From: Somniosus microcephalus | Lineage: Eukaryota | Assembly: GCA_052327205.1 (NCBI GenBank) | Contig: CM126215.1 | Location: 77,686,001 to 77,750,000, forward strand | Reading direction: 5' to 3' | DNA length: 64,000 bases | The notes under the pieces: generated by a model | What the model was told of the DNA's origin: nothing | The model's database searches: none | Seen by the model: only the letters and a program-made list of their open reading frames with translations | Shown: piece after piece, positions 1 to 64,000 of the stretch | Numbering within the stretch: position 1 is the stretch's first letter | How the letters are laid out: each line of letters opens with the position of its first letter | Made by a program: the position numbers and the translations under genes

Positions 1-246
1 CCGCGGCAAACGTGGGAGTCGAGACCAGAGTTAGTGAGACACAACTGCTTTAATCAACCTCATGGCAAAGAGGAACTGGAAAAGCCCGCGCAACCACTTA
101 AATACTCCCCAGACAGGAAGTGCTCCCGGCAGCCTGTCCCTGCGGGAAACAAGTTGCTGGAGGAAAGGGCCCCCGGCTGGGGGCATCTGCTTAAACTGTC
201 CATGCCGCCGTGAGCGGATTATGTCCAGTGGTGGCGTGTCGCCACA
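1..246 (-). mobile_element. LTR (5' or solo) of a Gypsy-type retrotransposon, running off the window start
   Basis: Minus strand begins TGTGG at 246, with a TATA-like element (~100) and ATTAAA (~49-54). The layout resembles the Gypsy LTR at 63179-63413. Confidence 0.6.
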
Positions 247-589
247 AAATAGTAATAAAGAGCATTGGTCCTAACACCGAGTCCTCAGATACACTACTTG
301 CATCCCTCCCGTCGGAACAACATCCATAATCAATGGTCTCTCTTGCTTTCTATCATGTAGCCTACTTCCTAAACCACAATATTCCATATTCCCCTTAATA
401 CTGTGGGATTTAATTCCTGTGCAGCACTTTATCGAACGCGAAATCACTCTGACAGATATTCACACTTCCCTCTGAAATATTCGAAATCTCAGATTTGCTT
501 TTCAGTGATAATCCACCAAGTTAGTATTTTGATGGTGCAGCCCTTTTGAATTTCTAGATTAAATCAAGACATTTCAACGTGGGGAAAAA

Positions 590-1020
590 AATAATGACCG
601 GAACACGCTGGAGAAGGGGGGCGGGTGTTGCAGGCGAGCAGTGATTTCCATGAAACAAAGCCTGCAGACTTGGGGGGTGAGGGGACTTGCCCGCCTTCAA
701 GACAAAGCGCTGACCGTCCACATGCGTCACAGGACAAGCTGGCCGAGTAGAGCGCATGCGTAACAAAGGCGGCGTTCTGAGGCCGTTAAAAGGCGGCGGG
801 AGGGAGCGGCGCCCTCACGCAGGCGCACTGTCGGCTTCGCGGAAGAGTTTGAGGGGAGGGAGAGAGAGTAGCGGCCACATGAAAAGCGCCACGTTCTGAG
901 CCGGTTCCCATGGTGACGAGGGCAGTGTGTCCTCCCTCCCCCCTTGCTGGTGGCACGGTTCCTGTGTTACACAAACTCCGCCGAGCCGGCCAGATCAGTG
1001 CAGTGCCGCCGGTCAGCACT
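590..1020 (+). promoter_or_regulatory. CpG-rich, TATA-less promoter/5' UTR of SLC22A15
   Basis: Local CpG enrichment; GC boxes (GGGGCGGG ~618, GGCGGG ~795); NRF1-like GCGCATGCGT 752-761; ETS-like CGGAAG ~840; X-box-like GTTCCCATGGTGAC 904-917. Confidence 0.7.
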
Positions 1021-1104
1021 ATGGGGCTGGACGAAGCTTTCAAATCGGTGGGAGAGATCGGTAGATACCAAGTCTACCTCATCATCTTATTAAACTTATT
1101 ACAG
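1021..1104 (+). CDS. SLC22A15: SLC22A15 coding exon 1 ([28 protein letters not shown])
   Basis: ATG in good Kozak context (actATGg); donor CAG|gtgagt; phase 0. Confidence 0.93.
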
Positions 1105-4100
1105 GTGAGTTGAGTTTTCTTTTTTACCCGCGACAGATGAGTGGGCACGTACTTTTTTTTTGTTGCTGCCAGATTGGCAGTGACATGTTTTAGGAGAGGA
1201 AATGAGGTAGCGAGTGCGCATTTTGAATCCGTTTTTTAAAATAAATTAATCCAATGCAGAAGAGTTTGTGAGAACAGGCTTTTAATCATTAGGTGAGGCA
1301 GGGAAGAGGAGTGTTGGTACAAGTTTAACTTACTTTTATTAGCTACTTTTATTTACTAAGTCCAATATTGCATCAGAGGTGGTTTTAGGCTTGTTGCTGT
1401 TGACAGTTAATAACAAAGTGGGGAAAATTGGAGCTTGCCTTTGAAAATCCGAATTCTGGCGTCTGGTTTACATTTTTAGGCTTGTTGAGGCATCTCACTC
1501 TAGTACAGGCCAATCCTATTAACACATCTGAAGAATTCAAACCGCCTGGGGGAAACAAAGGTTGCTTCTATATTGGGAACAACTCTTCAGCTGAATAAAC
1601 CACAAAGTTCTGCATACTTCATTGCTACAACCATATTATTTCAGTTTAGTAAAGATGCACTCTTGAGCTGCACAAGTGTGCTTAACCTGGTGGCTTTGTT
1701 ACCTGAGTGCACACAGACTGCAGCGTTTTTGATGAGTTCCAGTTTATGGCGGGTGAAAGATGGAGGCTGGCAAGGAGAGCATTGGAATAGTCGAGTCTAG
1801 CGGTAACAAAAGCATAGATGAGGGTTTCAGCAGCAGATGGGCTGAGGCAGGGGTGGAGACAGGTGATGTTACAGGTCTTTGTGATGGAGTATATGGGGTA
1901 GGAAGCTCGGCTCGGGGTTAAATAGGACGCTGAGGTAGTGAACCATCTGGTTCAGCCCGAGACAGTGGCCAAGGAGGGGGGATGTAATCGGTGGCTTGGG
2001 AAAAGTTTGTGGTGAGGGCAGAAGACGATGGCTTCTGTCATTCCAGTGTTTTAATTGGAGGAAATAGCCACTCATCCAGTACTGGATGTCGACACAGGCA
2101 GTGGCATGGTCGAGAAAGTTGGTGGGGTAGAGATGCATATCGTCGGGACCCTGATGTCATGTCTTCAGATATGTTGCCGAGGGGCAGCATATAGATGAGA
2201 AATAGAGGGGACCAAGGATAGATCCTTTGAGGTAATGGTGTGGAGGAGAGGAGAAAACGTTGTTGGAGATTATTAATCTGGCAACGACTGGATAGGCAAA
2301 GGCAACCCCACTCAACTTGACAATGGAGGAGAGGTGTTGGAGAAAGAGGATGTGGTCATCCGTGTCAAAGGCTGCAGAGAGGTAGAGAAGGATGAGGAGC
2401 GATAGTGCACCATGGTCACAGTTACAGAGTAGTGGCAGAAGAAGTTCAAGCTTGAATTTGTGGGAAAATTTCTAAAAACTTCCATGGGTAAACTTTGAAT
2501 TATTTAAAACTTCATGTCCTTTTAAGTTAAGGATCCTGCCTCCACATTACAATGATCATTATTAGTTGCAAAAGGACTGTCTGTACTTAATAATCCAACA
2601 GGGACCAGTACTTGCAAAAGCACACATGCCTTCATGTTCATAATCAGTAATTTTTGACTGAAAATAATTGATTGCATTGATTAATTTACAGTTAAAGCCT
2701 ATATTGGAGGATATATTGGCCTTGGAGGGAGTACAGTGTAGGTTTACCAGAATGATACCTGGACTCCAAGGGTTAAATTAAGAGTAGAGATTACACAAAT
2801 TAGGGTTGTATTCCCTAGAATTTAGAAGGTTAAGAGGTGATTTGTTCAAAGTTTGAGATATTAAGGAGAACAGATAGGGTAGATGGAGAGAAACCATTTC
2901 TGCTGGTTGGGGAGTCTAGGACTAGGGGGCATAGTTTAAAAATTAGAGCCAGACCATTCAGGAGTGAAATTAGGGAACACCTCTATACACACACAGGGTG
3001 GTAGAAGTTTGGAATTCTCTTCTGCAAACGGCAGTTAATGTTAGATCAGTTGTTAATTTTAAATCTGAGATTGATAGATTTTTTGTTAACCAAAGGTATT
3101 AAAGGATATGGGCCAAAGTTGGTATTTTGGAGTTGGGTTGCAGATCAGCCATGATCTCATTGACTGGCAGAACAGGCTCGAGGGGCTAAATGGACTACTC
3201 CTGTTCCTATCCAAACTGTCTTTTCTGAATTTAGACATTATAAATTTGTCAAGTAAGTGTCAATCTTCAGAAAATTGGGGTAACTTCTTGCTCAACTGAT
3301 CTCTTTCCTAAGTGATGGCCTCACATCAGTTGTGTGTATTTGTTGATGCAGAGTACGGACACTGGCCACACTCACTCACTGTCCAATGACTCCTTTCCTT
3401 CTCTAGTTTTTTGTTGCCGCTCAAGCCGTCTTCATGACTATAATTGGAGCAGTGTCACCTTATCACTGGGACTTTGGAAAGCTTTCACCTGATCAGAGCC
3501 AGGATAACGCCACAGCCAATGAGAGTGCGGAGTTTAGACATTGGCTTCATGTGACGAATAAGAGTGAGATTCAAAGGCATGTACACTTTGACCCAGGTTT
3601 CTCATCTGTTGTTTCTGAGGTAGGTGAGAATTCCAAGGACCAGACACCTTATTTAGATTTACTGACTTAACATAAATTTACAGTGAAATCTTCAGGGTGT
3701 GTGAAAACATGCTTTGGCTGTTTTTAATTATATTGAAGTGAGGCATCACACAGCCTGTGGAACCGAATTCGAGTTGTGTATTCTAGGCAAAAATAGTGAC
3801 CACTACCAGGAATTTGAACTCTTCTGGCCAAAGTATTTACTCATTTGGAATGAATTAAACTACAGTTTGAACGCCTCCTCATTGACATATTTACTATAAT
3901 TTGACAGTGGTTCCTCATTGGAGATGCTTCGTACAAAGTCAGTATGGCCAGCTCAGTATATTTCTTTGGTGTCTTGGTTGGTGTAATCACTTTTGGACAA
4001 CTTTCTGATCGAATTGGAAGAAAGAAAGCTTACTTGACAGGTATGGTGAATAAACATTATAGGAGGTACTGTTCTTCTATCAAGTTATCAAATTGAGTAA

Positions 4101-7100
4101 ACTAAATGTTACACAGTCAAACTGAATTGAGAACTGTCTGACTGATTGAGAGTACCCTCATGAATCTGTCAATTACTCATCCATTTTGGTGTGCTGGCAG
4201 CAATTTTTTGATGCATGTAATTAAATTCATTTATTACTACAAAAAATAAAAGAACAAAAAATACAAGGTACTGGCTTAGTGACTGTAGTATAACTGCTAC
4301 AATAACAATAATGAACGTCACTGCACTTTATAGGTCAATTTAGTATATGGTCCCAATTAAAGGACTTTGTCCTTCTGAACAGGCTGCTGATCCTCCATGC
4401 ACTAGTAAAGTGTAGGCAATAGGATCACTTGCTAATTTGAAAATAACCAATTGAGGGAAATGGTCCTTAGTTACAACTGCACATTCACTTTTTTTTTAAT
4501 ATAGTTGATGCCACACCAGGTTCTTGTGATTTGAGTATGCAGTGTTCCATTTTTCATTGAGCTCAGTGCAACCTGCAGCAAGATGTGTCTGGCAGTGTAA
4601 TTCTGGTTTCTAGTATAATGGCAGCCTAAAATTAAGAAATTTGAAAGTACACAAATTACCAGCTTGGGGAATGCATAGTGGGGATACTGAAATAAAGAAT
4701 AGAAATGGATGATGCAGAAGTAGAAATTCTATAAAGATCATTTGACATAGAGATCATACATGAAGATTGGGTAATAGTTTATATAACTTTTTTAAAGAAT
4801 AAATGCAATAAAACCAAGCTAATGTGGGGTTTAATTAGAACAATCTCTGCAGTAAAAGGGTTATGTATCATTGTGTACAACATAGACACTAGTAGTATAG
4901 ATAGTTGATTTTACTTTAATGTGCTAAAGTTATTTATGTACATTTTACCTTTCGAAAGACACTGAGCATAGATAGATAGTAGTGATAATTGTACAGAAAC
5001 TGCAGGAATTTGTGCAGCTAACCACCAGATCACTAACAAGTGGCACAATATATTGATCAAGTGCGTACATTCCTCGTGTCCTTAAGGCAGCCCATTGATG
5101 CTGTTGCAAAGCAGGAGTACTAGGGAGGAATATCTGCATTCCTCCTTCTTGGGCAGTCCCTTGGACTTGCTTCCATGCTAAAAATGAGTTCTCAGGTGAC
5201 TGAGTCCAATGCGGGACATCCAGTCTCTGTCAAAGGGGGGGCAGACGGTGGGTGGGGTGCTTGGGTTGACGTGCGCTCCTTCCGCTGTTTGCACTTGGCT
5301 TCCGCTTGCTCCCGGTGAAGAGACTCGGTGTTCGGTGCCTTCCTGGATGCTTATCCTTCACTTTGTGCGGTCTTGGGCCAGGGATTCCCAGGTGTCGGTG
5401 GGGATGTTGCACTTTTTTCAAGGAGGCTTTGAGGGTGTCTTTTGAAGCGTTTCCTCTGCCCACCTGGGGCTCTCTTGCCGTGTCAGAGCTCCGAGTAGAG
5501 CGCTTGCTTTGAGAGTCTCTACCTAAGCACCCTTCCCCACTGTCAATGCATCAGAATAACTTCCAAAAAAATGCATGTGGGTACTTCGTGACATTTGTGG
5601 GTGGAGCTTACTATGTGGAGGCTTTTCCACTCCAACTTTGTTGGCAATTCTATTTAGTAACACCATGAATGAAGTGCAAGTGTGATCCATTTGACAATTA
5701 CAGAAGTCAACAGAAACATTTCCAAAGAACTTTCAGCATTTTTTTTTTTGAAAAAGTAAAAAGACCAAAATTGGTTGCCTTTCTCTTCAGCTAGTTAAAT
5801 CTGTAAATTGTTATAGCTCTAAATGAAAACAAGTTGTACCCTAACTGAGGTGATTTATTATTGTCCTAGGTCTTATTATTGATATAATTTTCGGCATTGT
5901 CAGTGGAGTCACTCCTACATACAATTTCTTTGTGATATCACGTTTCTGTGTTGGCGTGATGAATGGAGGAATGTCATTGGTGTCCTTTGTTCTACTCCAA
6001 GAGTATGTGGCTGTTTCTTATTGGGCACTAACTGGTAAGATATCAATATTGTCCTTTTTTAAAACTTTTCATGGACGAGAGAGGTGTGTGTCTGCATGTA
6101 TGTCCTTTCTGGCTGCACATTTCATTGGTAGAAAAGCAGGAGTGGGGTAGTGAGTCCTTTATGGTTCCCAATGTCTATGCTGTTGATTTAAACTGGCTGT
6201 TACTAGGTGTAGATTAATAGAACGTAGGCCTGCCTTTCGCTTGGGTTTTTTCCTCTCCTGGAAGCCCTCTTAATATCCTAGGATTACATGGGAATGCCCA
6301 GCACGGGAGCAGACCATTTGGCCTGACTGGGCCATGCTGGTGTTTATGCTCCACTCGAGTCTCTGTCAACCCCTCTCTAATCCTATCAACATAACTTCTA
6401 TTCCTTTATCACCTCATGTGTTTATCCAGCTTCTGCTTAAATACATCCATGCTATTTGCCTCAACTGCTCCTTGTGGTAGTGAGTACCACATTCTAGCCA
6501 CTCTCTGGGTAAAGAAGGTTTTCCTGAATTCCCTGTTGAATTTATTAGTGAGTACCTTGTATTATGGCCCCTAATTTTGGTCACCCCTGAGGTGGAAACA
6601 TCTTCTCTGTCTACCCTATTAAATCCTTTCATAATCATCAGTCTTCTATCAGATCACTCTTCAGCCTTCTCTTTTCTAGAGAAAAGAGCCCATGTCCCAT
6701 TTGATCATATGGGGGGGAAGCAATGCAGTGAAGCCCAGTACTAATGTTCATCCACAATCAGTTTCTAGCAGGGGTGGGGTAAAGGTGAACTTTGGCTGAT
6801 TTTTAGTATTTTTCTTGTTTCCTTTGCTAACCCACCCACTCAATGCTGGTCAAGTTGTCTCTGCCATGTTTAATACATAAGTAACATGCCTAGCTTCTAA
6901 AGCCCAACTCGGCTCTGTTTTAAAAAACATATATTGTGAACGATGATGAAGGACTACTCGAGTTTAACTTTACTGCCTTTGTTCAAGAGGCCCAGTGTAC
7001 AGATTTTGGGGGGGGGGGGAGGGAAATAGAATGTTGGGCCTGAAGAAGTTGCTCTTAATTGAGGCTGACATTGAGATAATTGGGTACTATAACTTCTATT

Positions 7101-10100
7101 TTAGATATCTAAAAATAATCTGCATGCTGCTATTCAAGAAATGTTCACTTTAGTTAAGTGTAGTTATAAGACAAAGCAGTGATTAAATCTTAAATCTTAT
7201 CAAATTAATGTAGAATTTAAAAAAAAAAACTTTTTTCTTCCTAGGGTCACTACAGAGCTTTTCATTTGCTGTTGGAATTTCTATGTATGCACTGATTGGA
7301 TACTTTATTCGATCATGGCGGACTTTGGCTATTGTGATCAATATTGAGGGCGTGCTCATCCTGCTTCCGTCTTTGTAAGTTTGCGGTTCTGCATGTACTA
7401 GAGGAAAAATATGAATTAGAAAGCAGCAATTTCCTGGTTCAAGAGGAAGATTTTGTTTCTGGATTTTGACCTGTGACGTCTTGCCTGTTGAGCAAGAAGA
7501 GCGTTGGAAAGAATGAAATTGTTTTGTTTATTCTTTACGCTAAGAGGGAAATTATTTTGTTTTTAAATCTTAGTAAATTGCAACATTTCTTAAGTCGCTT
7601 TTAAAAATGTCATGCTATTTCTAAGCACTGGGGTAAGTGTGCATGATCAACTAACCCTTTTTCTTTTGTGCTTCATGCACCTGACTACATTTGAGAAATT
7701 TCTAAACCTAAAATAATTGCATTTCTTTGAAAGACTGACTTGTAAATGGTCTAAAACAAAATAATTTCACTTGCTAAAGTTCAATGTGTACATTTTGGTT
7801 CCAACTGAAGGCTTAATCATTTCTATTCTTTATTTGTATTAGTCATAATATCTGACATTGGTTTCAAGTTATTTTGGAGCAGTTTCTTTCTTTTAGTTTC
7901 AAAGTGGTGAGTGGGAGGAGAAGAACAATGTAGCTCCTCTCCCATGAAACTTAATGGAATGTAGTCCTGCCTAAGCACTTGCAGTTGACTCCATTACCTA
8001 TGTAGTGCTTATGCAATATCTGCACACTGCTTATTAAAATCCAGTTTGAAAGTTTGGCTCTAGTTTCAACATATGGTTGTAGTACCACAAATTTGGAGGA
8101 GCAGACAACTTGCCTCTGTCACCCAAGCATTAATTGCATGTTGTTTGCTTTAATGCATGTTGTCTACTTCTTAGCTTTAGATGACTATTATGAAGGCTAT
8201 CCTATTGCATGGCATGGACATTATACATTGGGTAAGAAATTGTAAAACTTGTTCACTACCTGGTCATTTAACTTATTCATTTTTTTTTTCTTCTCCCTTC
8301 ATAGCCTTTCACCACTGTTGGTTGAAGAGGTATTTCTATAATTTTTCAGAATGTATTATATCGTGACACTTTTTCAGGCAGGAGAAGACCATTGGTCCAT
8401 CGAGCCCACATGTCCACAGAATTCCCTTGGTGCATTTCTAATGCACCAGAACCCCATTTGTTGACGAGAACCTGTCTAGTTCCTTCTTAAAACCTATTAC
8501 GATTTCTTGTTCACCCCCCCCCCCCCCCCCCCCCCCCACTAGTAATCTGTGGGGGTGGGGTGGGGTCTCATATCTCTTGGGGGTGGGTTAGGCAGGGATG
8601 CTGGATCTGGGAAGTAAGTGTAAAGGCACTTACCTCCTGGGTCCAACAGTCCTTGCCTTACTTTAGCAGGTGGGTTTCACAAGGCCTGCAAAACCCCACC
8701 AGCCACGGCTAAATTTCAAATTGTAGTTAAATCTAAGGCACGCCAGCCTCGTTGTAATATATTTCAATAGGAGACCTGCCTCCAGGGAGTGGTTGACTGC
8801 CCGCCCTGCCTCTGTTAAAACCGGGTGGGTGGGTTGGAGGCAGGTTCTGGTCGGGATTCAGATTTTTAACATTAACTTCCCACCTGACCCCCCAACCCAC
8901 CCATTTATTTTGGTTAAAATTCCCCCAATATGTCTGAACCTGTCATAATTTTAAACACTTCTGGCGTCCCTCAGTCTACTTCAAGAGAGAAAAGATCCAG
9001 GTAGTCAATCTTTGATCATTTTCTTCTGGGATCAACCATGTAGCTGCTCTCTTTACCCCCTCCAATAACTGAATATCCTTTTTGAAACCGGCAAACCAAA
9101 ACTGCCATAATACTTCAATGTGGCCTCGCCAGGGCCAAATATTTTTTTTTAAATTACCTCTCTGGATCTTTGTTATGCCTCCCAACATTCTGTTGCTTTT
9201 TTCGCAGGTTGGAAACATTGTGCTGATGGTTTTAGTGACCTGTCCACTAAAACCCCAAGATTCCTCTTCTCCAATTCCTCAAGTATAATTTCATTCAGCA
9301 CATAATCCACAGCAACTTTCCATTTGCCAAATCTCATAACCTTACACTTCCCTGTACTAAATTGCATCTGCCATTTCTCCACCCACTGATCAACCTTGTC
9401 GATGTTTTTGAATTTGTGCACATTGATTTTCATCATTTGGTATTACTCCCAATTTGGTGTCATCTGCAAATTTGGACACTTCAGACACAATTGCTTCCTC
9501 TAAATCATTTACAAAAGTTCTAAATAGCTTAGGCCCTTGAACCTAGTGGCACTCCAGAGGTAACTGGTTGCTAACCAGATACCTGTCCATGCACTACTAC
9601 TCATTGTTGTCTACTGACCAACCATTTGCCAATCCATTTTAATAGATTCTATCTCATGGCCTATCATCTGGGGCAGTATCCAATGCCTTCCTGAAATCCA
9701 GATAGCTTATACCCACTGTACACCATCTACTAATTTGGTCATCTTGTTAAATCCAATAAATTAGTCAAGCATGACCTCCCACTCCTAAAGCCATGCAGAC
9801 TATCTCTGATTAGCTCATGTCACTCGAGGTTCTCCTTTTATATTACACTCAATACAAAGAAACACTTTCCCCAACAGTGAAAGTAAGGCTTATAATTTGG
9901 TTCATCCCTTGCCTCTGGGATTTGGTCTGTCTAGTGAACTCTGGGAAAATATCCACAAGAGAACAGTCACCTGTATCAATTCCTTCAGAACCCTGGGATG
10001 AAAGTTGTTAGAGCCAGGAGTCTTATCTGCCTTGAGCTACATTGAGACCTTTCAGTCTGCATTCACCTTTAAGCTGTACCTCTAGTTTTGTAATTTCTCC

Positions 10101-13100
10101 CCCATCCTCCATTTCCTCAATTTCTCTTGCAAACACTGTTGAAGTTAAGTTCTACAGCTTTATCTTCTGACATCACTTCCCCATTGTCCTTTTTTGGTGG
10201 GCCAACTCCTTTTTGCACCCTTTGTTTACTTCTGACAGACTTGAAGAATGCTTTACTGTTCTGCTTTGTTTCCAGCTATGTGTTCCTCGTGATCCCGTGT
10301 CACTTTATTGACATTCCTTAGCCTATCTTTGTAGATCTCCCTATCCTGTTCCTTTGCTAAATATTTATTAATTTTGTATGCTTTCTCTTTCTCCCTGATG
10401 CCCCTCATAACTTTTAGTTAATAAATAAAACAGGTCTTACTCTTTTATTCTGTCTTTGACCTATTTCAGGGATAAATTCTTTTGCATCGTAAAGTATCTC
10501 TTTGAAATAATTTCACTTTCCTTCCACATCTCTTCCTATCAGTAGCTCTTTACATTTTACCATTCCCATGCATTCTGTCATATATTCTTAAAATTTGCTT
10601 CCTTTCTGTTTTCTGCCCTCATGTATACCCTGGATGTCAGAACATTATGGTCATTGATCCCAAATGTTCCCTTACTTTGCTTATTCCTCGTGATCCATTG
10701 CCGCCTTTACCCTTTCTACAAGCACATTGGTGCCTGTCCCTCCTGAACAGCTTCCCTCTGTCCCAGAACTGGTTCTAATGTCATAGGAATCTGAATCTCT
10801 CCCCCCTGTGCCATCTCAAGCCACGCAATAATGGATCTACTCTGTCCTTGCCTAACCTGCGCAGCGCATGGCACGGGAAGTAATTCTCAGATGCAGAGTA
10901 GCTGCCACAATTGCCATTTAACAGTGACTGCACATTATTGGATGCAAAACTTTCTTAGACTGAGCTATAGTATAATGGTACTACAGCAAAGTTACCTATA
11001 ATAATAACATATAATACAAAGGATCAGCTATGGATCAACTGCATGCTCCAACTGCACCTAAACAATTTCACCTGCTTCCTGCTGACCAATATCCTCCCTC
11101 ACTATCTCAATTATATTGCTCTTCAACATAAATCTATATCGCCTCCTTTTGTGATCCATCCTATCCTTTCAGGATCCCTTGTACCCATTTAATTGCGTGC
11201 GATCCATCACTATTATCCAACCATGCTAATAGATCAGCCATGATCAAGTTGAATGGCAGAACAGGCTCAAGGGGCTGAATGGCCTGATCCTGTTCTATGT
11301 TCCAACAGGTTCAGAGATGCCAGTTGTATCTAAATTTACAATAGAAGCATATGGCTATAATTCCAACATTTTATTTCTAATACTAATAGCATCAACATAA
11401 AAACAATTCCAGAAATTCTGTACACCTCACCCTTGGAATAAGGGGTCAGCTATTTAGGACTGAGATGAGGAGAAATTTCTTCACTCAGTGTTGTGAATCC
11501 TTGGAATTCTCTACCCCAGAGGGCTGTGGATGCTCAGTCGTTTAGTATATTCAAGTCAGGGATAGATAGATTTTTGGATCCAAGGAATTAAGGCATATGG
11601 GAATAGTACAGTAAGGTGCAGTTGATGTAGATCAGCCATGAACTTATTGAATGGCGGAGCAGGCTCAAAGGGCCAAATGGTGGTCTACTGCTCCTATTTC
11701 TTTTGTGCTTATGAGTAAACACTAATTCAAATACAATAAGTTGTACTGCTACCATCAGCTGCCCTGCAATTTCCAATCACAGGGCAAACTTGCTTCTCCT
11801 TTTTAACTCCAGGTAATTGTGGAAACCTTTGATGAACCCAGCCCCCAAATGAGCAGTAACATTCCAGAGACCAAAACCCTACTGCTTTATACTTAAATTT
11901 AATCACCATTTTCTGGTAATTGTACTTTTAAGAGAACAGCATTCTTATTCATAATATCATCAATTACTACATGCTGCAAGAAAAAGTAAATAGCTGCAAT
12001 TTACTGTAAAGTATCAATCTACCAAATACTTTGTCTTTCACTTCATGGTGAACTTTAGCGATTTCGCCTTCCAGGGATGTAGTTTTTGCAGATTTAAGAC
12101 CTGTAAAAAGAGCTTGTGACATTTATTGAATAAACCTTAATACAGTCAGAAGGGTTTCAGTTCAACCCCTGGGCTTGCTACATTAACAGTATTGGGCATA
12201 AGAAAGTACAATCTGATTCCTACGGAGCAAAGCTTTGTTTATGGGAGTGGCTTTTGGCACTAAGCATGAAGAAAATACCTTGTAAAAACCCAAAACTGGT
12301 ACGCAAGTCCATAGAGCGTGGTTTGGGGGGGGGGGGGATCTCATTTTGTTATTGGCTGCATGTCTGTGGAAAGGTTACTTCTTGATATAGCCATAATCTT
12401 CGTTGAACTTTTGGTGTTATTCTTGACAGTTGATGTGGCATCCTGTAAGCAGGGTTGTTTGTAAATCACTCTGTGCTAGAGTATGTTCGCAGGTAGTATT
12501 TTAATTGTTTTTTGATACATTGTTGTCAAGGAATAGTTGGCAGCATATTGCAGGAAAATTCTGTATACTGTTTCTACTGGAAGACTTTCCTTCATCACAG
12601 AAGCTTTTATTTGTATTTCGGGTGAGAGTCAGTTACGCCAATTTGTATTTTGCTCAATGTTTAGTATCTTACTGGGTGAACAGGTACACAACTGGAATTG
12701 ATGTGTTTATTCCAGCTGTTGCTCAGTTTTATTTTACAAAGAATATATTGTGACTGTCTTTTTGCAGAGGTATCCCAGAATCTCCACGTTGGCTGTGCGC
12801 TCAGGGGCGGTGGAGTGAAGCAGAGAATATCCTTGAGAACATTGCGAAGAAAAATGGTCAGAAGTGTACAGTGACCCTGAAGCCACCATCTGTCCAAAAT
12901 GGTGGTGAATCAGCTAGTGTCTTTGACCTTTTTCGGCATCGAGTTCTCTTGGGGCGGACATTGATAATGATGTATGTGTGGTACGTCTTGGAAACTATTT
13001 TGGTACACTGCTTTACTCTTTATAGTTGTGCACCACACCATCATTTTTCTGCTCTGTCTTAATTGTCCATCTAGATCTAGGGCATTGTATCAAGGTCTAT

Positions 13101-16100
13101 TCTCACCTTTTCTGTACTTCCTTTCAGTGGAGGTTTTAGAGATGGCCACAATTACTTTATTTTTAATAGGACTTCAGAGCATGTTGCAAGAGTGAAGTTT
13201 CATCTTTTTCTGCTGCATTTGGGAATCAATTCTATTCTCTTGAATTTTTCAACTGAGATGATCTGTACTGCATTCCAAAAATGAACTGAACTTGATTAAA
13301 CCCTTCCCTAATTTTATTCTGTGGCTTATCTTTGGTTCCTTTTTAAGGTCCACTAGTTAGGCTGCAGAAGAACCTGGAAAATTTCAAAGTGGGGATGTGA
13401 AACAGGTGTTAGGCCCTTGATTAGCATATGCAGAGCGGTCTACCACTAGTTTTAGGCGGCTACCAGGGGCGCCTGTATTACCTGAACCAATATGGCATCA
13501 GATGTAATTCAGATGCTGTTCGGGTGCAGAACAAAGCCCAGCAAAATTAGTATTTTGCCACTGTTCTGCACCCAAAAAATTGGTATGTTGGGGTCAATTT
13601 TGCCCCCATTGTATTTGTAAAGATGCTACAGTGAAGCAATTATCTATGTTTAGATTTGATTACAGCACGCAGAATCTTTTGACAAATCTGCTCTAGCAAT
13701 GGCTCTTCTGCAGGAATCTCTGCACCTGGTCCTAAACTGTGCTACTTTGACACACACCTATAATGTGTGGAAAATACTCAAATTTAAGCAAATAATCTAG
13801 GCTGACCATTTGAAATGTCAGAGGTGCTATCTTTTGGATGAGGTGTTAAACAGAGGCTTTCACAGGTGACCATAAGATCTCATGGCACTATTGGAAGAAG
13901 AGCAGGGGGAGGTCTCCCAATATTTATCCATCAACCCACATCACTAAAACAGATTATCTCCATTTCTGTCTATGGAATCTTGCTTTGCATAAATTGGCTG
14001 TTTTTTGGGTGCAGAATGGTGGCAAAATACTAATTTTGCTGGGCTTTGTTCTGCACCCGAACAGCATCTGAATTTCCCTCCATTACAACAGTGACTACAC
14101 TTCCAAAAAGTACTTTTGGCTGTAAAACACTTCGGAACCTCCTGAGCTCATGAAAGGTGCTATATCAATGTAAGTCCTCCCTCCTTTCTTTCTGCCATCC
14201 CTTCATTCCTCCCTTCCTTGTTCCACATGTCTGACTTGAGTGTGATGCTCCTTCCTTCCTGTAAGTAATGAACTTTCAACTTTTTTTACATAAGCAATGG
14301 ACCTCCTACATTCTTGGTACTGTTTCACAAAATGTTTTATGTTCCACACACCCTTTTGTCCTTCAGTCTATTTTTGGAGCCAGTGCTATATTATTGCTTC
14401 TTTGTGGGCCTTCATTCTTTACCTCTCTGCTTGAAATTCTTCACAGAATCAACCTTTCCACTATGTTCCTTTCTCCTTTTCCCCCCCCCCCTCCCCCCTT
14501 CACTGCATAAGTGACTAAATTTTACTGTGGTAGACAGGGAAAGAAGGAACTTGCATTTATATAGCACCTTTCATGACCTCGGGACATTCCAAAGTGCTTT
14601 CAGACTTTAATTGTATATTGAGAAGCAGCTTCCCTGTCCAATAAACTCAAACTCTGAGTACCAACATGTAAGAGGTCTTACGAAGTGGGAGGTTATTGGG
14701 AATATAACAACCCAGTACTGATTGCTCCAGATTTGGGGTCACCCTCCGTCTGCCCCAGTCACTGTCTAATCGCCTCTTAAACGGTCCAGGGCTTTAATCT
14801 CTGCAAAGTTGACCTGTCCATCAGTGAACTGACTGCTGGCACAAGGCCCCCTCAGCACTCTTGAAATTAAATTGTTTTGTAGAAAAGCTAGGTTAAGCAA
14901 ATGCTTGTCCGTGATATTTGCTCTTGTGTTGTGAGGTTATTAGAGTCCGATGGACTTGCTGTCCACTGTGTATAGCTTGCAAATCGCATTAGTACGAATG
15001 TGTGCGCTATATGCGGTGGAGACTGTATAGACTACATGCATTCAAACATCTGCAATCTGCCACTAGGAGGCTTGAGAATGGTCTGATTTTTTATTTTCTC
15101 ATCCCGCCACTCTTCTTCCCCTGTCCCCAGAATTATTTGTTCAACACAATTGAGATTAGAAATTCAGCAGATCAGGCATGATTCTTTTTACTACCAGTGT
15201 TTTTGAGACTACAGTTTTTTTCCAGTTTCTAATAGGTTTTTTTCTGTAATACAGGAAACTTTCTGATATCCGGCACTGATGGGACCGAGCTGGTGCCGTA
15301 ACATCAAAAGTGCCGGACATACCAGAGTTAATGTTTAAACATAGGAACTGAGAAGCTCCGTGTGAATCAACAAACCCTGTTGCTTAGCAACAGCTTCAAA
15401 ACAGTCGGCTGCAGCTGCAAGCGTCTGTAGCTGAAGCTGTTGCTATAGCTACAGGCCTTGCAGTGCTTGACTGGGGGGGGGAAAAAAGCAACGAGAACTA
15501 AAAAAACATATAGAAAACGGCTCCTGATTTTTGCCATTAGATCGAGTATTCCGGACATATAACCTCCGGATAAACCAAAGTTTCCTGTACTATATTTGGG
15601 TTGTGCGCTTATCAATTCTTCCGTTATTGAATTATTAAAATTCTTAAGATATTTGTTAGACAACCCAGCAAAACATTAAACTTTACATTTCATCAAAGAT
15701 GACTTTTAACAAAGTGGTTTAGCTTGAAGTAAAACCAGGAACATTTGATTTGAACTTTTAAAAATATTTTTTATTTATTATTTTCGATCTCTTTCCTTTC
15801 CCATTAGGTTAATATGCAGTCTTGTGTACTATGGTCTGACCCTAAGTGCTAGTGACATGGGTGGTGATCGATATCTAAACATAGCACTTTCTGGATTGGC
15901 TGAGTTGCCTGCTTATCCTATTTGTCTCTTTCTGCTGAACCGCACTTGGTGAGTTGATAAAACCCTTGTCCTGTCTGTATGCAAAGGTCTTTACAAAATA
16001 TTTTACTTTCTTAACTATTTGCAGCTCATCTCACTTTCTAAAATGTTTTCCTGTTTTGAATTGGCACTCATTTGATGTATTTTGCCAGTCTATAGCAACT

Positions 16101-19100
16101 GGACAGACTATATAAGAGCAGGAGTAGGCCATATGGCCCCTCGAGCCTGCTCTGCCATTCAATAAGATTATGGCTGATCATCGACCTTAACTCCATTTTC
16201 CCGCCCAATCTCCATATCCCTTGATTCCTCGAGTCCAAAAATCAATCTATCTCGGCCTTGAATATACTCCGACTCGGCATTCACAGCCCTCTGGGCAGAG
16301 AATTCCAAAGATTCACAGCCCTCCGTGAAGAAATTCCTCCTCATCTCAGTCTTAAATGGCTGACCCCTTATTCTGAGACTATACCCCCTAGTTCTAGACA
16401 CTCCAGCCAGGGGAAACAACTTCTCAGCATTACCCTGTCAGATCACCCCTCATTCTTCTAAATTCCAGAGAGTGTCCATAGTGTTGACCATTTCTAGTGT
16501 ATGTCCACTTTACTCATAACTGGCGCTAAAGCCCATGCTAACAACCATCTGCGGTGCTTAACCATCCCTTTTATTTAACTCTAACGCCCAGATTAGCAGG
16601 CTCTTTCAGTTCCTAATGCTACAATTTATTGAATATTTGCTTAGATTAATGATTGCTTAGTTCAAGTTTAAGCCCTAAACTGAGTTTAGCTCAGTTGGCA
16701 GCACTCTCCCCTTTTTGAGTCAAGTTTGTGAATTTAACCCTTACTCCTAGATTTAGCATGTAAACTAGGCTGATATTTCAGTGTAGTACTGCGGTGTGCT
16801 ACATTGGCAGAAGAGCTGTCCTTTGGATAAACTGTTAATTCAAGACCCCATCTGTCTGATCTAGTGGTTCAGGTGGATGTTACAAATCCAATACTGCAAA
16901 TGAAAGAAATTCAGGGAGTTTTCTTGGCCCTCATTTTCCCCCCCTCGGGCAAACCAGTCAAAAGTTTAACTGGTACAGGAAACTCTGTGCTATCCGGCAC
17001 CGTCGGGACCGAGCTGTTGCCGTTCCCTCAAAACTGCCGGACACTCCAGCTCTAATGTTGAAGCATACGGAGGTTTTCATCTCTGTATCTGACAACAAAT
17101 ACTGTTGCTTAGCAACAGCTTCTAAACAGTCGGCTGCAGCTGCAAGCGTCTCTAGCTGAAGCTGTTGCTATAGCTACAGACCTTGCAGCGCCTGACTGGG
17201 GGGGAAGAAAAGCAACGAAAAGAAAAAAAAACGGCTCCTGATTTGCCGGTGGCTTGAGCTTGCCGGACATTTAGCCTCCGGATAACAGTTTCCTGTAGTT
17301 CTTTTCACTTGCTGTTTTTGGGATCCAGATATAGCACAAAATGGGTGCTTCCTAATTACATAGCAGTTCAAAGTAATTCATTGATTGTGAAATGCTTATG
17401 ATCTATTTCTGTTCTGAGATGGCAATATAAAATTATACATTTTCTAAAACAAGTAGTCCTGATGCCCTTATTTTGTAAACTCTGTTAAATGGCCTGTTAG
17501 CAAATGCAGTTAGTGACTTCATCTGGTTACATGTGACACATTCCTATGAAATTACTGTACTATAAGAAGAATTTCTTATTTTGAGCTATTGCATCATTCT
17601 GGGTTTTTGAAACTTTAACAGTCCAATATTAATGAGAACAACAGTATATGCTTATTGATTTTGTTCAATCCTCTTGATGCAGTATTTAGTGAAGAGTTTT
17701 TTCATTTGTTATGTCAGTAAAGAAGAAGCAATAGAATCAGCTATTCGTAACTTCATGGAGAAGTCGCTATTGATACTCAGAAAATATGTTGTGGCATAGC
17801 ACAAATGTGTCTGAACTGGTGTTTTTGTTGTCACTCATTATTGTCCCTGCTCCTCTTCCATTTAGGTCAGGTCGCAGACGGACACTAGCAGGATTCCTGC
17901 TTGGGGGTGGTATAGCCTGTCTTGTCATGATTTTGCTGCCAGAGAATAAAGGCAAGATAACTATTAAAATAAATAGCATTTTAGTGCGTGTGTGTGAATC
18001 AAACCGCTGCGAGTCTCATTCTTAGGATGAAAGCTTGGTTAGGTACTGAATTCTGGACTGAACAATGGAGCACCCTTAAAGAAGTGGGACCTAATATTGA
18101 GCAGGAGTGAGCTGAAGTTTATGGAGGGTGTGAGCCTGGAGGTGACAACCATGAGGGTTTCAGCAGCACATGCAGTGTGATCAGGGAGGAGGTGGGTAAT
18201 GCTATGAAAGAGGCATCGAGTCAGTGGTAAGGGTGTGAATTTTATGGCAGGGGCCCAAAGAAGATGGCTTTGGTCTTTCCAATGTTTAGCTGCAAGAAGT
18301 TACAGCTCATCCAAAACTGGATGTTGGACGAGCAGTCTGACCACCGAGTCAAAAAGGAGGTGAAGTTAGTTCTGGGTGTCATCAGCATCCATATGTGGAA
18401 ACTCACTCTCTCTACATCACCAGATAATATCACCAAGGATCAGCATGTAGATGAGGAAAAGGAGGAGAAAAGCCATTGCTGGAAATGCTCTGGCTATGAT
18501 TTGATGGGAATCCTGATCGAAAAGTAGTCCCAATATATATTCAACCCAGGCCTACACACCTCCACAGACAACACCACTGGACCACAGATGGTAACCATCA
18601 TGCCCTGAGCAATACTTGATTATCTAAGTCTATGTCTGTTGTTGAAATAGTTGACACAGCATTAACTGCTTTTACTGGCAGATTTCTCCCCATATGCATT
18701 AGTGTATCTGTGTGAACTGGGGGATGATTTTTAATGTCTAGACGTTTACATTTTTAAGCCTGTATCCTCTAGTTTGGATCTCTTGGATTAAGTCAAATAA
18801 TGTGCTTACATCTACATTTATTTTTGTTACCTAAAGTTGGAGATTTGGATCATGTCTCCCTCAATAGTTTCTGCAATAACAAGTTCACTCCTTATAACTT
18901 TGTGCTCTGTATTTCCATGTTAACTATATATCCCACACACCTATTATGGGAAAGACTGAAAACAATGCAATTTTTTAATCGTATCTTGTGCTGATCAAAA
19001 TGAAGGATGTCCATGTAGGTGAACTGGAACACTTGCACATTTAGCACCCAGTTTCAGTTACAGCCACCTTGGGTCTGGTTAGGTGAAGAGTAACACACCT

Positions 19101-22100
19101 ATCCTTCCCTTTGTAATTTCCTGCCCAGTTCCCTGTGACTTGCCATGTCTCCCACGTCTCCATTTCAAAACCTTTTTCTTTGACCATGCCTTTGGTTTTC
19201 CCCATCCACCTGAAGCCCCTCTCATTTTCCTCCTTTTTCACCTTCCTGCTCTGCTCTTGTGCTTAGTTGAGTTGTCTTCCCTGCACGTGAGGAGTACAAT
19301 AGAAATGTTGGTTGTTCTGGATTAGATTTAAACCCAGCTCCCAGAAAGAACAATGTTCATAGCCTGCTTGGGTAAATCTAGTTGAATTAGATATTTATAC
19401 AGCTCATGATCCTGGCATTATAGGACTTGTGACTTTACTGCTGATGTAAGCCCCCAAGTGCGGACCAAGTGATATACAATGTCGACGTCACTGGCTTGTT
19501 GAAAGAAAGACGGACCAACTAATTGAAGTCAAAACGGTTTATTCAGGCCTAGGGAGAACCTTTCAGATCGCGTCTGAATCCAACTCCAACAAGCCTCTCA
19601 AAGTCCACAGTTATACAAAAATTAAGGCCCTGCCCTAGAGGCGGGGATAAGCTTATTAGCATATACAGAGTTATAGCTAAATTGTAATTATAAAACCGTG
19701 ACCGTTCATCTTGCCGACCCCAATCCCCACATTTCGTTATCAGTTGGTCCCGTCACCTCTTGTGACCATGGGCCTCATCTTAATTACTTTACAACCATCC
19801 ATTTGCCTGTAGTCAGATGGTTTGGCTTGTTAAGTGTTTTCTTAAGATATCAGTCCTTGTTCAAGCAGGCAAACCACAGACTTTCTGTCTCGCTTCGGGC
19901 CATCTCTGCAAGGCAAACACACTAGTTAGCCCCACTATATTTTGAAGAATGGAACCCTGTTGTGAATTACAACAAACAGACTCTTAAGTGCATAGGTGTT
20001 GCCCCGCTTGACTGAACACACACATCTCCTTCAATCTTTCCATGAGTTCTTGCAGTTTAATCTCTCAGCATTTGAAGTCCCTTAATCATGTTTAAAACTT
20101 AGCTGGGTTCATGCAATATACAGACCTCTATTGTTCAACTCCGAGCATGAATTAACCCATTCCCTCCACCTCGTACATTGGTGTTGCAAGTGAATCCTGG
20201 TTGTCTTGCCCTATTATATCCAATTTTTAATATCTTACTTCACTGCCAATGTATTATTTAGATGAATCCACTTACCCAATTTTCTCATGAACCAATGCAG
20301 AAATTAAGTAATAAGGATTTAATTCCAGTAATATGTGGTGCTAACCGTTCCTTCACAGCCCTAACTATATTTTTTTTTTTTTTACTGTTTTTGAACTTGC
20401 TTGCAAAACCTACAGACAGTGGTGGGTTTGTGTTAACCCACCATTGTCTAGGTTTGAAGTATAGTTTATGTTGCTTACATTTCAGACAACAAAAACTTGG
20501 TTTGGCTTGTTGGATATTGTAGGTACGGTAGCATAGTGGTTATGTCACTGGACTACTAACCCAGCGACCTGGACATGAGTTCAAATCCCACCATGGCAGC
20601 TGGGGAATTTAAATTCAGTTAATAAATAAATCTGAAATTATTAAAAAAAAAAAAAGCTAGTAATGGTGACTATGAAACTACCGGATTGTCGTAAAAATCC
20701 ATCTGCCCTTTAGGGAAGGAAATCTGCCGTCCTTACCTGGTCTGGCCTATATGTGACTCCAGACCCACAGCAATGTGGTTGACTCTTAACTGCCCACTGA
20801 AATGGCCTAGCAAACAACACAGTTGTATAAGGCGGCTCACCACCGCATTCTCTAGGGCAATTAGGAATGGGTTATAAATGCCGGCATTGCCGGCGACACC
20901 CACATCCCATGAACGAATAAATTTAAAAAAGAAAAAAAAAAAAAAAAAATGGAGTGGTCCCCATGGGATGTGTTTTATCTTTTATTTGTAATCCCCGTTT
21001 CATCCCTGTTGTCTCCCACAGGAGCCGCTTGCCACCATGCAGCCTCCTTCAAGCAAGAGGGCAGGATGGTCTTGGATACAGACTACTCCACAACCACCAT
21101 CAAAGCCACTCTGATCAGCAGATGGGAGGTATGCTTGTAATGGGGCGAGCCAGCTATACCAGTTTCTGTTTTCCTGCTGCTGAGAGGAACGACCCTCTAG
21201 TGAGTTGATTAAATCTAGTTGCATAGCCAAGAACTGTGGAAACTCATCTCCACTATGATGGGTGAACTCCACTGGCAGCTAGGATTCCGAATAAAACCTG
21301 CAACAATCCGGTCAAGGGGCTCGTGCTCGGATGCTAGTACTACTGGGCCACAGTGTCTGGCGGAATTAGCTGTTGTATTTGAGTGCTACAATATTGCTGT
21401 TTTTCCTTTTGTAAGCTGAGCTCAACAATTGGCTTTTTGCTCTTAATTTTTTTCAAACACACCGTTCTGTTTCACAATAGTTGCATTGCTACTATTCCTT
21501 CACCAAGATGAATTGGTGCTTCCTTGTGATGGATCAACAGGAGATGCACTATTATTATGTGTGATTCAACTCTACCAGTTTTCCCTTCTAAAACTGAGTG
21601 TACCATGATGAAACTGATTTTAATTTGTAATTGTAATCATTTGAGATATACAAAAAAAGTAAATGCTCATTCAGGGGAGAATAGTAGTTTGAATGCCATT
21701 CAAATTTGGGCCTTGTGATTGGAAAATTCAATCAATAGAGCTACCAGAGCAATAATCTCTTAAATTACATTAGTATAATAGCTGAGTTTTATCAGTTTTC
21801 AAAATATATCTAGATTTTTCCAAGAATTAGATGGAATTATAGGGGTTATTGAAATTGTGAATTGTAGAAATATTTAGGTTGACATTTCCCATTTTATAGT
21901 ATTCTTACAATGCACCCATGTTAATAGTTTGCAGTTCTCTGCACCTAAAGCATTTGATATTTATTTCACTTCTGGGAACATTCTGCTGTTTCCCCACCTC
22001 CTGCCATTTTGTGTTTTCTTGATGTCTCTGTGAAAGCTGGCATCTGGTTAAAGGGCTTTTACTTTTTGTGCTATGCTGAATTAATTTTTAGGGTTTTTTT

Positions 22101-25100
22101 TTTTGGTTATACATTTTTATTCTCTTTCTTCCCCCCCCCCCCCCCCCCCCCCAACTTGAAGTTGCTGACTTGTTCAGTTTCATGCCACTAGCCCATATGG
22201 CTAGCCATCATGTTTGAATCCAGACAGTGATGCCAGGCCATTCAATTTTGGAGAGCATCATAGCTGAGCCTGATCCTGGCTTTACCCATCGTTCATATGT
22301 GCGCGTGTCACTGTCCTTGAAGGTTTCTTGGTTGTGTCTATTTGCAACACCAAATTTCTTATTGGAGGACAAGGCCAGATTTCTCATTGGTCCCCTTTGA
22401 CAAGACACATCCAACAATGTCTAGAATGTGTAATTTGATCCTCCCTGCTGGAGTAATCAAGATCTTTTGCAATGTGTAGTTTAATCCATTCATTGTGACA
22501 GCCAGGCTCCAGAGCTCACAGTGCTAACACTACTGCTTTCAGAGAACAGACCGGGCTCACCCTCCTGGTTTTGGAGCACTCACACTGACGAGTTCAGCTA
22601 GGAAGGGGTGTGGCCATGGAGGGATTTTAACATGAGGATGAGAATTTTAAAATCTTGGTGTTGGTGGGCAATGTTCCCCCTAATTTTTATTTTTGGGTGC
22701 ACAGTCCCTTTAACAGGCTGCATGGCCCATTCAGAATTTTGCGCATGCTCAATCTCCCATTCAAAAGCTGGTAATTGGCCGGCACAGGACCTCCAGACCG
22801 CTACGCTGCCGTGTACCTTAGTGGGAACGTTGTTCGTGGACCATAAGCCAATGTAGGGCACAGGGGTGATGGGTGAATGGGACTTGCTGCGTGTTAAATA
22901 AGTGCAGCAGCGTTTTGGATGAGCTCAAGCTCCGTGAAGGTGATAGCACGGTGGCATAGTGGTTAGCACTGTTGCCTCACAGCGCCAGGGACCCGGGTTC
23001 AAATCCGGCCTCAGGTGACTGTGCAAACTCCACACAGACATTCTCCCCATGTTTGCGTGGGTTTCCTCCCACAGTCCAAAGATGTGCGGGTTAGGTTGAT
23101 TGGCCATGATTTAAAAAATTGGCCCTTCGTGTTAGGGGGGATTAAATACGTGGGGTTATGGGGATAGGGCTTGGGTGGGATGGCTGTCGGTGTAGGGACC
23201 GGGCGCTAGGGTTTGGATGATCAGCCATGATCTCGTTGAATGGCGGAGCAGGCTCGAAGGGCCGAATGGCCTACTGCTCCTATCTTCTATGTTTCTAAAG
23301 ATGGGAGGCTGGTCAGGAGAGCATTGGAATAGTCGAGTCTGGCAAATAAAACACATTTAATGGCGGGGGAGGGGGTGGTGGTGGTGGGAAGGGGGGGGGG
23401 GGGGGGAGAAATGTGATCCAGACCTAACTGGGCAGGTGGGAAAAGGTGATCTATCTTCCCTTCTAGATCACGTGTTCTCATTTTTCTTCCCCCTCCCCTC
23501 AGACCCCTCCCCTTAGACCTGGATCACGTTCTCTTTTTTTCTGCAGCGCCCCCCCCCCCAAAAACAAGTTCCTGACCCCTCCCAAGTTCTTTCTCATACC
23601 CGCCCCCACGAGCTCCTCTCTTTCCCCCTGCGATCTCCCCTCTCTGATCTCCCCTCTCTTACTCTCCCAACCCCTCCCATCCAGTCTTCGATCCCCTCTT
23701 CCCCCTTCGATCCCCTCCTCTGATATTGTGGATCTGACTGAGATTACAAACTCCTGTTGGGTTTCAGTTATGGCTGCATAAGATAGTGAGGTTGGAAAAA
23801 TAGTACTGCCGAAGGGCCACTTTGAATCATTATTCTTTTGATTTTGAACCCTGGTTACAGAGCTACAATCTTTGGGGTAAACCGGGATACCCACCATTCA
23901 ACCAAGGATGGCAGTTAGAATTTTCACCTTTGTCGCTGCACACTTTTTTTTGTTTTCCCCTTACCAATATCATTTTCCTCTGTAGGAAATACTACCTCAT
24001 TCTCTGTCTCCTCTGCACATTGTTCCTTCTTTCAATACTCATGCACTCAAACTTAAACTTCATTATCAGAAATAGGAATAAAAACCTCTTCAGCAGCATG
24101 ATCTTGTCCGCCATGTTGATTCAGTGCGAGCTTCAATCTGGGAAGTGTTCGGGCCCACTGCCACCTCTGGCCCGGAACTCCCACCTGCCTGTTGTGCCAT
24201 CGGCAATTATAACCAAATTCGAGGGCTCCCCAAGGCTACCCCTGCGATTTCCCTTCTCCTCTTCCTCTTCCGGATGTGCATGCACAGAGTCAAATGCCAT
24301 GCAAGTAATCACTCTGCGGTTTCTTTTCAGGAGGATCTTCCCTTTCCTTTTATAAATCTAATTTCCTGCATCGAAGTTTTTAATGCTTACTAATAAATTA
24401 TGTGTCTATATTGGTTGTATTTTTTTGCTGTGAGTTTTATGCAAAATATTTTTGGTTTAGAGTGGATATACTTTTCTCTTTTCCAGGCAGTGGGATATAT
24501 TCATTTGTCAACAGCCAATCTTTCTCATTTTTGGGTAAACTATCAATAAGCGCTGCATTTAACGTAGTCTACGTCTACTCCTCCGAGCTCTATCCTACCT
24601 CTGTCAGGTAAGTCTGTGATGGGTGGAAATCTTGAGAGTGACTACAGGTGTGTGTTTGATATTCCAGTTATGTCCTGATTTTCTCAGTTGTTGAGCTTTT
24701 CTCCAGTGCATTATTTTTCAATTTGTTCTTATGATGTGGATGACACTGGTAAGACAGTATTTATTCCCCACAGCATTAAGAATCAATCATGTAGTGTGGG
24801 ACTGGAGTCATATATGTAGGTTAAACTAGGTAGGGGTGGCCTGCAGAACATTAGTGAACCAATTGGCTTTTATGATAATCTGGCAGATCTCCAGGTCATC
24901 TTCTGGTGCTAGCCCACAAATGACCAGATTTATTGAATTCATTTTTCTTCTGTGAGGCATTTTGAGATGTTAAATATGGTATATAAATGCATGATGATAT
25001 TGTCATAACAGCCTTATCAAAATACCTAAAATTATAGCTGCTTTGCAGTTGCCTCCCATGTATCTTGACCTTTCATGGCCCACATTTGTGCACAGTTACA

Positions 25101-28100
25101 GCAGGTCCATATTGTTACTTTACTTTGAGTGTCTCCACTAGGAATCCTTTCAAAAATCAATCCATTACAAGTTTTAATTTAAATCTTTCTGCATGATGTT
25201 TGAATATTTTTTGTTTAAATGGTGACAAATCAGAGAATGACTTGGAGCTTTTGCTTCATTTGTCACATTGGAGCTTAATGTCTCATTAACCTGGCCCTTT
25301 TAGGAGATAAGTCTAGATTTCCATTCATTTTCAGCAATTTTCTGAGGATTTAGAATATAAAAGTAGAACTACACCCTTTTTAAACTTTTAGCTGCAAAGA
25401 ATTCTGAGATACTTGTTTACTGATGGTGCACCAGTCTCTTTAAGGTTGCCAAGAGAATGGAGAGTGTATGCTGAGCCATTCTACACGTCAATTCATGATT
25501 TTATATTTCAGAATTTCAAATAATCGATTCTTCCTTCCCCATTCTCCCACAGGAATGTTGGGTTGGGCATTTGTTCCATGTCTTCTAGAATTGGAGGAAT
25601 CCTTGCACCCTTCGTTCCATCACTGGTTAGTGTGCAGTCCCCTTCTCTTGTAACTTTTTTCCCCTCTCTCTTTCCTGCACCCTTGGGTGATGCTGTTAAC
25701 GGGTACTATACTTTGTTTACATTTTATTTAATTTATATAACCTCATCTCTTTGCTTTGCAGTAAATCTATTTAATCAGTAAATAACATTTAATGTTAATG
25801 AAATCTGAGGTGTGCTTGGACACTTATTTACGTTAACGGTATAAGTGCAAGTTATTGTTGATGAATCTCCTGAGTGACAGCTCTCCTATGTTTGTATTTG
25901 TAGTTTTGCCATGCATTTTGTGCAGCACAGTAGTGTGATATTCTCTGGTGACAGACAAATGTGACTGACTACAAATGTGACTGTTTTCAACAGTGAGAAA
26001 ACCATTATTTTTCAAACTCTATTTTCTATCTAATTAAATTAAGAACTAAATATTGAAACCGTGCCTTGTGTATCAAATGTAAATGGCATTGGAGCCTGCC
26101 GATTTTCCTTTAGCTGGACAATGGGAAGCTAGCCTTGGTGCATTGAAAGTCATTTTGGCTCCACTAAACTATTAGATGAAAACAGAATGCTGGGGATATA
26201 TTTCTGCATCAAAATATTTTCTAGTTACTATTTTTTTCTACTTTTATAATATGCAGACTTAAAAATTCTGAAAATGAATAGCAATCTAGAGCTTTCTGCT
26301 CTTGAAGGCAAGTATTGGAATTGTATTTGCAATTGTTAAAATTCAATTTCTGTCTACAGCTGTCTGCTTCAACCTCTCTCGTCGCCCTCCCCTCCAACAA
26401 CTGCAAGGAGCTCATACACTCAGTCTTTGTGACAAACAATTCTATCTGCTAAGCTGGCTCTGTTGTTTTCCTCTTCTAATTGCCCACAAAGCCAAATCTT
26501 TCTCCAGGCTCTTCCTGGCTCTAGCCTGAACCCACATCTCTAGCTTCTCTCCCATCTCCCCCTCTATGCCTCTTTGAGCTCATCTTGTCCATGAGCCCCA
26601 ACCACCACCTCCTCAAACTGCTGACCATCCAATTTCCCATTCCAGCTGACATTCTAAATGTACCCTTTCCTTGGGCACTGCCCACCTTCCTTTCAAAATT
26701 GCCATCATTACCCACCCTCAATCCGCTCCTTGCAAACTACCGCCCTATCTCCTACCCCTCTCTCTTTTTGCTCCCAAATCCTTCAATGTGTTGTCACCAC
26801 TCACCTTTTCTTGCAACTCCCTATTTGAATTTCTCCAATCGGGTTTCCACTCCTGCCGCAGTGCTGGACCACCCTAGCCAAAGTCCTAAACAACATTGAC
26901 TGACACCGATGCATTATCCCTTTTCTAATCTCATTGGTGATGCTTCTGTCTTTGACACACTTGACCACACCATCCTTCTACAATGCCTCTTCTCCGTTAT
27001 CCCACTCATAGGACTGTCCTCAAAGCAAGCGGCTTGTAAAATTGGCGAGCTCTCTGTGGAGGGAGGCACAACAGATGGCAACAGCTCGTATAAATAATGT
27101 CCAAGGCCATATTGCAGGCCAGCCCCTGTCTTCCCTGTTGGGGTGCATGCTGTCTGCACGCCAGTGGCTATGTACCTGAAAACGGACCATAGCCAATTTC
27201 TCTGCCAAAGTCCTCACATGTTGTTAGATAATTATGTTGGTGATAAAGTTGATGAACAGCCTGCCTCTTGTCCCTTATTATTGCAACTTTTGTCACTTGC
27301 CTTTTCTGTCCTACACACCAGCTTGGTGACTTTCACCTGGGCAAATGTAGTGGAAATGCAGATATTGAACTAGGTGACTGAGCACGAGGAAGCTGTAAGA
27401 ATGGGGAGTGTTTGAGCATCGAGGAGGAGGCATTGGACTCTGGTCTCATGGGTGATGCTGTGCTATGAAAAGAATGTTTAATGAAGATCAAAATTATATG
27501 CAAGCACTGAGCTTGTTTACAAGGATGTGTGTGACATATAGGAACACGTTCCTCTGATTAAAATATGTATCCAGTTTTCTCTTGATTCCATTGCAAAGCA
27601 TTTCAAGCCTGCTTGTAAGGAAATTTCTTGTCTAACTTCTCTCCTCGCTCTTTTAGTGACTATTTTAAATTGATGACCCTTTGTCACTGACTCCTCAACC
27701 ACAGGAAATAGTTTTTCCCTATTCACTAGCAAACCCCTTCATAATTTAAAAAAAACGTATTAAATCTCCTGTTCGTCTCTGCTCCAGTGGAAATGGTCCA
27801 GGATCTCCAGTCTCCTCAACAATTTACCATCCCTGGCATCGGATGTGATGGGATAAATGGCTGCCTTCTGTGCTGTACAAATCTATGATTCTTTACATTA
27901 TGGACTGCAGTAGTGTCATGGTTGTTATTGGACTAGCAATCCAGAGGCCTGGACTAATAAACCAGATAACATAAATTCAAATCCCACTATGGCTATTTGA
28001 GAATTTAAATTCGGTTCAAAAATGGCATGTTTACTAGCAAAAGCTGTTTAGAAGAGTGCTCTGCTTGTGTCTCGAGGCATAATGGATGAGGCATCAAGTG

Positions 28101-31100
28101 GTTCCAAAATTACCTTGGCAGACTCCAACGAAGTATGTTTGAAGTATAGTCACTGTAATGTAGGAAGCACGGCAGCCAAGTTGCACACTGCAAGATCCCA
28201 CAAACAGCAATGACCAGATAATCTGTTAGTGATGTTCATTGATAAATATTGGCCAGGACACTGGGGATAACTCCCCTGCTCTTCTTCAAAATCGTGCCAT
28301 GAGATCTTTTGCGCCCACCAGAGGGGGCCTCGGTTTAACATCTCATCCGAAAGACTGCATCTCCGACAGTGCTGCACTCCCTCAGTACTGCACTGGAGCA
28401 TCAGCCTAGATGTTGTGTTCCAGTCTCTGGAGTGGGGCTTGAACCCACAACCTTCTGACTCCGGCAAAGAATGCTATCACTGAGCCGCTGCACCCAAATG
28501 GTCTGTTCAATTAGGAGAATCCTAGCCAAGCGAATTCTTTGTTTGGGCGCCCAAACAAGCATTCTAATAGCATGACTTGGATAGAGAATCAAGGGTAGGA
28601 ACCCAACAATTTTTTTTTTTTCTCTACTCAAGCTTTGGGACACGAAGGCCAAAATGTAGTCCTCCCCTATCGCTGACTCTTCCCAGATTGTCCTAATCCG
28701 TGTGGCTCAACCACATGTGAATTGAGCCATTTGGGTGCTATTGGTTGATTTTGCATTGTTATTAACTGCACGCTGCTAGTTTCAACAATGAGCATTATAA
28801 AAAATACTGTGTAGTTAGCTTTCAAATACTTCCTCCAGCACAACTTTAATTAATTTATATAGCTTTCCAATTTGTTTGCAATAAGTTGATAAACTTGGTA
28901 TGCTGTGAGGGAGGAAAGTGAACAGAAAATTCTGAGTGTTTTTGATTGGCAAACTTATTCACCTATCAAACAGTTACCTCCAGACACACCAACAAAATGT
29001 GTTCTTCAGTAGAGTCAGTCATCAAATTTGTTGCCAATGATTTGAGTTTCCACTGCAAGACGTTTTGGAAAGGTGGATATAAAGCAGCATGTAGGTGTGT
29101 ATGTGTGAATTTGGTTTGGAGCTTAAATGACAACAGATTAATGTTTGTTCCTATTAATCCATTGTCTGAAAAAATAACTCCCACACCTACATTAATGTGG
29201 CCCTGTGTTGGTGAGAAATAATGCCCCATTGGCTATGATTAATCACATTAATTCCCTGTTGGAGTATGTCTTTTCAGATAGTCTAATTGTACAGACCTTT
29301 ACCTCCTAAAAGAACCAAGAAAACCTGTAACATGATGCTCTGGATAGCTATTTCAAAGGTGAATTGCAGTGCTGAAAGTGTGTGGGACTATTTTTCATTG
29401 TGATCAATGAATAGAAGGAAAGTAAATTTGCTGATGTATCTTTTTGAAGTAAAGTGTTAATATGGCTCTAACAGGTTTTTAACAATTTGCTTAATTGTGC
29501 AAGGCATTTCCAATGAGATGAATAGGGTCTTCTACAAATGTCATTCCTCAGCCAATGTGGCAAAAGAACTCTTCTGATGAGTGGTCACTGACCATGCATA
29601 TGTTCACACTGTTGGAATAGCAGCTGATACACTCAAATAAAAGGTTTTGTGTTGAGAATTTGGTCATACACAAACTTTTACTTCTTTCAAAGTACCAAAA
29701 GGCATCCTTAACAACATCCTGTTTATTTTTTGATTTCCCCCAACCTCTCCTCGTAAAACATTTATTAAGCATAGCAGCATCAGGTGACTGGTTTTTGTTC
29801 TTCAAAAAGTTTCTTCTCTTTAGAACAATATTGTCGTACTGGTACGTTTCCAGAATTCTGTGTGGGGTGGGGGAGGAGGGGGAAAAGGGAAATTATCTTC
29901 ACAGCTGGATGAGTGTATACCATGTAGTATACTTCACACTATCCTCTGAAACAAGTGATATCCTTTCTAATGAAGAAATTCTACATGAAAATACCATATT
30001 AGTTTGCAAAACTGCTTGACAATGGGTAGCTGTGTGCAAAACTTTGCAAAGTGCCATATTCAGCAACTGCAGTACAAGAATGGAGGTTAAAATATTGCAT
30101 TTAGAATGCTTCATACAAGGTTTCCTGAGCTAGAAAGAAAGAGAATTTGCATGTATGTAGCATCTTTCATGTCCTCAGGATGTCTCAAAGAACTTTACAA
30201 CCAATGGATTACTTTTGAACTGCAGTATCTGTTGTTACTCCCACTTGGAACTGTAGCTGAAATGGAGACGATAAATGAAAAATGACTCTTTACAAGCTAG
30301 ATGAATGGTCTTTAAGTTTGAATGAAGGTGAAGTGAAAGAAGGAAGTAACTTGAGTAAGACCCTTAATTACTGGGACTTTGGTAGTTTTGAGCTAAATAA
30401 AATGTGCAATGGATCCAAGGCTAATTGATATTGCTGGTTTAGTTTTGTCATCCTATAATATAGTAACAACTTGCATTTATATAGCGCCTTTAATGTAGAA
30501 AAAATCCCACAGTGCTTAAAACCAAATCTCTTTTCTACTTTTAAGTGGAAAGAAGAGCACTGCAACCACTGACCCCCAAACTGAGAGCTTGAACTGGCAA
30601 ATTTCCTTTTGATTTCCAAGTTTGAACTGAGAGCATAATTAGGACAGTTAAAGGAGCTATTCATACAGTATATAGCCAGGTACACTAATCTGGCAACCCT
30701 GGAACCAAATTCAAGTTTTAAATCCCAATTCAGATGAAGGCTATTTGGTGTAGTGACTGTCAAAACATAATACTTTCTGACAGCAACACAAACTAGTACA
30801 AAATCTTTGGATTTGTAACCAATAAACTGCAACAGCCAGATTTAAATGGTCATCATTAAAGCTGTATCCTTGTCATGGGAATCATGAATCCCATGATTTG
30901 AATTATTTTCAAAAGTCTTGGAGTACTTTCTTTAGTTAGTGTCACTTTTGCCAAGCTCTCCCCTCCGCAGTGAGTTCCAGTCATGCTGCTTCTCTTTACC
31001 CCATCTACCTCTGCTCAAATGAAGCTGCTTGTCTCCCCATGCCCACAATTGCAGAGACAAAGCAGGAGAGGGGTTGGGGCACCGGAGACACCAGTCTTTC

Positions 31101-34100
31101 TGATGTTGGGGCACCGGAGACACCTGATGTTCTGATCGTCTTTCTGATGTCAGACTTTGAATCTGGCAATTTCTCTCTGGGTACTCCCAAGATATGTGTG
31201 TTGGGAATTGGGGCCCCTACTAGCCCACTATGGGCAATGTAAAAGCAGCTTAATATGTTGGGGCGGAGTCGATGTAGGCTGCAAAAACTGCATTGGCCCC
31301 ATATTCAGCAGGAGGAGTCAGCCTTCCCACAGCCAGAATAAAATGCCAGCATGTGGATCCAACACCACTGCTGCATGTGTTTGTCATCAGTGATGCAAGA
31401 AATTATCTTGCGGTAAGCTTCTATGCTCCGAGTCACAAGTGTCACGGTGTTTATAATGCAGTGCTTTTGCTCGAGTTGGGGCTGCCTCTGATGGCAGCAC
31501 TATAATGGCCCGTAACTTGCGGTCAGCGGCGACGCAAAGGTGTTCACCGCTGGCCTCGAAGTATGCTTCCCACAAAGATCTCTCGATCTCTGTGGCGAGA
31601 AGTTTGGCTTTTCCAATGTTCAGTTGAGATGTTAATGAGGAATTCTTACTGTGAGCTGCTGTGTTGTCAACAAGCTGTCTAAGCGGCCAATCACCGTGCA
31701 GAATTCTCGCAGACTGAGAGCCAGGAAGTGAATAAGCTCCTTTTATTCTAACTTTTTAGAGAGCAAAACAGAGATTGGAGCTCTTGCATGGGGAAAAGGT
31801 AAACCTGAGTTTTTTTTTAAACTTTCAGAATAAAGTTTTTTGAAAAGTTTTGTAATTGTAATTTTTATTAAAGGGGATAAATTTGACACCACAAAATTAA
31901 AGTCTGATTTTTTTTCAGGGCCGCGACATTTGTTTAGCAGTCAATACGCTGTTGAAATCCCAGGTGCACCTAATCCAACAAGGTCTAACTTTTAATGGGA
32001 ATTTAACAGCGATATTACTGCGGAAAAGCCAAAAATTTTGTCCGTTTCACTGATTCCCCTGATTACACTGATTGCTGGCTATGGGCGGGTAGGGGGGGTG
32101 GGGGCACTGCACAGCCCAGCCAGTGTCGGAGCAGTGAATGACCGCAACTTCAGGAATTCCGCGTTCGGATGCGCATGCGTGAAATCCTGAAGTTGTGGTC
32201 CGTTTCAAAAAGGTTCGTAACAGCAATCGAACGTGTTTGCAGTTATTGCCCACCGCAAATTCCGGGCCAAAAATGCAGCAGCATAAGAAGATTGAATAGT
32301 TTGCATGGGTTTAATTGTAGATTGTATTAAGTTTACTTGTTTTGTTGTGCTGACCAAAATTGCAGTGTGGTTTCTACAAGTGAGATTTATTTAGTCTATA
32401 GAGTTTTAAAGTTATTTATTGCAGATCTTTAAATCTAATGACAAGTTTTCTGGAATGGTTTTTGGTATAGTTAAGTGCAATATGATTTACCCCTCCATTT
32501 TCAGTGCTTTCACAGTAAACATTTTTTTTAAAAGCTTTTGTGTGACTACATTTTTGTACAACGTATTTTATGTTCTTTTGGGTAAGGTGATGCAAATATT
32601 TTCAATACTTGGTTTAGATTATTTGTATTTTTCATGTTCACATCTAAATAGCTGATGGGAAAACTAGTTATAAAGGCATTTATTTATTTACCTTATGTAA
32701 CTGACTTAATCTCATTCAATTTGAGGCACTGTATAGTTTTACTAATGGATCGTAATACACTAGTAAGGCTCTTTTAAATATAACAATTACAGAAAAATGA
32801 CTTGTCGTGGGGGGAAATGTTCATTTTTTTAATTCCAATATTGATTTCACCCTTCCCATTGAAAGTAGAGATTGTTCCTGGAGCAACTTTTTTCAGATGC
32901 CATTTAGGTATGAATACAAATGTTGTGGGTAACTGGTCTCTGAAATTGTCACGCTGAGCATTTTCCCAGTATTGTCAACTCTTGGCATATTCTTGAACAC
33001 ATTAGAAGTGCCAGTGCAGATTTAAATCAAAAATCTTTCAAACTGTGGCTAGCTAAGTTAATTTGCTAGGTGAAAACCAAAGATCCTACTGGTGCTCTAC
33101 TTCGACACCCTGTTGTTCATGTACTACAGGAGTATGTTCAACTGAGACGGAACAAGGGAAATGCTGACTGGTGATTGTGGCTGCTAATTTGTTTGCCCTG
33201 AACTAGTAACTGACACACAACCAAGGAAAGCATTCAGATGACGTTGTGATCCTGTGCTGCTGGAAAATGTGATGCATTAGCAGAACCGTTGTTCTTTCCC
33301 CACCTCCAAGCACTTAAATGGTCAGAAATCTCAATGCCTTATAAGCTATTGAACAAAAGCATAAGCTTAGAAGTGTGGAGACTTCTTTCTGGTCATTGTT
33401 GAGCTTTAAACATTACTTTTTATATTTTGGGGGGGGGGCGGCGGGGCGTGTCAAACAATGGCAGCCTTGGATCAGAGGCTCAATTCTAGTATTTGAGTGG
33501 CATGGGGGAGGAGAGAAGTGTCGTGAAAGAATTTTACTGGGAATGTTCAGAACATATGCTCCAGTTTATATCTGAAACATTGTGGAATAACTTGAATTAA
33601 AAGTATGAATTATCCAAACATGAGATTATTTCCACACACAGCTTATTAATTTGGATGAAACTTGCCTATTCTAAATCCTTTAAATTATGGTTATAACCAC
33701 AGGATGTTCATGTATGTGCAATAGAAAAACCTCTCCAGGGCACTTAATTATTGCCTTAAACAGCTAATCCTTGGGCTGTAAGTAAATGCAGGTTTGAGTT
33801 GTGTTCATTGTTGCTGAAATGGAGTTTGTTTTGTTCAACATTAGAATTCTCAATGAAAAATTAATTTTAGAATAGAGTCCTGTAGTTGGAAAAAAATTAC
33901 ATTTCTGTCCATTTCACAGTACATTAATACTTCAATACATTTCAGAATTTTAATTTCCTGTCACAAGTGTGGTCCTTTAAAATCACATTCTATATTGATA
34001 AGTCAGACCCCAAAACACTTTTTCTGTGAACTGCATGTATCAGTTTTGTCATTTTTGGCAATCTGTTGGGTCAAATTTGCAATCATGGAATGTACAGCAC

Positions 34101-37100
34101 TGAATCAGACTATTCAGCTCATTAAATTTATACCTGTGTTTTTCCCCACTCTCCTATTCACTCCCTATATCTTTTTTTTTATTCCTTTTTCAAGCAACTA
34201 TCTAATTACCTTTTTAAAACAATGGTTTGAGACAGAGAATTTCAAATTCTAACTATTCTGTATAAAGACAATTTTCGAAATTCTATTTTTGATCATATTA
34301 AAATTGCACCCACTCTGTACACTCAGTTTGGGGGGGGGGGGTGGTGTGGAATCCATTACTTTATCTTAATTTTACTGATGCAGTTGTCATGAAGATTGCA
34401 GATAATTGACATTGAGGGGGAAATGTTTCCTATTTCATATGACAGGTTTCGGATCCATCCTGTTTCAAATTCTACCAATTACACCTTTTCATGTGGCTTC
34501 TCTTGTTTGATTTTAAATATATAGAGAGCACATTGTGGTGACTTTTAAACTAATGAATGGAAACTGTCTGTCTTCATGACCACCAGTTTGAACTGTTAAT
34601 TGCGAGTAAGCAATGTTTGTATGAGAGCAGATTACATTGTGCTGGCTCGGATTTTCCGGGCATGACTGCGTATGCGGCTGTAAGTGCCCTGCAAATTCCG
34701 GGTTTATGAACTGGAAGTTCCAGGTTTATGCATGTGCGAAAACCTGGAACTTGCAATCTGTCAGAATCTTCCGCATCCCCAGGAAATGGACATTTGCTGG
34801 CGGAGAGTTGGGCTATTTGCCCAGCTACTGCCCAGTGAATGCCCGTGAAACTCTTATGCCTGGTAAAAGCAGGCGAAGAGCCTTTTGCCAGCGTAAGAGT
34901 TTAAATAAATATTACAATTTTAAAAATTATTCGAACATAAAAAAAACTTGAAAATTAGTTGGGTTATTTTTAGCCCCTTAAACATTTAAATTTTTTTCAA
35001 TTTAATTTTTGTTCCATGTTTAATGAAATTGTATTAATTTTAAATGTAATTTTTTATTTCAAGGTTGTGTACATGTATATTTTGGGTGATTCCTATTAAA
35101 CTTATGGGGATTCCTTACGTAAATGGAATCCCCATAAGCATAATGGGGATCCCCTGTTCTCGTGGGTTGGCCCACGTGATCCCAGGGACGTTTGCGAACC
35201 ACATGGGCCCCGGGATACATGGGCCTCTATGAATGCGTGCATGTAGAGGCCCAGGAGCGGCAGTCTCCGTGGATCCAGGACCATCAGGTAGGTTCGTAGT
35301 TTTTATTGCAGTTTGGCGGCATCTACCCACAGGAAGCCTCCAACCGCAAATTCAGGCCCATTGTGTCAGCAGCAGGATTTCTTGAGTAACTTAGATGCTA
35401 GGTGACACTAACCAATAATCTAATTTTGATTGACCATTCTCAATTCAGAGGAAGATCAGACTGGGAGTAAATATGACTGCTGCTAATGATTACTTTACTT
35501 CATATGCTTCAACTGTTAAGCTCTGTCTGTGGTGAGCATGAAGTCCATTGTGCTTTGAGCCCATATTTAGCATATAATGTCAAAAGAATTTTGAGAATAG
35601 GACTTCAAGAATTTTGAAATGATTCATTATGTTGGACTCTGAAAACAGATTAATGTACCTAAAGTATTGAATTGTAATCTTGCACAGAAATAGGCCATTT
35701 GGCCCAACAGGTCTATGTGGGTGTTTATGCTCCACACAAGCCTCCTCCCACCTTACTTCATCTAATGCTATCAGCATATCCTCCTCATTCGTTTCTCCCT
35801 TCTGTACTTATCTAGCTTCCCATTAAATGCATCTGTGGTATTCGCCTTAACTACTCCTTGTGGTAGTATATTCCGCATGCTTACCGCTCTCTGGGTAAAT
35901 AAGTCATCGGTGTAAGTTTACTTCTTACAATAAATTAGTAGTTTAGTCTGAACTATAAAGCTGTCAGTGTGATTTTTTTTTTTTTTTTTTTTTCCCCCCC
36001 CACTGATTCAGAGGCCAGGAGTGTACAGTGGCATCCCATAGTACTTCCACTGCATACCCCACAGTATGAAGGTTCATTGTTCACCTTCCAGCCAGTTATG
36101 AGATTTTATGTATAACGCTGGGAGATACAAAGTTTTAGAAACATATGAGAGGAGCAGGAGTAGGCCATTCGGCCCCTCGAGCCTGCTCCGCCATTCAATG
36201 TGATCATGGCTGATCATCCAAATTCAGTATGCTGTCCCTGCTTTCTCCCCATATTCCTTGATCCCCTTAGCCTTAAGAAATATATCTAACTCCTTCTTGA
36301 ATATATTTAATGAATTGGCCTCAACTGTCTTCTGTGGTAGAGAATTCAACAGGTTCACCACTCTCTCGGTGAAGAAATTCCTCCTCATCTCAGTCCTAAA
36401 TGGCTTACCCCTTATCCTTAGACTGTGACCCCTGGTTCTGGACTCCCCTGCCATCGGGAACATCCTTCCTGCATCTAGTGTGTCTAGTCCTGTTAGAATT
36501 TTATAAGTTTCAATGAGATCCCCTCTCATTCTTCTAAACTCTAGTGAATATAAGCCTAATCGACCCAATCTCTCTCCATACGTCATTCCTGCCATCCCAG
36601 GTATCAGTCTGGTGAATCTTCGCTGCACTCCCTCCATGGCAAGAACATCCTTCCTCTGATACGGCGACCAAAACTGCACACAATACTCTCTGGTCTCACA
36701 TCCTTGTTCCTGTACTCGAAACTGCTCGCTATGAAGGCCAGCATACTATTTGCCTTCTTAACCGCCTGCTGCATCTGCATGCTTACCTTCAGCGACTGCT
36801 GCACAAGGACACCCAGGTCTCGTTGCACTTCCCCTTTTCCCAATCTATTGCCGTTCAGATGATCTGCCTTCCTGTTTTTGCCACCAAAGTGGATAACCTC
36901 GCACTTATCCACATTATACTGCATCTGCCCAATCGCCCAACCTGTCCAAATCATACTGGAGTTTCTCTGCATCCTCCTCACAGCACACGCCCACCCAGCT
37001 TTGTGTCATCTGCAAACTTGGAGATATTACATCTAGTCCCCTCATCCAGATCATTAATATATATTGTGAATAACTGGGGTCCTAGCACCAATCCCTGCAG

Positions 37101-40100
37101 TACCCCACTAGTCACTGCCTTCCACTTGGAAAAAGACCTGTTTATTCCAACTCTTTGCTTCCTGTCTGCCAACCAGTTCTTTATCCAAGTCAGTACCTTA
37201 CCCCCAATCCCATGTGGTTTAACTTTGCATGCTAGTCTCTTATGCGGGACCTTATTGAAAGCCTTCTGAAAGTCCAAATACACCACATCCACTGGTTCTC
37301 CCATATCTATTCTACCAGTTACATCCTCAAAAGATTCCAGTAAATTAGTCGAGCATGATTTACCCTGTAAATCCATGTTGACTTTGTCTGATCCTGTCAC
37401 TGTTTTCCCAAGTGCTCTGCTATTGCGTCTTTTATAATGGACTCTAACATTTTCCCCACTACTGATGTCAGGCTTACCGGTCTATAATTCCCTGTTTTTT
37501 CTCTACCACCTTTTTTTTAAATAGTGGGGTTACATTAGCTACCCTCCAATCCATGGGAACTGTTCCAGAGTCTATAGAATTTTGGAAGATGACTAGCAAT
37601 GCATCTACTATTTCTAGGGCCACTTCCTTAAGTACCCTAGGATGTAGATTATCAGGCCCTGGGGATTTATCAGCCTTCAATCCTGTCAATTTCCCTAACA
37701 CCATTTCCCTACAAATACTGATTTCATTCAGTTCCTCCCCCAGAACCGGTTCCAATGTCCCAGGAATTTGAATCCCTCCCCCTTGCACCATTTCTTCTAG
37801 CCACGTATTCATCTGAAATATCCTTATTTCTACTCTGGCCAGCATGTGGCGCTGGTAACAATCCTGAGGTTACTACCTTTTGAGGTCCTAATTTTTTTAA
37901 ATTTACCTCCTAACTCCCTATATTCAGCTTTTAGGACCTCATCCCATTTTTTACCTATCACGTTGGTACCTTTTATGCACCACGACAACTGGCTGTTCAC
38001 CCTCTCCCTCCAGAATGCCCTGCAGCTGCTCTGAGACATCCTTGACCCTTGCACCAGGGAGGCAACATACCATCCTGGAGTCTCGTTTGGTTCATATAAT
38101 GTATGGGCTTTCCTGTGGAAGCTGAACTTTATGGAAAGCATTAATAAGTAGTATTGGGAAATAGCCCAACTTGCAACACTACTTTTATTTAAACATGGGC
38201 AATATTAAGTGACTCCATTCCTTAAACTTCATTCTTGTCTCTTAAAGGCTTAGTTTTATGATCTTAAACAACATTAAATAAATGGTTGCATGATAACTGC
38301 AATTGGTTTAAGAATGTTGCATTCTGGAATACTTGGGCTCTTTGCCCACATATATCTGCAGTCCTTGATGTAATGGAGTTAATTTATTTTTGGATTCAAT
38401 GCTTTAGCTTAAACTTAGTTTAATATTCCTACAGAACAACATTGGTTAACTTTCTGTTGTGAAAATTAATTTTTTAATGCAAGTAAAATTGAATTTTTTA
38501 AGTGTTCTCTAGGGTTTGTTACCTAGTGTAATTCACCTTTGACAAGTACTTTTTAAAATTTCCTGATAGCTGAGTAAGTAAATCTACTGCATTGTGTTGT
38601 TGAGCCATATAGTCCAGGAAGATGATGATCTGTTGGAATGCGAATATGGTGCTTTAATTGACCAAAAGTGCCCCTTTTTTGAAAAATCAGCTAGAAATCT
38701 GCTCAATTGTTATCAAGTGCCCCCTACCTTCAACACACTGGAAAATGTGCTTGCAGGGAAATAGGATCAGGCTCCACTACTGTCATCTGCCTGTTTTCCT
38801 CTTTTTTTTCTTTCTTCTTTCTTCACCCCCCGCCCCCCAACCCCCCACCCATCATCTCCTAGACATGTAGAGCTGGAATTTCCGGCGGGGGGTTGGGCAG
38901 GGTCAGTGGGTGTGATCGGTGGCTGGTCCGGTGGGAAAGTTTTTTTTCCCCCAGTGGGTTGGGACCCCGCTGCCACAGGCCTTTCCCCAATGTCTGGTTT
39001 GTCCACGCTGAGCAGACCCGACACGCAGACTTTGTTTCAGACCTTGTTTAGAGATGATTAAGAACACATTTGAGCTCACCTTTTGATTTTTACGTGCTCG
39101 CCATGGGAATTACGTCTGTTAAGCTGAGGCAGGAGTTCAGTGGCCATTGAATCAGCTGTTGAGTTGACAACTTCAAATGTCAAGTAAAAGCTCCCACCTT
39201 AGACATCTTACCTCAGCCTTTCCACAACAGATTCACCATGCTGCAAGTCTTTACACAAGTCTCCATCCAGCCTGACCTCATTACCTCTCTCACCATTGAC
39301 AGATCGCTTCTGTCATCTCTACTTCATCTGCCATCTATTCCATACTCTCTCCTTGGTCCTCAGAATCCCACCACAATCCGCAGCACCAGGCACACCAGCA
39401 GCACCAACACCACCAACCTTCTCTGCAATCAACTGATGCTACACGGCATCAGCACCCAAGCACATTACTGCCAAGGATGGCCTCACTATGGCCAGATTTA
39501 CTTCGCTTGACGCTGTACACCCTGGCTGCCACATGATGTGCCAGGTTGGCATCACCCCACACCAACCCCATAAAAAATTCCTACAATGCCCAAGCCATTC
39601 CTTTCACACTCCTCAGCATTGTGGGGGGGTACTGTTGTTTCACCATTCACTGCAACTCACTAAGCCACTTCCAAAGGTGTGCACAAATCTGTCCAAGAAC
39701 ACTATTGAAAATAAAGATTTCAATGTATGACACCACATTAACACAAACTTTACATGAACATTGCATAAAACACCAACCAAGTGCCTACCCTTGTCTGTTG
39801 GTTGGTATGATTGGACTAGGACGAGTGTGAGGGGTGGCTCATGAGATGGGGATGTGATCATGTAAATAGTGATGGGTGGAGGTCCAACGTAAATTGGTGT
39901 GAGTAAGGATGGGTAGGGAAGGCAGTGATGGGGATGTGATGAGAGGCACAGTAGGATGAAGTGGATTGTGGCTTTGTACTAATGTTTTGTGATCTACTGA
40001 GATCATTAAAACATTTGCAGCACTCAACCCAGGTCCTCATGACCACAACCCTGCTTGTGCCCTCCTCTGCAATGTGCAACCAGGCTATATTGATCTCCTG

Positions 40101-43100
40101 GGGAAGTCTCTTCAGCCCATGGGAAGGGAAGAGGACCTCCCTGTGTGCTGTGACTCCCTCCATAAGCATATGGAGGGAGTTATGGCAGAGCCTGGGTACA
40201 GCCCTGCACCTCTGTGCAGTCATTGTCTGTGTTTGCAGCACCTCAATGCTGTAGAACACTGACAGTACAAATGTCAAAATAAAGTTGGCCGTGGTCCCTT
40301 TTAAGGAAACCAGCTGACGCATCATCAAATAACGTCACCAGACCCGCTTCTTCTAATTGGCCAGCAAACGTGCTGGGTGGCTTAACAAGCCCCATCAAGG
40401 TAAATTCATTTTGAGGCTGGGAAGGAGACGGCAGCGGGGTCTGGACCCGCCACGGACCCACCTGAGGTCAGCAAAATCGCAGCCATAGTCTGCTGGCAAT
40501 GGCTGGGATTAGACATGGAGAATAGTCACTTGGGCAAGATACCATAGTGCTCCTGGTATCTCCTGGAACTGCACCCTAGCAGTAGACCGAACTTCCTGCT
40601 GAACCCATACTCCCCAGTAAAGCTTCAAATTGGGATCCACATTGATCCGTTCTTAGCCATGTAGAGAGATGTTGTACTATGTGATGAAACTGAAACTTTG
40701 CATCCTGCACACAGGCTGGCAGAAGAAAACCAGTTGTTTAAAGATATTTTGTATGAGGATTGTATTTACTTTCTATGTTTTATCTAGTTACCATGTTTGG
40801 CTTCTAAGTAACACCACTGTCATTTATATCTTCAGTGCAATGTCATTCATATAGCATTGGTCATCTGATTTTCTTTACTGCCCTTGACAGAAATCCATTC
40901 AGTGGTCATTACCTTTTGTGGTGTTTGGCGTCGCCGGACTGCTAGCAGGAGTCCTTAGTTTGTTGCTGCCAGAAACGCTGAATCAACCTCTTCCAGAGAA
41001 GATCTCTGACCTGTACAGCGTCCCATATCACCAGCTTGAAGAAGAAGTAGTCTTGCTGCAGTCACAGGAAAATAGAATGGTACATAATCTGTGTGAAGAG
41101 AGATGCATACATAATTGTCATCTGTTATGTTCATGCCAGACTAAATCTGACAGCAACTCCACTTGAGCGAACTAGGCAGTTTGTTAAATCCCACTTTACA
41201 GAGCCTGATGTGATCAGTTTGCTGCTGCGGCAATGAACATCTACAGAATAAAAGTGGGAGAAAGTCTGTAGTAGTATTTTCTATTGGGTATCTCGGGGTA
41301 AATAAATAGTATTGTTCCTTTTATGTTAAAAGAATATTGTTTTTTGTAGCCTCATGACCATCTTCACCGTTTCTCACTGGAGCCACTCTGGTAACATTAG
41401 TTATGAGGAGGGGCTGCCTGACCCCAAAGTGCCTCTGTTCATTTCAACAGGGATCAGCATTTTGGATCACCCTGAAACACATTGTGTTTTGGAGTCACCT
41501 GGCCCAGAAAAAACACTACTGGTTAAATACTGTCACATATTGAGCTAGTACAGGGATTATTAGTATCTGGGAGCTCCTGATCATATCCCAAATGTGATTT
41601 TCTTTTGAATTGAGCTACTCTGGGACAAATGGCCCTTCCCATGCAGTGGCTGACGAGACAAGGAGATGTAATATGGGAGGTCATATGGCAAGATGACTAA
41701 ATCAATGGGATTTCAATGTGGAAAAATATACTTGCATTGTATTGAAATAAACATCATTTTGTTACATTGTATCACTGACTGACACAAAATACTCTTGCCC
41801 CACTTTGACCACACCACCATCCTCGGGCAACAATTTCTATTATTTTGTTTTAAAAAATTGAGACACTGGTGTCCATTAAATGCAGCCTCAAATTAGTCTC
41901 CCTGCTAGAGGCTGATCTATATAAATTTTAATGACTGATCATGTTCATGTATAGAGTGGGAACATGAAAGACTGTGCAAGTTTTACATACATATCAAATA
42001 CAGATGTTCTTGCCTTTTGTGAATTTAGACACTTTGCTGGGAATTTAAACAATAATGCCTGATGTGATGCATTTGATGTGAATGTATTGACGTTCTTTCA
42101 ACATTGTTTCTTTATTGCACAGCTAGATAACTGAGCATGAATGTGCAGAAATGTTTGAAAACTCATAACTTTAAATCTCTACATGTCCCTGGATGGCCTC
42201 TGCATTTATATGTATGTTCAGTGATGTATCTGCTTTAGATGATTTATTATAATTATATTTTAATCCATAATTAGCATAATCTGTGTAAAGGGTGAATGCT
42301 AATTGACCTCTAATAAAACAATCTGACTAGCTCTAATATAATATAATGACTGCCTTTTAGTGATTCCAAAACAGTAACTTCAGCTTGCTGTTCAGATAAG
42401 GTCCTATACAAGGCAAATGTGCATTTTGAAATCACTTTTGGTTTTCTTCAAATTGGCCACCTTGGTCAGACCATACTCTGCAACGACCTACAGCTTGTGA
42501 AATGCAGCTAATTGGGAGCACTTGACCAAAGGCTGAACCCAATCTTCTCTCATGTTTGTAGTTTAAAAGATTAAAGCACCATCTTCAGTGTTGAGTTGGT
42601 CCATTTGAAACAAAAAGCAGCAGTACAGACTTTTCCAAACGCTCTGGAAATCCTTATCCAAAAACAACCAGCGAGAGTGTCCCAACTAATGAGCTGCTTT
42701 TGTGATAAATGGTTTCAGTTATAAAATTTATTGCAACAAAAATGCAGCCTCTGTCATTGAATGGAAAATTACTGCTACAGGCCTAATTGAACCTAGTACA
42801 GTAGTAGGTGATCAAATGCTAGCATGTATAATTGCGATGAAAGCACGTCAGCCTATTGTTGATGCTGTGATTTCTATTCTGGGACAATAATGACTGACTT
42901 ACAAAGCCAAAATTTAGGAGGGAGGGAAAGAATGTAAGCAAGTAAATGAGGAAAAGTGTGAAAACCTCAGACGTTGAACAAAAGGATGGATATGGCAGAA
43001 TGATAAACAAATAAAGAAAACATTTTGTAGCTTTGGGAGAAAGAAATGTATAAAGTTGAATACATCTTCATTATCTGATCAAATAGATTACAGAATAACC

Positions 43101-44024
43101 ATTGTGGGTGCAAGTGTATGTAAAGATTTTCATTGGATTACATACTGTCTGCAGATCCAAGTGCACCACGCTCCTTTGTATAATCCACTCTCTATGCACA
43201 TAATTAAGAGTAGGTCATATGGCTCCTGAGCCTGCTTCACCATTCAAGATCATTTTTGACCTCCAACTCCACCTTCCTGCATTATCTCCATATCCCTCGT
43301 TTTCCCCTAGAGTCCAAAAATAGCTCCGCTTGAATATATTCAATAATTCAGCACCCACTACCCTCTAAGTGAAGAAATTCATCCTCCTCACTGGGCTGCC
43401 CCTTATCCTGAGACTATGCCCCCCTAGACTCTTCGGCCAGGGGAAACAACCTCTCAGCATCTACCTTGTCAATCCCCCTCAGAATCTTATATGTTTCAAT
43501 GAGATCATCTCTCATCTAAACTCAAGAGTATAGTCCCAATCTGCTCATAGGACAACCCTCACATCCCAGGAATCAATCTAAAGAACTTTTGTTGCACCGC
43601 CTCAAGGCAAATATATCCTTCCTCAGATAAGGAGATCAAAGCTGTACACAGTACTCCAGGTGTGGTCTCACCAAAGCCCTGTACAATTGTTGTAAGACTT
43701 TCTTACTCTTGTATTCTAACCCCCTTGCAATAAAGGCCAACATGCCATTTGCCTCCTAATTGCTTGCTGTACCTGCATGAATCAGTCTATTCACTAATCA
43801 GCTATGGTGGCCGCTGACCCCATTACTGTTTCAAACAAAGCCTAGACAAGTGGTTTGTGATTGTGATGGAAGGCAAGGGCAGTGAAAGTCACCTTTTCTC
43901 CAACTGATTGCAACTTATCTATTTTATTTACTTTCAGGGAAGTGATGTGAATCATGCAGGGGACAGTAATAGTGAGAATGAAGAGGATTGTGATGCTGAT
44001 GAAGAAACCACATTGATCAAATAA
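1021..44024 (+). CDS. SLC22A15: SLC22A15 solute carrier family 22 member 15, whole gene span (12 coding exons, spliced CDS 1635 nt, 544 aa)
   Basis: Twelve exons join in frame with consistent phases (84+213+133+165+130+213+141+86+121+73+189+87). The translation follows human SLC22A15 as I recall it from N-terminus ([17 protein letters not shown] vs MEVEEAFQAVGEMGIYQ) to C-terminus ([10 protein letters not shown] vs DADEETQMIK). MFS/SLC22 motifs present: [31 protein letters not shown]. Confidence 0.96.
1720..2430 (-). mobile_element. Degenerate L2-clade LINE fragment
   Basis: Minus strand encodes an RLDYSNALL-type C-terminal RT motif (gagcattggaatagtcgagtctag on +); the same motif recurs at ~23320. 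Confidence 0.65.
2700..3150 (+). mobile_element. CR1/HER1-type LINE 3' fragment
   Basis: [15 protein letters not shown]-type coding remnant plus the tail gatcagccatgatc...ggctcgaggggctaaatggactactcctgttcctat. Confidence 0.8.
3407..3619 (+). CDS. SLC22A15: SLC22A15 exon 2 (FFVAAQAVF...FSSVVSE; extracellular loop with NAT/NES/NKS sequons)
   Basis: Acceptor tttccttctctag|, donor GAG|gtaggt, 213 nt, open frame. Confidence 0.95.
3908..4040 (+). CDS. SLC22A15: SLC22A15 exon 3 ([12 protein letters not shown]...[15 protein letters not shown])
   Basis: Acceptor ttgacag|, donor ACAG|gtatgg, 133 nt, MFS motif A. Confidence 0.95.
5139..5520 (-). mobile_element. RTE (BovB-like) LINE 3' fragment
   Basis: Minus strand reads [31 protein letters not shown] across frameshifts, typical of the RTE ORF end. 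Confidence 0.75.
5870..6034 (+). CDS. SLC22A15: SLC22A15 exon 4 (GLIIDIIFG...[31 protein letters not shown])
   Basis: Branch-like ccctaac, acceptor tcctag|, donor CTG|gtaaga, 165 nt. Confidence 0.95.
6307..6690 (-). mobile_element. CR1 LINE 3' fragment
   Basis: KIRGH/LPREW-type remnant and CR1 tail on the minus strand. Confidence 0.7.
7245..7374 (+). CDS. SLC22A15: SLC22A15 exon 5 ([11 protein letters not shown]...[12 protein letters not shown]...)
   Basis: Acceptor ttttcttcctag|, donor TTT|gtaagt, 130 nt. Confidence 0.95.
8379..10890 (-). mobile_element. Long degenerate CR1 LINE, interrupted at ~8548-8926 by a GG-ended DNA-transposon remnant
   Basis: ORF-track remnants [17 protein letters not shown] and [15 protein letters not shown]; KFADDTKLG-type sequence at ~9450-9470; many disablements. 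Confidence 0.75.
11433..11710 (+). mobile_element. CR1/HER1 LINE 3' fragment
   Basis: [12 protein letters not shown] remnant and standard tail. Confidence 0.8.
12768..12980 (+). CDS. SLC22A15: SLC22A15 exon 6 (GIPESPRWL...[18 protein letters not shown])
   Basis: Acceptor tttttgcag|, donor GTG|gtacgt, 213 nt, PESPRWL motif. Confidence 0.95.
13795..14177 (+). mobile_element. Deu-domain SINE (SacSINE1-like), interrupted at 14001-14074
   Basis: agatctcatggcactattggaagaagagcaggg central domain and tail cattacaacagtgactacacttc...aaaggtgctatat. Confidence 0.7.
15252..15587. mobile_element. Tigger/pogo-like (Tc1-mariner) MITE, copy 1
   Basis: TA|CAGGAAACTTT...AAAGTTTCCTG|TA: terminal inverted repeats and TA target duplication. 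Confidence 0.85.
15808..15948 (+). CDS. SLC22A15: SLC22A15 exon 7 ([13 protein letters not shown]...[17 protein letters not shown])
   Basis: Acceptor ttcccattag|, donor TTG|gtgagt, 141 nt. Confidence 0.95.
16112..16470 (-). mobile_element. CR1/HER1 LINE 3' fragment
   Basis: ORF 16168-16419 [32 protein letters not shown] and tail. Confidence 0.85.
16976..17295. mobile_element. Tigger/pogo-like MITE, copy 2, inserted in an old Deu-SINE (~16685-17400)
   Basis: TA|CAGGAAACT...AGTTTCCTG|TA; the internal sequence closely matches copy 1 in the same orientation. Confidence 0.85.
17866..17951 (+). CDS. SLC22A15: SLC22A15 exon 8 ([28 protein letters not shown]), ending at a GC donor
   Basis: Acceptor catttag|. 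The end at AAG|gcaaga is required for phase and homology with exon 9; 86 nt. Confidence 0.9.
18010..18470 (-). mobile_element. Degenerate L2-clade LINE fragment
   Basis: ORF 18242-18436 [23 protein letters not shown], typical of the L2 RT thumb region. Confidence 0.75.
19442..20242 (-). mobile_element. Solo LTR (801 bp, ERV-like), antisense in intron 8
   Basis: Termini TGATGTAAG...CTTACTTCA; exact 4-bp TSD CTGC (19438-19441, 20243-20246); minus-strand AATAAA at 19538-19543 and TATAA at ~19611. Confidence 0.85.
20522..20948 (+). mobile_element. tRNA-derived SINE with A-rich tail
   Basis: A-box tagcatagtgg, B-box gagttcaaatcc, LINE-like 3' end cccacatcccatgaacgaataaa and poly(A). Confidence 0.8.
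22669..22832. mobile_element. hAT-like MITE inside an L2 fragment
   Basis: TIRs CAATGTTCCC...GGGAACGTTG; degenerate 8-bp TSD ttggtggg/ttcgtgga; related to 58315-58485. Confidence 0.65.
22946..23296 (+). mobile_element. HE1-like V-SINE with CR1/HER1-derived tail
   Basis: A-box tggcatagtgg, B-box ggttcaaatcc, V-domain gtttgcgtgggtttcctcc...cacagtccaaagatgtg; tail nearly identical to that of the CR1 at 44745-45292. Confidence 0.85.
24487..24607 (+). CDS. SLC22A15: SLC22A15 exon 9 ([40 protein letters not shown])
   Basis: Acceptor cttttccag|, donor CAG|gtaagt, 121 nt, ELYPT motif. Confidence 0.95.
25553..25625 (+). CDS. SLC22A15: SLC22A15 exon 10 ([24 protein letters not shown])
   Basis: Acceptor tctcccacag|, donor CTG|gttagt, 73 nt. 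Confidence 0.95.
26370..27010 (+). mobile_element. Degenerate L2-clade LINE fragment
   Basis: [17 protein letters not shown] and [13 protein letters not shown] motifs in different frames. Confidence 0.8.
28139..28487 (-). mobile_element. Deu-domain SINE (SacSINE1-like), near full length
   Basis: Minus strand: ggctcagtgatagc A-box, gggttcaagcccc B-box, agatctcatggcacgattttgaagaagagcagggg central domain. Confidence 0.8.
31507..32268. mobile_element. Non-autonomous GG-ended DNA transposon (Harbinger-like)
   Basis: TIRs GGCCCGTAACTTGCGGT...ACCGCAAATTCCGGGCC, AT-rich core, CpG-rich arms. Confidence 0.75.
34644..35359. mobile_element. Non-autonomous Harbinger-like element
   Basis: GGCTCGGATTTTCCGG...CCGCAAATTCAGGCCC ends; internal blocks shared with 53993-56419 and 54899-55632; internal hairpin 35101-35138. 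Confidence 0.7.
36137..38092 (-). mobile_element. Internally deleted CR1/HER1 LINE (ORF1 esterase fragment fused to RT and 3' end)
   Basis: ORFs with [50 protein letters not shown]; 37735-38092 carries [21 protein letters not shown] (SGNH-like ORF1). Confidence 0.9.
38870..40484. mobile_element. Internally deleted PIF/Harbinger transposon with Myb/SANT-like ORF remnant
   Basis: Degenerate TIRs. Minus-strand ORF 39858-40328 contains [30 protein letters not shown]...AWLHIAEE...[13 protein letters not shown] (trihelix Myb/SANT pattern). Confidence 0.75.
40891..41079 (+). CDS. SLC22A15: SLC22A15 exon 11 ([13 protein letters not shown]...[13 protein letters not shown]...QENRM)
   Basis: Acceptor cccttgacag|, weak donor ATG|gtacat, 189 nt. 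Confidence 0.92.
43206..43780 (-). mobile_element. CR1/HER1 LINE 3' fragment
   Basis: [15 protein letters not shown]-type sequence (gtacacagtactccaggtgtggtctcaccaaagccctgtac on +) and tail. Confidence 0.8.
43938..44024 (+). CDS. SLC22A15: SLC22A15 exon 12, coding part ([28 protein letters not shown])
   Basis: Acceptor tactttcag|, acidic tail matching the mammalian C-terminus, TAA at 44022-44024. Confidence 0.92.
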   Translation, partial: GSDVNHAGDSNSENEEDCDADEETTLIK

Positions 44025-44744
44025 CACTAGAAGAATATTCTACAAACCAGCCTACAATTCAATGAGAATGCAATAGCTGTTAGCAGCACTTTATTTAGAT
44101 TTTTCCAGTTTACTGGTATCCATACATACCCAGCTTTATTTCTTGAAATGTGCAGTAGTAACTGGGATGTTATGGGCACTACTACATTCAGGATATTTGC
44201 AAGATATAACCAGTCAGCGACATGGCTGTTTCTGATGGTGCAATATTTCAGGGTTGTCTATAATCCCATTTTATAAGTGAATTTTATAGCAGAAGTTGAT
44301 TTATTTTAATGGTACTGGTATTTCTGATCATTCTGAATCTTGAGTGTTTTATTAGGTAAAATCATGATAAATTTGTTGATATCCAGCCTCCTTTTTCTGC
44401 ATGTCAGTTTGGTTTGATTGATCGTGCTCATCTCTGACTTTAGAAGATTGTTGGTTCCAGCCCCACTTCAGGACTTGAGCACAAAATCAAGACTGGCACT
44501 TGTGTCTGAAATGGTTTTTGGGTTTCAGGAAAATGTTAAAGCCACTATTGCACTAGTGGAAGACAAACAGGGAGTTCTTCTTGTGTCCTGGCCAACACTC
44601 GCGTTGATCCTCAACCAACATTGCTAAAAAAAACGATTAACTGATCATTCATCTGATTTGTACGGTCTTGCTGTACACAAAAGAGCTGTCAGGTTTGCCT
44701 ATATTACAACAGTCACTGTACTTTGAGTGATTTATTAATTTCCA

Positions 44745-45292
44745 CATTGTGTGCAGTTTTGGTCGCCTTATCTGAGGAAGGATGTTCTTGCCATGGAAGG
44801 AGTTCAGTGAAGATTCACCAGGCTGATACCTGGGATGGCAGGAATGATGTATGAGGAGAGATTGGGTCGATTGGGCTTATACTCGCTGGAGCTTAGAAGA
44901 ATGAGAGGGGATCTCATTGAAACTTATAACATTCTGACAGGACTGGACAGACTAGATGCAGGAAGGATGTTCCTGATGGTCGGGGAGTCCAGAACCAGGG
45001 GTCACAGTCTAAGGATAAGAGGTAAGCCATTTAGGACAGAAATGAGGAATTTCTTCACCCAGAGAGTGGTGAACCTGTGGAATTCTCTACCACAGAAGGT
45101 AGTAGAAGCCAATTCATTAAATATATTCAAAAAGGAGTTGGATATATTTCTTAAGGCTAAAGGGATCAAGGGGTATGGGGAGAAAGCAGGGACAGGGTAC
45201 TGAATTTGGATGATCAGCCATGATCGCATTGAATGGTGGAGCAGGCTCGAGAGGCCGAATGGCCTACTCCTGCTCCTATCTTCTATGTTTCT
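44745..45292 (+). mobile_element. Young 5'-truncated CR1/HER1 LINE inserted into a Deu-SINE (~44455-45345)
   Basis: ORF 44835-45203 is nearly identical to ORF 36224-36679; SINE sequence resumes on both sides. Confidence 0.9.
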
Positions 45293-46021
45293 ATAATTCA
45301 TTCTATGTAAAATGCTTTAAGATGTGATGAGATGCTATATAAAAAGTTTTTTTACTTTTGCTTTCGACTTCCTTAAAGTCCTCCAAGGTGATTGCTGGGC
45401 AAACTTCTACCTAATTTTGGTGGGAGGGGTGGGGTTTATATTTGTTCGAGAGATGTGCAATGCTGGCAAGGACACATTTATTGTCCATAATTGCTTTGAG
45501 AAGGTAATGATGAAAAAATAGTTTTTGTGCTGATTAAGTTCAGAGATTGGTGCTGAAAATGGAATATGTACAAATTTGTCTTCCAATATCAGCATCAAGT
45601 ACTCAGATTAGGTACACTGTGGTCCAATGCATAGTAAAAGTCCTCCTGCTCTGACCCAGCCCCAAAAGAGTACTTGCATTGTATCACAATTTTTTCACTT
45701 CACTCGGTAGCCAATCTTATGATTTACTTAGTTAAATTGTCAGTGCCAAATTATGCTGGGATGCTGGTAGTTTGGTGCTGCAGGTCCAAGCCCATTCGGG
45801 AACTGGGTTAAGATCACCCAAACCAGCTTCATGAAGCAAATAACACTGGCAAAAAGGAAACACTTCTATTAACCCATGCTGAATTCAACCAGATCCCAGC
45901 AATGAAAAGAGAATTTCTCTGAATCACCTTGTCTACCTAAGCACATTTGCTGTTTACAACCTTGAAAACAGGATGGATGGGGTTGAGTTTAGAATTCTGA
46001 ACCTAAACAGCATTGTTTGCA

Positions 46022-46380
46022 GAAATAACAACAGAAAATGCTGGAAAAACTCAGCAGGCCAGGCAACATCCATGGAGAGAAATTAGAGTCAACGTTTCGG
46101 GTCAAAACCCTTTATCAAGACTAAAGAGGCACAGGGAATGAAATAGATTAAGAGGCCAGGCTGGGAGAGAACAAAAGAGAAGAGACATTAAGAGGTATTC
46201 AAAACGAGACATCTCTTAATCTATTTCATTCCCTGTGCCTCTTTAGTCTTGATAAAGGGTTTTGACCCGAAACGTTGACTCTAATTTCTCTCCACGGATG
46301 TTGCCTGGCCTGCTGAGTTTTTCCAGCATTTTCTGTTGTTATTTCGGATTTCCAGCATCTGCAGTATTTTGCTATCGTAC
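46022..46380 (+). mobile_element. Penelope-derived fold-back element 1 (133-bp inverted arms, 58-nt spacer, 3' tail)
   Basis: 46022-46154 is the reverse complement of 46213-46345 with 1 mismatch. The right arm resembles the 3' end of the Penelope at 48300-48858. Flanking repeat TTGTTTGCAGA. Confidence 0.85.
46245..46280 (+). ncRNA. Minimal type I hammerhead ribozyme motif, U3-A8 variant (mirror copy 46087-46122 on minus)
   Basis: AGTC-TTGATAA-A-GGGT(TTTG)ACCC-GAAA-CGTT-GACT: stem I AGTC/GACT, stem II, palindromic AACGTT stem III. Confidence 0.65.
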
Positions 46381-46616
46381 TGTTGTTTGCAGAGTTCACT
46401 TATCCTAGTCTAGTGATTTATTAATTTAAGGCAGAAGTTCCTAAACATTTTTTTGCTACATTCCCCTTCACAGATTGATGTCCCATTCTTTCTAAGAAGC
46501 AATATTTTTGCATTGGACAAGAGGATTTTATTTTCTCGGTTAACATAGCATTGATTAAGACAGAAAGCAATACTGATAGCACAGTTCTAGCAAACAGGCT
46601 CACTGAGACAATGGTG

Positions 46617-46714
46617 AGTCATCAAGTGTTCTTTTATGTTCAAGTTTGTTCAGTAGCACACTACCAATACTACACTACTGAATAAACCTGAACATAAAAG
46701 AACACTTGGTGACT
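46617..46714. repeat. 40-bp inverted repeat with 18-nt loop
   Basis: 46617-46656 vs 46675-46714, 37/40 complementary; weaker pairing extends outward to ~46587/46753. Confidence 0.9.
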
Positions 46715-48023
46715 ATCCTTGGTCCCGTTGAGTAGGATGAGCGTGTTTGTTAGCACACAGTTTGTGAAATCTCAATTTGGAGTTTCAACTGCAAATCAGT
46801 CTCTACATTCAAATGGTTTCTATACTTGTTTATGATGTAAGTAAGCAAAGAAAAACCCACTTCACACAGATACGTTGAGGCAAAGTGAACAAGTATTTCA
46901 AAGGCTCTTTAGAATAACTCTGGGAACTCTTTTCGAATTGAGAGCCAAAACTGTGATGAAGAGGCATAGCTTCAAACTATCTCTTAAAACAGTCACCAGA
47001 ATCATTGATTAAATTCTCTTTTAGATTCATAGCAATCTTTGCTACAAAGTCCTCTGAAAACAGATTTTGAACTCAGGCAAAATCCTACAATTTATTTGCC
47101 TCTCTTTTGGGAAAATATTTGCTGAATTTTGCGCAAAAGCTGAGACAGATGCTCCAGAATTACACCTCTAACCACTACGACCAACATTTGACTCTCGATA
47201 ATAGAAGATAATAGTTACATTGTTTGCAGCACATAACTACACCATAGCAAAAGTGTTTTTGTAATGTTCTATACTGTTTCATGCATAATGAAAATGTTAC
47301 CATTCTTACCTTGCAAAGAAATGTCAAGTTCATGGAGTTTGTCAATTATGTTGGTCAAATAGCCCAGTAAAATCTGGAAGTGGTAATTGAGCAAGTGATG
47401 GTGGTGATTCAAAATCGCTCAAAAACATGGCACTCCTCCCTCTGTTTGCAGATTCATGCCAAAACTTTACCACGTGACTGTCTGAACCAGAAGTTGCTGG
47501 TGCACTGGGGCTGGAGTACTGAAGTGCCTTTTCTGGTGCAATGGGACCCTCCCTGCATATGCTAATGACCCTCATCCCTGTAATTTTGAACAGATCCTGG
47601 AGATCTCTGCGCAGGTGGACTTAGCTCTGCCAGTCTTCTGTTGGTGGAATAGCCCGAGCAAAATATGAAGGACTCTATTCTGTTCTCGGCTTACAGTAGA
47701 CTAGAACCGCTTAGTTAGGACTGAGTTCAGGGAGTATTTATTTGATCCCTCTAGAATGTTCATGGGGCCCCATTCCTATAGCAAGTTCAGACCAAATTCT
47801 TAATGGGAATACCAAAGTGCCTACCCAATTGATCCCTTTTATTATTTGTATTATGTGTACTGATTTCAATTAGAGGTAAGGTATCCTGTATGTTTTCATA
47901 AACTGTTAACTTATTTTGGAATTGGAACTAGTTTTTGAGGTTACAAGGCTTTGTAAAATTTATTGTACATGTGTGTATGTATGTATATATGTGTATATAT
48001 ATACTAATCCAGATCATACTGGA

Positions 48024-48089
48024 AATAAATAAAAATTCTACACTATTAATCTTAAATTTTTGTTTGCTGTGAATATTTCTTCCAATAAA
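48024..48089 (+). terminator. Candidate distal polyadenylation signals of SLC22A15
   Basis: AATAAATAAA at ~48024-48033 and AATAAA at ~48084, preceded by U-rich TGTA-containing sequence typical of 3' UTR ends; no transcript evidence. Confidence 0.4.
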
Positions 48090-48299
48090 ATTCACGAATG
48101 AACCAGTTGAAAAATTGCCATACACATTGCTTAAATTGATTCTGTAGTATCCAAAGAACATATGTATCTGGCAGAATCTGCAGGCAGTCCAGTCCACTAA
48201 CTATACTGTAGATAATGACGGTCGAATACATTAAATCCATTGGGCGATTGTTGTGTTCGGCTTTAGTCATGCAACATAGCTAAGAGCAATACCTATGCA

Positions 48300-48858
48300 G
48301 TGGGGAGACCCAACACAGATTGGGTGACCGCTTTGCAGAACACCTCCGTTCAGTCTGCAAGTGTGACCCCGAGCTTCCGGTCGTCTGTCATTTTAATTCT
48401 CCGCTCCACTCCCTCTCTGTCCTCAGCCTCTTGCACTGTTCCAACGAAGCTCAAGGAACAGCACCTCATCTTTCGATTAGGCACTTTACAGCCTTCTGGA
48501 CTCAACATCAAGTGCAACAATCTCAGATTGTAACCTCTGCCCCATTTTTTCAGATGGCAGCTGTTGATGATTCTGCTATTCCCTTTTATACCTCTTCTAG
48601 ACCCATCTTTTGTTCCTTGTGCCATTACCATCTCCTTTTGCTTTGTCATTTAACCTCTCCTGCCTTCCACCCTACCAACCCTTTGTTCTTTCCTCCCCTC
48701 CCCCTCTCCCTGCCCCTGTACTTGCTTAAAACCTGTTATATCTCTAACTTTTTCCAGTTCTGATGAAAGGTCATTGACCTGAAACATTAACTCTGTTTCT
48801 CTCTCCACAGATGCTGTCTGACCTGCTGAGTATTTCCAGCATTTTCTGTTTTTATTTA
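48300..48858 (+). mobile_element. Penelope-like element 3' end (GIY-YIG endonuclease remnant plus terminal repeat)
   Basis: GETQHRLGDRFAEHLRSV...HFNS and KEQHLIFRLGTLQPSGLN* across a frameshift, followed by a pyrimidine-rich pLTR. Confidence 0.85.
48756..48792 (+). ncRNA. Minimal hammerhead ribozyme motif in the Penelope pLTR (stem III mutated)
   Basis: AGTT-CTGATGA-A-AGGTC(ATT)GACCT-GAAA-CATT-AACT. Confidence 0.7.
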
Positions 48859-50472
48859 AGAGCAATACTGTCCACATTTGGTAAAGGTTTCCCTTAAATC
48901 ATGCACTCAGCACAGATTATGACAACACACTGTTGAGTCCTGCACAAGCTATCATTCATTGATTATTTCAAGTGTAGTCAACTGGACTAGCAGCTGCCTT
49001 TACAATTCCTTCTGGATGCCAGCTATCCACAATTACAGGGTTCCATCTGTCAAAATCTGCAGAGTGGGCCAATTGCTTGGCACCAGGGCAACAAAAAAAT
49101 CAGCAAACAAGATTCCCTTTGGGCCTAGCAGGCTATGTTCTTTACTGCCCTGGTTCAATGGATATGGTTATCTATGTATAGACAATATTTTGTTTTTGTT
49201 CTTTGAGACATTGGAATCCTTGCTTCAGACTAATCAACTAATAAAATGCCACTCGCATAGTGGACCTGAAAGTACACGGGCTACTGATCCTGGCAGTTGT
49301 GCCAGGATTGCAAATGCCAGAGTATGTGGGTCATGAGGAGGTCACTCAATTTAAATATTCCTAGCAGGCATCTATGCTAACGGGTGCACCTCGGGCACCT
49401 GCCTGCCGCAGGAGTCTGCAAAATATGGCAATGGTGGCTGGGCTGGGGGGATGTTGGGAAACCACACCCCTCCCCCACATGACTGTGCCCCCCCATGCTT
49501 GCCAAGGGGGGCCACTATTTTTTAACAAAGTTTTGGAATTCCTCCCCTTCAGGGGTCCAGATCATAAGTCAAACCTGGACCCCCATTGTGGGCCCCACAG
49601 CTGCCCCTCCTTATTCTGGGTGTACTGACTGTCAATCCCTGACCAACATTTCCCAGGTTGGGCCCATGGGAACTCCTTGGGAGACCCGGCTTACTCCATG
49701 TCAATGGCTTCATTTGGGACAGGTGGAAGCTCCACCCCAAACATAGGCCAAACAAAACACCCAGGCGAAGTTGGGACTTGGTCCCGCCTGAGTTTGCAGC
49801 TCATCTACTGTACTTCTGCTGGAGTTGCAGTGGGAGTGCGCTGGAAAGGCTCAAGGATTTTCATCCCTGAAATTTGAAGCAATGCTGCTCTAGGAAGCAG
49901 GCATGTAGTTGTGTTCTTCACCTGAGGTGGAATTATTCAATGTGAGGGTTAGAGCCTAGCCAAGAAATGTTATGGTGGGTGGACTGTGCTCTAACATACT
50001 ATCCCAATCCTACCTTTGAGGAAGAGATTTTCATTCGATCTGTCTGATCTGAATAAATATTCCATTTCAATCGTGAAAGAAACGTGTCCCCATATGCCAT
50101 GCCACACCGCCTAGTTTCCTCTCTTTCGCACTCCCCCTACCCTCGCCAACAGAGTGCAGAATTGAATCCATTCTGTTGCTGCTGTAATTTGTTGGAGGTT
50201 GAAAGGATAGAATTCTAATATAGTGCGCTCCATATCTTAGCACTTTTACCTTGAATGTTAACCTGTTACGGCACAGTTCCTTTTAGGATTATAGTAGATG
50301 TTCTTGAATGGATTAATTAACTTTTGTTACTACCTTGCTGTAGACCATTACTTTCAATAGAGTTTTCTTTTGTGATTAGAATTTAAATATGCTCGATCAG
50401 ATGCAGTTTATAGTCTTGAAAAATCCAAATGATGCAAGCCCTCTACTTTCAGTTCAGATACGGCCTCTTTCT

Positions 50473-50706
50473 AAATAACAACAGAAAACGCTGGAAAAAC
50501 TCAGCAGGCCAGGCAACATCCGTGGAGAGAGAAATAGAGTTAACGTTTCAGGTCGATGACCCTTCATCAGAACTTTGATGAAGGGTCATCGACCTGAAAC
50601 GTTAACTCTATTTCTCTCTCCACGGATGTTGCCTGGCCTGCTGAGTTTTTCCAGTGTTTTCTGTTGTTATTTCGGATTTCCAGCATCCGCAGTATTTTGC
50701 TATCGT
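50473..50706 (+). mobile_element. Penelope-derived fold-back element 2 (97-bp arms, 6-nt spacer, 3' tail)
   Basis: 50473-50569 is the reverse complement of 50576-50672 with 1 mismatch; same tail as element 1 (ggatttccagcatcYgcagtattttgctatcgt); flanking repeat CTCTTTCT. Confidence 0.85.
50538..50574 (-). ncRNA. Minimal hammerhead ribozyme motif, intact core
   Basis: Minus strand AGTT-CTGATGA-A-GGGTC(ATC)GACCT-GAAA-CGTT-AACT. Confidence 0.75.
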
Positions 50707-53700
50707 GTAAGGGCTCTTTCTGTTTAGTTGTGCTCATTTATGTTTCTTTTTCATTTTTGTCCACCGTTTTCACTCATACTCATTAGGTTAATATATCCAG
50801 CGGACTGCATATTTTTATTTAACCATTGACCTGTTTTCTGTAATAAGTATTGGTAACTGTAATGTATTCTATGCTTCCACTGGTATATTGATTGCTGAGT
50901 TTGTCATGTCTGCAGGGATGGAGGTTATGGATTTGAAAGTGTCACAATATATTAATAACTGTGTCCAATACCATAGATGCTGAGCCATTAAAGGCTCTAA
51001 GCAAGCTCCGTAGAATACCAGTTCCTTTTCTAGAGGCCCTTTCAATACATGTTCCACTTAATTCACCACTTAACTGGCAGTTCTGAAGATTGCTAGAAAA
51101 ACTAGAAGACAAAGGTGAAGTGGAAACCTATTTACACAAAATATGGTAGACAGACAAATTTCATCAAGATAATTACTATGCTAGGAGTAAAACTAGGGAA
51201 TGACAACATTTTATATCGAACATTGTGCTTACTTTTAGAGTTGCATAGGTGTGGGTTTAACAGTACCTACTATCAAAAGAGTGGATGGGGGGCACTAAAA
51301 CACAGCAGACTCTTGGTAAAATGTGAAATTGGTTTGCTTTCTACTAACTTCAATATTGTTGAAGGCTTGGTTCAGGTTGCTTGGCCCACCATTTTGGGAT
51401 GTAAATTACTGTAAAAGGCTTGTGTTTGGTCAGTTAGTTCAGTTATACTATAAATCAAAATACAGTACTGATAAACTGGTTTAATTGTACACTACTATAT
51501 TTTTGAGTTCAGTCAATAACAAGGCTGAACAATTTTATACTGTTCTGACAATCCAGCTCCTACCTAACCTCAACACGAGCAATACTTCCTGAACTGTTAG
51601 CAGTATAGAGAGATGGTGCATGACACAGAAAGCAACCTAAAGTGATGAAAAGAAATAAAACTTGTCAACCTGTCAAATTATTTATGCTGCAATATATTGT
51701 CAAAGCTAAAACTCTAATGCCTACTGTATAATCAAATAATTATAGTATATAGATAGAAATTATATTGGGAGTGCTCCCCCCCAGGCCCCACAAGGAGTTC
51801 TTGGGCCTTCCCAGCCCCGGCCTCCCCCAATTGCCATGGACCCCACACCCCGATCACCTCCAGCCCTGCTCCCACTGACTGCCGGGGACTGACCCCATGG
51901 CTCCCTGACTGTGGCCTCCTGCCGCCAAGTTCTCGCTCCCGCCCACTAGCCAAGTAGTGGCTCTGGCTGGGTGTTAGGCAACCGCTGGGAACTTTTATTT
52001 AAATTAGGTCCTGCTGTTAAGATCCGCAGAGCTTCCACATCCACGGACTCTCGCAATGTGCCACCCGCTTTGGGCCACGTGTGCATTGTTCCAGCTCCCC
52101 TTTTAAAATCGGGGCCTCGAGTGTGAGTGAGAGGGAGATTATTGGAGCTAGAGGTGAGAAGCATTTCCCCAGCTGATGAACTTGTTTTTATATATCCTGT
52201 CCAGAGAAGTGTTAGAAGGAAAATCACAGAGGTGGGAGACAAAATTCTAGTTGTAGATGGGCTTGGAAGTTAAGAGCAGTTGAGAGGGAAAAAAGTAAAT
52301 GTTTTGCAGCAAAGAAGAAACCTTATACCTTTCAGGCAGCTTTAGCAATAGAGGGATTGAGGTCAGCGGAGATATTGTCACCAAGAGTGCTGTTAGATGA
52401 AGAAAGACTGAGGTTGGCGTGATCTAAGATAAAGCAATATTCTAATGGTTAAACTGGAGAGACACGAGGAGACTTTTTTCACAAATTGAAAGAAACAAAA
52501 TTTTCATTGCCTCATTGAAATCCATGGAGATCAACATATGGTGATTCAGCCATTATTTTGCAACAGGAACACAGGTTGTGAATGCTGAGGATATGCACTC
52601 TGAAGGAACATAAGAAATAGGAGCTGGAGTTGGCCATTTGGCCCTTCGAGCCTGCTCCGCCATTGATCAACATAGAGTGGAATCAACAGCAAGAGTGGAT
52701 GGAGTGTATAATCAACGGAAGAGATCATTGATATGAAGGAAAAACAAAATGGCAGAGGACAGGTGTTAATGAAGAAAAAGTCAATGTAAAAAAATTCAGA
52801 AGATGAGCAATCAACTACAACACAACAATTTGAGAGGAAACTAAATAGGTGTGAACATTACAACATTGGTGGAGGCTAAATGATGGTAGCTTGTTTAAAA
52901 GTGTATGGCGCCAGACCCTGTCAATGACTTTGGAGATGCCCCCAAGATATATAATTGTTCAAGAGCAGAGTTTTGCAGGAGGGTAACATACAACAGGATT
53001 ACCAATGGAATGGCTACCCTAAAAAACATACTGGCAATCAGAGATTAAGTCAGAGCATTCAAGATGTTGAATAGTTTGAGAGTTAACAGCTGCTTCCATA
53101 AATTTAGATGGTCAATGCGGCATCAACGTGAAGGGTTAGAAGGGTCACTTTTCTTAGGGACAGTCTCATTGTGCATGCTGTCTAGCAGGAGCGAATGAGG
53201 AGATTTGGGGTGCAGAAATCAAACAGCCTAACAGTATTTGAGAGAGCAGAACATAATAGTTAGGACTAAACTGGTTTTGGATGCAGGTCTTCATAGAACA
53301 TAACAATATGTAGAATAAAAATCCTCACAGCTTCCTAGACTCCTGATTCATGCACAACAGGAGGAGGGATGGCCAGCTGCCTGTTTCCCCATTCCCTTCC
53401 CTCCTAACGGGGAGATGCCTGGCCTCCATTTGGCATCTCACCATAGCAATATGGATGATTTTGTCAATTTAGTAGCATTGAGAAATTTTATAGATAAATT
53501 ACTGTAATTCCAAAGAGTTAGAAAGAACTTTCCACAAGTATGAAAACTTTAAAATATGGACAATACTAATGAAGTGCCAACATGCATCTCCACAATGGAG
53601 AATGGAGATTCAGTCCTATATGTCACAATATGAACTCAAATTTAATTAAACGCTTTTCTTCATTAAATAACTGAAAATAAAATCCCATTACTTAAAACAT

Positions 53701-54668
53701 TTACCTTCAGAAAATAGTTTTAACAACAGCAGTAACAAATAAAAGGATATATTAGCAGATTCAGTGATTCTTGAACTCATTCGTGCCTTTAAATCCACCA
53801 TATGTAGATTCACTAGGTTTTTGGAAAATTGGTAATTAGTGAATTCCAAACTAGGGTAATTAGACTGTTTACTGACTAACTTTAGACTGGATATTGATTT
53901 TGCGCATGAAATTAATTCCCATTTAATTGCCATGATTTATTATTACCTTTTATTTGACTGAAACTCAAGGACTATTTTCATGGGAAAATATAGGCCCGGA
54001 TTTTGCAGTTGGTATGATGGCATATTCTCAGAGTACGCCATTACACCACCTTTGAAATGGACCGCAAGTTCGGGAATACTGCATGCACTTGCATGTGCGC
54101 TAAATCAGAAACTTGTAATCTGTCAAGTTCCGACTTGAGAGATGATCCGCACCGATGGGGAAATACTAATTGCTGGCCAGAGTTGGGCTAATTGCCCACC
54201 AACTGCCCAGCAATTATGCCTGAAAATTTTACTGCTAATGCAAACAGGCGCAGGGCCTGTTTGCACAGCGTAAGGGGATACCTCCTGACAAATCCAAGTA
54301 ATTTTAAAAGCTATTTGAGGCCAGAAATGGAAGCATTTTAGCATTTTGTCCATGAAAAGTATTTATTGTCCATGAAAAGTTTGGAGGAAGCGGTTGCTAC
54401 ATTGAGGGTTTTATTTTTTTTTGCATCCATGTGGCGCATAAGCTTAAAATAAATCCGTGCAGAAAGTGGAGGGAAGGAAAAAAAAAAAACCTTCATTACT
54501 AGAGCCTTCTGGAATTTAATGTGCATAAATATCTAATGTTATAAATGAATGAGAGACCTTCTGTTTGCTGATTGGAACACCGGCCCACATGATCCCAGGT
54601 ACGCTTCCCCGCATGGTGCGCCCCTGGGATCCATGGGTCACTACGCTGCCCTCTACTACACAGCGCTG

Positions 54669-56334
54669 TGTACAAAAGGCTGATATTTAGAGATATTTAG
54701 CAGACGAGAATCATATATGTATAAATTCAAGTGTAGCCATTGACCAACTAATATTACCCATAATTACTCCTGGGTAACTAAAATGCTAAGGCTTGCTTAG
54801 AATGCAGCTGCAAGGACAGTCAAAAGCAGTTTTAACTAAGTTTTGATAACAAACAGCCACAGGCTGTGAGTGAAGGTTAAATTGTTAAATAACATATTGG
54901 GCCATATATTCCGATTCCTACAGGTGTGTACGCGCTGTGTACACACCCGTAGGGACATCAGAAATGCCGGTTTCAGGTATGCCAAGCACATGCGCTGAAA
55001 ACCAGCATTTCCGATCTGGCAAGACACCTGCCCTAGAGAAGGGCCTTTGCGGGCGGGTAGTTCCGCTTTCTGGAGAACCTCCGCCTGCAGAAAACCCTTA
55101 GAAATCTCAGGCCTAGTAAAAGCAGATGTAAAGCTTGCTTGCTTTTGCCAGCATAAGATTTGAAAAAAGTAAAAAAAATGTTTTCACTCAGTTATCATTT
55201 AAAAATACTTTAAAAAAGGTATGTTTATTTTAGCCCAGTAAAAAAACTTTAATTATTTTTTTCAAAAAATTACATTTTTGTTTAAAATATAATTTATTGT
55301 AATTTCAACTAATTTTAAAAATGTGATTTTTTTTTAAAATGTAATGTTTTACAGTGTTTTTGGGGTGATCTCCATTCATATATTTGACAGGTCTATCTGT
55401 CAAGTGTATGAAGGGAGATTCCCTTCTTTGATTGGCTCCCCATGGCCCACATGATCACAGGGATGCTGCAAACTGCATGGGCCTCTGGGATACGTGGGCC
55501 CTGCACATTTTGATTTGGAGAGGCCCAGGAGCGGAAGAGTCCGGACCTCCGGAGCCCTCAGGTAAGGGCATGGATTTTTTCCAGATCGGAGGCCTCCGCA
55601 CGCAGGAAGCCTCCGATCAGAAAATACGGCCCAATATGATGCTAAGTAGAAATTAGAGTTTGCTTAACAAAACTAATTGCAAAGATATTTAAAAGATAAT
55701 TAGTATAAGGAACATAAAATGAGAGGGATCATGGAGTTAAGATCTGGTAGATTGAAGTGAGATAGTCTGGATACCGTCAAGGCTAGTGAAACAGCGCTGA
55801 CATGGGCTGGGCCTTTGGTATAGAAAGGCCTTGTACTGCTTGTACCAGGAAAGCTAGAAATGAGAGAGATAAAGTCAATTCCAATGAGGTGCAGAACTAT
55901 AAACAAGATAACACTGAACATGGTAAAGTTGTCGGAATAATACTGGAAAGGCGGGGCCAAGATGCTAACCTTAGTCCGAGTGACAATGGTATTTTGACCA
56001 TTAGAACCAATTAAAAAAGGTGATTTTGTTAAAGACCATATATGGACACTGGCCAAACCAACTTTTGATAAGGAAAGGGTTAAAACCTCGATACTCAAAG
56101 AACAACTTTACACAGACATACTGCGAGGACAAAGGGACTGACTGAAGACGACGTCATCTGTGTCCGAGAGGCTCCAGAGACCAAGGGCTGCGAGCTACTC
56201 GTTAAAACTATCGCCTAATGTTAAGTATATTACGCTGTAAGCTTAATAAACTCTTGATCTATTGCTCAAACATACTGGCTGCTGCCTATTTGTGTCTTGT
56301 CCAAGAACTCTGAGGGATCATCTAAGCTCTTACA
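54669..56334 (+). mobile_element. Solo LTR (~930 bp net, ERV-like), itself interrupted by a MITE
   Basis: TGTA...TACA termini; exact 4-bp TSD GCTG (54665-54668, 56335-56338); AATAAA 56245-56250. Confidence 0.75.
54899..55632. mobile_element. Harbinger-like non-autonomous element inside the LTR
   Basis: TIRs GGGCCATATATTCCGA...TCAGAAAATACGGCCC; internal similarity to 34644-35359. Confidence 0.75.
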
Positions 56335-58314
56335 GCTGCCAGCAGATTCTGAAAGGAGGGTCCCCATCAGGTAAGTTTGCATTCTGTTCGGATGCTGGCG
56401 GTGTAAATTCTCATTGGCCTCAGTTAGTTAATAGTTGAGAGATGGAGTCTATCAGGGCAAGAAAGAAAAACTGACAGTGCATCAGCTGAACACAGATGGT
56501 CATTGAAGACATGGAGGTGGCTGTGACTCATTCTTGAGTTACTCTCATGACGTTCCTGCATTATTATATGTAGGAAAAGGACCATGATAAGGAAAACATT
56601 AGTCCAAGAGAAACTGTAATTGTTCTGGTGGTTGACTGTAACTTTGTTAGCTCTCAGTCTTGTTTTACTCAATAACTCAAAATTGACACCTGTTTTCACC
56701 TTTTTTGCCAAAATAAATACACAATAAATAATGTAGTATCAAAAATTAACTCCTGTCCTGTGTGAATCAGCAGTCTAGTAAGCTGTGCACTGGTAGAATT
56801 TTCAAATACTGTATGTTTCACAATGATCCGGACAGGATAATTACTAATCTAAATATTTAATGCACATACTATTTTGTAAATGCAAATATGTACACGGGAA
56901 AGGTACCAACACTTAGAGCTCAGTGTAGTTCTTGTTCAAGTAAAAGGGAAAATCAGGCCCCATCTGTTTTAGGTGCAGTTGATTCACAGAATGACGCACA
57001 GATGTCAAATTTTATTCATTTCACAAGAGTTGCCTTGAAGGCAGGAATGTATGTGAATGTGTCCCTCCTAAATAAACACAACGTTTATGCATACGCACGC
57101 ATACCTCAAAAAGTGCCAACAATTTAACTCTTACCCTGCCACACGCTTCATTATGGTTATACATCACTGCTCATACACTTTCATCTTTAACTTGCGCAAT
57201 AAACAGCACCTGCATCCTGTTCCATAAGGCATGACTGAATTTAATTACTTAATTAAATTATATTAAATGTAACTGAGAGATTCTAATAACAGCCAGACAG
57301 AGCAAGGTGTGCGATTCCCCTGCTGGGTATCTGAGCGGTGCCATTTCCAATAAATCACAATGATTGTCTGTAGTTGATGCTGTAAATAATTAATATCAAT
57401 GTGAAAATCTGGTGCACACACACACCTATCCAACTAGTAGAAAATATTGCACGTTAATTCACATATCATTAATAACTGAAACATATTAGAATTCATGTGT
57501 AGTTCATCCGAATTCAGCCTTTTTATTGTAGGAAAGGTTATGTGGTCAGTAATACATGTGAAACCTCAAATGTGGTACCTGGTATTTCAGCTTTACAGTG
57601 ACAGTGGAAGTACTTCTAAATATGATCAAAGTGTTCAAAGTACTGAAAGCATTAAAACATTCACAAATGCAGTATGCTAATTCTCTGCTTCTGCTTTTTT
57701 CTTTCTATCCTTATGCATAAAATAATAAAACAAAACAGGGAGCGGTATTACAAACAGATCTGAAAAAAGTTTTGTGATATATAACATTTATACCATCTCA
57801 CAAAATGAACTTGTAAAGCATAATTTTTGAAAAGAAACTTTTCGGAAATTTCAGTTAACTGTGTGAAAATATTCACATCAGAACGACTTTAAAGTGGTTT
57901 AACCACAACAAATATTCCTGAAACTTTTATAAAATTTGGTTTCAAAATATAGGCAGAAGTTGTTTTAGGAATGTAAATTAGTGGCAAATAATTATCTCAC
58001 AAATCTACAAAGATTAGAACACGTTAAAATTACAGTATTTGAAAATATTCCATATTGTATAGATTGCTTCTGGATGAAATCTACCTGAATTAACTCATCT
58101 TGGTCCCAGTGGTGTTAGGGGGCACTAAAGCTGGAACAAGTGCCCCTGGGTTAGAAAGAGGAAAAATTGGCCAGCATTCCCATTCCTGATCACTATCTAG
58201 TAATACCTGCTTGAAGTGCATGATTATGAGGGAGGACAGGAATGAGCTTGGCTGTGATGCTCCCCATAACATGCTGACATTCACTGTCTAGGGTCACACA
58301 TGAATAGTGGCCAC

Positions 58315-58485
58315 CAATGTTCCCTGTAAGCTGTGCTTTGTTCTGTGCGGCCTGTTTCTTCTAATGCGTGGTCCCTTTAAATTTCTGCGCCTGCGCAGTA
58401 TTTACACGGTAAAAGCCGGTGAACGGCCTATGCAGGAGCTTTCAGATTACTGCGCGGCTACACACACACCTTAGCAGGCACACCG
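58315..58485. mobile_element. hAT-like MITE inside an older SINE-like repeat (~58090-58580)
   Basis: CAATGTTCCCTGTAAG left TIR, degenerate right TIR, 8-bp TSD gtggccac/atggccac. Confidence 0.7.
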
Positions 58486-58662
58486 ATGGCCACTTGGGAA
58501 AAGTATTGGAGGATGCTTGGTGCCCATGGAACCATCACCCAGCGAGGAATTCATGCCTTCAGGAGGGGAGGGGAGATAATTAGTAGAGAAAAAAAATCTT
58601 TGTAAAAGGCATTGTAGTTGCATCAAATGAGAACCCTGTTAACTCGCATTAGAGCACAGTGT

Positions 58663-60049
58663 GGGCTGAAAATTCAGTAGGGTTAGCGCCCCATTTGAGG
58701 CGCTAGAGGGCCTAGCGCCGGAGTTATGGCCAGTTTGTAAATTCAGTGGGGCCCTGCCATCGGCGTTAGACCGGTTGCGCTGCGCCGGCACCGATGACGT
58801 CATCGGTGTGCGCAGCGTCCCGGTTGCCATGGTGACGGGCCCCAATGCCGAAATTGAGTTGCGGCCGCCTCGCCCGTGGCAGCCGCAACTAACGATGGCC
58901 TAGAAATTCACTAGCCTTAGCGCCGCTTTTGAGGCGCTAGAGGGACTAGCGCCAGAGTTATGGCCAGTTGAAAAATTCCCTGGGGCCCTAAAGCGGCGTT
59001 GCACCGGTAGCGCTGCGCCGGCACCGATGACGTCATCGGTGTGCGCAGCGTCCCGGTTGCCATGCCGACGGGCCCCAGCGCCGACATTCAGTTGCGGCCG
59101 CCTCGCCCGTGGCAGCCGCAACTAAGACTCTGGCAACAGAGTCCAACATGTGTTTGCGCCGGCGCATTAAAGGCCCCGCGGCGGCCGGCCGCTTTCCCGC
59201 CGGCCGCCTGCCCGCAGCTCCCTCCCCGGACTTCTCCCCCCGCCCCCGGAACAGATGCAAGCCCGGCACTTGTCCGAGGTGCCGGGCTCATTTTTAAACA
59301 GATTTGCGCGGGCCGCGGCCGGGTGCAGGCAGCTCCTCCTTAACGGAAGGAGGAGGCCTGCACTTCCCCAGCCTGCCGCACCGCATCGGGTGCCGCAGCG
59401 CCGGAATTGCAGCGCTAAACGGCAGTTAGCGCCCTTTTCCAGGCACTAAGACCCTTCAGTAGCGCCGGCAGCCGTTTGGGCGCGGCGCTACTGAATTTTT
59501 GGCGCGCGCAGGGGGACTTAGCGCCAGCACTAACTTCCGGCGCTAAAGCCCTGGCTAAGCCAAAACCCAATTTCTAGGCCGATGTTTCAGCAGAGTCCTA
59601 CGCGAGTTAGCGCCGGCGCATTAAGGTGGCGCGGCGGCCGGCCGCTTTCCCGCCGGCCGCCTGCCCGCACCTCCCTCCCCGGACTCCTCCACCCCCCCCC
59701 CCGCGGAACAGATGCATCTGGCCTGCGAGCCCGGCACTTCTCCGAGGTGCCGGGCTCATTTTTTTCAACATTTCAACGGCCAGCGGGCGGGTGCAGGCAG
59801 CTCCTCCTTAACTGAAGGAGGAGGCCTGCACTTCCCCAGTCTGCCGCACCGCATCGGGTGCCGCAGCGCCGGAATTGCGCCGCAATGCGGCAGTAAGCGC
59901 CCATTTCGAGGCGCTGACACCCTCCTGTAGCGCCGGCAGCCGTTTGGGCGCGGCGCTACTGAATTTTTGGCGCGCGCAGGGGGACTTAGCGCCGGCGCTA
60001 AATTTCCGGCGCTAAAGCCCTGGCGCGGCGCCAACTGAATTTCTAGGCC
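58663..60049. mobile_element. CpG-rich Harbinger-like MITE (outer copy, ~700 bp net)
   Basis: Ends GGGCTGAAAATTCAG...CTGAATTTCTAGGCC; A-A'-B-B' duplicated organisation. Confidence 0.85.
58897..59580. mobile_element. Same-family MITE nested in the outer copy (684 bp)
   Basis: Perfect TIRs GGCCTAGAAATT...AATTTCTAGGCC; 3-bp TSD GAT (58894-58896, 59581-59583). Confidence 0.88.
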
Positions 60050-62483
60050 AAAGCGTTTAGCAAAGCCTTTCTTTCAGTTGTTTACACACAATCCAATTAA
60101 CATAACTCATGGTGAAGCACATCTTCAGCCATTTGTTGGTGATGCAATTATGACAAATATAATGCACAACTCTTATGGCTCTTTTGCTCTCCAAAGAAAA
60201 AATAATGTCAACCACTATTTTTCAAATGGCAATACTCCTTTAATGGTGTAATTTATATCAGTAACTAGAATAAATGTCAATATAGGTTCTGTCAGTTGGC
60301 TGAAGTGCCAAGTAAACAGCATCATTAAGCATCAATTTTTCCTCCCCTCTAGCTTAGGCATGCTTTGTGTGAGGTTATTCTTTATTTAATAAGTGTATTC
60401 TGCTAAATTGTTACCATCTGGTCATGCACAATAGCTAACATTGCAAGCTCAACACTAACAAAACCTTATTGGACAGTTTACTAACTTTATTTTCTTGCTC
60501 AGAATTTAAACAATAAATGACAGACAAGCTTTAAAAGTCACATTATCTGGGTGAACGATGTGTCGGTTTATACTGTACCATTGGTTGAATGTCATTCCAA
60601 CCTTGTACACTGTGCAGGAAATCCCATTGGGTAACATTTCTAATTCATGTGGTACTAAATAGGCCATGGGCAGAGTTCCAAACTTCTAGACAGGGTGCTG
60701 CAGATCACAGCTGTCCCTCCCTGACTCCCAAATGAAATAGGAGCAAGAGAGAGACTGACTGTAGCAATCTGTCAATAGTGCTGCTAATCGATTTGTGCCA
60801 CTTACTGGCTGGAAGATTTCATTTTTGGATCAGCTCTACAGACTGAAGCTTCTGTCAATTATTATACAATATTCTAGAATAGTGTGAAATAAGAAATGAT
60901 CTTTGGTGTTGTATACTATAATATTCACAAATGTGGATTTATCAAAAGTGATTTTGCCAGTGTATGAAAGACAAGAAGCTTTCTTTTTTGGCTTTGGGGC
61001 AATATGGTGAAGTAATTTCAGTTCAATGTACTTTCTTTTTTTTAAATAGACAATTTATGAACAATCTCCTTTTAGGCTAATACATTATTTTCAACATTAC
61101 ATGGAACCCTCAATAAGGCTTAACGTTTCAGGTTGGATGAAGGCTCTGACTTGTGCCTAACTAGTATCAGGGATAAACTCTGCTAGTAAACAACCACACC
61201 TAGAGAATGAGGGTGAACGCCTATTTGCTCTTGGATGTTGAACCAAGCTACCAACATTTAAATAAGTGAATAGTGACAGAGCACACAGAAATACACTGCC
61301 AGCACTGAGCTATTTATTGAGTGACAGCTTCAGGTCGATGTCCAGGAGTGGAACAGATGCTGTTCTCCTTTGACACAATAGAGCCATTTGCTAATAGAAC
61401 TAGTGGTTGGCGTCAGCTGAGAGTGTTTCTGGGGCTCTGCTGACCTGAAAATCAAATCTCCTCAGGGTGCGAGGCGGTGTTGCTAATAATGAATTCTCCG
61501 AATAGTAGGAGATTGCTCATAAATTATACGGCTGAGACATTAAATAGGGATCGCCTTTGCATTGATGAAACTTCCCCTTAGGGTATTATTATCCTTTAAA
61601 ACTATAAAAGTCAAACAGGGTGAATGATTTGCAGCTTGAAAGCGTCATACCAATTTTCCATTCTGCTGCAAGAGAAACAGCTTCTTCAGGTCTTTTGAAT
61701 AGGTGAAGGTGAGTCGGCTTTAAGTACAAAATGTCAGACTGACATCAAGTGTCTCAAGTCTGTTGGTGTCTGCTTAAGCTAAGATTAAACTCTATACACC
61801 ATACAGGAAAGGCCACTGGTTGATATTTTGATTTTGCACATTCTACAGAAAAGGTCAGTAGCTGATATTTCCACACACTGCCTGGACACTACATAAGCGG
61901 AAATTGAATGATGTTTCTAACCTAAACACGGTCTAAAAATTGCCATTAGCTGATATATCTACCTTTATGCAACTCCTAGAAACAGATCATCTGCCTGCAC
62001 TCTCTTCTGGGCAGTGGTGCAGGAGAATTCAAAGATTCAGAAGAAAATTTTAAAAGGGGACCGTCCAAAGGGTTTATGTGAATATATGGAGCAATATAAA
62101 AAGTGTGTGTTCCTGGATAAGCTGTTTATCTGTGTAGGAAATGTACACTTTTGTGTCAGTTTAAAATATAGTTTTGACAGCAGTTGTTTTAAATTGCTGT
62201 TGGCTGGATTGATGGAAACAGTAGAATTTCCTGTATCTTTAATAAGCTAATACAGGGCCTATTGTGTTAGTCTGGTAATGTGTAAATAGCATGAAGCTAT
62301 GAACAAGAGGTTGATAACTGGCAAGAATTTCTCAATCCAAAGGCCTTGTTATTATTCAAGACACATTTCTCAACAATTAACCCATTAGCAAATTTTGATT
62401 TTTATATTAATCTATAACATTTGTACTTGATTGTATTAACTAAATGTTTTGTGTTTGATAGTTTCATTGAATTGCAAATAGAT

Positions 62484-63178
62484 ATAGAATCATTGAATGG
62501 TTACAGCACAGAAGGAGGCCATTCAGCCCATCGAGCCCGTGCCGGCTCTCTGCAAGAGCACTTCAGCTAGTCCCACTCCCCCGCCCTTTCCCTGTAGCCC
62601 TGCAATTTTTTTTCCTTCAGGTACTTATCCAATTCCCTTTTGAAAGCCATGACTGAATCTGCCTCCACCACCCTTTCAGGCAGTGCATTCCAGATCCTAA
62701 TCACTCGCTGCGTAAAAAAGTTTTTCCTTATGTCGCCTTTGGTTCTTCTGCCAATTACCTTAAACCTGTGTCCTCTGGTTCTCGATCCTTCCGCCAATGG
62801 GAACGGTTTCTCTCTATCTACTCTGTCTAGACCCCTCATGATTTTGAACACCTTCATCAAATCTCCTCCCAACCATCTCTGCTTTATGTAGGACAACCCC
62901 AGCATCTCCAGTCTATCCACGTAACTGAAGTCCCTCATCCCTGGAACCATTATTGTAAATCTTTTCTGCACCCTCTCTAAGGCCTTCACATCCTTCCTAA
63001 AGTGCAGTGCCCAGAATTAGACACAATACTCCCGTTGAGGCCGAACCAGTGTTTTATAAAGTATCAACATAACTTCCTTGCTTCTGTACTCTATGCCTCT
63101 ATTTATGAAGCCCAGGATCCTGTATGCTTTTTTAAACGCTTTCTCAACCTGCCCTGCCACCTTCAATGATTTGTGCAC
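62484..63178 (-). mobile_element. CR1 LINE 3' portion, interrupted by a Gypsy element
   Basis: ORF 62567-62989 KALERVQKRFT...SRTRGHRFKV...WNALPERVVEA and tail. Confidence 0.9.
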
Positions 63179-64000
63179 TGATGCGCCATCAATTACTCAA
63201 AAGACTGAGGTTAAGCGAGTAACAACCAGGCTTTTATTAACTAAAGAATGAAGGTCTAGTCTCGAGTGGTCGACCCGTCCAGAATACTAAGGGACTGGGA
63301 GGTAGTCACTTATATACCTGGAATAGTGGGAGGAGTCAGCCGAGGCATGTCCAGACCTGTACCTAGTGGAATACACATACACATACAGACAGGTATACCA
63401 GTGGTTTACCACATTCACCCCTTGTTTAAAAATGAGTCCAGCGGGGTGAAGTGTATTTAAAAGTTCGTGTATTGGAGTCTCTCCGGAGGTCTTGTCTGCC
63501 ACTGTGATCGACGTGGCGACGGCAGGGGTGGTAGAGCTTCCGGCGTCGCGTCCCGTGTAGGCTGGGGCACTGGAGTGTAGTCCTCGTGGGTGACGGTCCA
63601 AGGCGAGCCGGCTGCTGGGGTTGGATATTGGGTCGTGGGGGGGTGGTAATGGGTAGTGGGTTACAGCGGTCCCCGAGGGTGTCGTGGGGGGGGGTGGTAA
63701 TGGGTAGTGGGTTACAGCGGTCCCCGAGGGTGCGAGGTCTCGTATGGAGACTGTGTCCTCCCGCCCGTCCGGGTACGCAATGTAAGCGTACTGGGGGTTG
63801 GTGTGGAGGAGGTCAACCCTCTCGACCAGGGGGCCCATTTTATTGGTCCTCACGTGTCTTCTCAGTAGTACCGGCCCTGGGGACGTCAGCCATGGCGGTA
63901 ACGCTGTCCCCGATGTGGACTTCCTTGGGAAGACAAACATTTTCTCGTGAGGGGTGGCATTGGTGGCAGTGCAGAGCAGTGACCGAATCGAGTGGAGCGC
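63179..64000 (-). mobile_element. Gypsy/Ty3 LTR retrotransposon 3' end (integrase C-terminus, PPT, 235-bp 3' LTR 63179-63413)
   Basis: Minus strand ALHSIRSLLCTATNATPHEKMF...PGPVLLRRHVR...NPQYAYIAYPDGREDTVSIRDLAP; PPT AAGGGGTGAA directly before TGTGG...CATCA; LTR has TATATAA and AATAAA. Confidence 0.88.

Follow-up and report, generated by a model that had tools for sequence, protein, structure and literature searches.

A minimal hammerhead fold, probably kept by selection, in Penelope-like elements of Somniosus microcephalus, with a core pair found in Watson-Crick and wobble states

Introduction

Three hammerhead motifs lie within 4.7 kb of a 64,000-nt stretch of Somniosus microcephalus DNA (GCA_052327205.1, contig CM126215.1, positions 77,686,001 to 77,750,000, forward strand), referred to here as the window. 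The motifs differ from one another at paired positions, and the question that this locus raises is whether their fold is kept by selection and, if it is, whether for the cutting of RNA or for the fold alone. Minimal type I hammerheads are carried in the pLTRs of metazoan Penelope-like elements (PLEs) (Cervera and De la Pena, 2014, PMC4209133), and a literature search on shark Penelope hammerheads found nothing on the subject. A sequence-only reading of the window had called the U3-A8 core pair of one motif unusual, but this pair has already been published for Schistosoma Penelope hammerheads (PMC4209133) and for other natural, non-PLE hammerheads, which are reported to be active in vitro (Perreault et al., 2011, PMC3088659). 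The latter ribozymes display the same compensatory core change, although no wobble state or path is described in the available part of that paper. Penelope hammerheads, U3-A8 and covariation are already in print.

Three separate insertions in the window

All three motifs were confirmed: for (a), (b) and (c) alike, the letters, strand and coordinates first reported are correct, and so are stem I, the base of stem II, the states at 3 and 8 and the additional A. The features are as follows.

46013..46023, left target-site duplication of insert (a), 11 bp, repeated at 46383-46393
46022..46212, minus strand, inverted arm of insert (a), a pLTR piece up to the short tail
46087..46122, minus strand, second U3-A8 minimal hammerhead motif of insert (a), identical to 46245-46280
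46213..46382, plus strand, direct arm of insert (a), with pLTR piece, ORF start (ATG at 46298) and long tail
46245..46280, plus strand, motif (a): U3-A8, N7=U, stem I C2.1-G1.1, G10.1-C11.1, GUU site
between 46276 and 46277, predicted cut of motif (a)
46383..46393, right target-site duplication of insert (a)
48281..48292, left target-site duplication of insert (b), 12 bp, repeated at 48857-48868
48302..48527, plus strand, decayed C-terminal end of a GIY-YIG endonuclease in insert (b), with a deletion and a frame break
48756..48792, plus strand, motif (b): C3-G8, A10.1-U11.1
48857..48868, right target-site duplication of insert (b), after the short tail
50462..50472, left target-site duplication of insert (c), 11 bp with 1 mismatch, repeated at 50711-50721
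50473..50574, minus strand, inverted arm of insert (c), from the stem I first base to the short tail
50538..50574, minus strand, motif (c): C3-G8, G10.1·U11.1, GUU site
50575..50706, plus strand, direct arm of insert (c), beginning in the core at U4, without the stem I 5' strand, with long tail
from 50576, plus strand, second motif of insert (c), 5'-cut
50711..50721, right target-site duplication of insert (c)

A blastn search of the 64 kb recovered these three inserts only, and the Rfam hammerhead families gave no match in the window at the gathering threshold. Inserts (a) and (c) are head-to-head inverted insertions, each with a second motif. Motif (b) carries three likely CpG decays, at N7, in loop II and at 16.2, and has ACAU instead of ACGU, so that its stem III palindrome is broken. 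The apparent cluster resolves into three separate truncated insertions, which differ in subfamily and age and each have their own target-site duplication. Given three copies, their occurrence inside 4.7 kb has a p of about 0.015, and no function of the cluster is apparent. The window copies are probably dead and evolving neutrally. The cluster lies 5-10 kb beyond what is probably a late exon in a transporter gene.

A Penelope-like element with an intact reading frame

The Penelope origin proposed from the sequence was borne out, with the inserts deriving from an element that encodes reverse transcriptase (RT) and GIY-YIG endonuclease. The endonuclease remnant of insert (b) matches the intact protein of one full element, L232, with 81-84% identity (tblastn, E 3e-21). 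Full elements of pLTR-ORF-pLTR structure, with the motif in both pLTRs, are L032 (U3-A8), L232 (U3·G8), L231, L234 and L235; in intact elements a conserved ATG lies 21 nt past the motif's predicted cut site. The L232 ORF spans 954 aa with no stop, and its product contains the motifs DKG, YIDD and LYIGET, with RVT_1 (E 3e-4) and GIY-YIG (E 1e-3) matches that are both under Pfam's cut-off. RT and C-terminal GIY-YIG thus share a single ORF, as in EN+ PLEs, and are joined by a CX4CxxC linker at residues 821-829. A PDB sequence search with the intact protein gave no match. Also present are pLTRs from partial tandems, an inverted 5' copy, a tail at one end and a target-site duplication. In 46 of 51 inverted pairs one tail is long and the other short, and in four insertions (L296, L269, L295 and L220) arms of different subfamilies lie within one target-site duplication.

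The domain order and the CX2-5CxxC linker resemble, at the level of motifs, those of Neptune and Nematis EN+ PLEs, and the partial tandems, inverted 5' copy and single-ended tail are likewise shared (Craig et al., 2021, PMC8557442). As in the Anolis Poseidon element PAc, reverse transcription starts at two sites and so yields one short and one long tail, both strands of the DNA are extended, the RNA template is uncut and no reads end at the cut site (Frangieh et al., 2024, PMC11167929). PAc, however, belongs to the Poseidon clade and has its start codon inside the ribozyme, unlike the ATG beyond the cut site and the CX4CxxC linker found here (PMC11167929). Type I hammerheads related to those of PLE pLTRs also occur in non-LTR retrozymes, which are short head-to-tail tandems without an ORF, whereas the present copies are dispersed, truncated and derived from a coding element (bioRxiv 10.64898/2026.07.22.740005). 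The window inserts, solo or head-to-head and of coding-element descent, do not fit the non-LTR retrozyme pattern.

Genome-wide states of the core pair

Exact pattern searches of the shark's own genome found 634 copies of the type (a) motif and none of a backwards control pattern, and the motif is therefore not a product of chance. The family as a whole exceeds 60,000 copies. Exact cores number 24,420 for C3-G8, 12,777 for U3·G8, 6,871 for U3-A8 and 1,944 for C3·A8, and TTGATAA, the U3-A8 form, is accordingly a subfamily state and not private to this locus. Subfamilies with G3-C8 or A3-U8 were rejected, only 2 copies with purine-3/pyrimidine-8 being present. The C3·A8 copies appear to be mostly CpG decay: they make up 10% of C7 copies, the size of such decay, and among the matches listed 89 of 100 have N7=C (by eye). 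In the C2.1-G1.1 context C3·A8 accounts for 4 of 100 among the matches listed, below the decay expectation. Two C3·A8 copies, L086 and L133, fall within the N7=A lineage and a tiny C·A sub-lineage is possible; no C·A subfamily was established.

Order of the subfamilies

A tree of 85 copies was built with ribozyme and CpG columns removed; it is midpoint-rooted, partly unresolved and includes mosaics. Its order is a ladder from C3-G8 through a small U3·G8 group to U3-A8 and then to a young U3·G8 clade. The transitional U3·G8 group holds about 230 copies (CI 174-291), whereas C3-to-U decay in its parent would be expected to yield about 35. The young clade (22 rows, SH-aLRT 100) has the shortest tips, is supported at 100/98 on the ORF alone and includes the intact ORF of 954 residues. 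A U3·G8 wobble in the core of the youngest lineage would be expected to weaken cutting. A literature search found no in vitro data on U3·G8, which may be contained in Przybilski and Hammann (2007) or Nelson and Uhlenbeck (2008). The U3-G8 mutant that had been put forward as an inactive control is the natural state of this youngest, intact lineage.

Conservation of the fold

Independent covariation at three pairings, as first claimed, does not follow from the three window copies. Two of the three double changes share the single branch between (a) and (b,c), and the claim therefore needs the subfamily series. In 16 hand-picked subfamily representatives, 139 of 140 paired cells are paired and each variable pair has a G·U class. 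The subfamilies show no states other than Watson-Crick or G·U at 2.1/1.1, 3/8 and 10.1/11.1, and all three pairs change via G·U; a comparison of wobble with mismatch gives p 0.03-0.016 on 5-6 informative steps. The 10.1-11.1 pair is G-C in nine representatives, G·U in six and A-U in one. The YUGANRA, GAAA and NUH core is present with stems I and II, and an extra A stands between 9 and 10.1 in 16/16. The palindromic CG at 15.2-16.2 is likewise found in 16/16, and is decayed in window copy (b). Core bases required for the hammerhead vary in 0 of 9 cases and free ones in 7 of 7 (p 9e-5), while 58 of 68 columns just upstream of the motif vary. U4, G5, A6, A9, G12-A14, A15.1 and U16.1 are invariant, the young U3·G8 clade included, and H17 is only U or C. 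The subfamily series, the tree without ribozyme columns and the fixed required bases support the selection on the hammerhead fold that had been suggested. For monomers (b) and (c) the best predicted fold is a different helix, and the ACGU pairing is not used in the predicted homodimers.

These features agree with published PLE hammerheads, which share the CUGANGA, GAAA and NUH core, the 4-bp stem I, the extra base between 9 and 10.1, the palindromic 15.2-16.2, the motif in both pLTRs, thousands of solo copies, opposite-strand pairs and, in Schistosoma, U3-A8 families (PMC4209133). Stem II differs: here it is short (4-5 bp), and in the older subfamilies its first pair is A-U or G·U. In Fig. S3 of that work one row, from Saccoglossus, reads UUGAAGAA, which is U3·G8. 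In its available material the table and alignment include no cartilaginous fish, no subfamily order is given and U3·G8 is undiscussed (PMC4209133).

Insertion ends and cutting

Insertion starts concentrate at the first base of stem I, with 29 of 314 ends in a 9-nt interval against 0.55 per nt upstream. There is no excess at the cut site, where 2 of 53 tail-anchored copies start. The cut-site pattern has 478 matches, and the 30 read by eye included 16 true truncations, eight internal deletions of the palindrome and five cases of another repeat. Two raw RNA runs contain no pile of reads at the cut site. A pyrimidine tract and an AG, as at a 3' splice site, are present; the same runs hold no spliced joint to this AG within 640 nt upstream. 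The insertions are shown to have been copied from uncut RNA. The anole PLE hammerhead is protein-assisted and dispensable for insertion in vitro (PMC11167929).

Possible explanations

The inserts probably arose independently, each 5'-truncated, from a single Penelope-like family that has a Neptune-type linker and whose minimal type I hammerhead fold is likely kept by selection in the transposing masters, with slow cutting predicted to be aided by the element protein and a second RNA copy. Changes at the core pair would have been fixed singly through G·U, from C3-G8 to U3·G8 to U3-A8 and back to U3·G8. One transposition complex may bring two RNAs together, and stem III could form there between their ACGU palindromes. 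Cutting after GUU or GUC would be a side step. It may retire spent RNA or separate the ORF-bearing RNA from a tandem or read-through transcript, and it may be weak enough for a 3-8 wobble to be tolerated. A bolder form of this proposal is tentative: within one genome the 3-8 pair would have completed a compensatory walk by way of U·G, ending in a currently transposing U3·G8 lineage, with RNA starting at the first base of the ribozyme, two RNAs per transposition complex forming a protein-held trans dimer and a cutting rate tuned down by selection.

An alternative of appreciable but minority standing is that the fold was selected as a protein-binding or 5'-end-protecting structure, catalysis being vestigial and the young U3·G8 lineage catalytically dead. 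It suits the U3·G8 state of the youngest, intact lineage, the start of insertions at the first paired base of stem I and not at the cut site, the indifference of in vitro insertion to hammerhead mutants (PMC11167929) and the success of Naiad PLEs without hammerheads (PMC8557442). Yet the invariant core bases are fixed even in the U3·G8 clade, H17 is always U or C and the 3-8 pair is always pairable, and together these make the pattern of the active tertiary fold.

It is improbable that the sequence is conserved for a signal in DNA (an initiator on the stem I A together with a downstream promoter element at about +29), for splicing (as a 3' splice site) or for coding. A signal would leave the paired changes 30 nt apart unexplained, and loop II varies in length by 2 nt, which shifts both spacing and frame. 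The context of the stem I A, after the pyrimidine tract in all subfamilies, is nevertheless YYANWYY, the initiator consensus, and Penelope of D. virilis combines an initiator and a downstream element with an intron whose end lies at stem I. A signal may explain the invariant AG; as the sole cause of conservation it is weak, and neither RNA run holds the spliced joint. In the young clade no stop interrupts the frame across the motif, but type (a) contains stop codons in the frame of the ATG, and coding constraint on the motif was rejected since the frame is not kept. It is very unlikely that the covariation is neutral, a mimic of compensation produced within a single master lineage by recombination and by CpG decay (C-to-T and G-to-A drift). 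Every change is indeed a transition, G8 lies within a CpG when N7=C, and arms of different subfamilies are joined in single insertions; CpG bias, however, predicts C3·A8 first, and no such subfamily is seen among the matches listed in the C2.1-G1.1 context, while U3·G8 exceeds the decay expectation and the CpG at 15.2-16.2 is retained in all representatives. Co-option of the three inserts as a ribozyme cluster that acts on a transcript of the host at this locus is hardly credible, despite their proximity to one another and to the transporter gene, in view of their separate target-site duplications, subfamilies and ages, the lost palindrome of motif (b), motifs in both orientations and the family's copy number.

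Significance

The subfamilies provide a natural, ordered allelic series (C3-G8, U3·G8, U3-A8, U3·G8) in which copy number and relative age are known for each member, and with it a rare view, within one genome, of a tertiary RNA pair evolving via wobble. Together with the intact ORF of the youngest member, this series bears on the role of the hammerhead in Penelope-like elements, namely catalysis or the fold alone.

Penelope-Like Inserts in the Window

The three hammerhead motifs that the sequence-only reading had described are all found where it placed them, in three truncated Penelope-like element (PLE) insertions, (a) at 46022–46382, (b) between the duplications at 48281–48292 and 48857–48868 and (c) at 50473–50706. 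Inserts (a) and (c) are each head-to-head inverted pairs with arms 99% complementary, which makes five motif copies in all, one truncated at U4. A target-site duplication of 11–12 bp surrounds each insert, with its own sequence in each case, and three separate insertion events are therefore represented. Insert (b), in which the end of a GIY-YIG domain survives in decayed form, reads ACAU where the stem III palindrome should read ACGU and differs from its own subfamily by three likely CpG decays.

The neighbourhood contains a MITE-like 58-nt inverted repeat (83%; 46599–46732), unrelated to the Penelope inserts, and decayed LINE fragments, presumably CR1-like, at 36224–37869, 44811–45203 and 62567–63016. 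Probable plus-strand exons of a sugar/organic-ion transporter gene, which we take to be SLC22-like, lie at 5854–6150, 12754–13062 and 40888–41166; one of the three pieces matches Sugar_tr, and the inserts are 5–10 kb beyond the last recognisable piece.

Element Structure and Abundance

The element anatomy matches the known Penelope pattern. Its protein carries DKG, YIDD and LYIGET motifs and a CX4CxxC linker, with Pfam matches to RVT_1 and GIY-YIG, both under curated cut-offs. Copies with the motif of insert (a), termed type (a) and defined by a U3-A8 core pair and U at the free position N7, reach up to 2.4 kb into the common ORF. Among the genomic loci carrying family copies (L-numbers), L032 contains a complete though frameshifted element that has a U3-A8 motif in both terminal repeats (pLTRs). 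A young lineage with the wobble pair U3·G8 is represented by L232, where a 954-residue stop-free ORF is flanked by two such motifs, and tandem units occur at L231, L233 and L234. RNA reads cover the ORF of this lineage, with one-strand bias in one run.

Young U3·G8 lineage (coordinates within locus)
L232:1994–4924, minus strand, intact 954-residue ORF
L233:1928–7710, minus strand, tandem array

Across 6.4 Gb, one 27-base word of the tail has 60,439 perfect matches. Of 73 inverted pairs listed, 22 with arm identity <85% were left out, and 46 of the 51 kept pair a long tail with a short one (expected 49%).

Core States and the Order of Subfamilies

That TTGATAA (U3-A8) marks a subfamily rather than this locus is borne out by 634 exact genome copies of the type (a) motif and 6,871 U3-A8 copies in a wider pattern frame. 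The same frame returns 24,420 C3-G8, 12,777 U3·G8 and 1,944 C3·A8 copies, and only 2 with purine-3/pyrimidine-8; since an exact pattern is more likely to match a young copy, these counts are not family shares. Nearly all the U3·G8 matches listed belong to a single uniform type that has N7=A and a GUC site.

A ladder emerges from a tree of 85 copies built without the ribozyme and CpG columns (quick search, midpoint root). Tip lengths, and the fact that C3-G8 is the usual state, were used to infer its direction. The ladder begins with C3-G8, in which the stem I pair 2.1/1.1 passes from U-A through U·G to C-G. U3-A8 follows, with N7=C, then U (the window's type a), then A, this last stage having first a stem I U·G with C17 and then U-A. 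The ladder ends in the U3·G8 clade (22 rows, SH-aLRT 100, shortest tips), which ORF columns alone recover at 100/98. Mutual identity is about 98% among young full copies and about 95% among type (a) copies.

A small U3·G8 group also sits between C3-G8 and U3-A8. Of the U3·G8 copies, 591 have U17; the C2.1-G1.1 context occurs in 39 among the first 100 of these listed (by eye). The transitional group is put at about 230 copies, where decay of the parent would give about 35 and A8 reversion some 20 more by our own estimate. A second, weakly resolved tree that includes mosaics places four such copies at the C3-G8/U3-A8 border. The route through C3·A8, which CpG decay would favour, shows no excess in the C2.1-G1.1 context (4 of 100 matches listed). 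Among the first 100 C3·A8 matches listed, 89 carry N7=C (by eye); C3·A8 copies make up 10% of C7 copies, matching the size of CpG decay at neighbouring sites. Two C3·A8 copies fall inside the N7=A lineage and may represent a tiny C·A mismatch sub-lineage.

Probable Selection on the Fold

Selection on the ribozyme fold, as first proposed from three inserts, is supported when the whole series of subfamilies is considered. Among 16 hand-picked representatives, each standing for one subfamily state, pairing is kept in 139 of 140 cells and each of the three variable pairs has a G·U class, a descriptive result since the shuffle control ignores relatedness and gaps are poorly placed in four rows. Counting as informative only steps that leave a Watson-Crick pair, there are five or six, every one to G·U (p 0.03–0.016). 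The contrast by position is the stronger signal: none of nine required core bases varies, against all seven free positions (N7, H17, loop II; p 9e-5). In these representatives H17 is never G and the CpG palindrome is kept throughout. Variable columns among subfamilies number 58 of 68 just upstream of the motif and 13 of 61 just downstream.

5′ Ends and Template RNAs

Insertions copied from cut RNA are expected to start at position 1.1, immediately after H17. No excess is found at this predicted cut site: of 53 tail-anchored copies, 2 end no more than 2 nt away, compared with 6 across the 26 nt above; a genome pattern for such starts gave 478 matches, 16 of 30 examined being true truncations. 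The 5′ ends concentrate instead at the first base of stem I, where a 9-nt span holds 29 of 314, against 0.55 per nt upstream; many loci in this set were selected by motif-requiring patterns, but 7 of 53 unbiased copies agree. The corresponding genome pattern has 1,781 matches; of 30 examined, 10 trace to a single insertion that sits within another repeat. The pile takes in about one copy in ten (for example window 50574, the minus arm of insert c, and L333–L362), and its context is initiator-like, after a pyrimidine tract. Possible causes of the pile are a transcription start, trimming that stops at the fold, and a splice site; two RNA runs, which bear the species label of the best-matching record and consist mostly of reads of embedded copies on both strands, gave no spliced joint and no read pile at the predicted cut site.

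In older subfamilies, a 6-base deletion recurs among genomic copies (L306, L312, L313, L320, L323, L326, L330) and takes away both the stem III palindrome and the predicted cut site.

At least four single insertions have two inverted arms of different subfamily types, most clearly L296. This implies that two template RNAs would have entered one event and that subfamilies probably overlapped in time.

Mixed-arm insertions, each within one target-site duplication
L296:1400–1600
L269:800–1560
L295
L220

Separately, an unrelated repeat of ~1 kb captured a short hammerhead-plus-tail insertion and later multiplied, probably to several hundred copies with ~90% identity. Another repeat, with common flanks, carries an inverted, rearranged tail piece (L308, L311, L325, L329).

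Copies of the carrier repeat with the captured insertion
L335 (about 1236–2247)
L338, L340, L342, L344, L348, L355, L356, L358, L360

Relation to Published Work

The motifs are real and belong to a known kind of ribozyme, in a known kind of element. Cervera and De la Pena (PMC4209133) describe minimal motifs, the extra base, the palindrome and opposite-strand pairs, together with low dimer activity and U3-A8 families, and one row of the supplement is U3·G8. Natural U3-A8 is reported by Perreault et al. (PMC3088659). In the work of Frangieh et al. (PMC11167929) a PLE hammerhead is assisted by protein, and insertion in vitro does not depend on the hammerhead. When another hammerhead was scanned pairwise, G3-C8 alone gave rescue. 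No U3·G8 lineage or wobble path was found in the literature searched. What this analysis adds is the wobble ladder, with a young U3·G8 lineage that dominates, together with the 5′ end defined at stem I and insertions from two templates; jointly these open the function of PLE hammerheads to direct testing.

Follow-up and report, generated by a model that had tools for sequence, protein, structure and literature searches.

An inverted, one-tailed pair of truncated Penelope-like 3' ends in Somniosus microcephalus and a survey of its family

Introduction

A 64,000-nt stretch of the Somniosus microcephalus genome (contig CM126215.1, positions 77,686,001 to 77,750,000; hereafter the window) carries a hairpin with a hammerhead ribozyme motif on each strand (element 1) and a second, shorter hairpin (element 2). 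The question is whether such a palindrome copies itself or is the product of a single insertion by a larger retrotransposon. A first-pass annotation of the sequence had left two readings standing, a reproducible inversion step during Penelope integration and a non-autonomous, retrozyme-like palindromic family. Both have precedents in the available parts of the literature: head-to-head inverted pLTRs with palindromes at the joint, a 31-bp one-sided tail, and 8-10-bp duplications (PMC3846280), a general scheme also given for EN+ Penelope-like elements (PMC8557442), and metazoan retrozymes, described as tandem repeats yielding circular RNA (PMC7229834).

Structure and target site of element 1

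The near-perfect hairpin was confirmed, with 133-nt arms at 46022-46154 and 46213-46345, 58 nt between them, and a single mismatch of CpG type (46072 vs 46295). The unpaired tail, first put at ~35 nt, occupies 46346-46381 and measures 36 nt. The parts are as follows.

46013..46023, plus strand: left copy of the target duplication (TSD), 11 bp, its last 2 bases common with the arm start; from sequence and empty site
46022..46211, minus strand: inverted, tail-less, 5'-truncated copy of a Penelope-like 3' end, 190 nt, taking in the 58-nt "spacer"
46087..46122, minus strand: putative minimal type I hammerhead motif with U3-A8 core, from sequence; mirror of 46245-46280
46212..46212, no strand: joint base matching neither copy (matches cover query 1-190, then 192 onwards)
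46213..46345, plus strand: direct 5'-truncated copy of the Penelope-like 3' end, 133 nt
46245..46280, plus strand: putative minimal type I hammerhead motif with U3-A8 core, from sequence; stems I and II in the fold
46346..46381, plus strand: Penelope "tail", 36 nt, running on into the ORF in full-length copies
46383..46393, plus strand: right copy of the TSD; from sequence and empty site

The flank repeat TTGTTTGCAGA occurs at both 46013-46023 and 46383-46393, and what had been called TSD-like is a true 11-bp target duplication because a contig from a related organism (run X5) joins 46012 straight to 46383, giving an empty site with one copy of the repeat. A 13-bp duplication altered by CpG decay was considered and discarded, as the empty site gave 11 bp.

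The 58 nt between the arms had been read as a separate spacer and are instead parental sequence, into which the left arm carries on. In a DNA search of the animal's own 6.45-Gb genome, in which 40 of 1102 candidates were scored, query 1-190 (46022-46211) was intact at 40 or more other places, matching in one piece at 96-99% identity, and the sequence upstream of it leads to a GIY-YIG ORF. The joint between the two copies behaved differently from its parts: a 28-mer across it, with up to 2 mismatches allowed, matched the genome once. The two palindromes most similar to element 1 had different breakpoints and their own 14-bp target duplications, with the tail on the long arm in one of them. With a central joint that has no second occurrence in the genome, element 1 is not a self-copying palindrome; the same internal joint at many dispersed loci, each with its own TSD, was not found for it, and the proposed retrozyme-like family is unsupported here.

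The palindrome could also be an artefact of the assembly or of a fold-back read, given that none of the contigs listed spans the central joint, which rests on the assembly. Against this, contigs from runs X1 and X2 bridged both outer junctions with the opposite orientations that were expected, a single CpG-type difference separates the two arms, the TSD matches the empty site, and the one-sided tail obeys the rule of the family (below), so that an artefact is scarcely credible.

Two further inverted repeats were observed nearby. An unrelated hairpin at window positions 46599-46732 (58-nt arms, 83% alike, 18-nt loop), 200 bp right of element 1, is older than element 1, since the related organism carries this hairpin and lacks element 1. 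An inverted pair at 45232-45292 and 52604-52664 (61 nt, 84% alike) is probably two copies of another repeat.

The parent Penelope-like family

Element 1 displayed four features of Penelope-like insertions: an inverted pLTR with 5' truncation, a 36-nt tail at one end, a hammerhead motif, and an 11-bp TSD. The suspected link to Penelope was further borne out by its parent, which by its sequence appears to be an autonomous Penelope-like retrotransposon family with GIY-YIG, the RT preceding the endonuclease in one ORF. Long copies of this parent (L086 and L094) were found in pieces broken by stops, and the pieces of L086 matched GIY-YIG (E 2e-4, 22.0 bits against a cut-off of 22.6) and RVT_1 (E 0.004), both below the curated Pfam cut-offs. 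In L086 a 262-aa open frame (7021-6233, minus strand) begins in the arm end plus tail, which fits the definition of a Penelope tail. The absence of an ORF reported at first holds for the insertion, and its arm end and tail are nonetheless the first codons of the parent ORF. Available descriptions of EN+ Penelope-like elements agree in these points, with the pLTR and tail holding the first codons of an ORF that encodes RT and then GIY-YIG, and EN+ insertions resemble element 1 in their head-to-head inverted 5'-truncated copy, 30-40-nt tail at one end, and short TSD (PMC3846280; PMC8557442), whereas both copies in element 1 are too short to keep the ORF body.

A Cys-rich, CxxxxCxxC-like linker precedes the endonuclease in L086 (4106-5176). 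The zinc-finger-like linker motif is named for Neptune and Nematis in the text available from PMC8557442, and the linker of the parent suggests the Neptune group. The family is large, with at least 17,073 copies: this was the exact genome count of a 36-mer from the downstream region, against 623 for a 34-mer that spans the 46245-46280 motif and represents the hammerhead of the subfamily. The window itself holds a further solo copy.

48316..48857, plus strand: solo tail-less copy of a related subfamily, ~540 nt, 5' end approximate; same 3' end, no inverted partner

Several other arrangements of the family were observed. Nine loci (L007, L011-L016, L020, and L021; contigs C35, C43, and C191) had kilobases of common flank around the same Penelope insertion and are large duplicated units, not fresh insertions. 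Among 30 rows in which the tail runs into the ORF (L245-L274), 13 rows, or ~10 insertions, stopped 76-176 nt into the ORF, suggesting a third zone of 3' ends. At L261:1221-1996 (G000:C1, ~99,162,950-99,163,730) three head-to-tail 262-bp units, 98% alike, each comprise the end that bears the hammerhead, the tail, and the first ~93 nt of the ORF; this array is a retrozyme-like layout built from Penelope's own pLTR-ORF junction.

Head-to-head pairs and their origin

Two samples of the family were surveyed, sample 1 with 90 loci covering 94 of the first 100 places listed for the hammerhead 34-mer (623 in total), and sample 2 with 88 loci covering the first 100 places listed for the downstream 36-mer (102 views, 5 duplicates dropped, 97 kept). 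The 178 loci contained at least 46 head-to-head pairs, a lower bound since the visible pairs L038, L094, and L126 were missed. The tail was at exactly one end in 45 of the 46, and the tail-less end lay no more than 2 nt from one position in 36. The reproducible step at integration that had been suggested is supported. An exact flank repeat of at least 6 bp was present in 41 of the pairs and measured 13-15 bp in 20, so that target duplications peak higher than the 8-10 bp of the rotifer examples (PMC3846280). The fixed start shared by elements 1 and 2 is simply the family-wide tail-less 3' end, at which solo copies also usually finish.

Arm lengths ranged from 28 to 1910 nt and a breakpoint pair was repeated only in L156/L157, a single insertion locally duplicated with its flanks. 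The first-pass annotation had named individual breakpoints at every copy as the finding that would count against its palindromic family, and for element 1, with nearly every sampled pair having its own, that is the outcome; recurrent joints did exist in the size class of element 2 (below). Element 1 is a real, ordinary Penelope-like insertion and no self-copying palindromic element. It is very probably a one-off head-to-head pair of 5'-truncated 3'-end copies of the autonomous Penelope-like retrotransposon, set between an 11-bp TSD and likely made by the element's own endonuclease and RT priming from both cut strands.

The proposed course of events is carried over by analogy from a Poseidon-clade element of Anolis, whose PAc protein cuts and extends both strands, with reverse transcription starting at two sites bounding the tail (available text of PMC11167929). 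By this biochemistry the endonuclease would nick both strands ~11-15 bp apart, and each nicked 3' end would prime a cDNA, the two starting at opposite edges of the tail (outer and inner). Synthesis of both would stop early, in element 1 at 169 and 190 nt, and repair would then join the free ends of the two cDNAs. Two-site initiation on two cut strands would produce the one-tail rule, and the family of element 1 resembles PAc (Anolis carolinensis) in having two fixed 3' ends bounding the tail; PAc is of Poseidon, whereas the parent of element 1, known here from its sequence, has the linker pointing to Neptune.

The same parent, again in a one-off insertion, could instead have given an inverted arm by self-priming, with no second primed cDNA, through snap-back, template switching of one cDNA, or the antisense-template self-priming of PMC3846280 (as far as its available text goes). 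Such an origin would suit the likeness of the arms, which differed by no more than 6% in 32 of 39 pairs, and the correlation of their lengths, which lay within 12% of each other in 19 of 44 pairs (the 46 minus L157 and the one tail-free pair) vs a permutation mean of 7.2 and, away from the truncation hot spot described below, in 7 of 25 vs 2.1 expected (p 0.002). Correlated lengths are not predicted by two fully independent cDNAs, and both cDNAs of a pair may derive from one RNA. The geometry of element 1 argues the other way: simple snap-back could not have made it because the tail-less arm is the longer and the tail could not be copied from it. The longer arm was tail-less in 20 of the 44 pairs, tailed in 13, and about equal in 11, and a single snap-back is excluded for the 20; a further jump back to the RNA would be required. 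In addition, at least one pair has arms from different subfamily variants. The arms of the short palindrome L078:3943-4137 have 9 differences in 90 nt, and for each arm some other locus is a closer match (4 and 2 differences), by a rough, ungapped nearest-neighbour comparison, which suggests two RNA templates in one insertion. Self-priming as the full account of element 1 is therefore very unlikely, and priming from both cut strands is retained.

Hammerhead motifs

A ribozyme motif had been proposed on each strand of the element 1 hairpin. This stands, as one minimal type I hammerhead motif per strand (46245-46280, plus; 46087-46122, minus) can be read from the sequence and is putative. In element 2 only the minus-strand motif is intact. 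In element 1 the hammerhead is on both strands because an arm is inverted, and this two-strand arrangement is a by-product of the inversion. Stems I and II appeared in the fold, with an energy z of -0.8 that is not significant, and Rfam at the gathering score gave 0 matches in the 64-kb window. The whole of element 1 folds at a predicted -253 kcal/mol with both motifs paired, and its transcript is accordingly predicted to trap both in the 133-bp duplex. No RNA reads lay on the unique flanks of element 1 in run X21 (the tissue of that run), and ordinary RNA-seq reads that overlap the element continue into the sequence of other copies.

Across subfamilies (L127-L214) the hammerhead core covaried, being U3-A8 in 43, C3-G8 in 18, and mismatched in 4 of the 65 scorable among 97 copies, a pattern suggesting that the ribozyme was under selection in the parent lineage. 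The minimal type I hammerheads of PLE pLTRs are like those of element 1 in their missing helix III loop, U3-A8 core, and opposite-strand pairs; the available text of PMC4209133 gives the U3-A8 variant and places minimal hammerheads on opposite strands 100-700 bp apart, mostly in truncated copies. Metazoan non-LTR retrozymes are also short and non-coding, with a type I hammerhead and a proposed PLE mobilisation (PMC7229834, available parts). Their units are head-to-tail tandem repeats with canonical same-strand hammerheads and circular RNA, whereas element 1 is a head-to-head pair of Penelope ends with minimal opposite-strand motifs and a unique joint. Element 1 was accordingly rejected as a metazoan retrozyme, its copies being head-to-head and its hammerheads on opposite strands.

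A truncation hot spot at the hammerhead 5' edge

In sample 1, many copies had their 5' end at a distance of 96-100 nt from the tail-less end, where the hammerhead has its 5' edge. Sample 1 is biased in that its copies had to reach this far; sample 2, anchored further 3', is free of this bias. There, 17 of 93 copies (the 97 minus 2 internal deletions and 2 views of the duplicated L157) ended within 18 nt around the AG before stem I, or 0.0134 per base, a window chosen after seeing sample 2, while the 5-nt window from sample 1 holds 7 of the 17. Upstream of this window 16 ends amount to 0.0024 per base (p 2e-6), and downstream 14 ends amount to ~0.004 (p 4e-4). This approximately five-fold enrichment is at the hammerhead 5' edge, a conserved pyrimidine tract plus YAG, and not at the cleavage site. 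The D. virilis intron end was mapped to the 5' end of helix I in the available text of PMC4209133, the same place as the pile-up at the motif 5' edge in the family of element 1.

Three other sources of such ends were considered and found unsupported. If hammerhead cleavage products had served as templates, ends would lie at the predicted cut site, yet a single copy of the 97 ends there. For a fixed transcription start, 2 of the 19 tail-into-ORF copies reaching the zone ended there and 0 at the AG; among the RNA read starts listed from two RNA runs there was no pile-up at the hot spot. If a shared first exon were spliced in there, the joints would have upstream sequence in common; none was found in 30 joints nor in the 17 hot-spot joints, inverted tail pieces aside, and none of the 15 joints listed (11 others lay beyond the listing) was a GT..AG joint into the hot-spot AG. 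The base before GTC was A in 55, G in 22, T in 18, and C in 5 of the first 100 of 261 places listed (a hand count), and the G excess, considered as a cap-derived extra G, is confounded by templated pieces.

The hot-spot joints contained inverted tail pieces, short templated duplications, and fold-backs. In L217, L223, L231, L240, L048, and L119 the hammerhead-edge truncation is joined to a short inverted tail-only piece of 8-26 nt, matching what a very short second cDNA would give. In the literature searched, which mostly excluded subscription papers, the hot spot was undescribed, and the supplement of PMC11167929 (Fig. S2 coverage plots) could show the same effect. As a tentative proposal, which we think rather more apt to fail than to hold, the Penelope hammerhead might mark a programmed reverse-transcription stop that mass-produces the ~100-nt solo copies and ~235-bp palindromes with recurrent joints.

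Element 2 and recurrent short palindromes

Element 2 sits on the hot spot and element 1 does not. It has the same left start and tail as element 1, with 97-nt arms (50473-50569 and 50576-50672), one mismatch, and 6 nt between.

50473..50574, minus strand: inverted tail-less copy, stopping at the hammerhead 5' edge; intact C3-G8 motif at 50538-50574, putative
50576..50706, plus strand: direct copy with broken hammerhead, plus tail; likely TSD 50462-50472 / 50711-50721

In the plus arm, stem I is missing its 5' strand and the core is mismatched (U3.G8). The likely target duplication is exact over 8 bp and 11 bp long with one mismatch; no empty site was seen for it. The arms share variants absent from the other sampled loci, a further point for self-priming, as are the short inverted or duplicated pieces at hot-spot joints.

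Hammerhead-centred palindromes of ~235 bp like element 2 are numerous, and some have recurrent joints. Within one hot-spot subfamily the commonest joint was present in 19 of the 50 places listed (of 83), which had 25 joint types, and within a second in 12 of 44 places, with 26 joint types (19/50 and 12/44 being hand counts from listings), while the joint of element 2 was at 5 places within 1 mismatch. Such identity at several short palindromes counts against the full explanation given above and would be expected if fold-back units, at least of the ~235-bp class, were non-autonomous mini-elements transcribed and re-inserted whole by Penelope enzymes. In some palindromes, too, an arm is missing its outermost part, the outcome expected if a palindromic template were truncated at its 5' end. 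Among 15 hot-spot palindromes, 5 had a tail-less arm that did not reach the usual end, a pattern better suited to snap-back or internal priming. Set against re-insertion are the unique joint of element 1, the many joint types in both subfamilies, and the position of the commonest joint, which is the same in two subfamilies of different sequence and in one comes after 4 bp of self-complementary sequence closing a 2-nt loop. The five loci examined with the commonest joint varied in the arm bearing the tail (2 vs 3) and in their outer ends, and the five joints of element-2 type differed in stem II variant. A PAc template, moreover, requires the first 172 nt of the ORF (PMC11167929, available text), which palindromic units are without.

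Mobile palindromic mini-elements are thus improbable, though a few palindromes may have been re-mobilised; repeated independent formation of the short-palindrome joints is the better reading, and the recurrent joints likely come from short self-complementarity. Element 2 would be the same type of product as element 1, formed at the hammerhead-edge hot spot, where cDNA snap-back may contribute, as it probably does to the short palindrome class.

Implications

Element 1 itself matters little, being one among thousands of truncated Penelope insertions in an arrangement already published, as are its inverted pLTR, one-sided tail, opposite-strand minimal hammerheads, and U3-A8 core. It is a clean example, in which the empty site fixes the TSD and the geometry excludes simple snap-back. 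The surrounding population is more useful, through its one-tail rule and its hot spot, the latter a cheap handle on what the PLE hammerhead is for. If the proposed programmed stop is true, the pile-up of 5' ends would be the genomic footprint of a role of the ribozyme, or of an RNA end, in the Penelope cycle.
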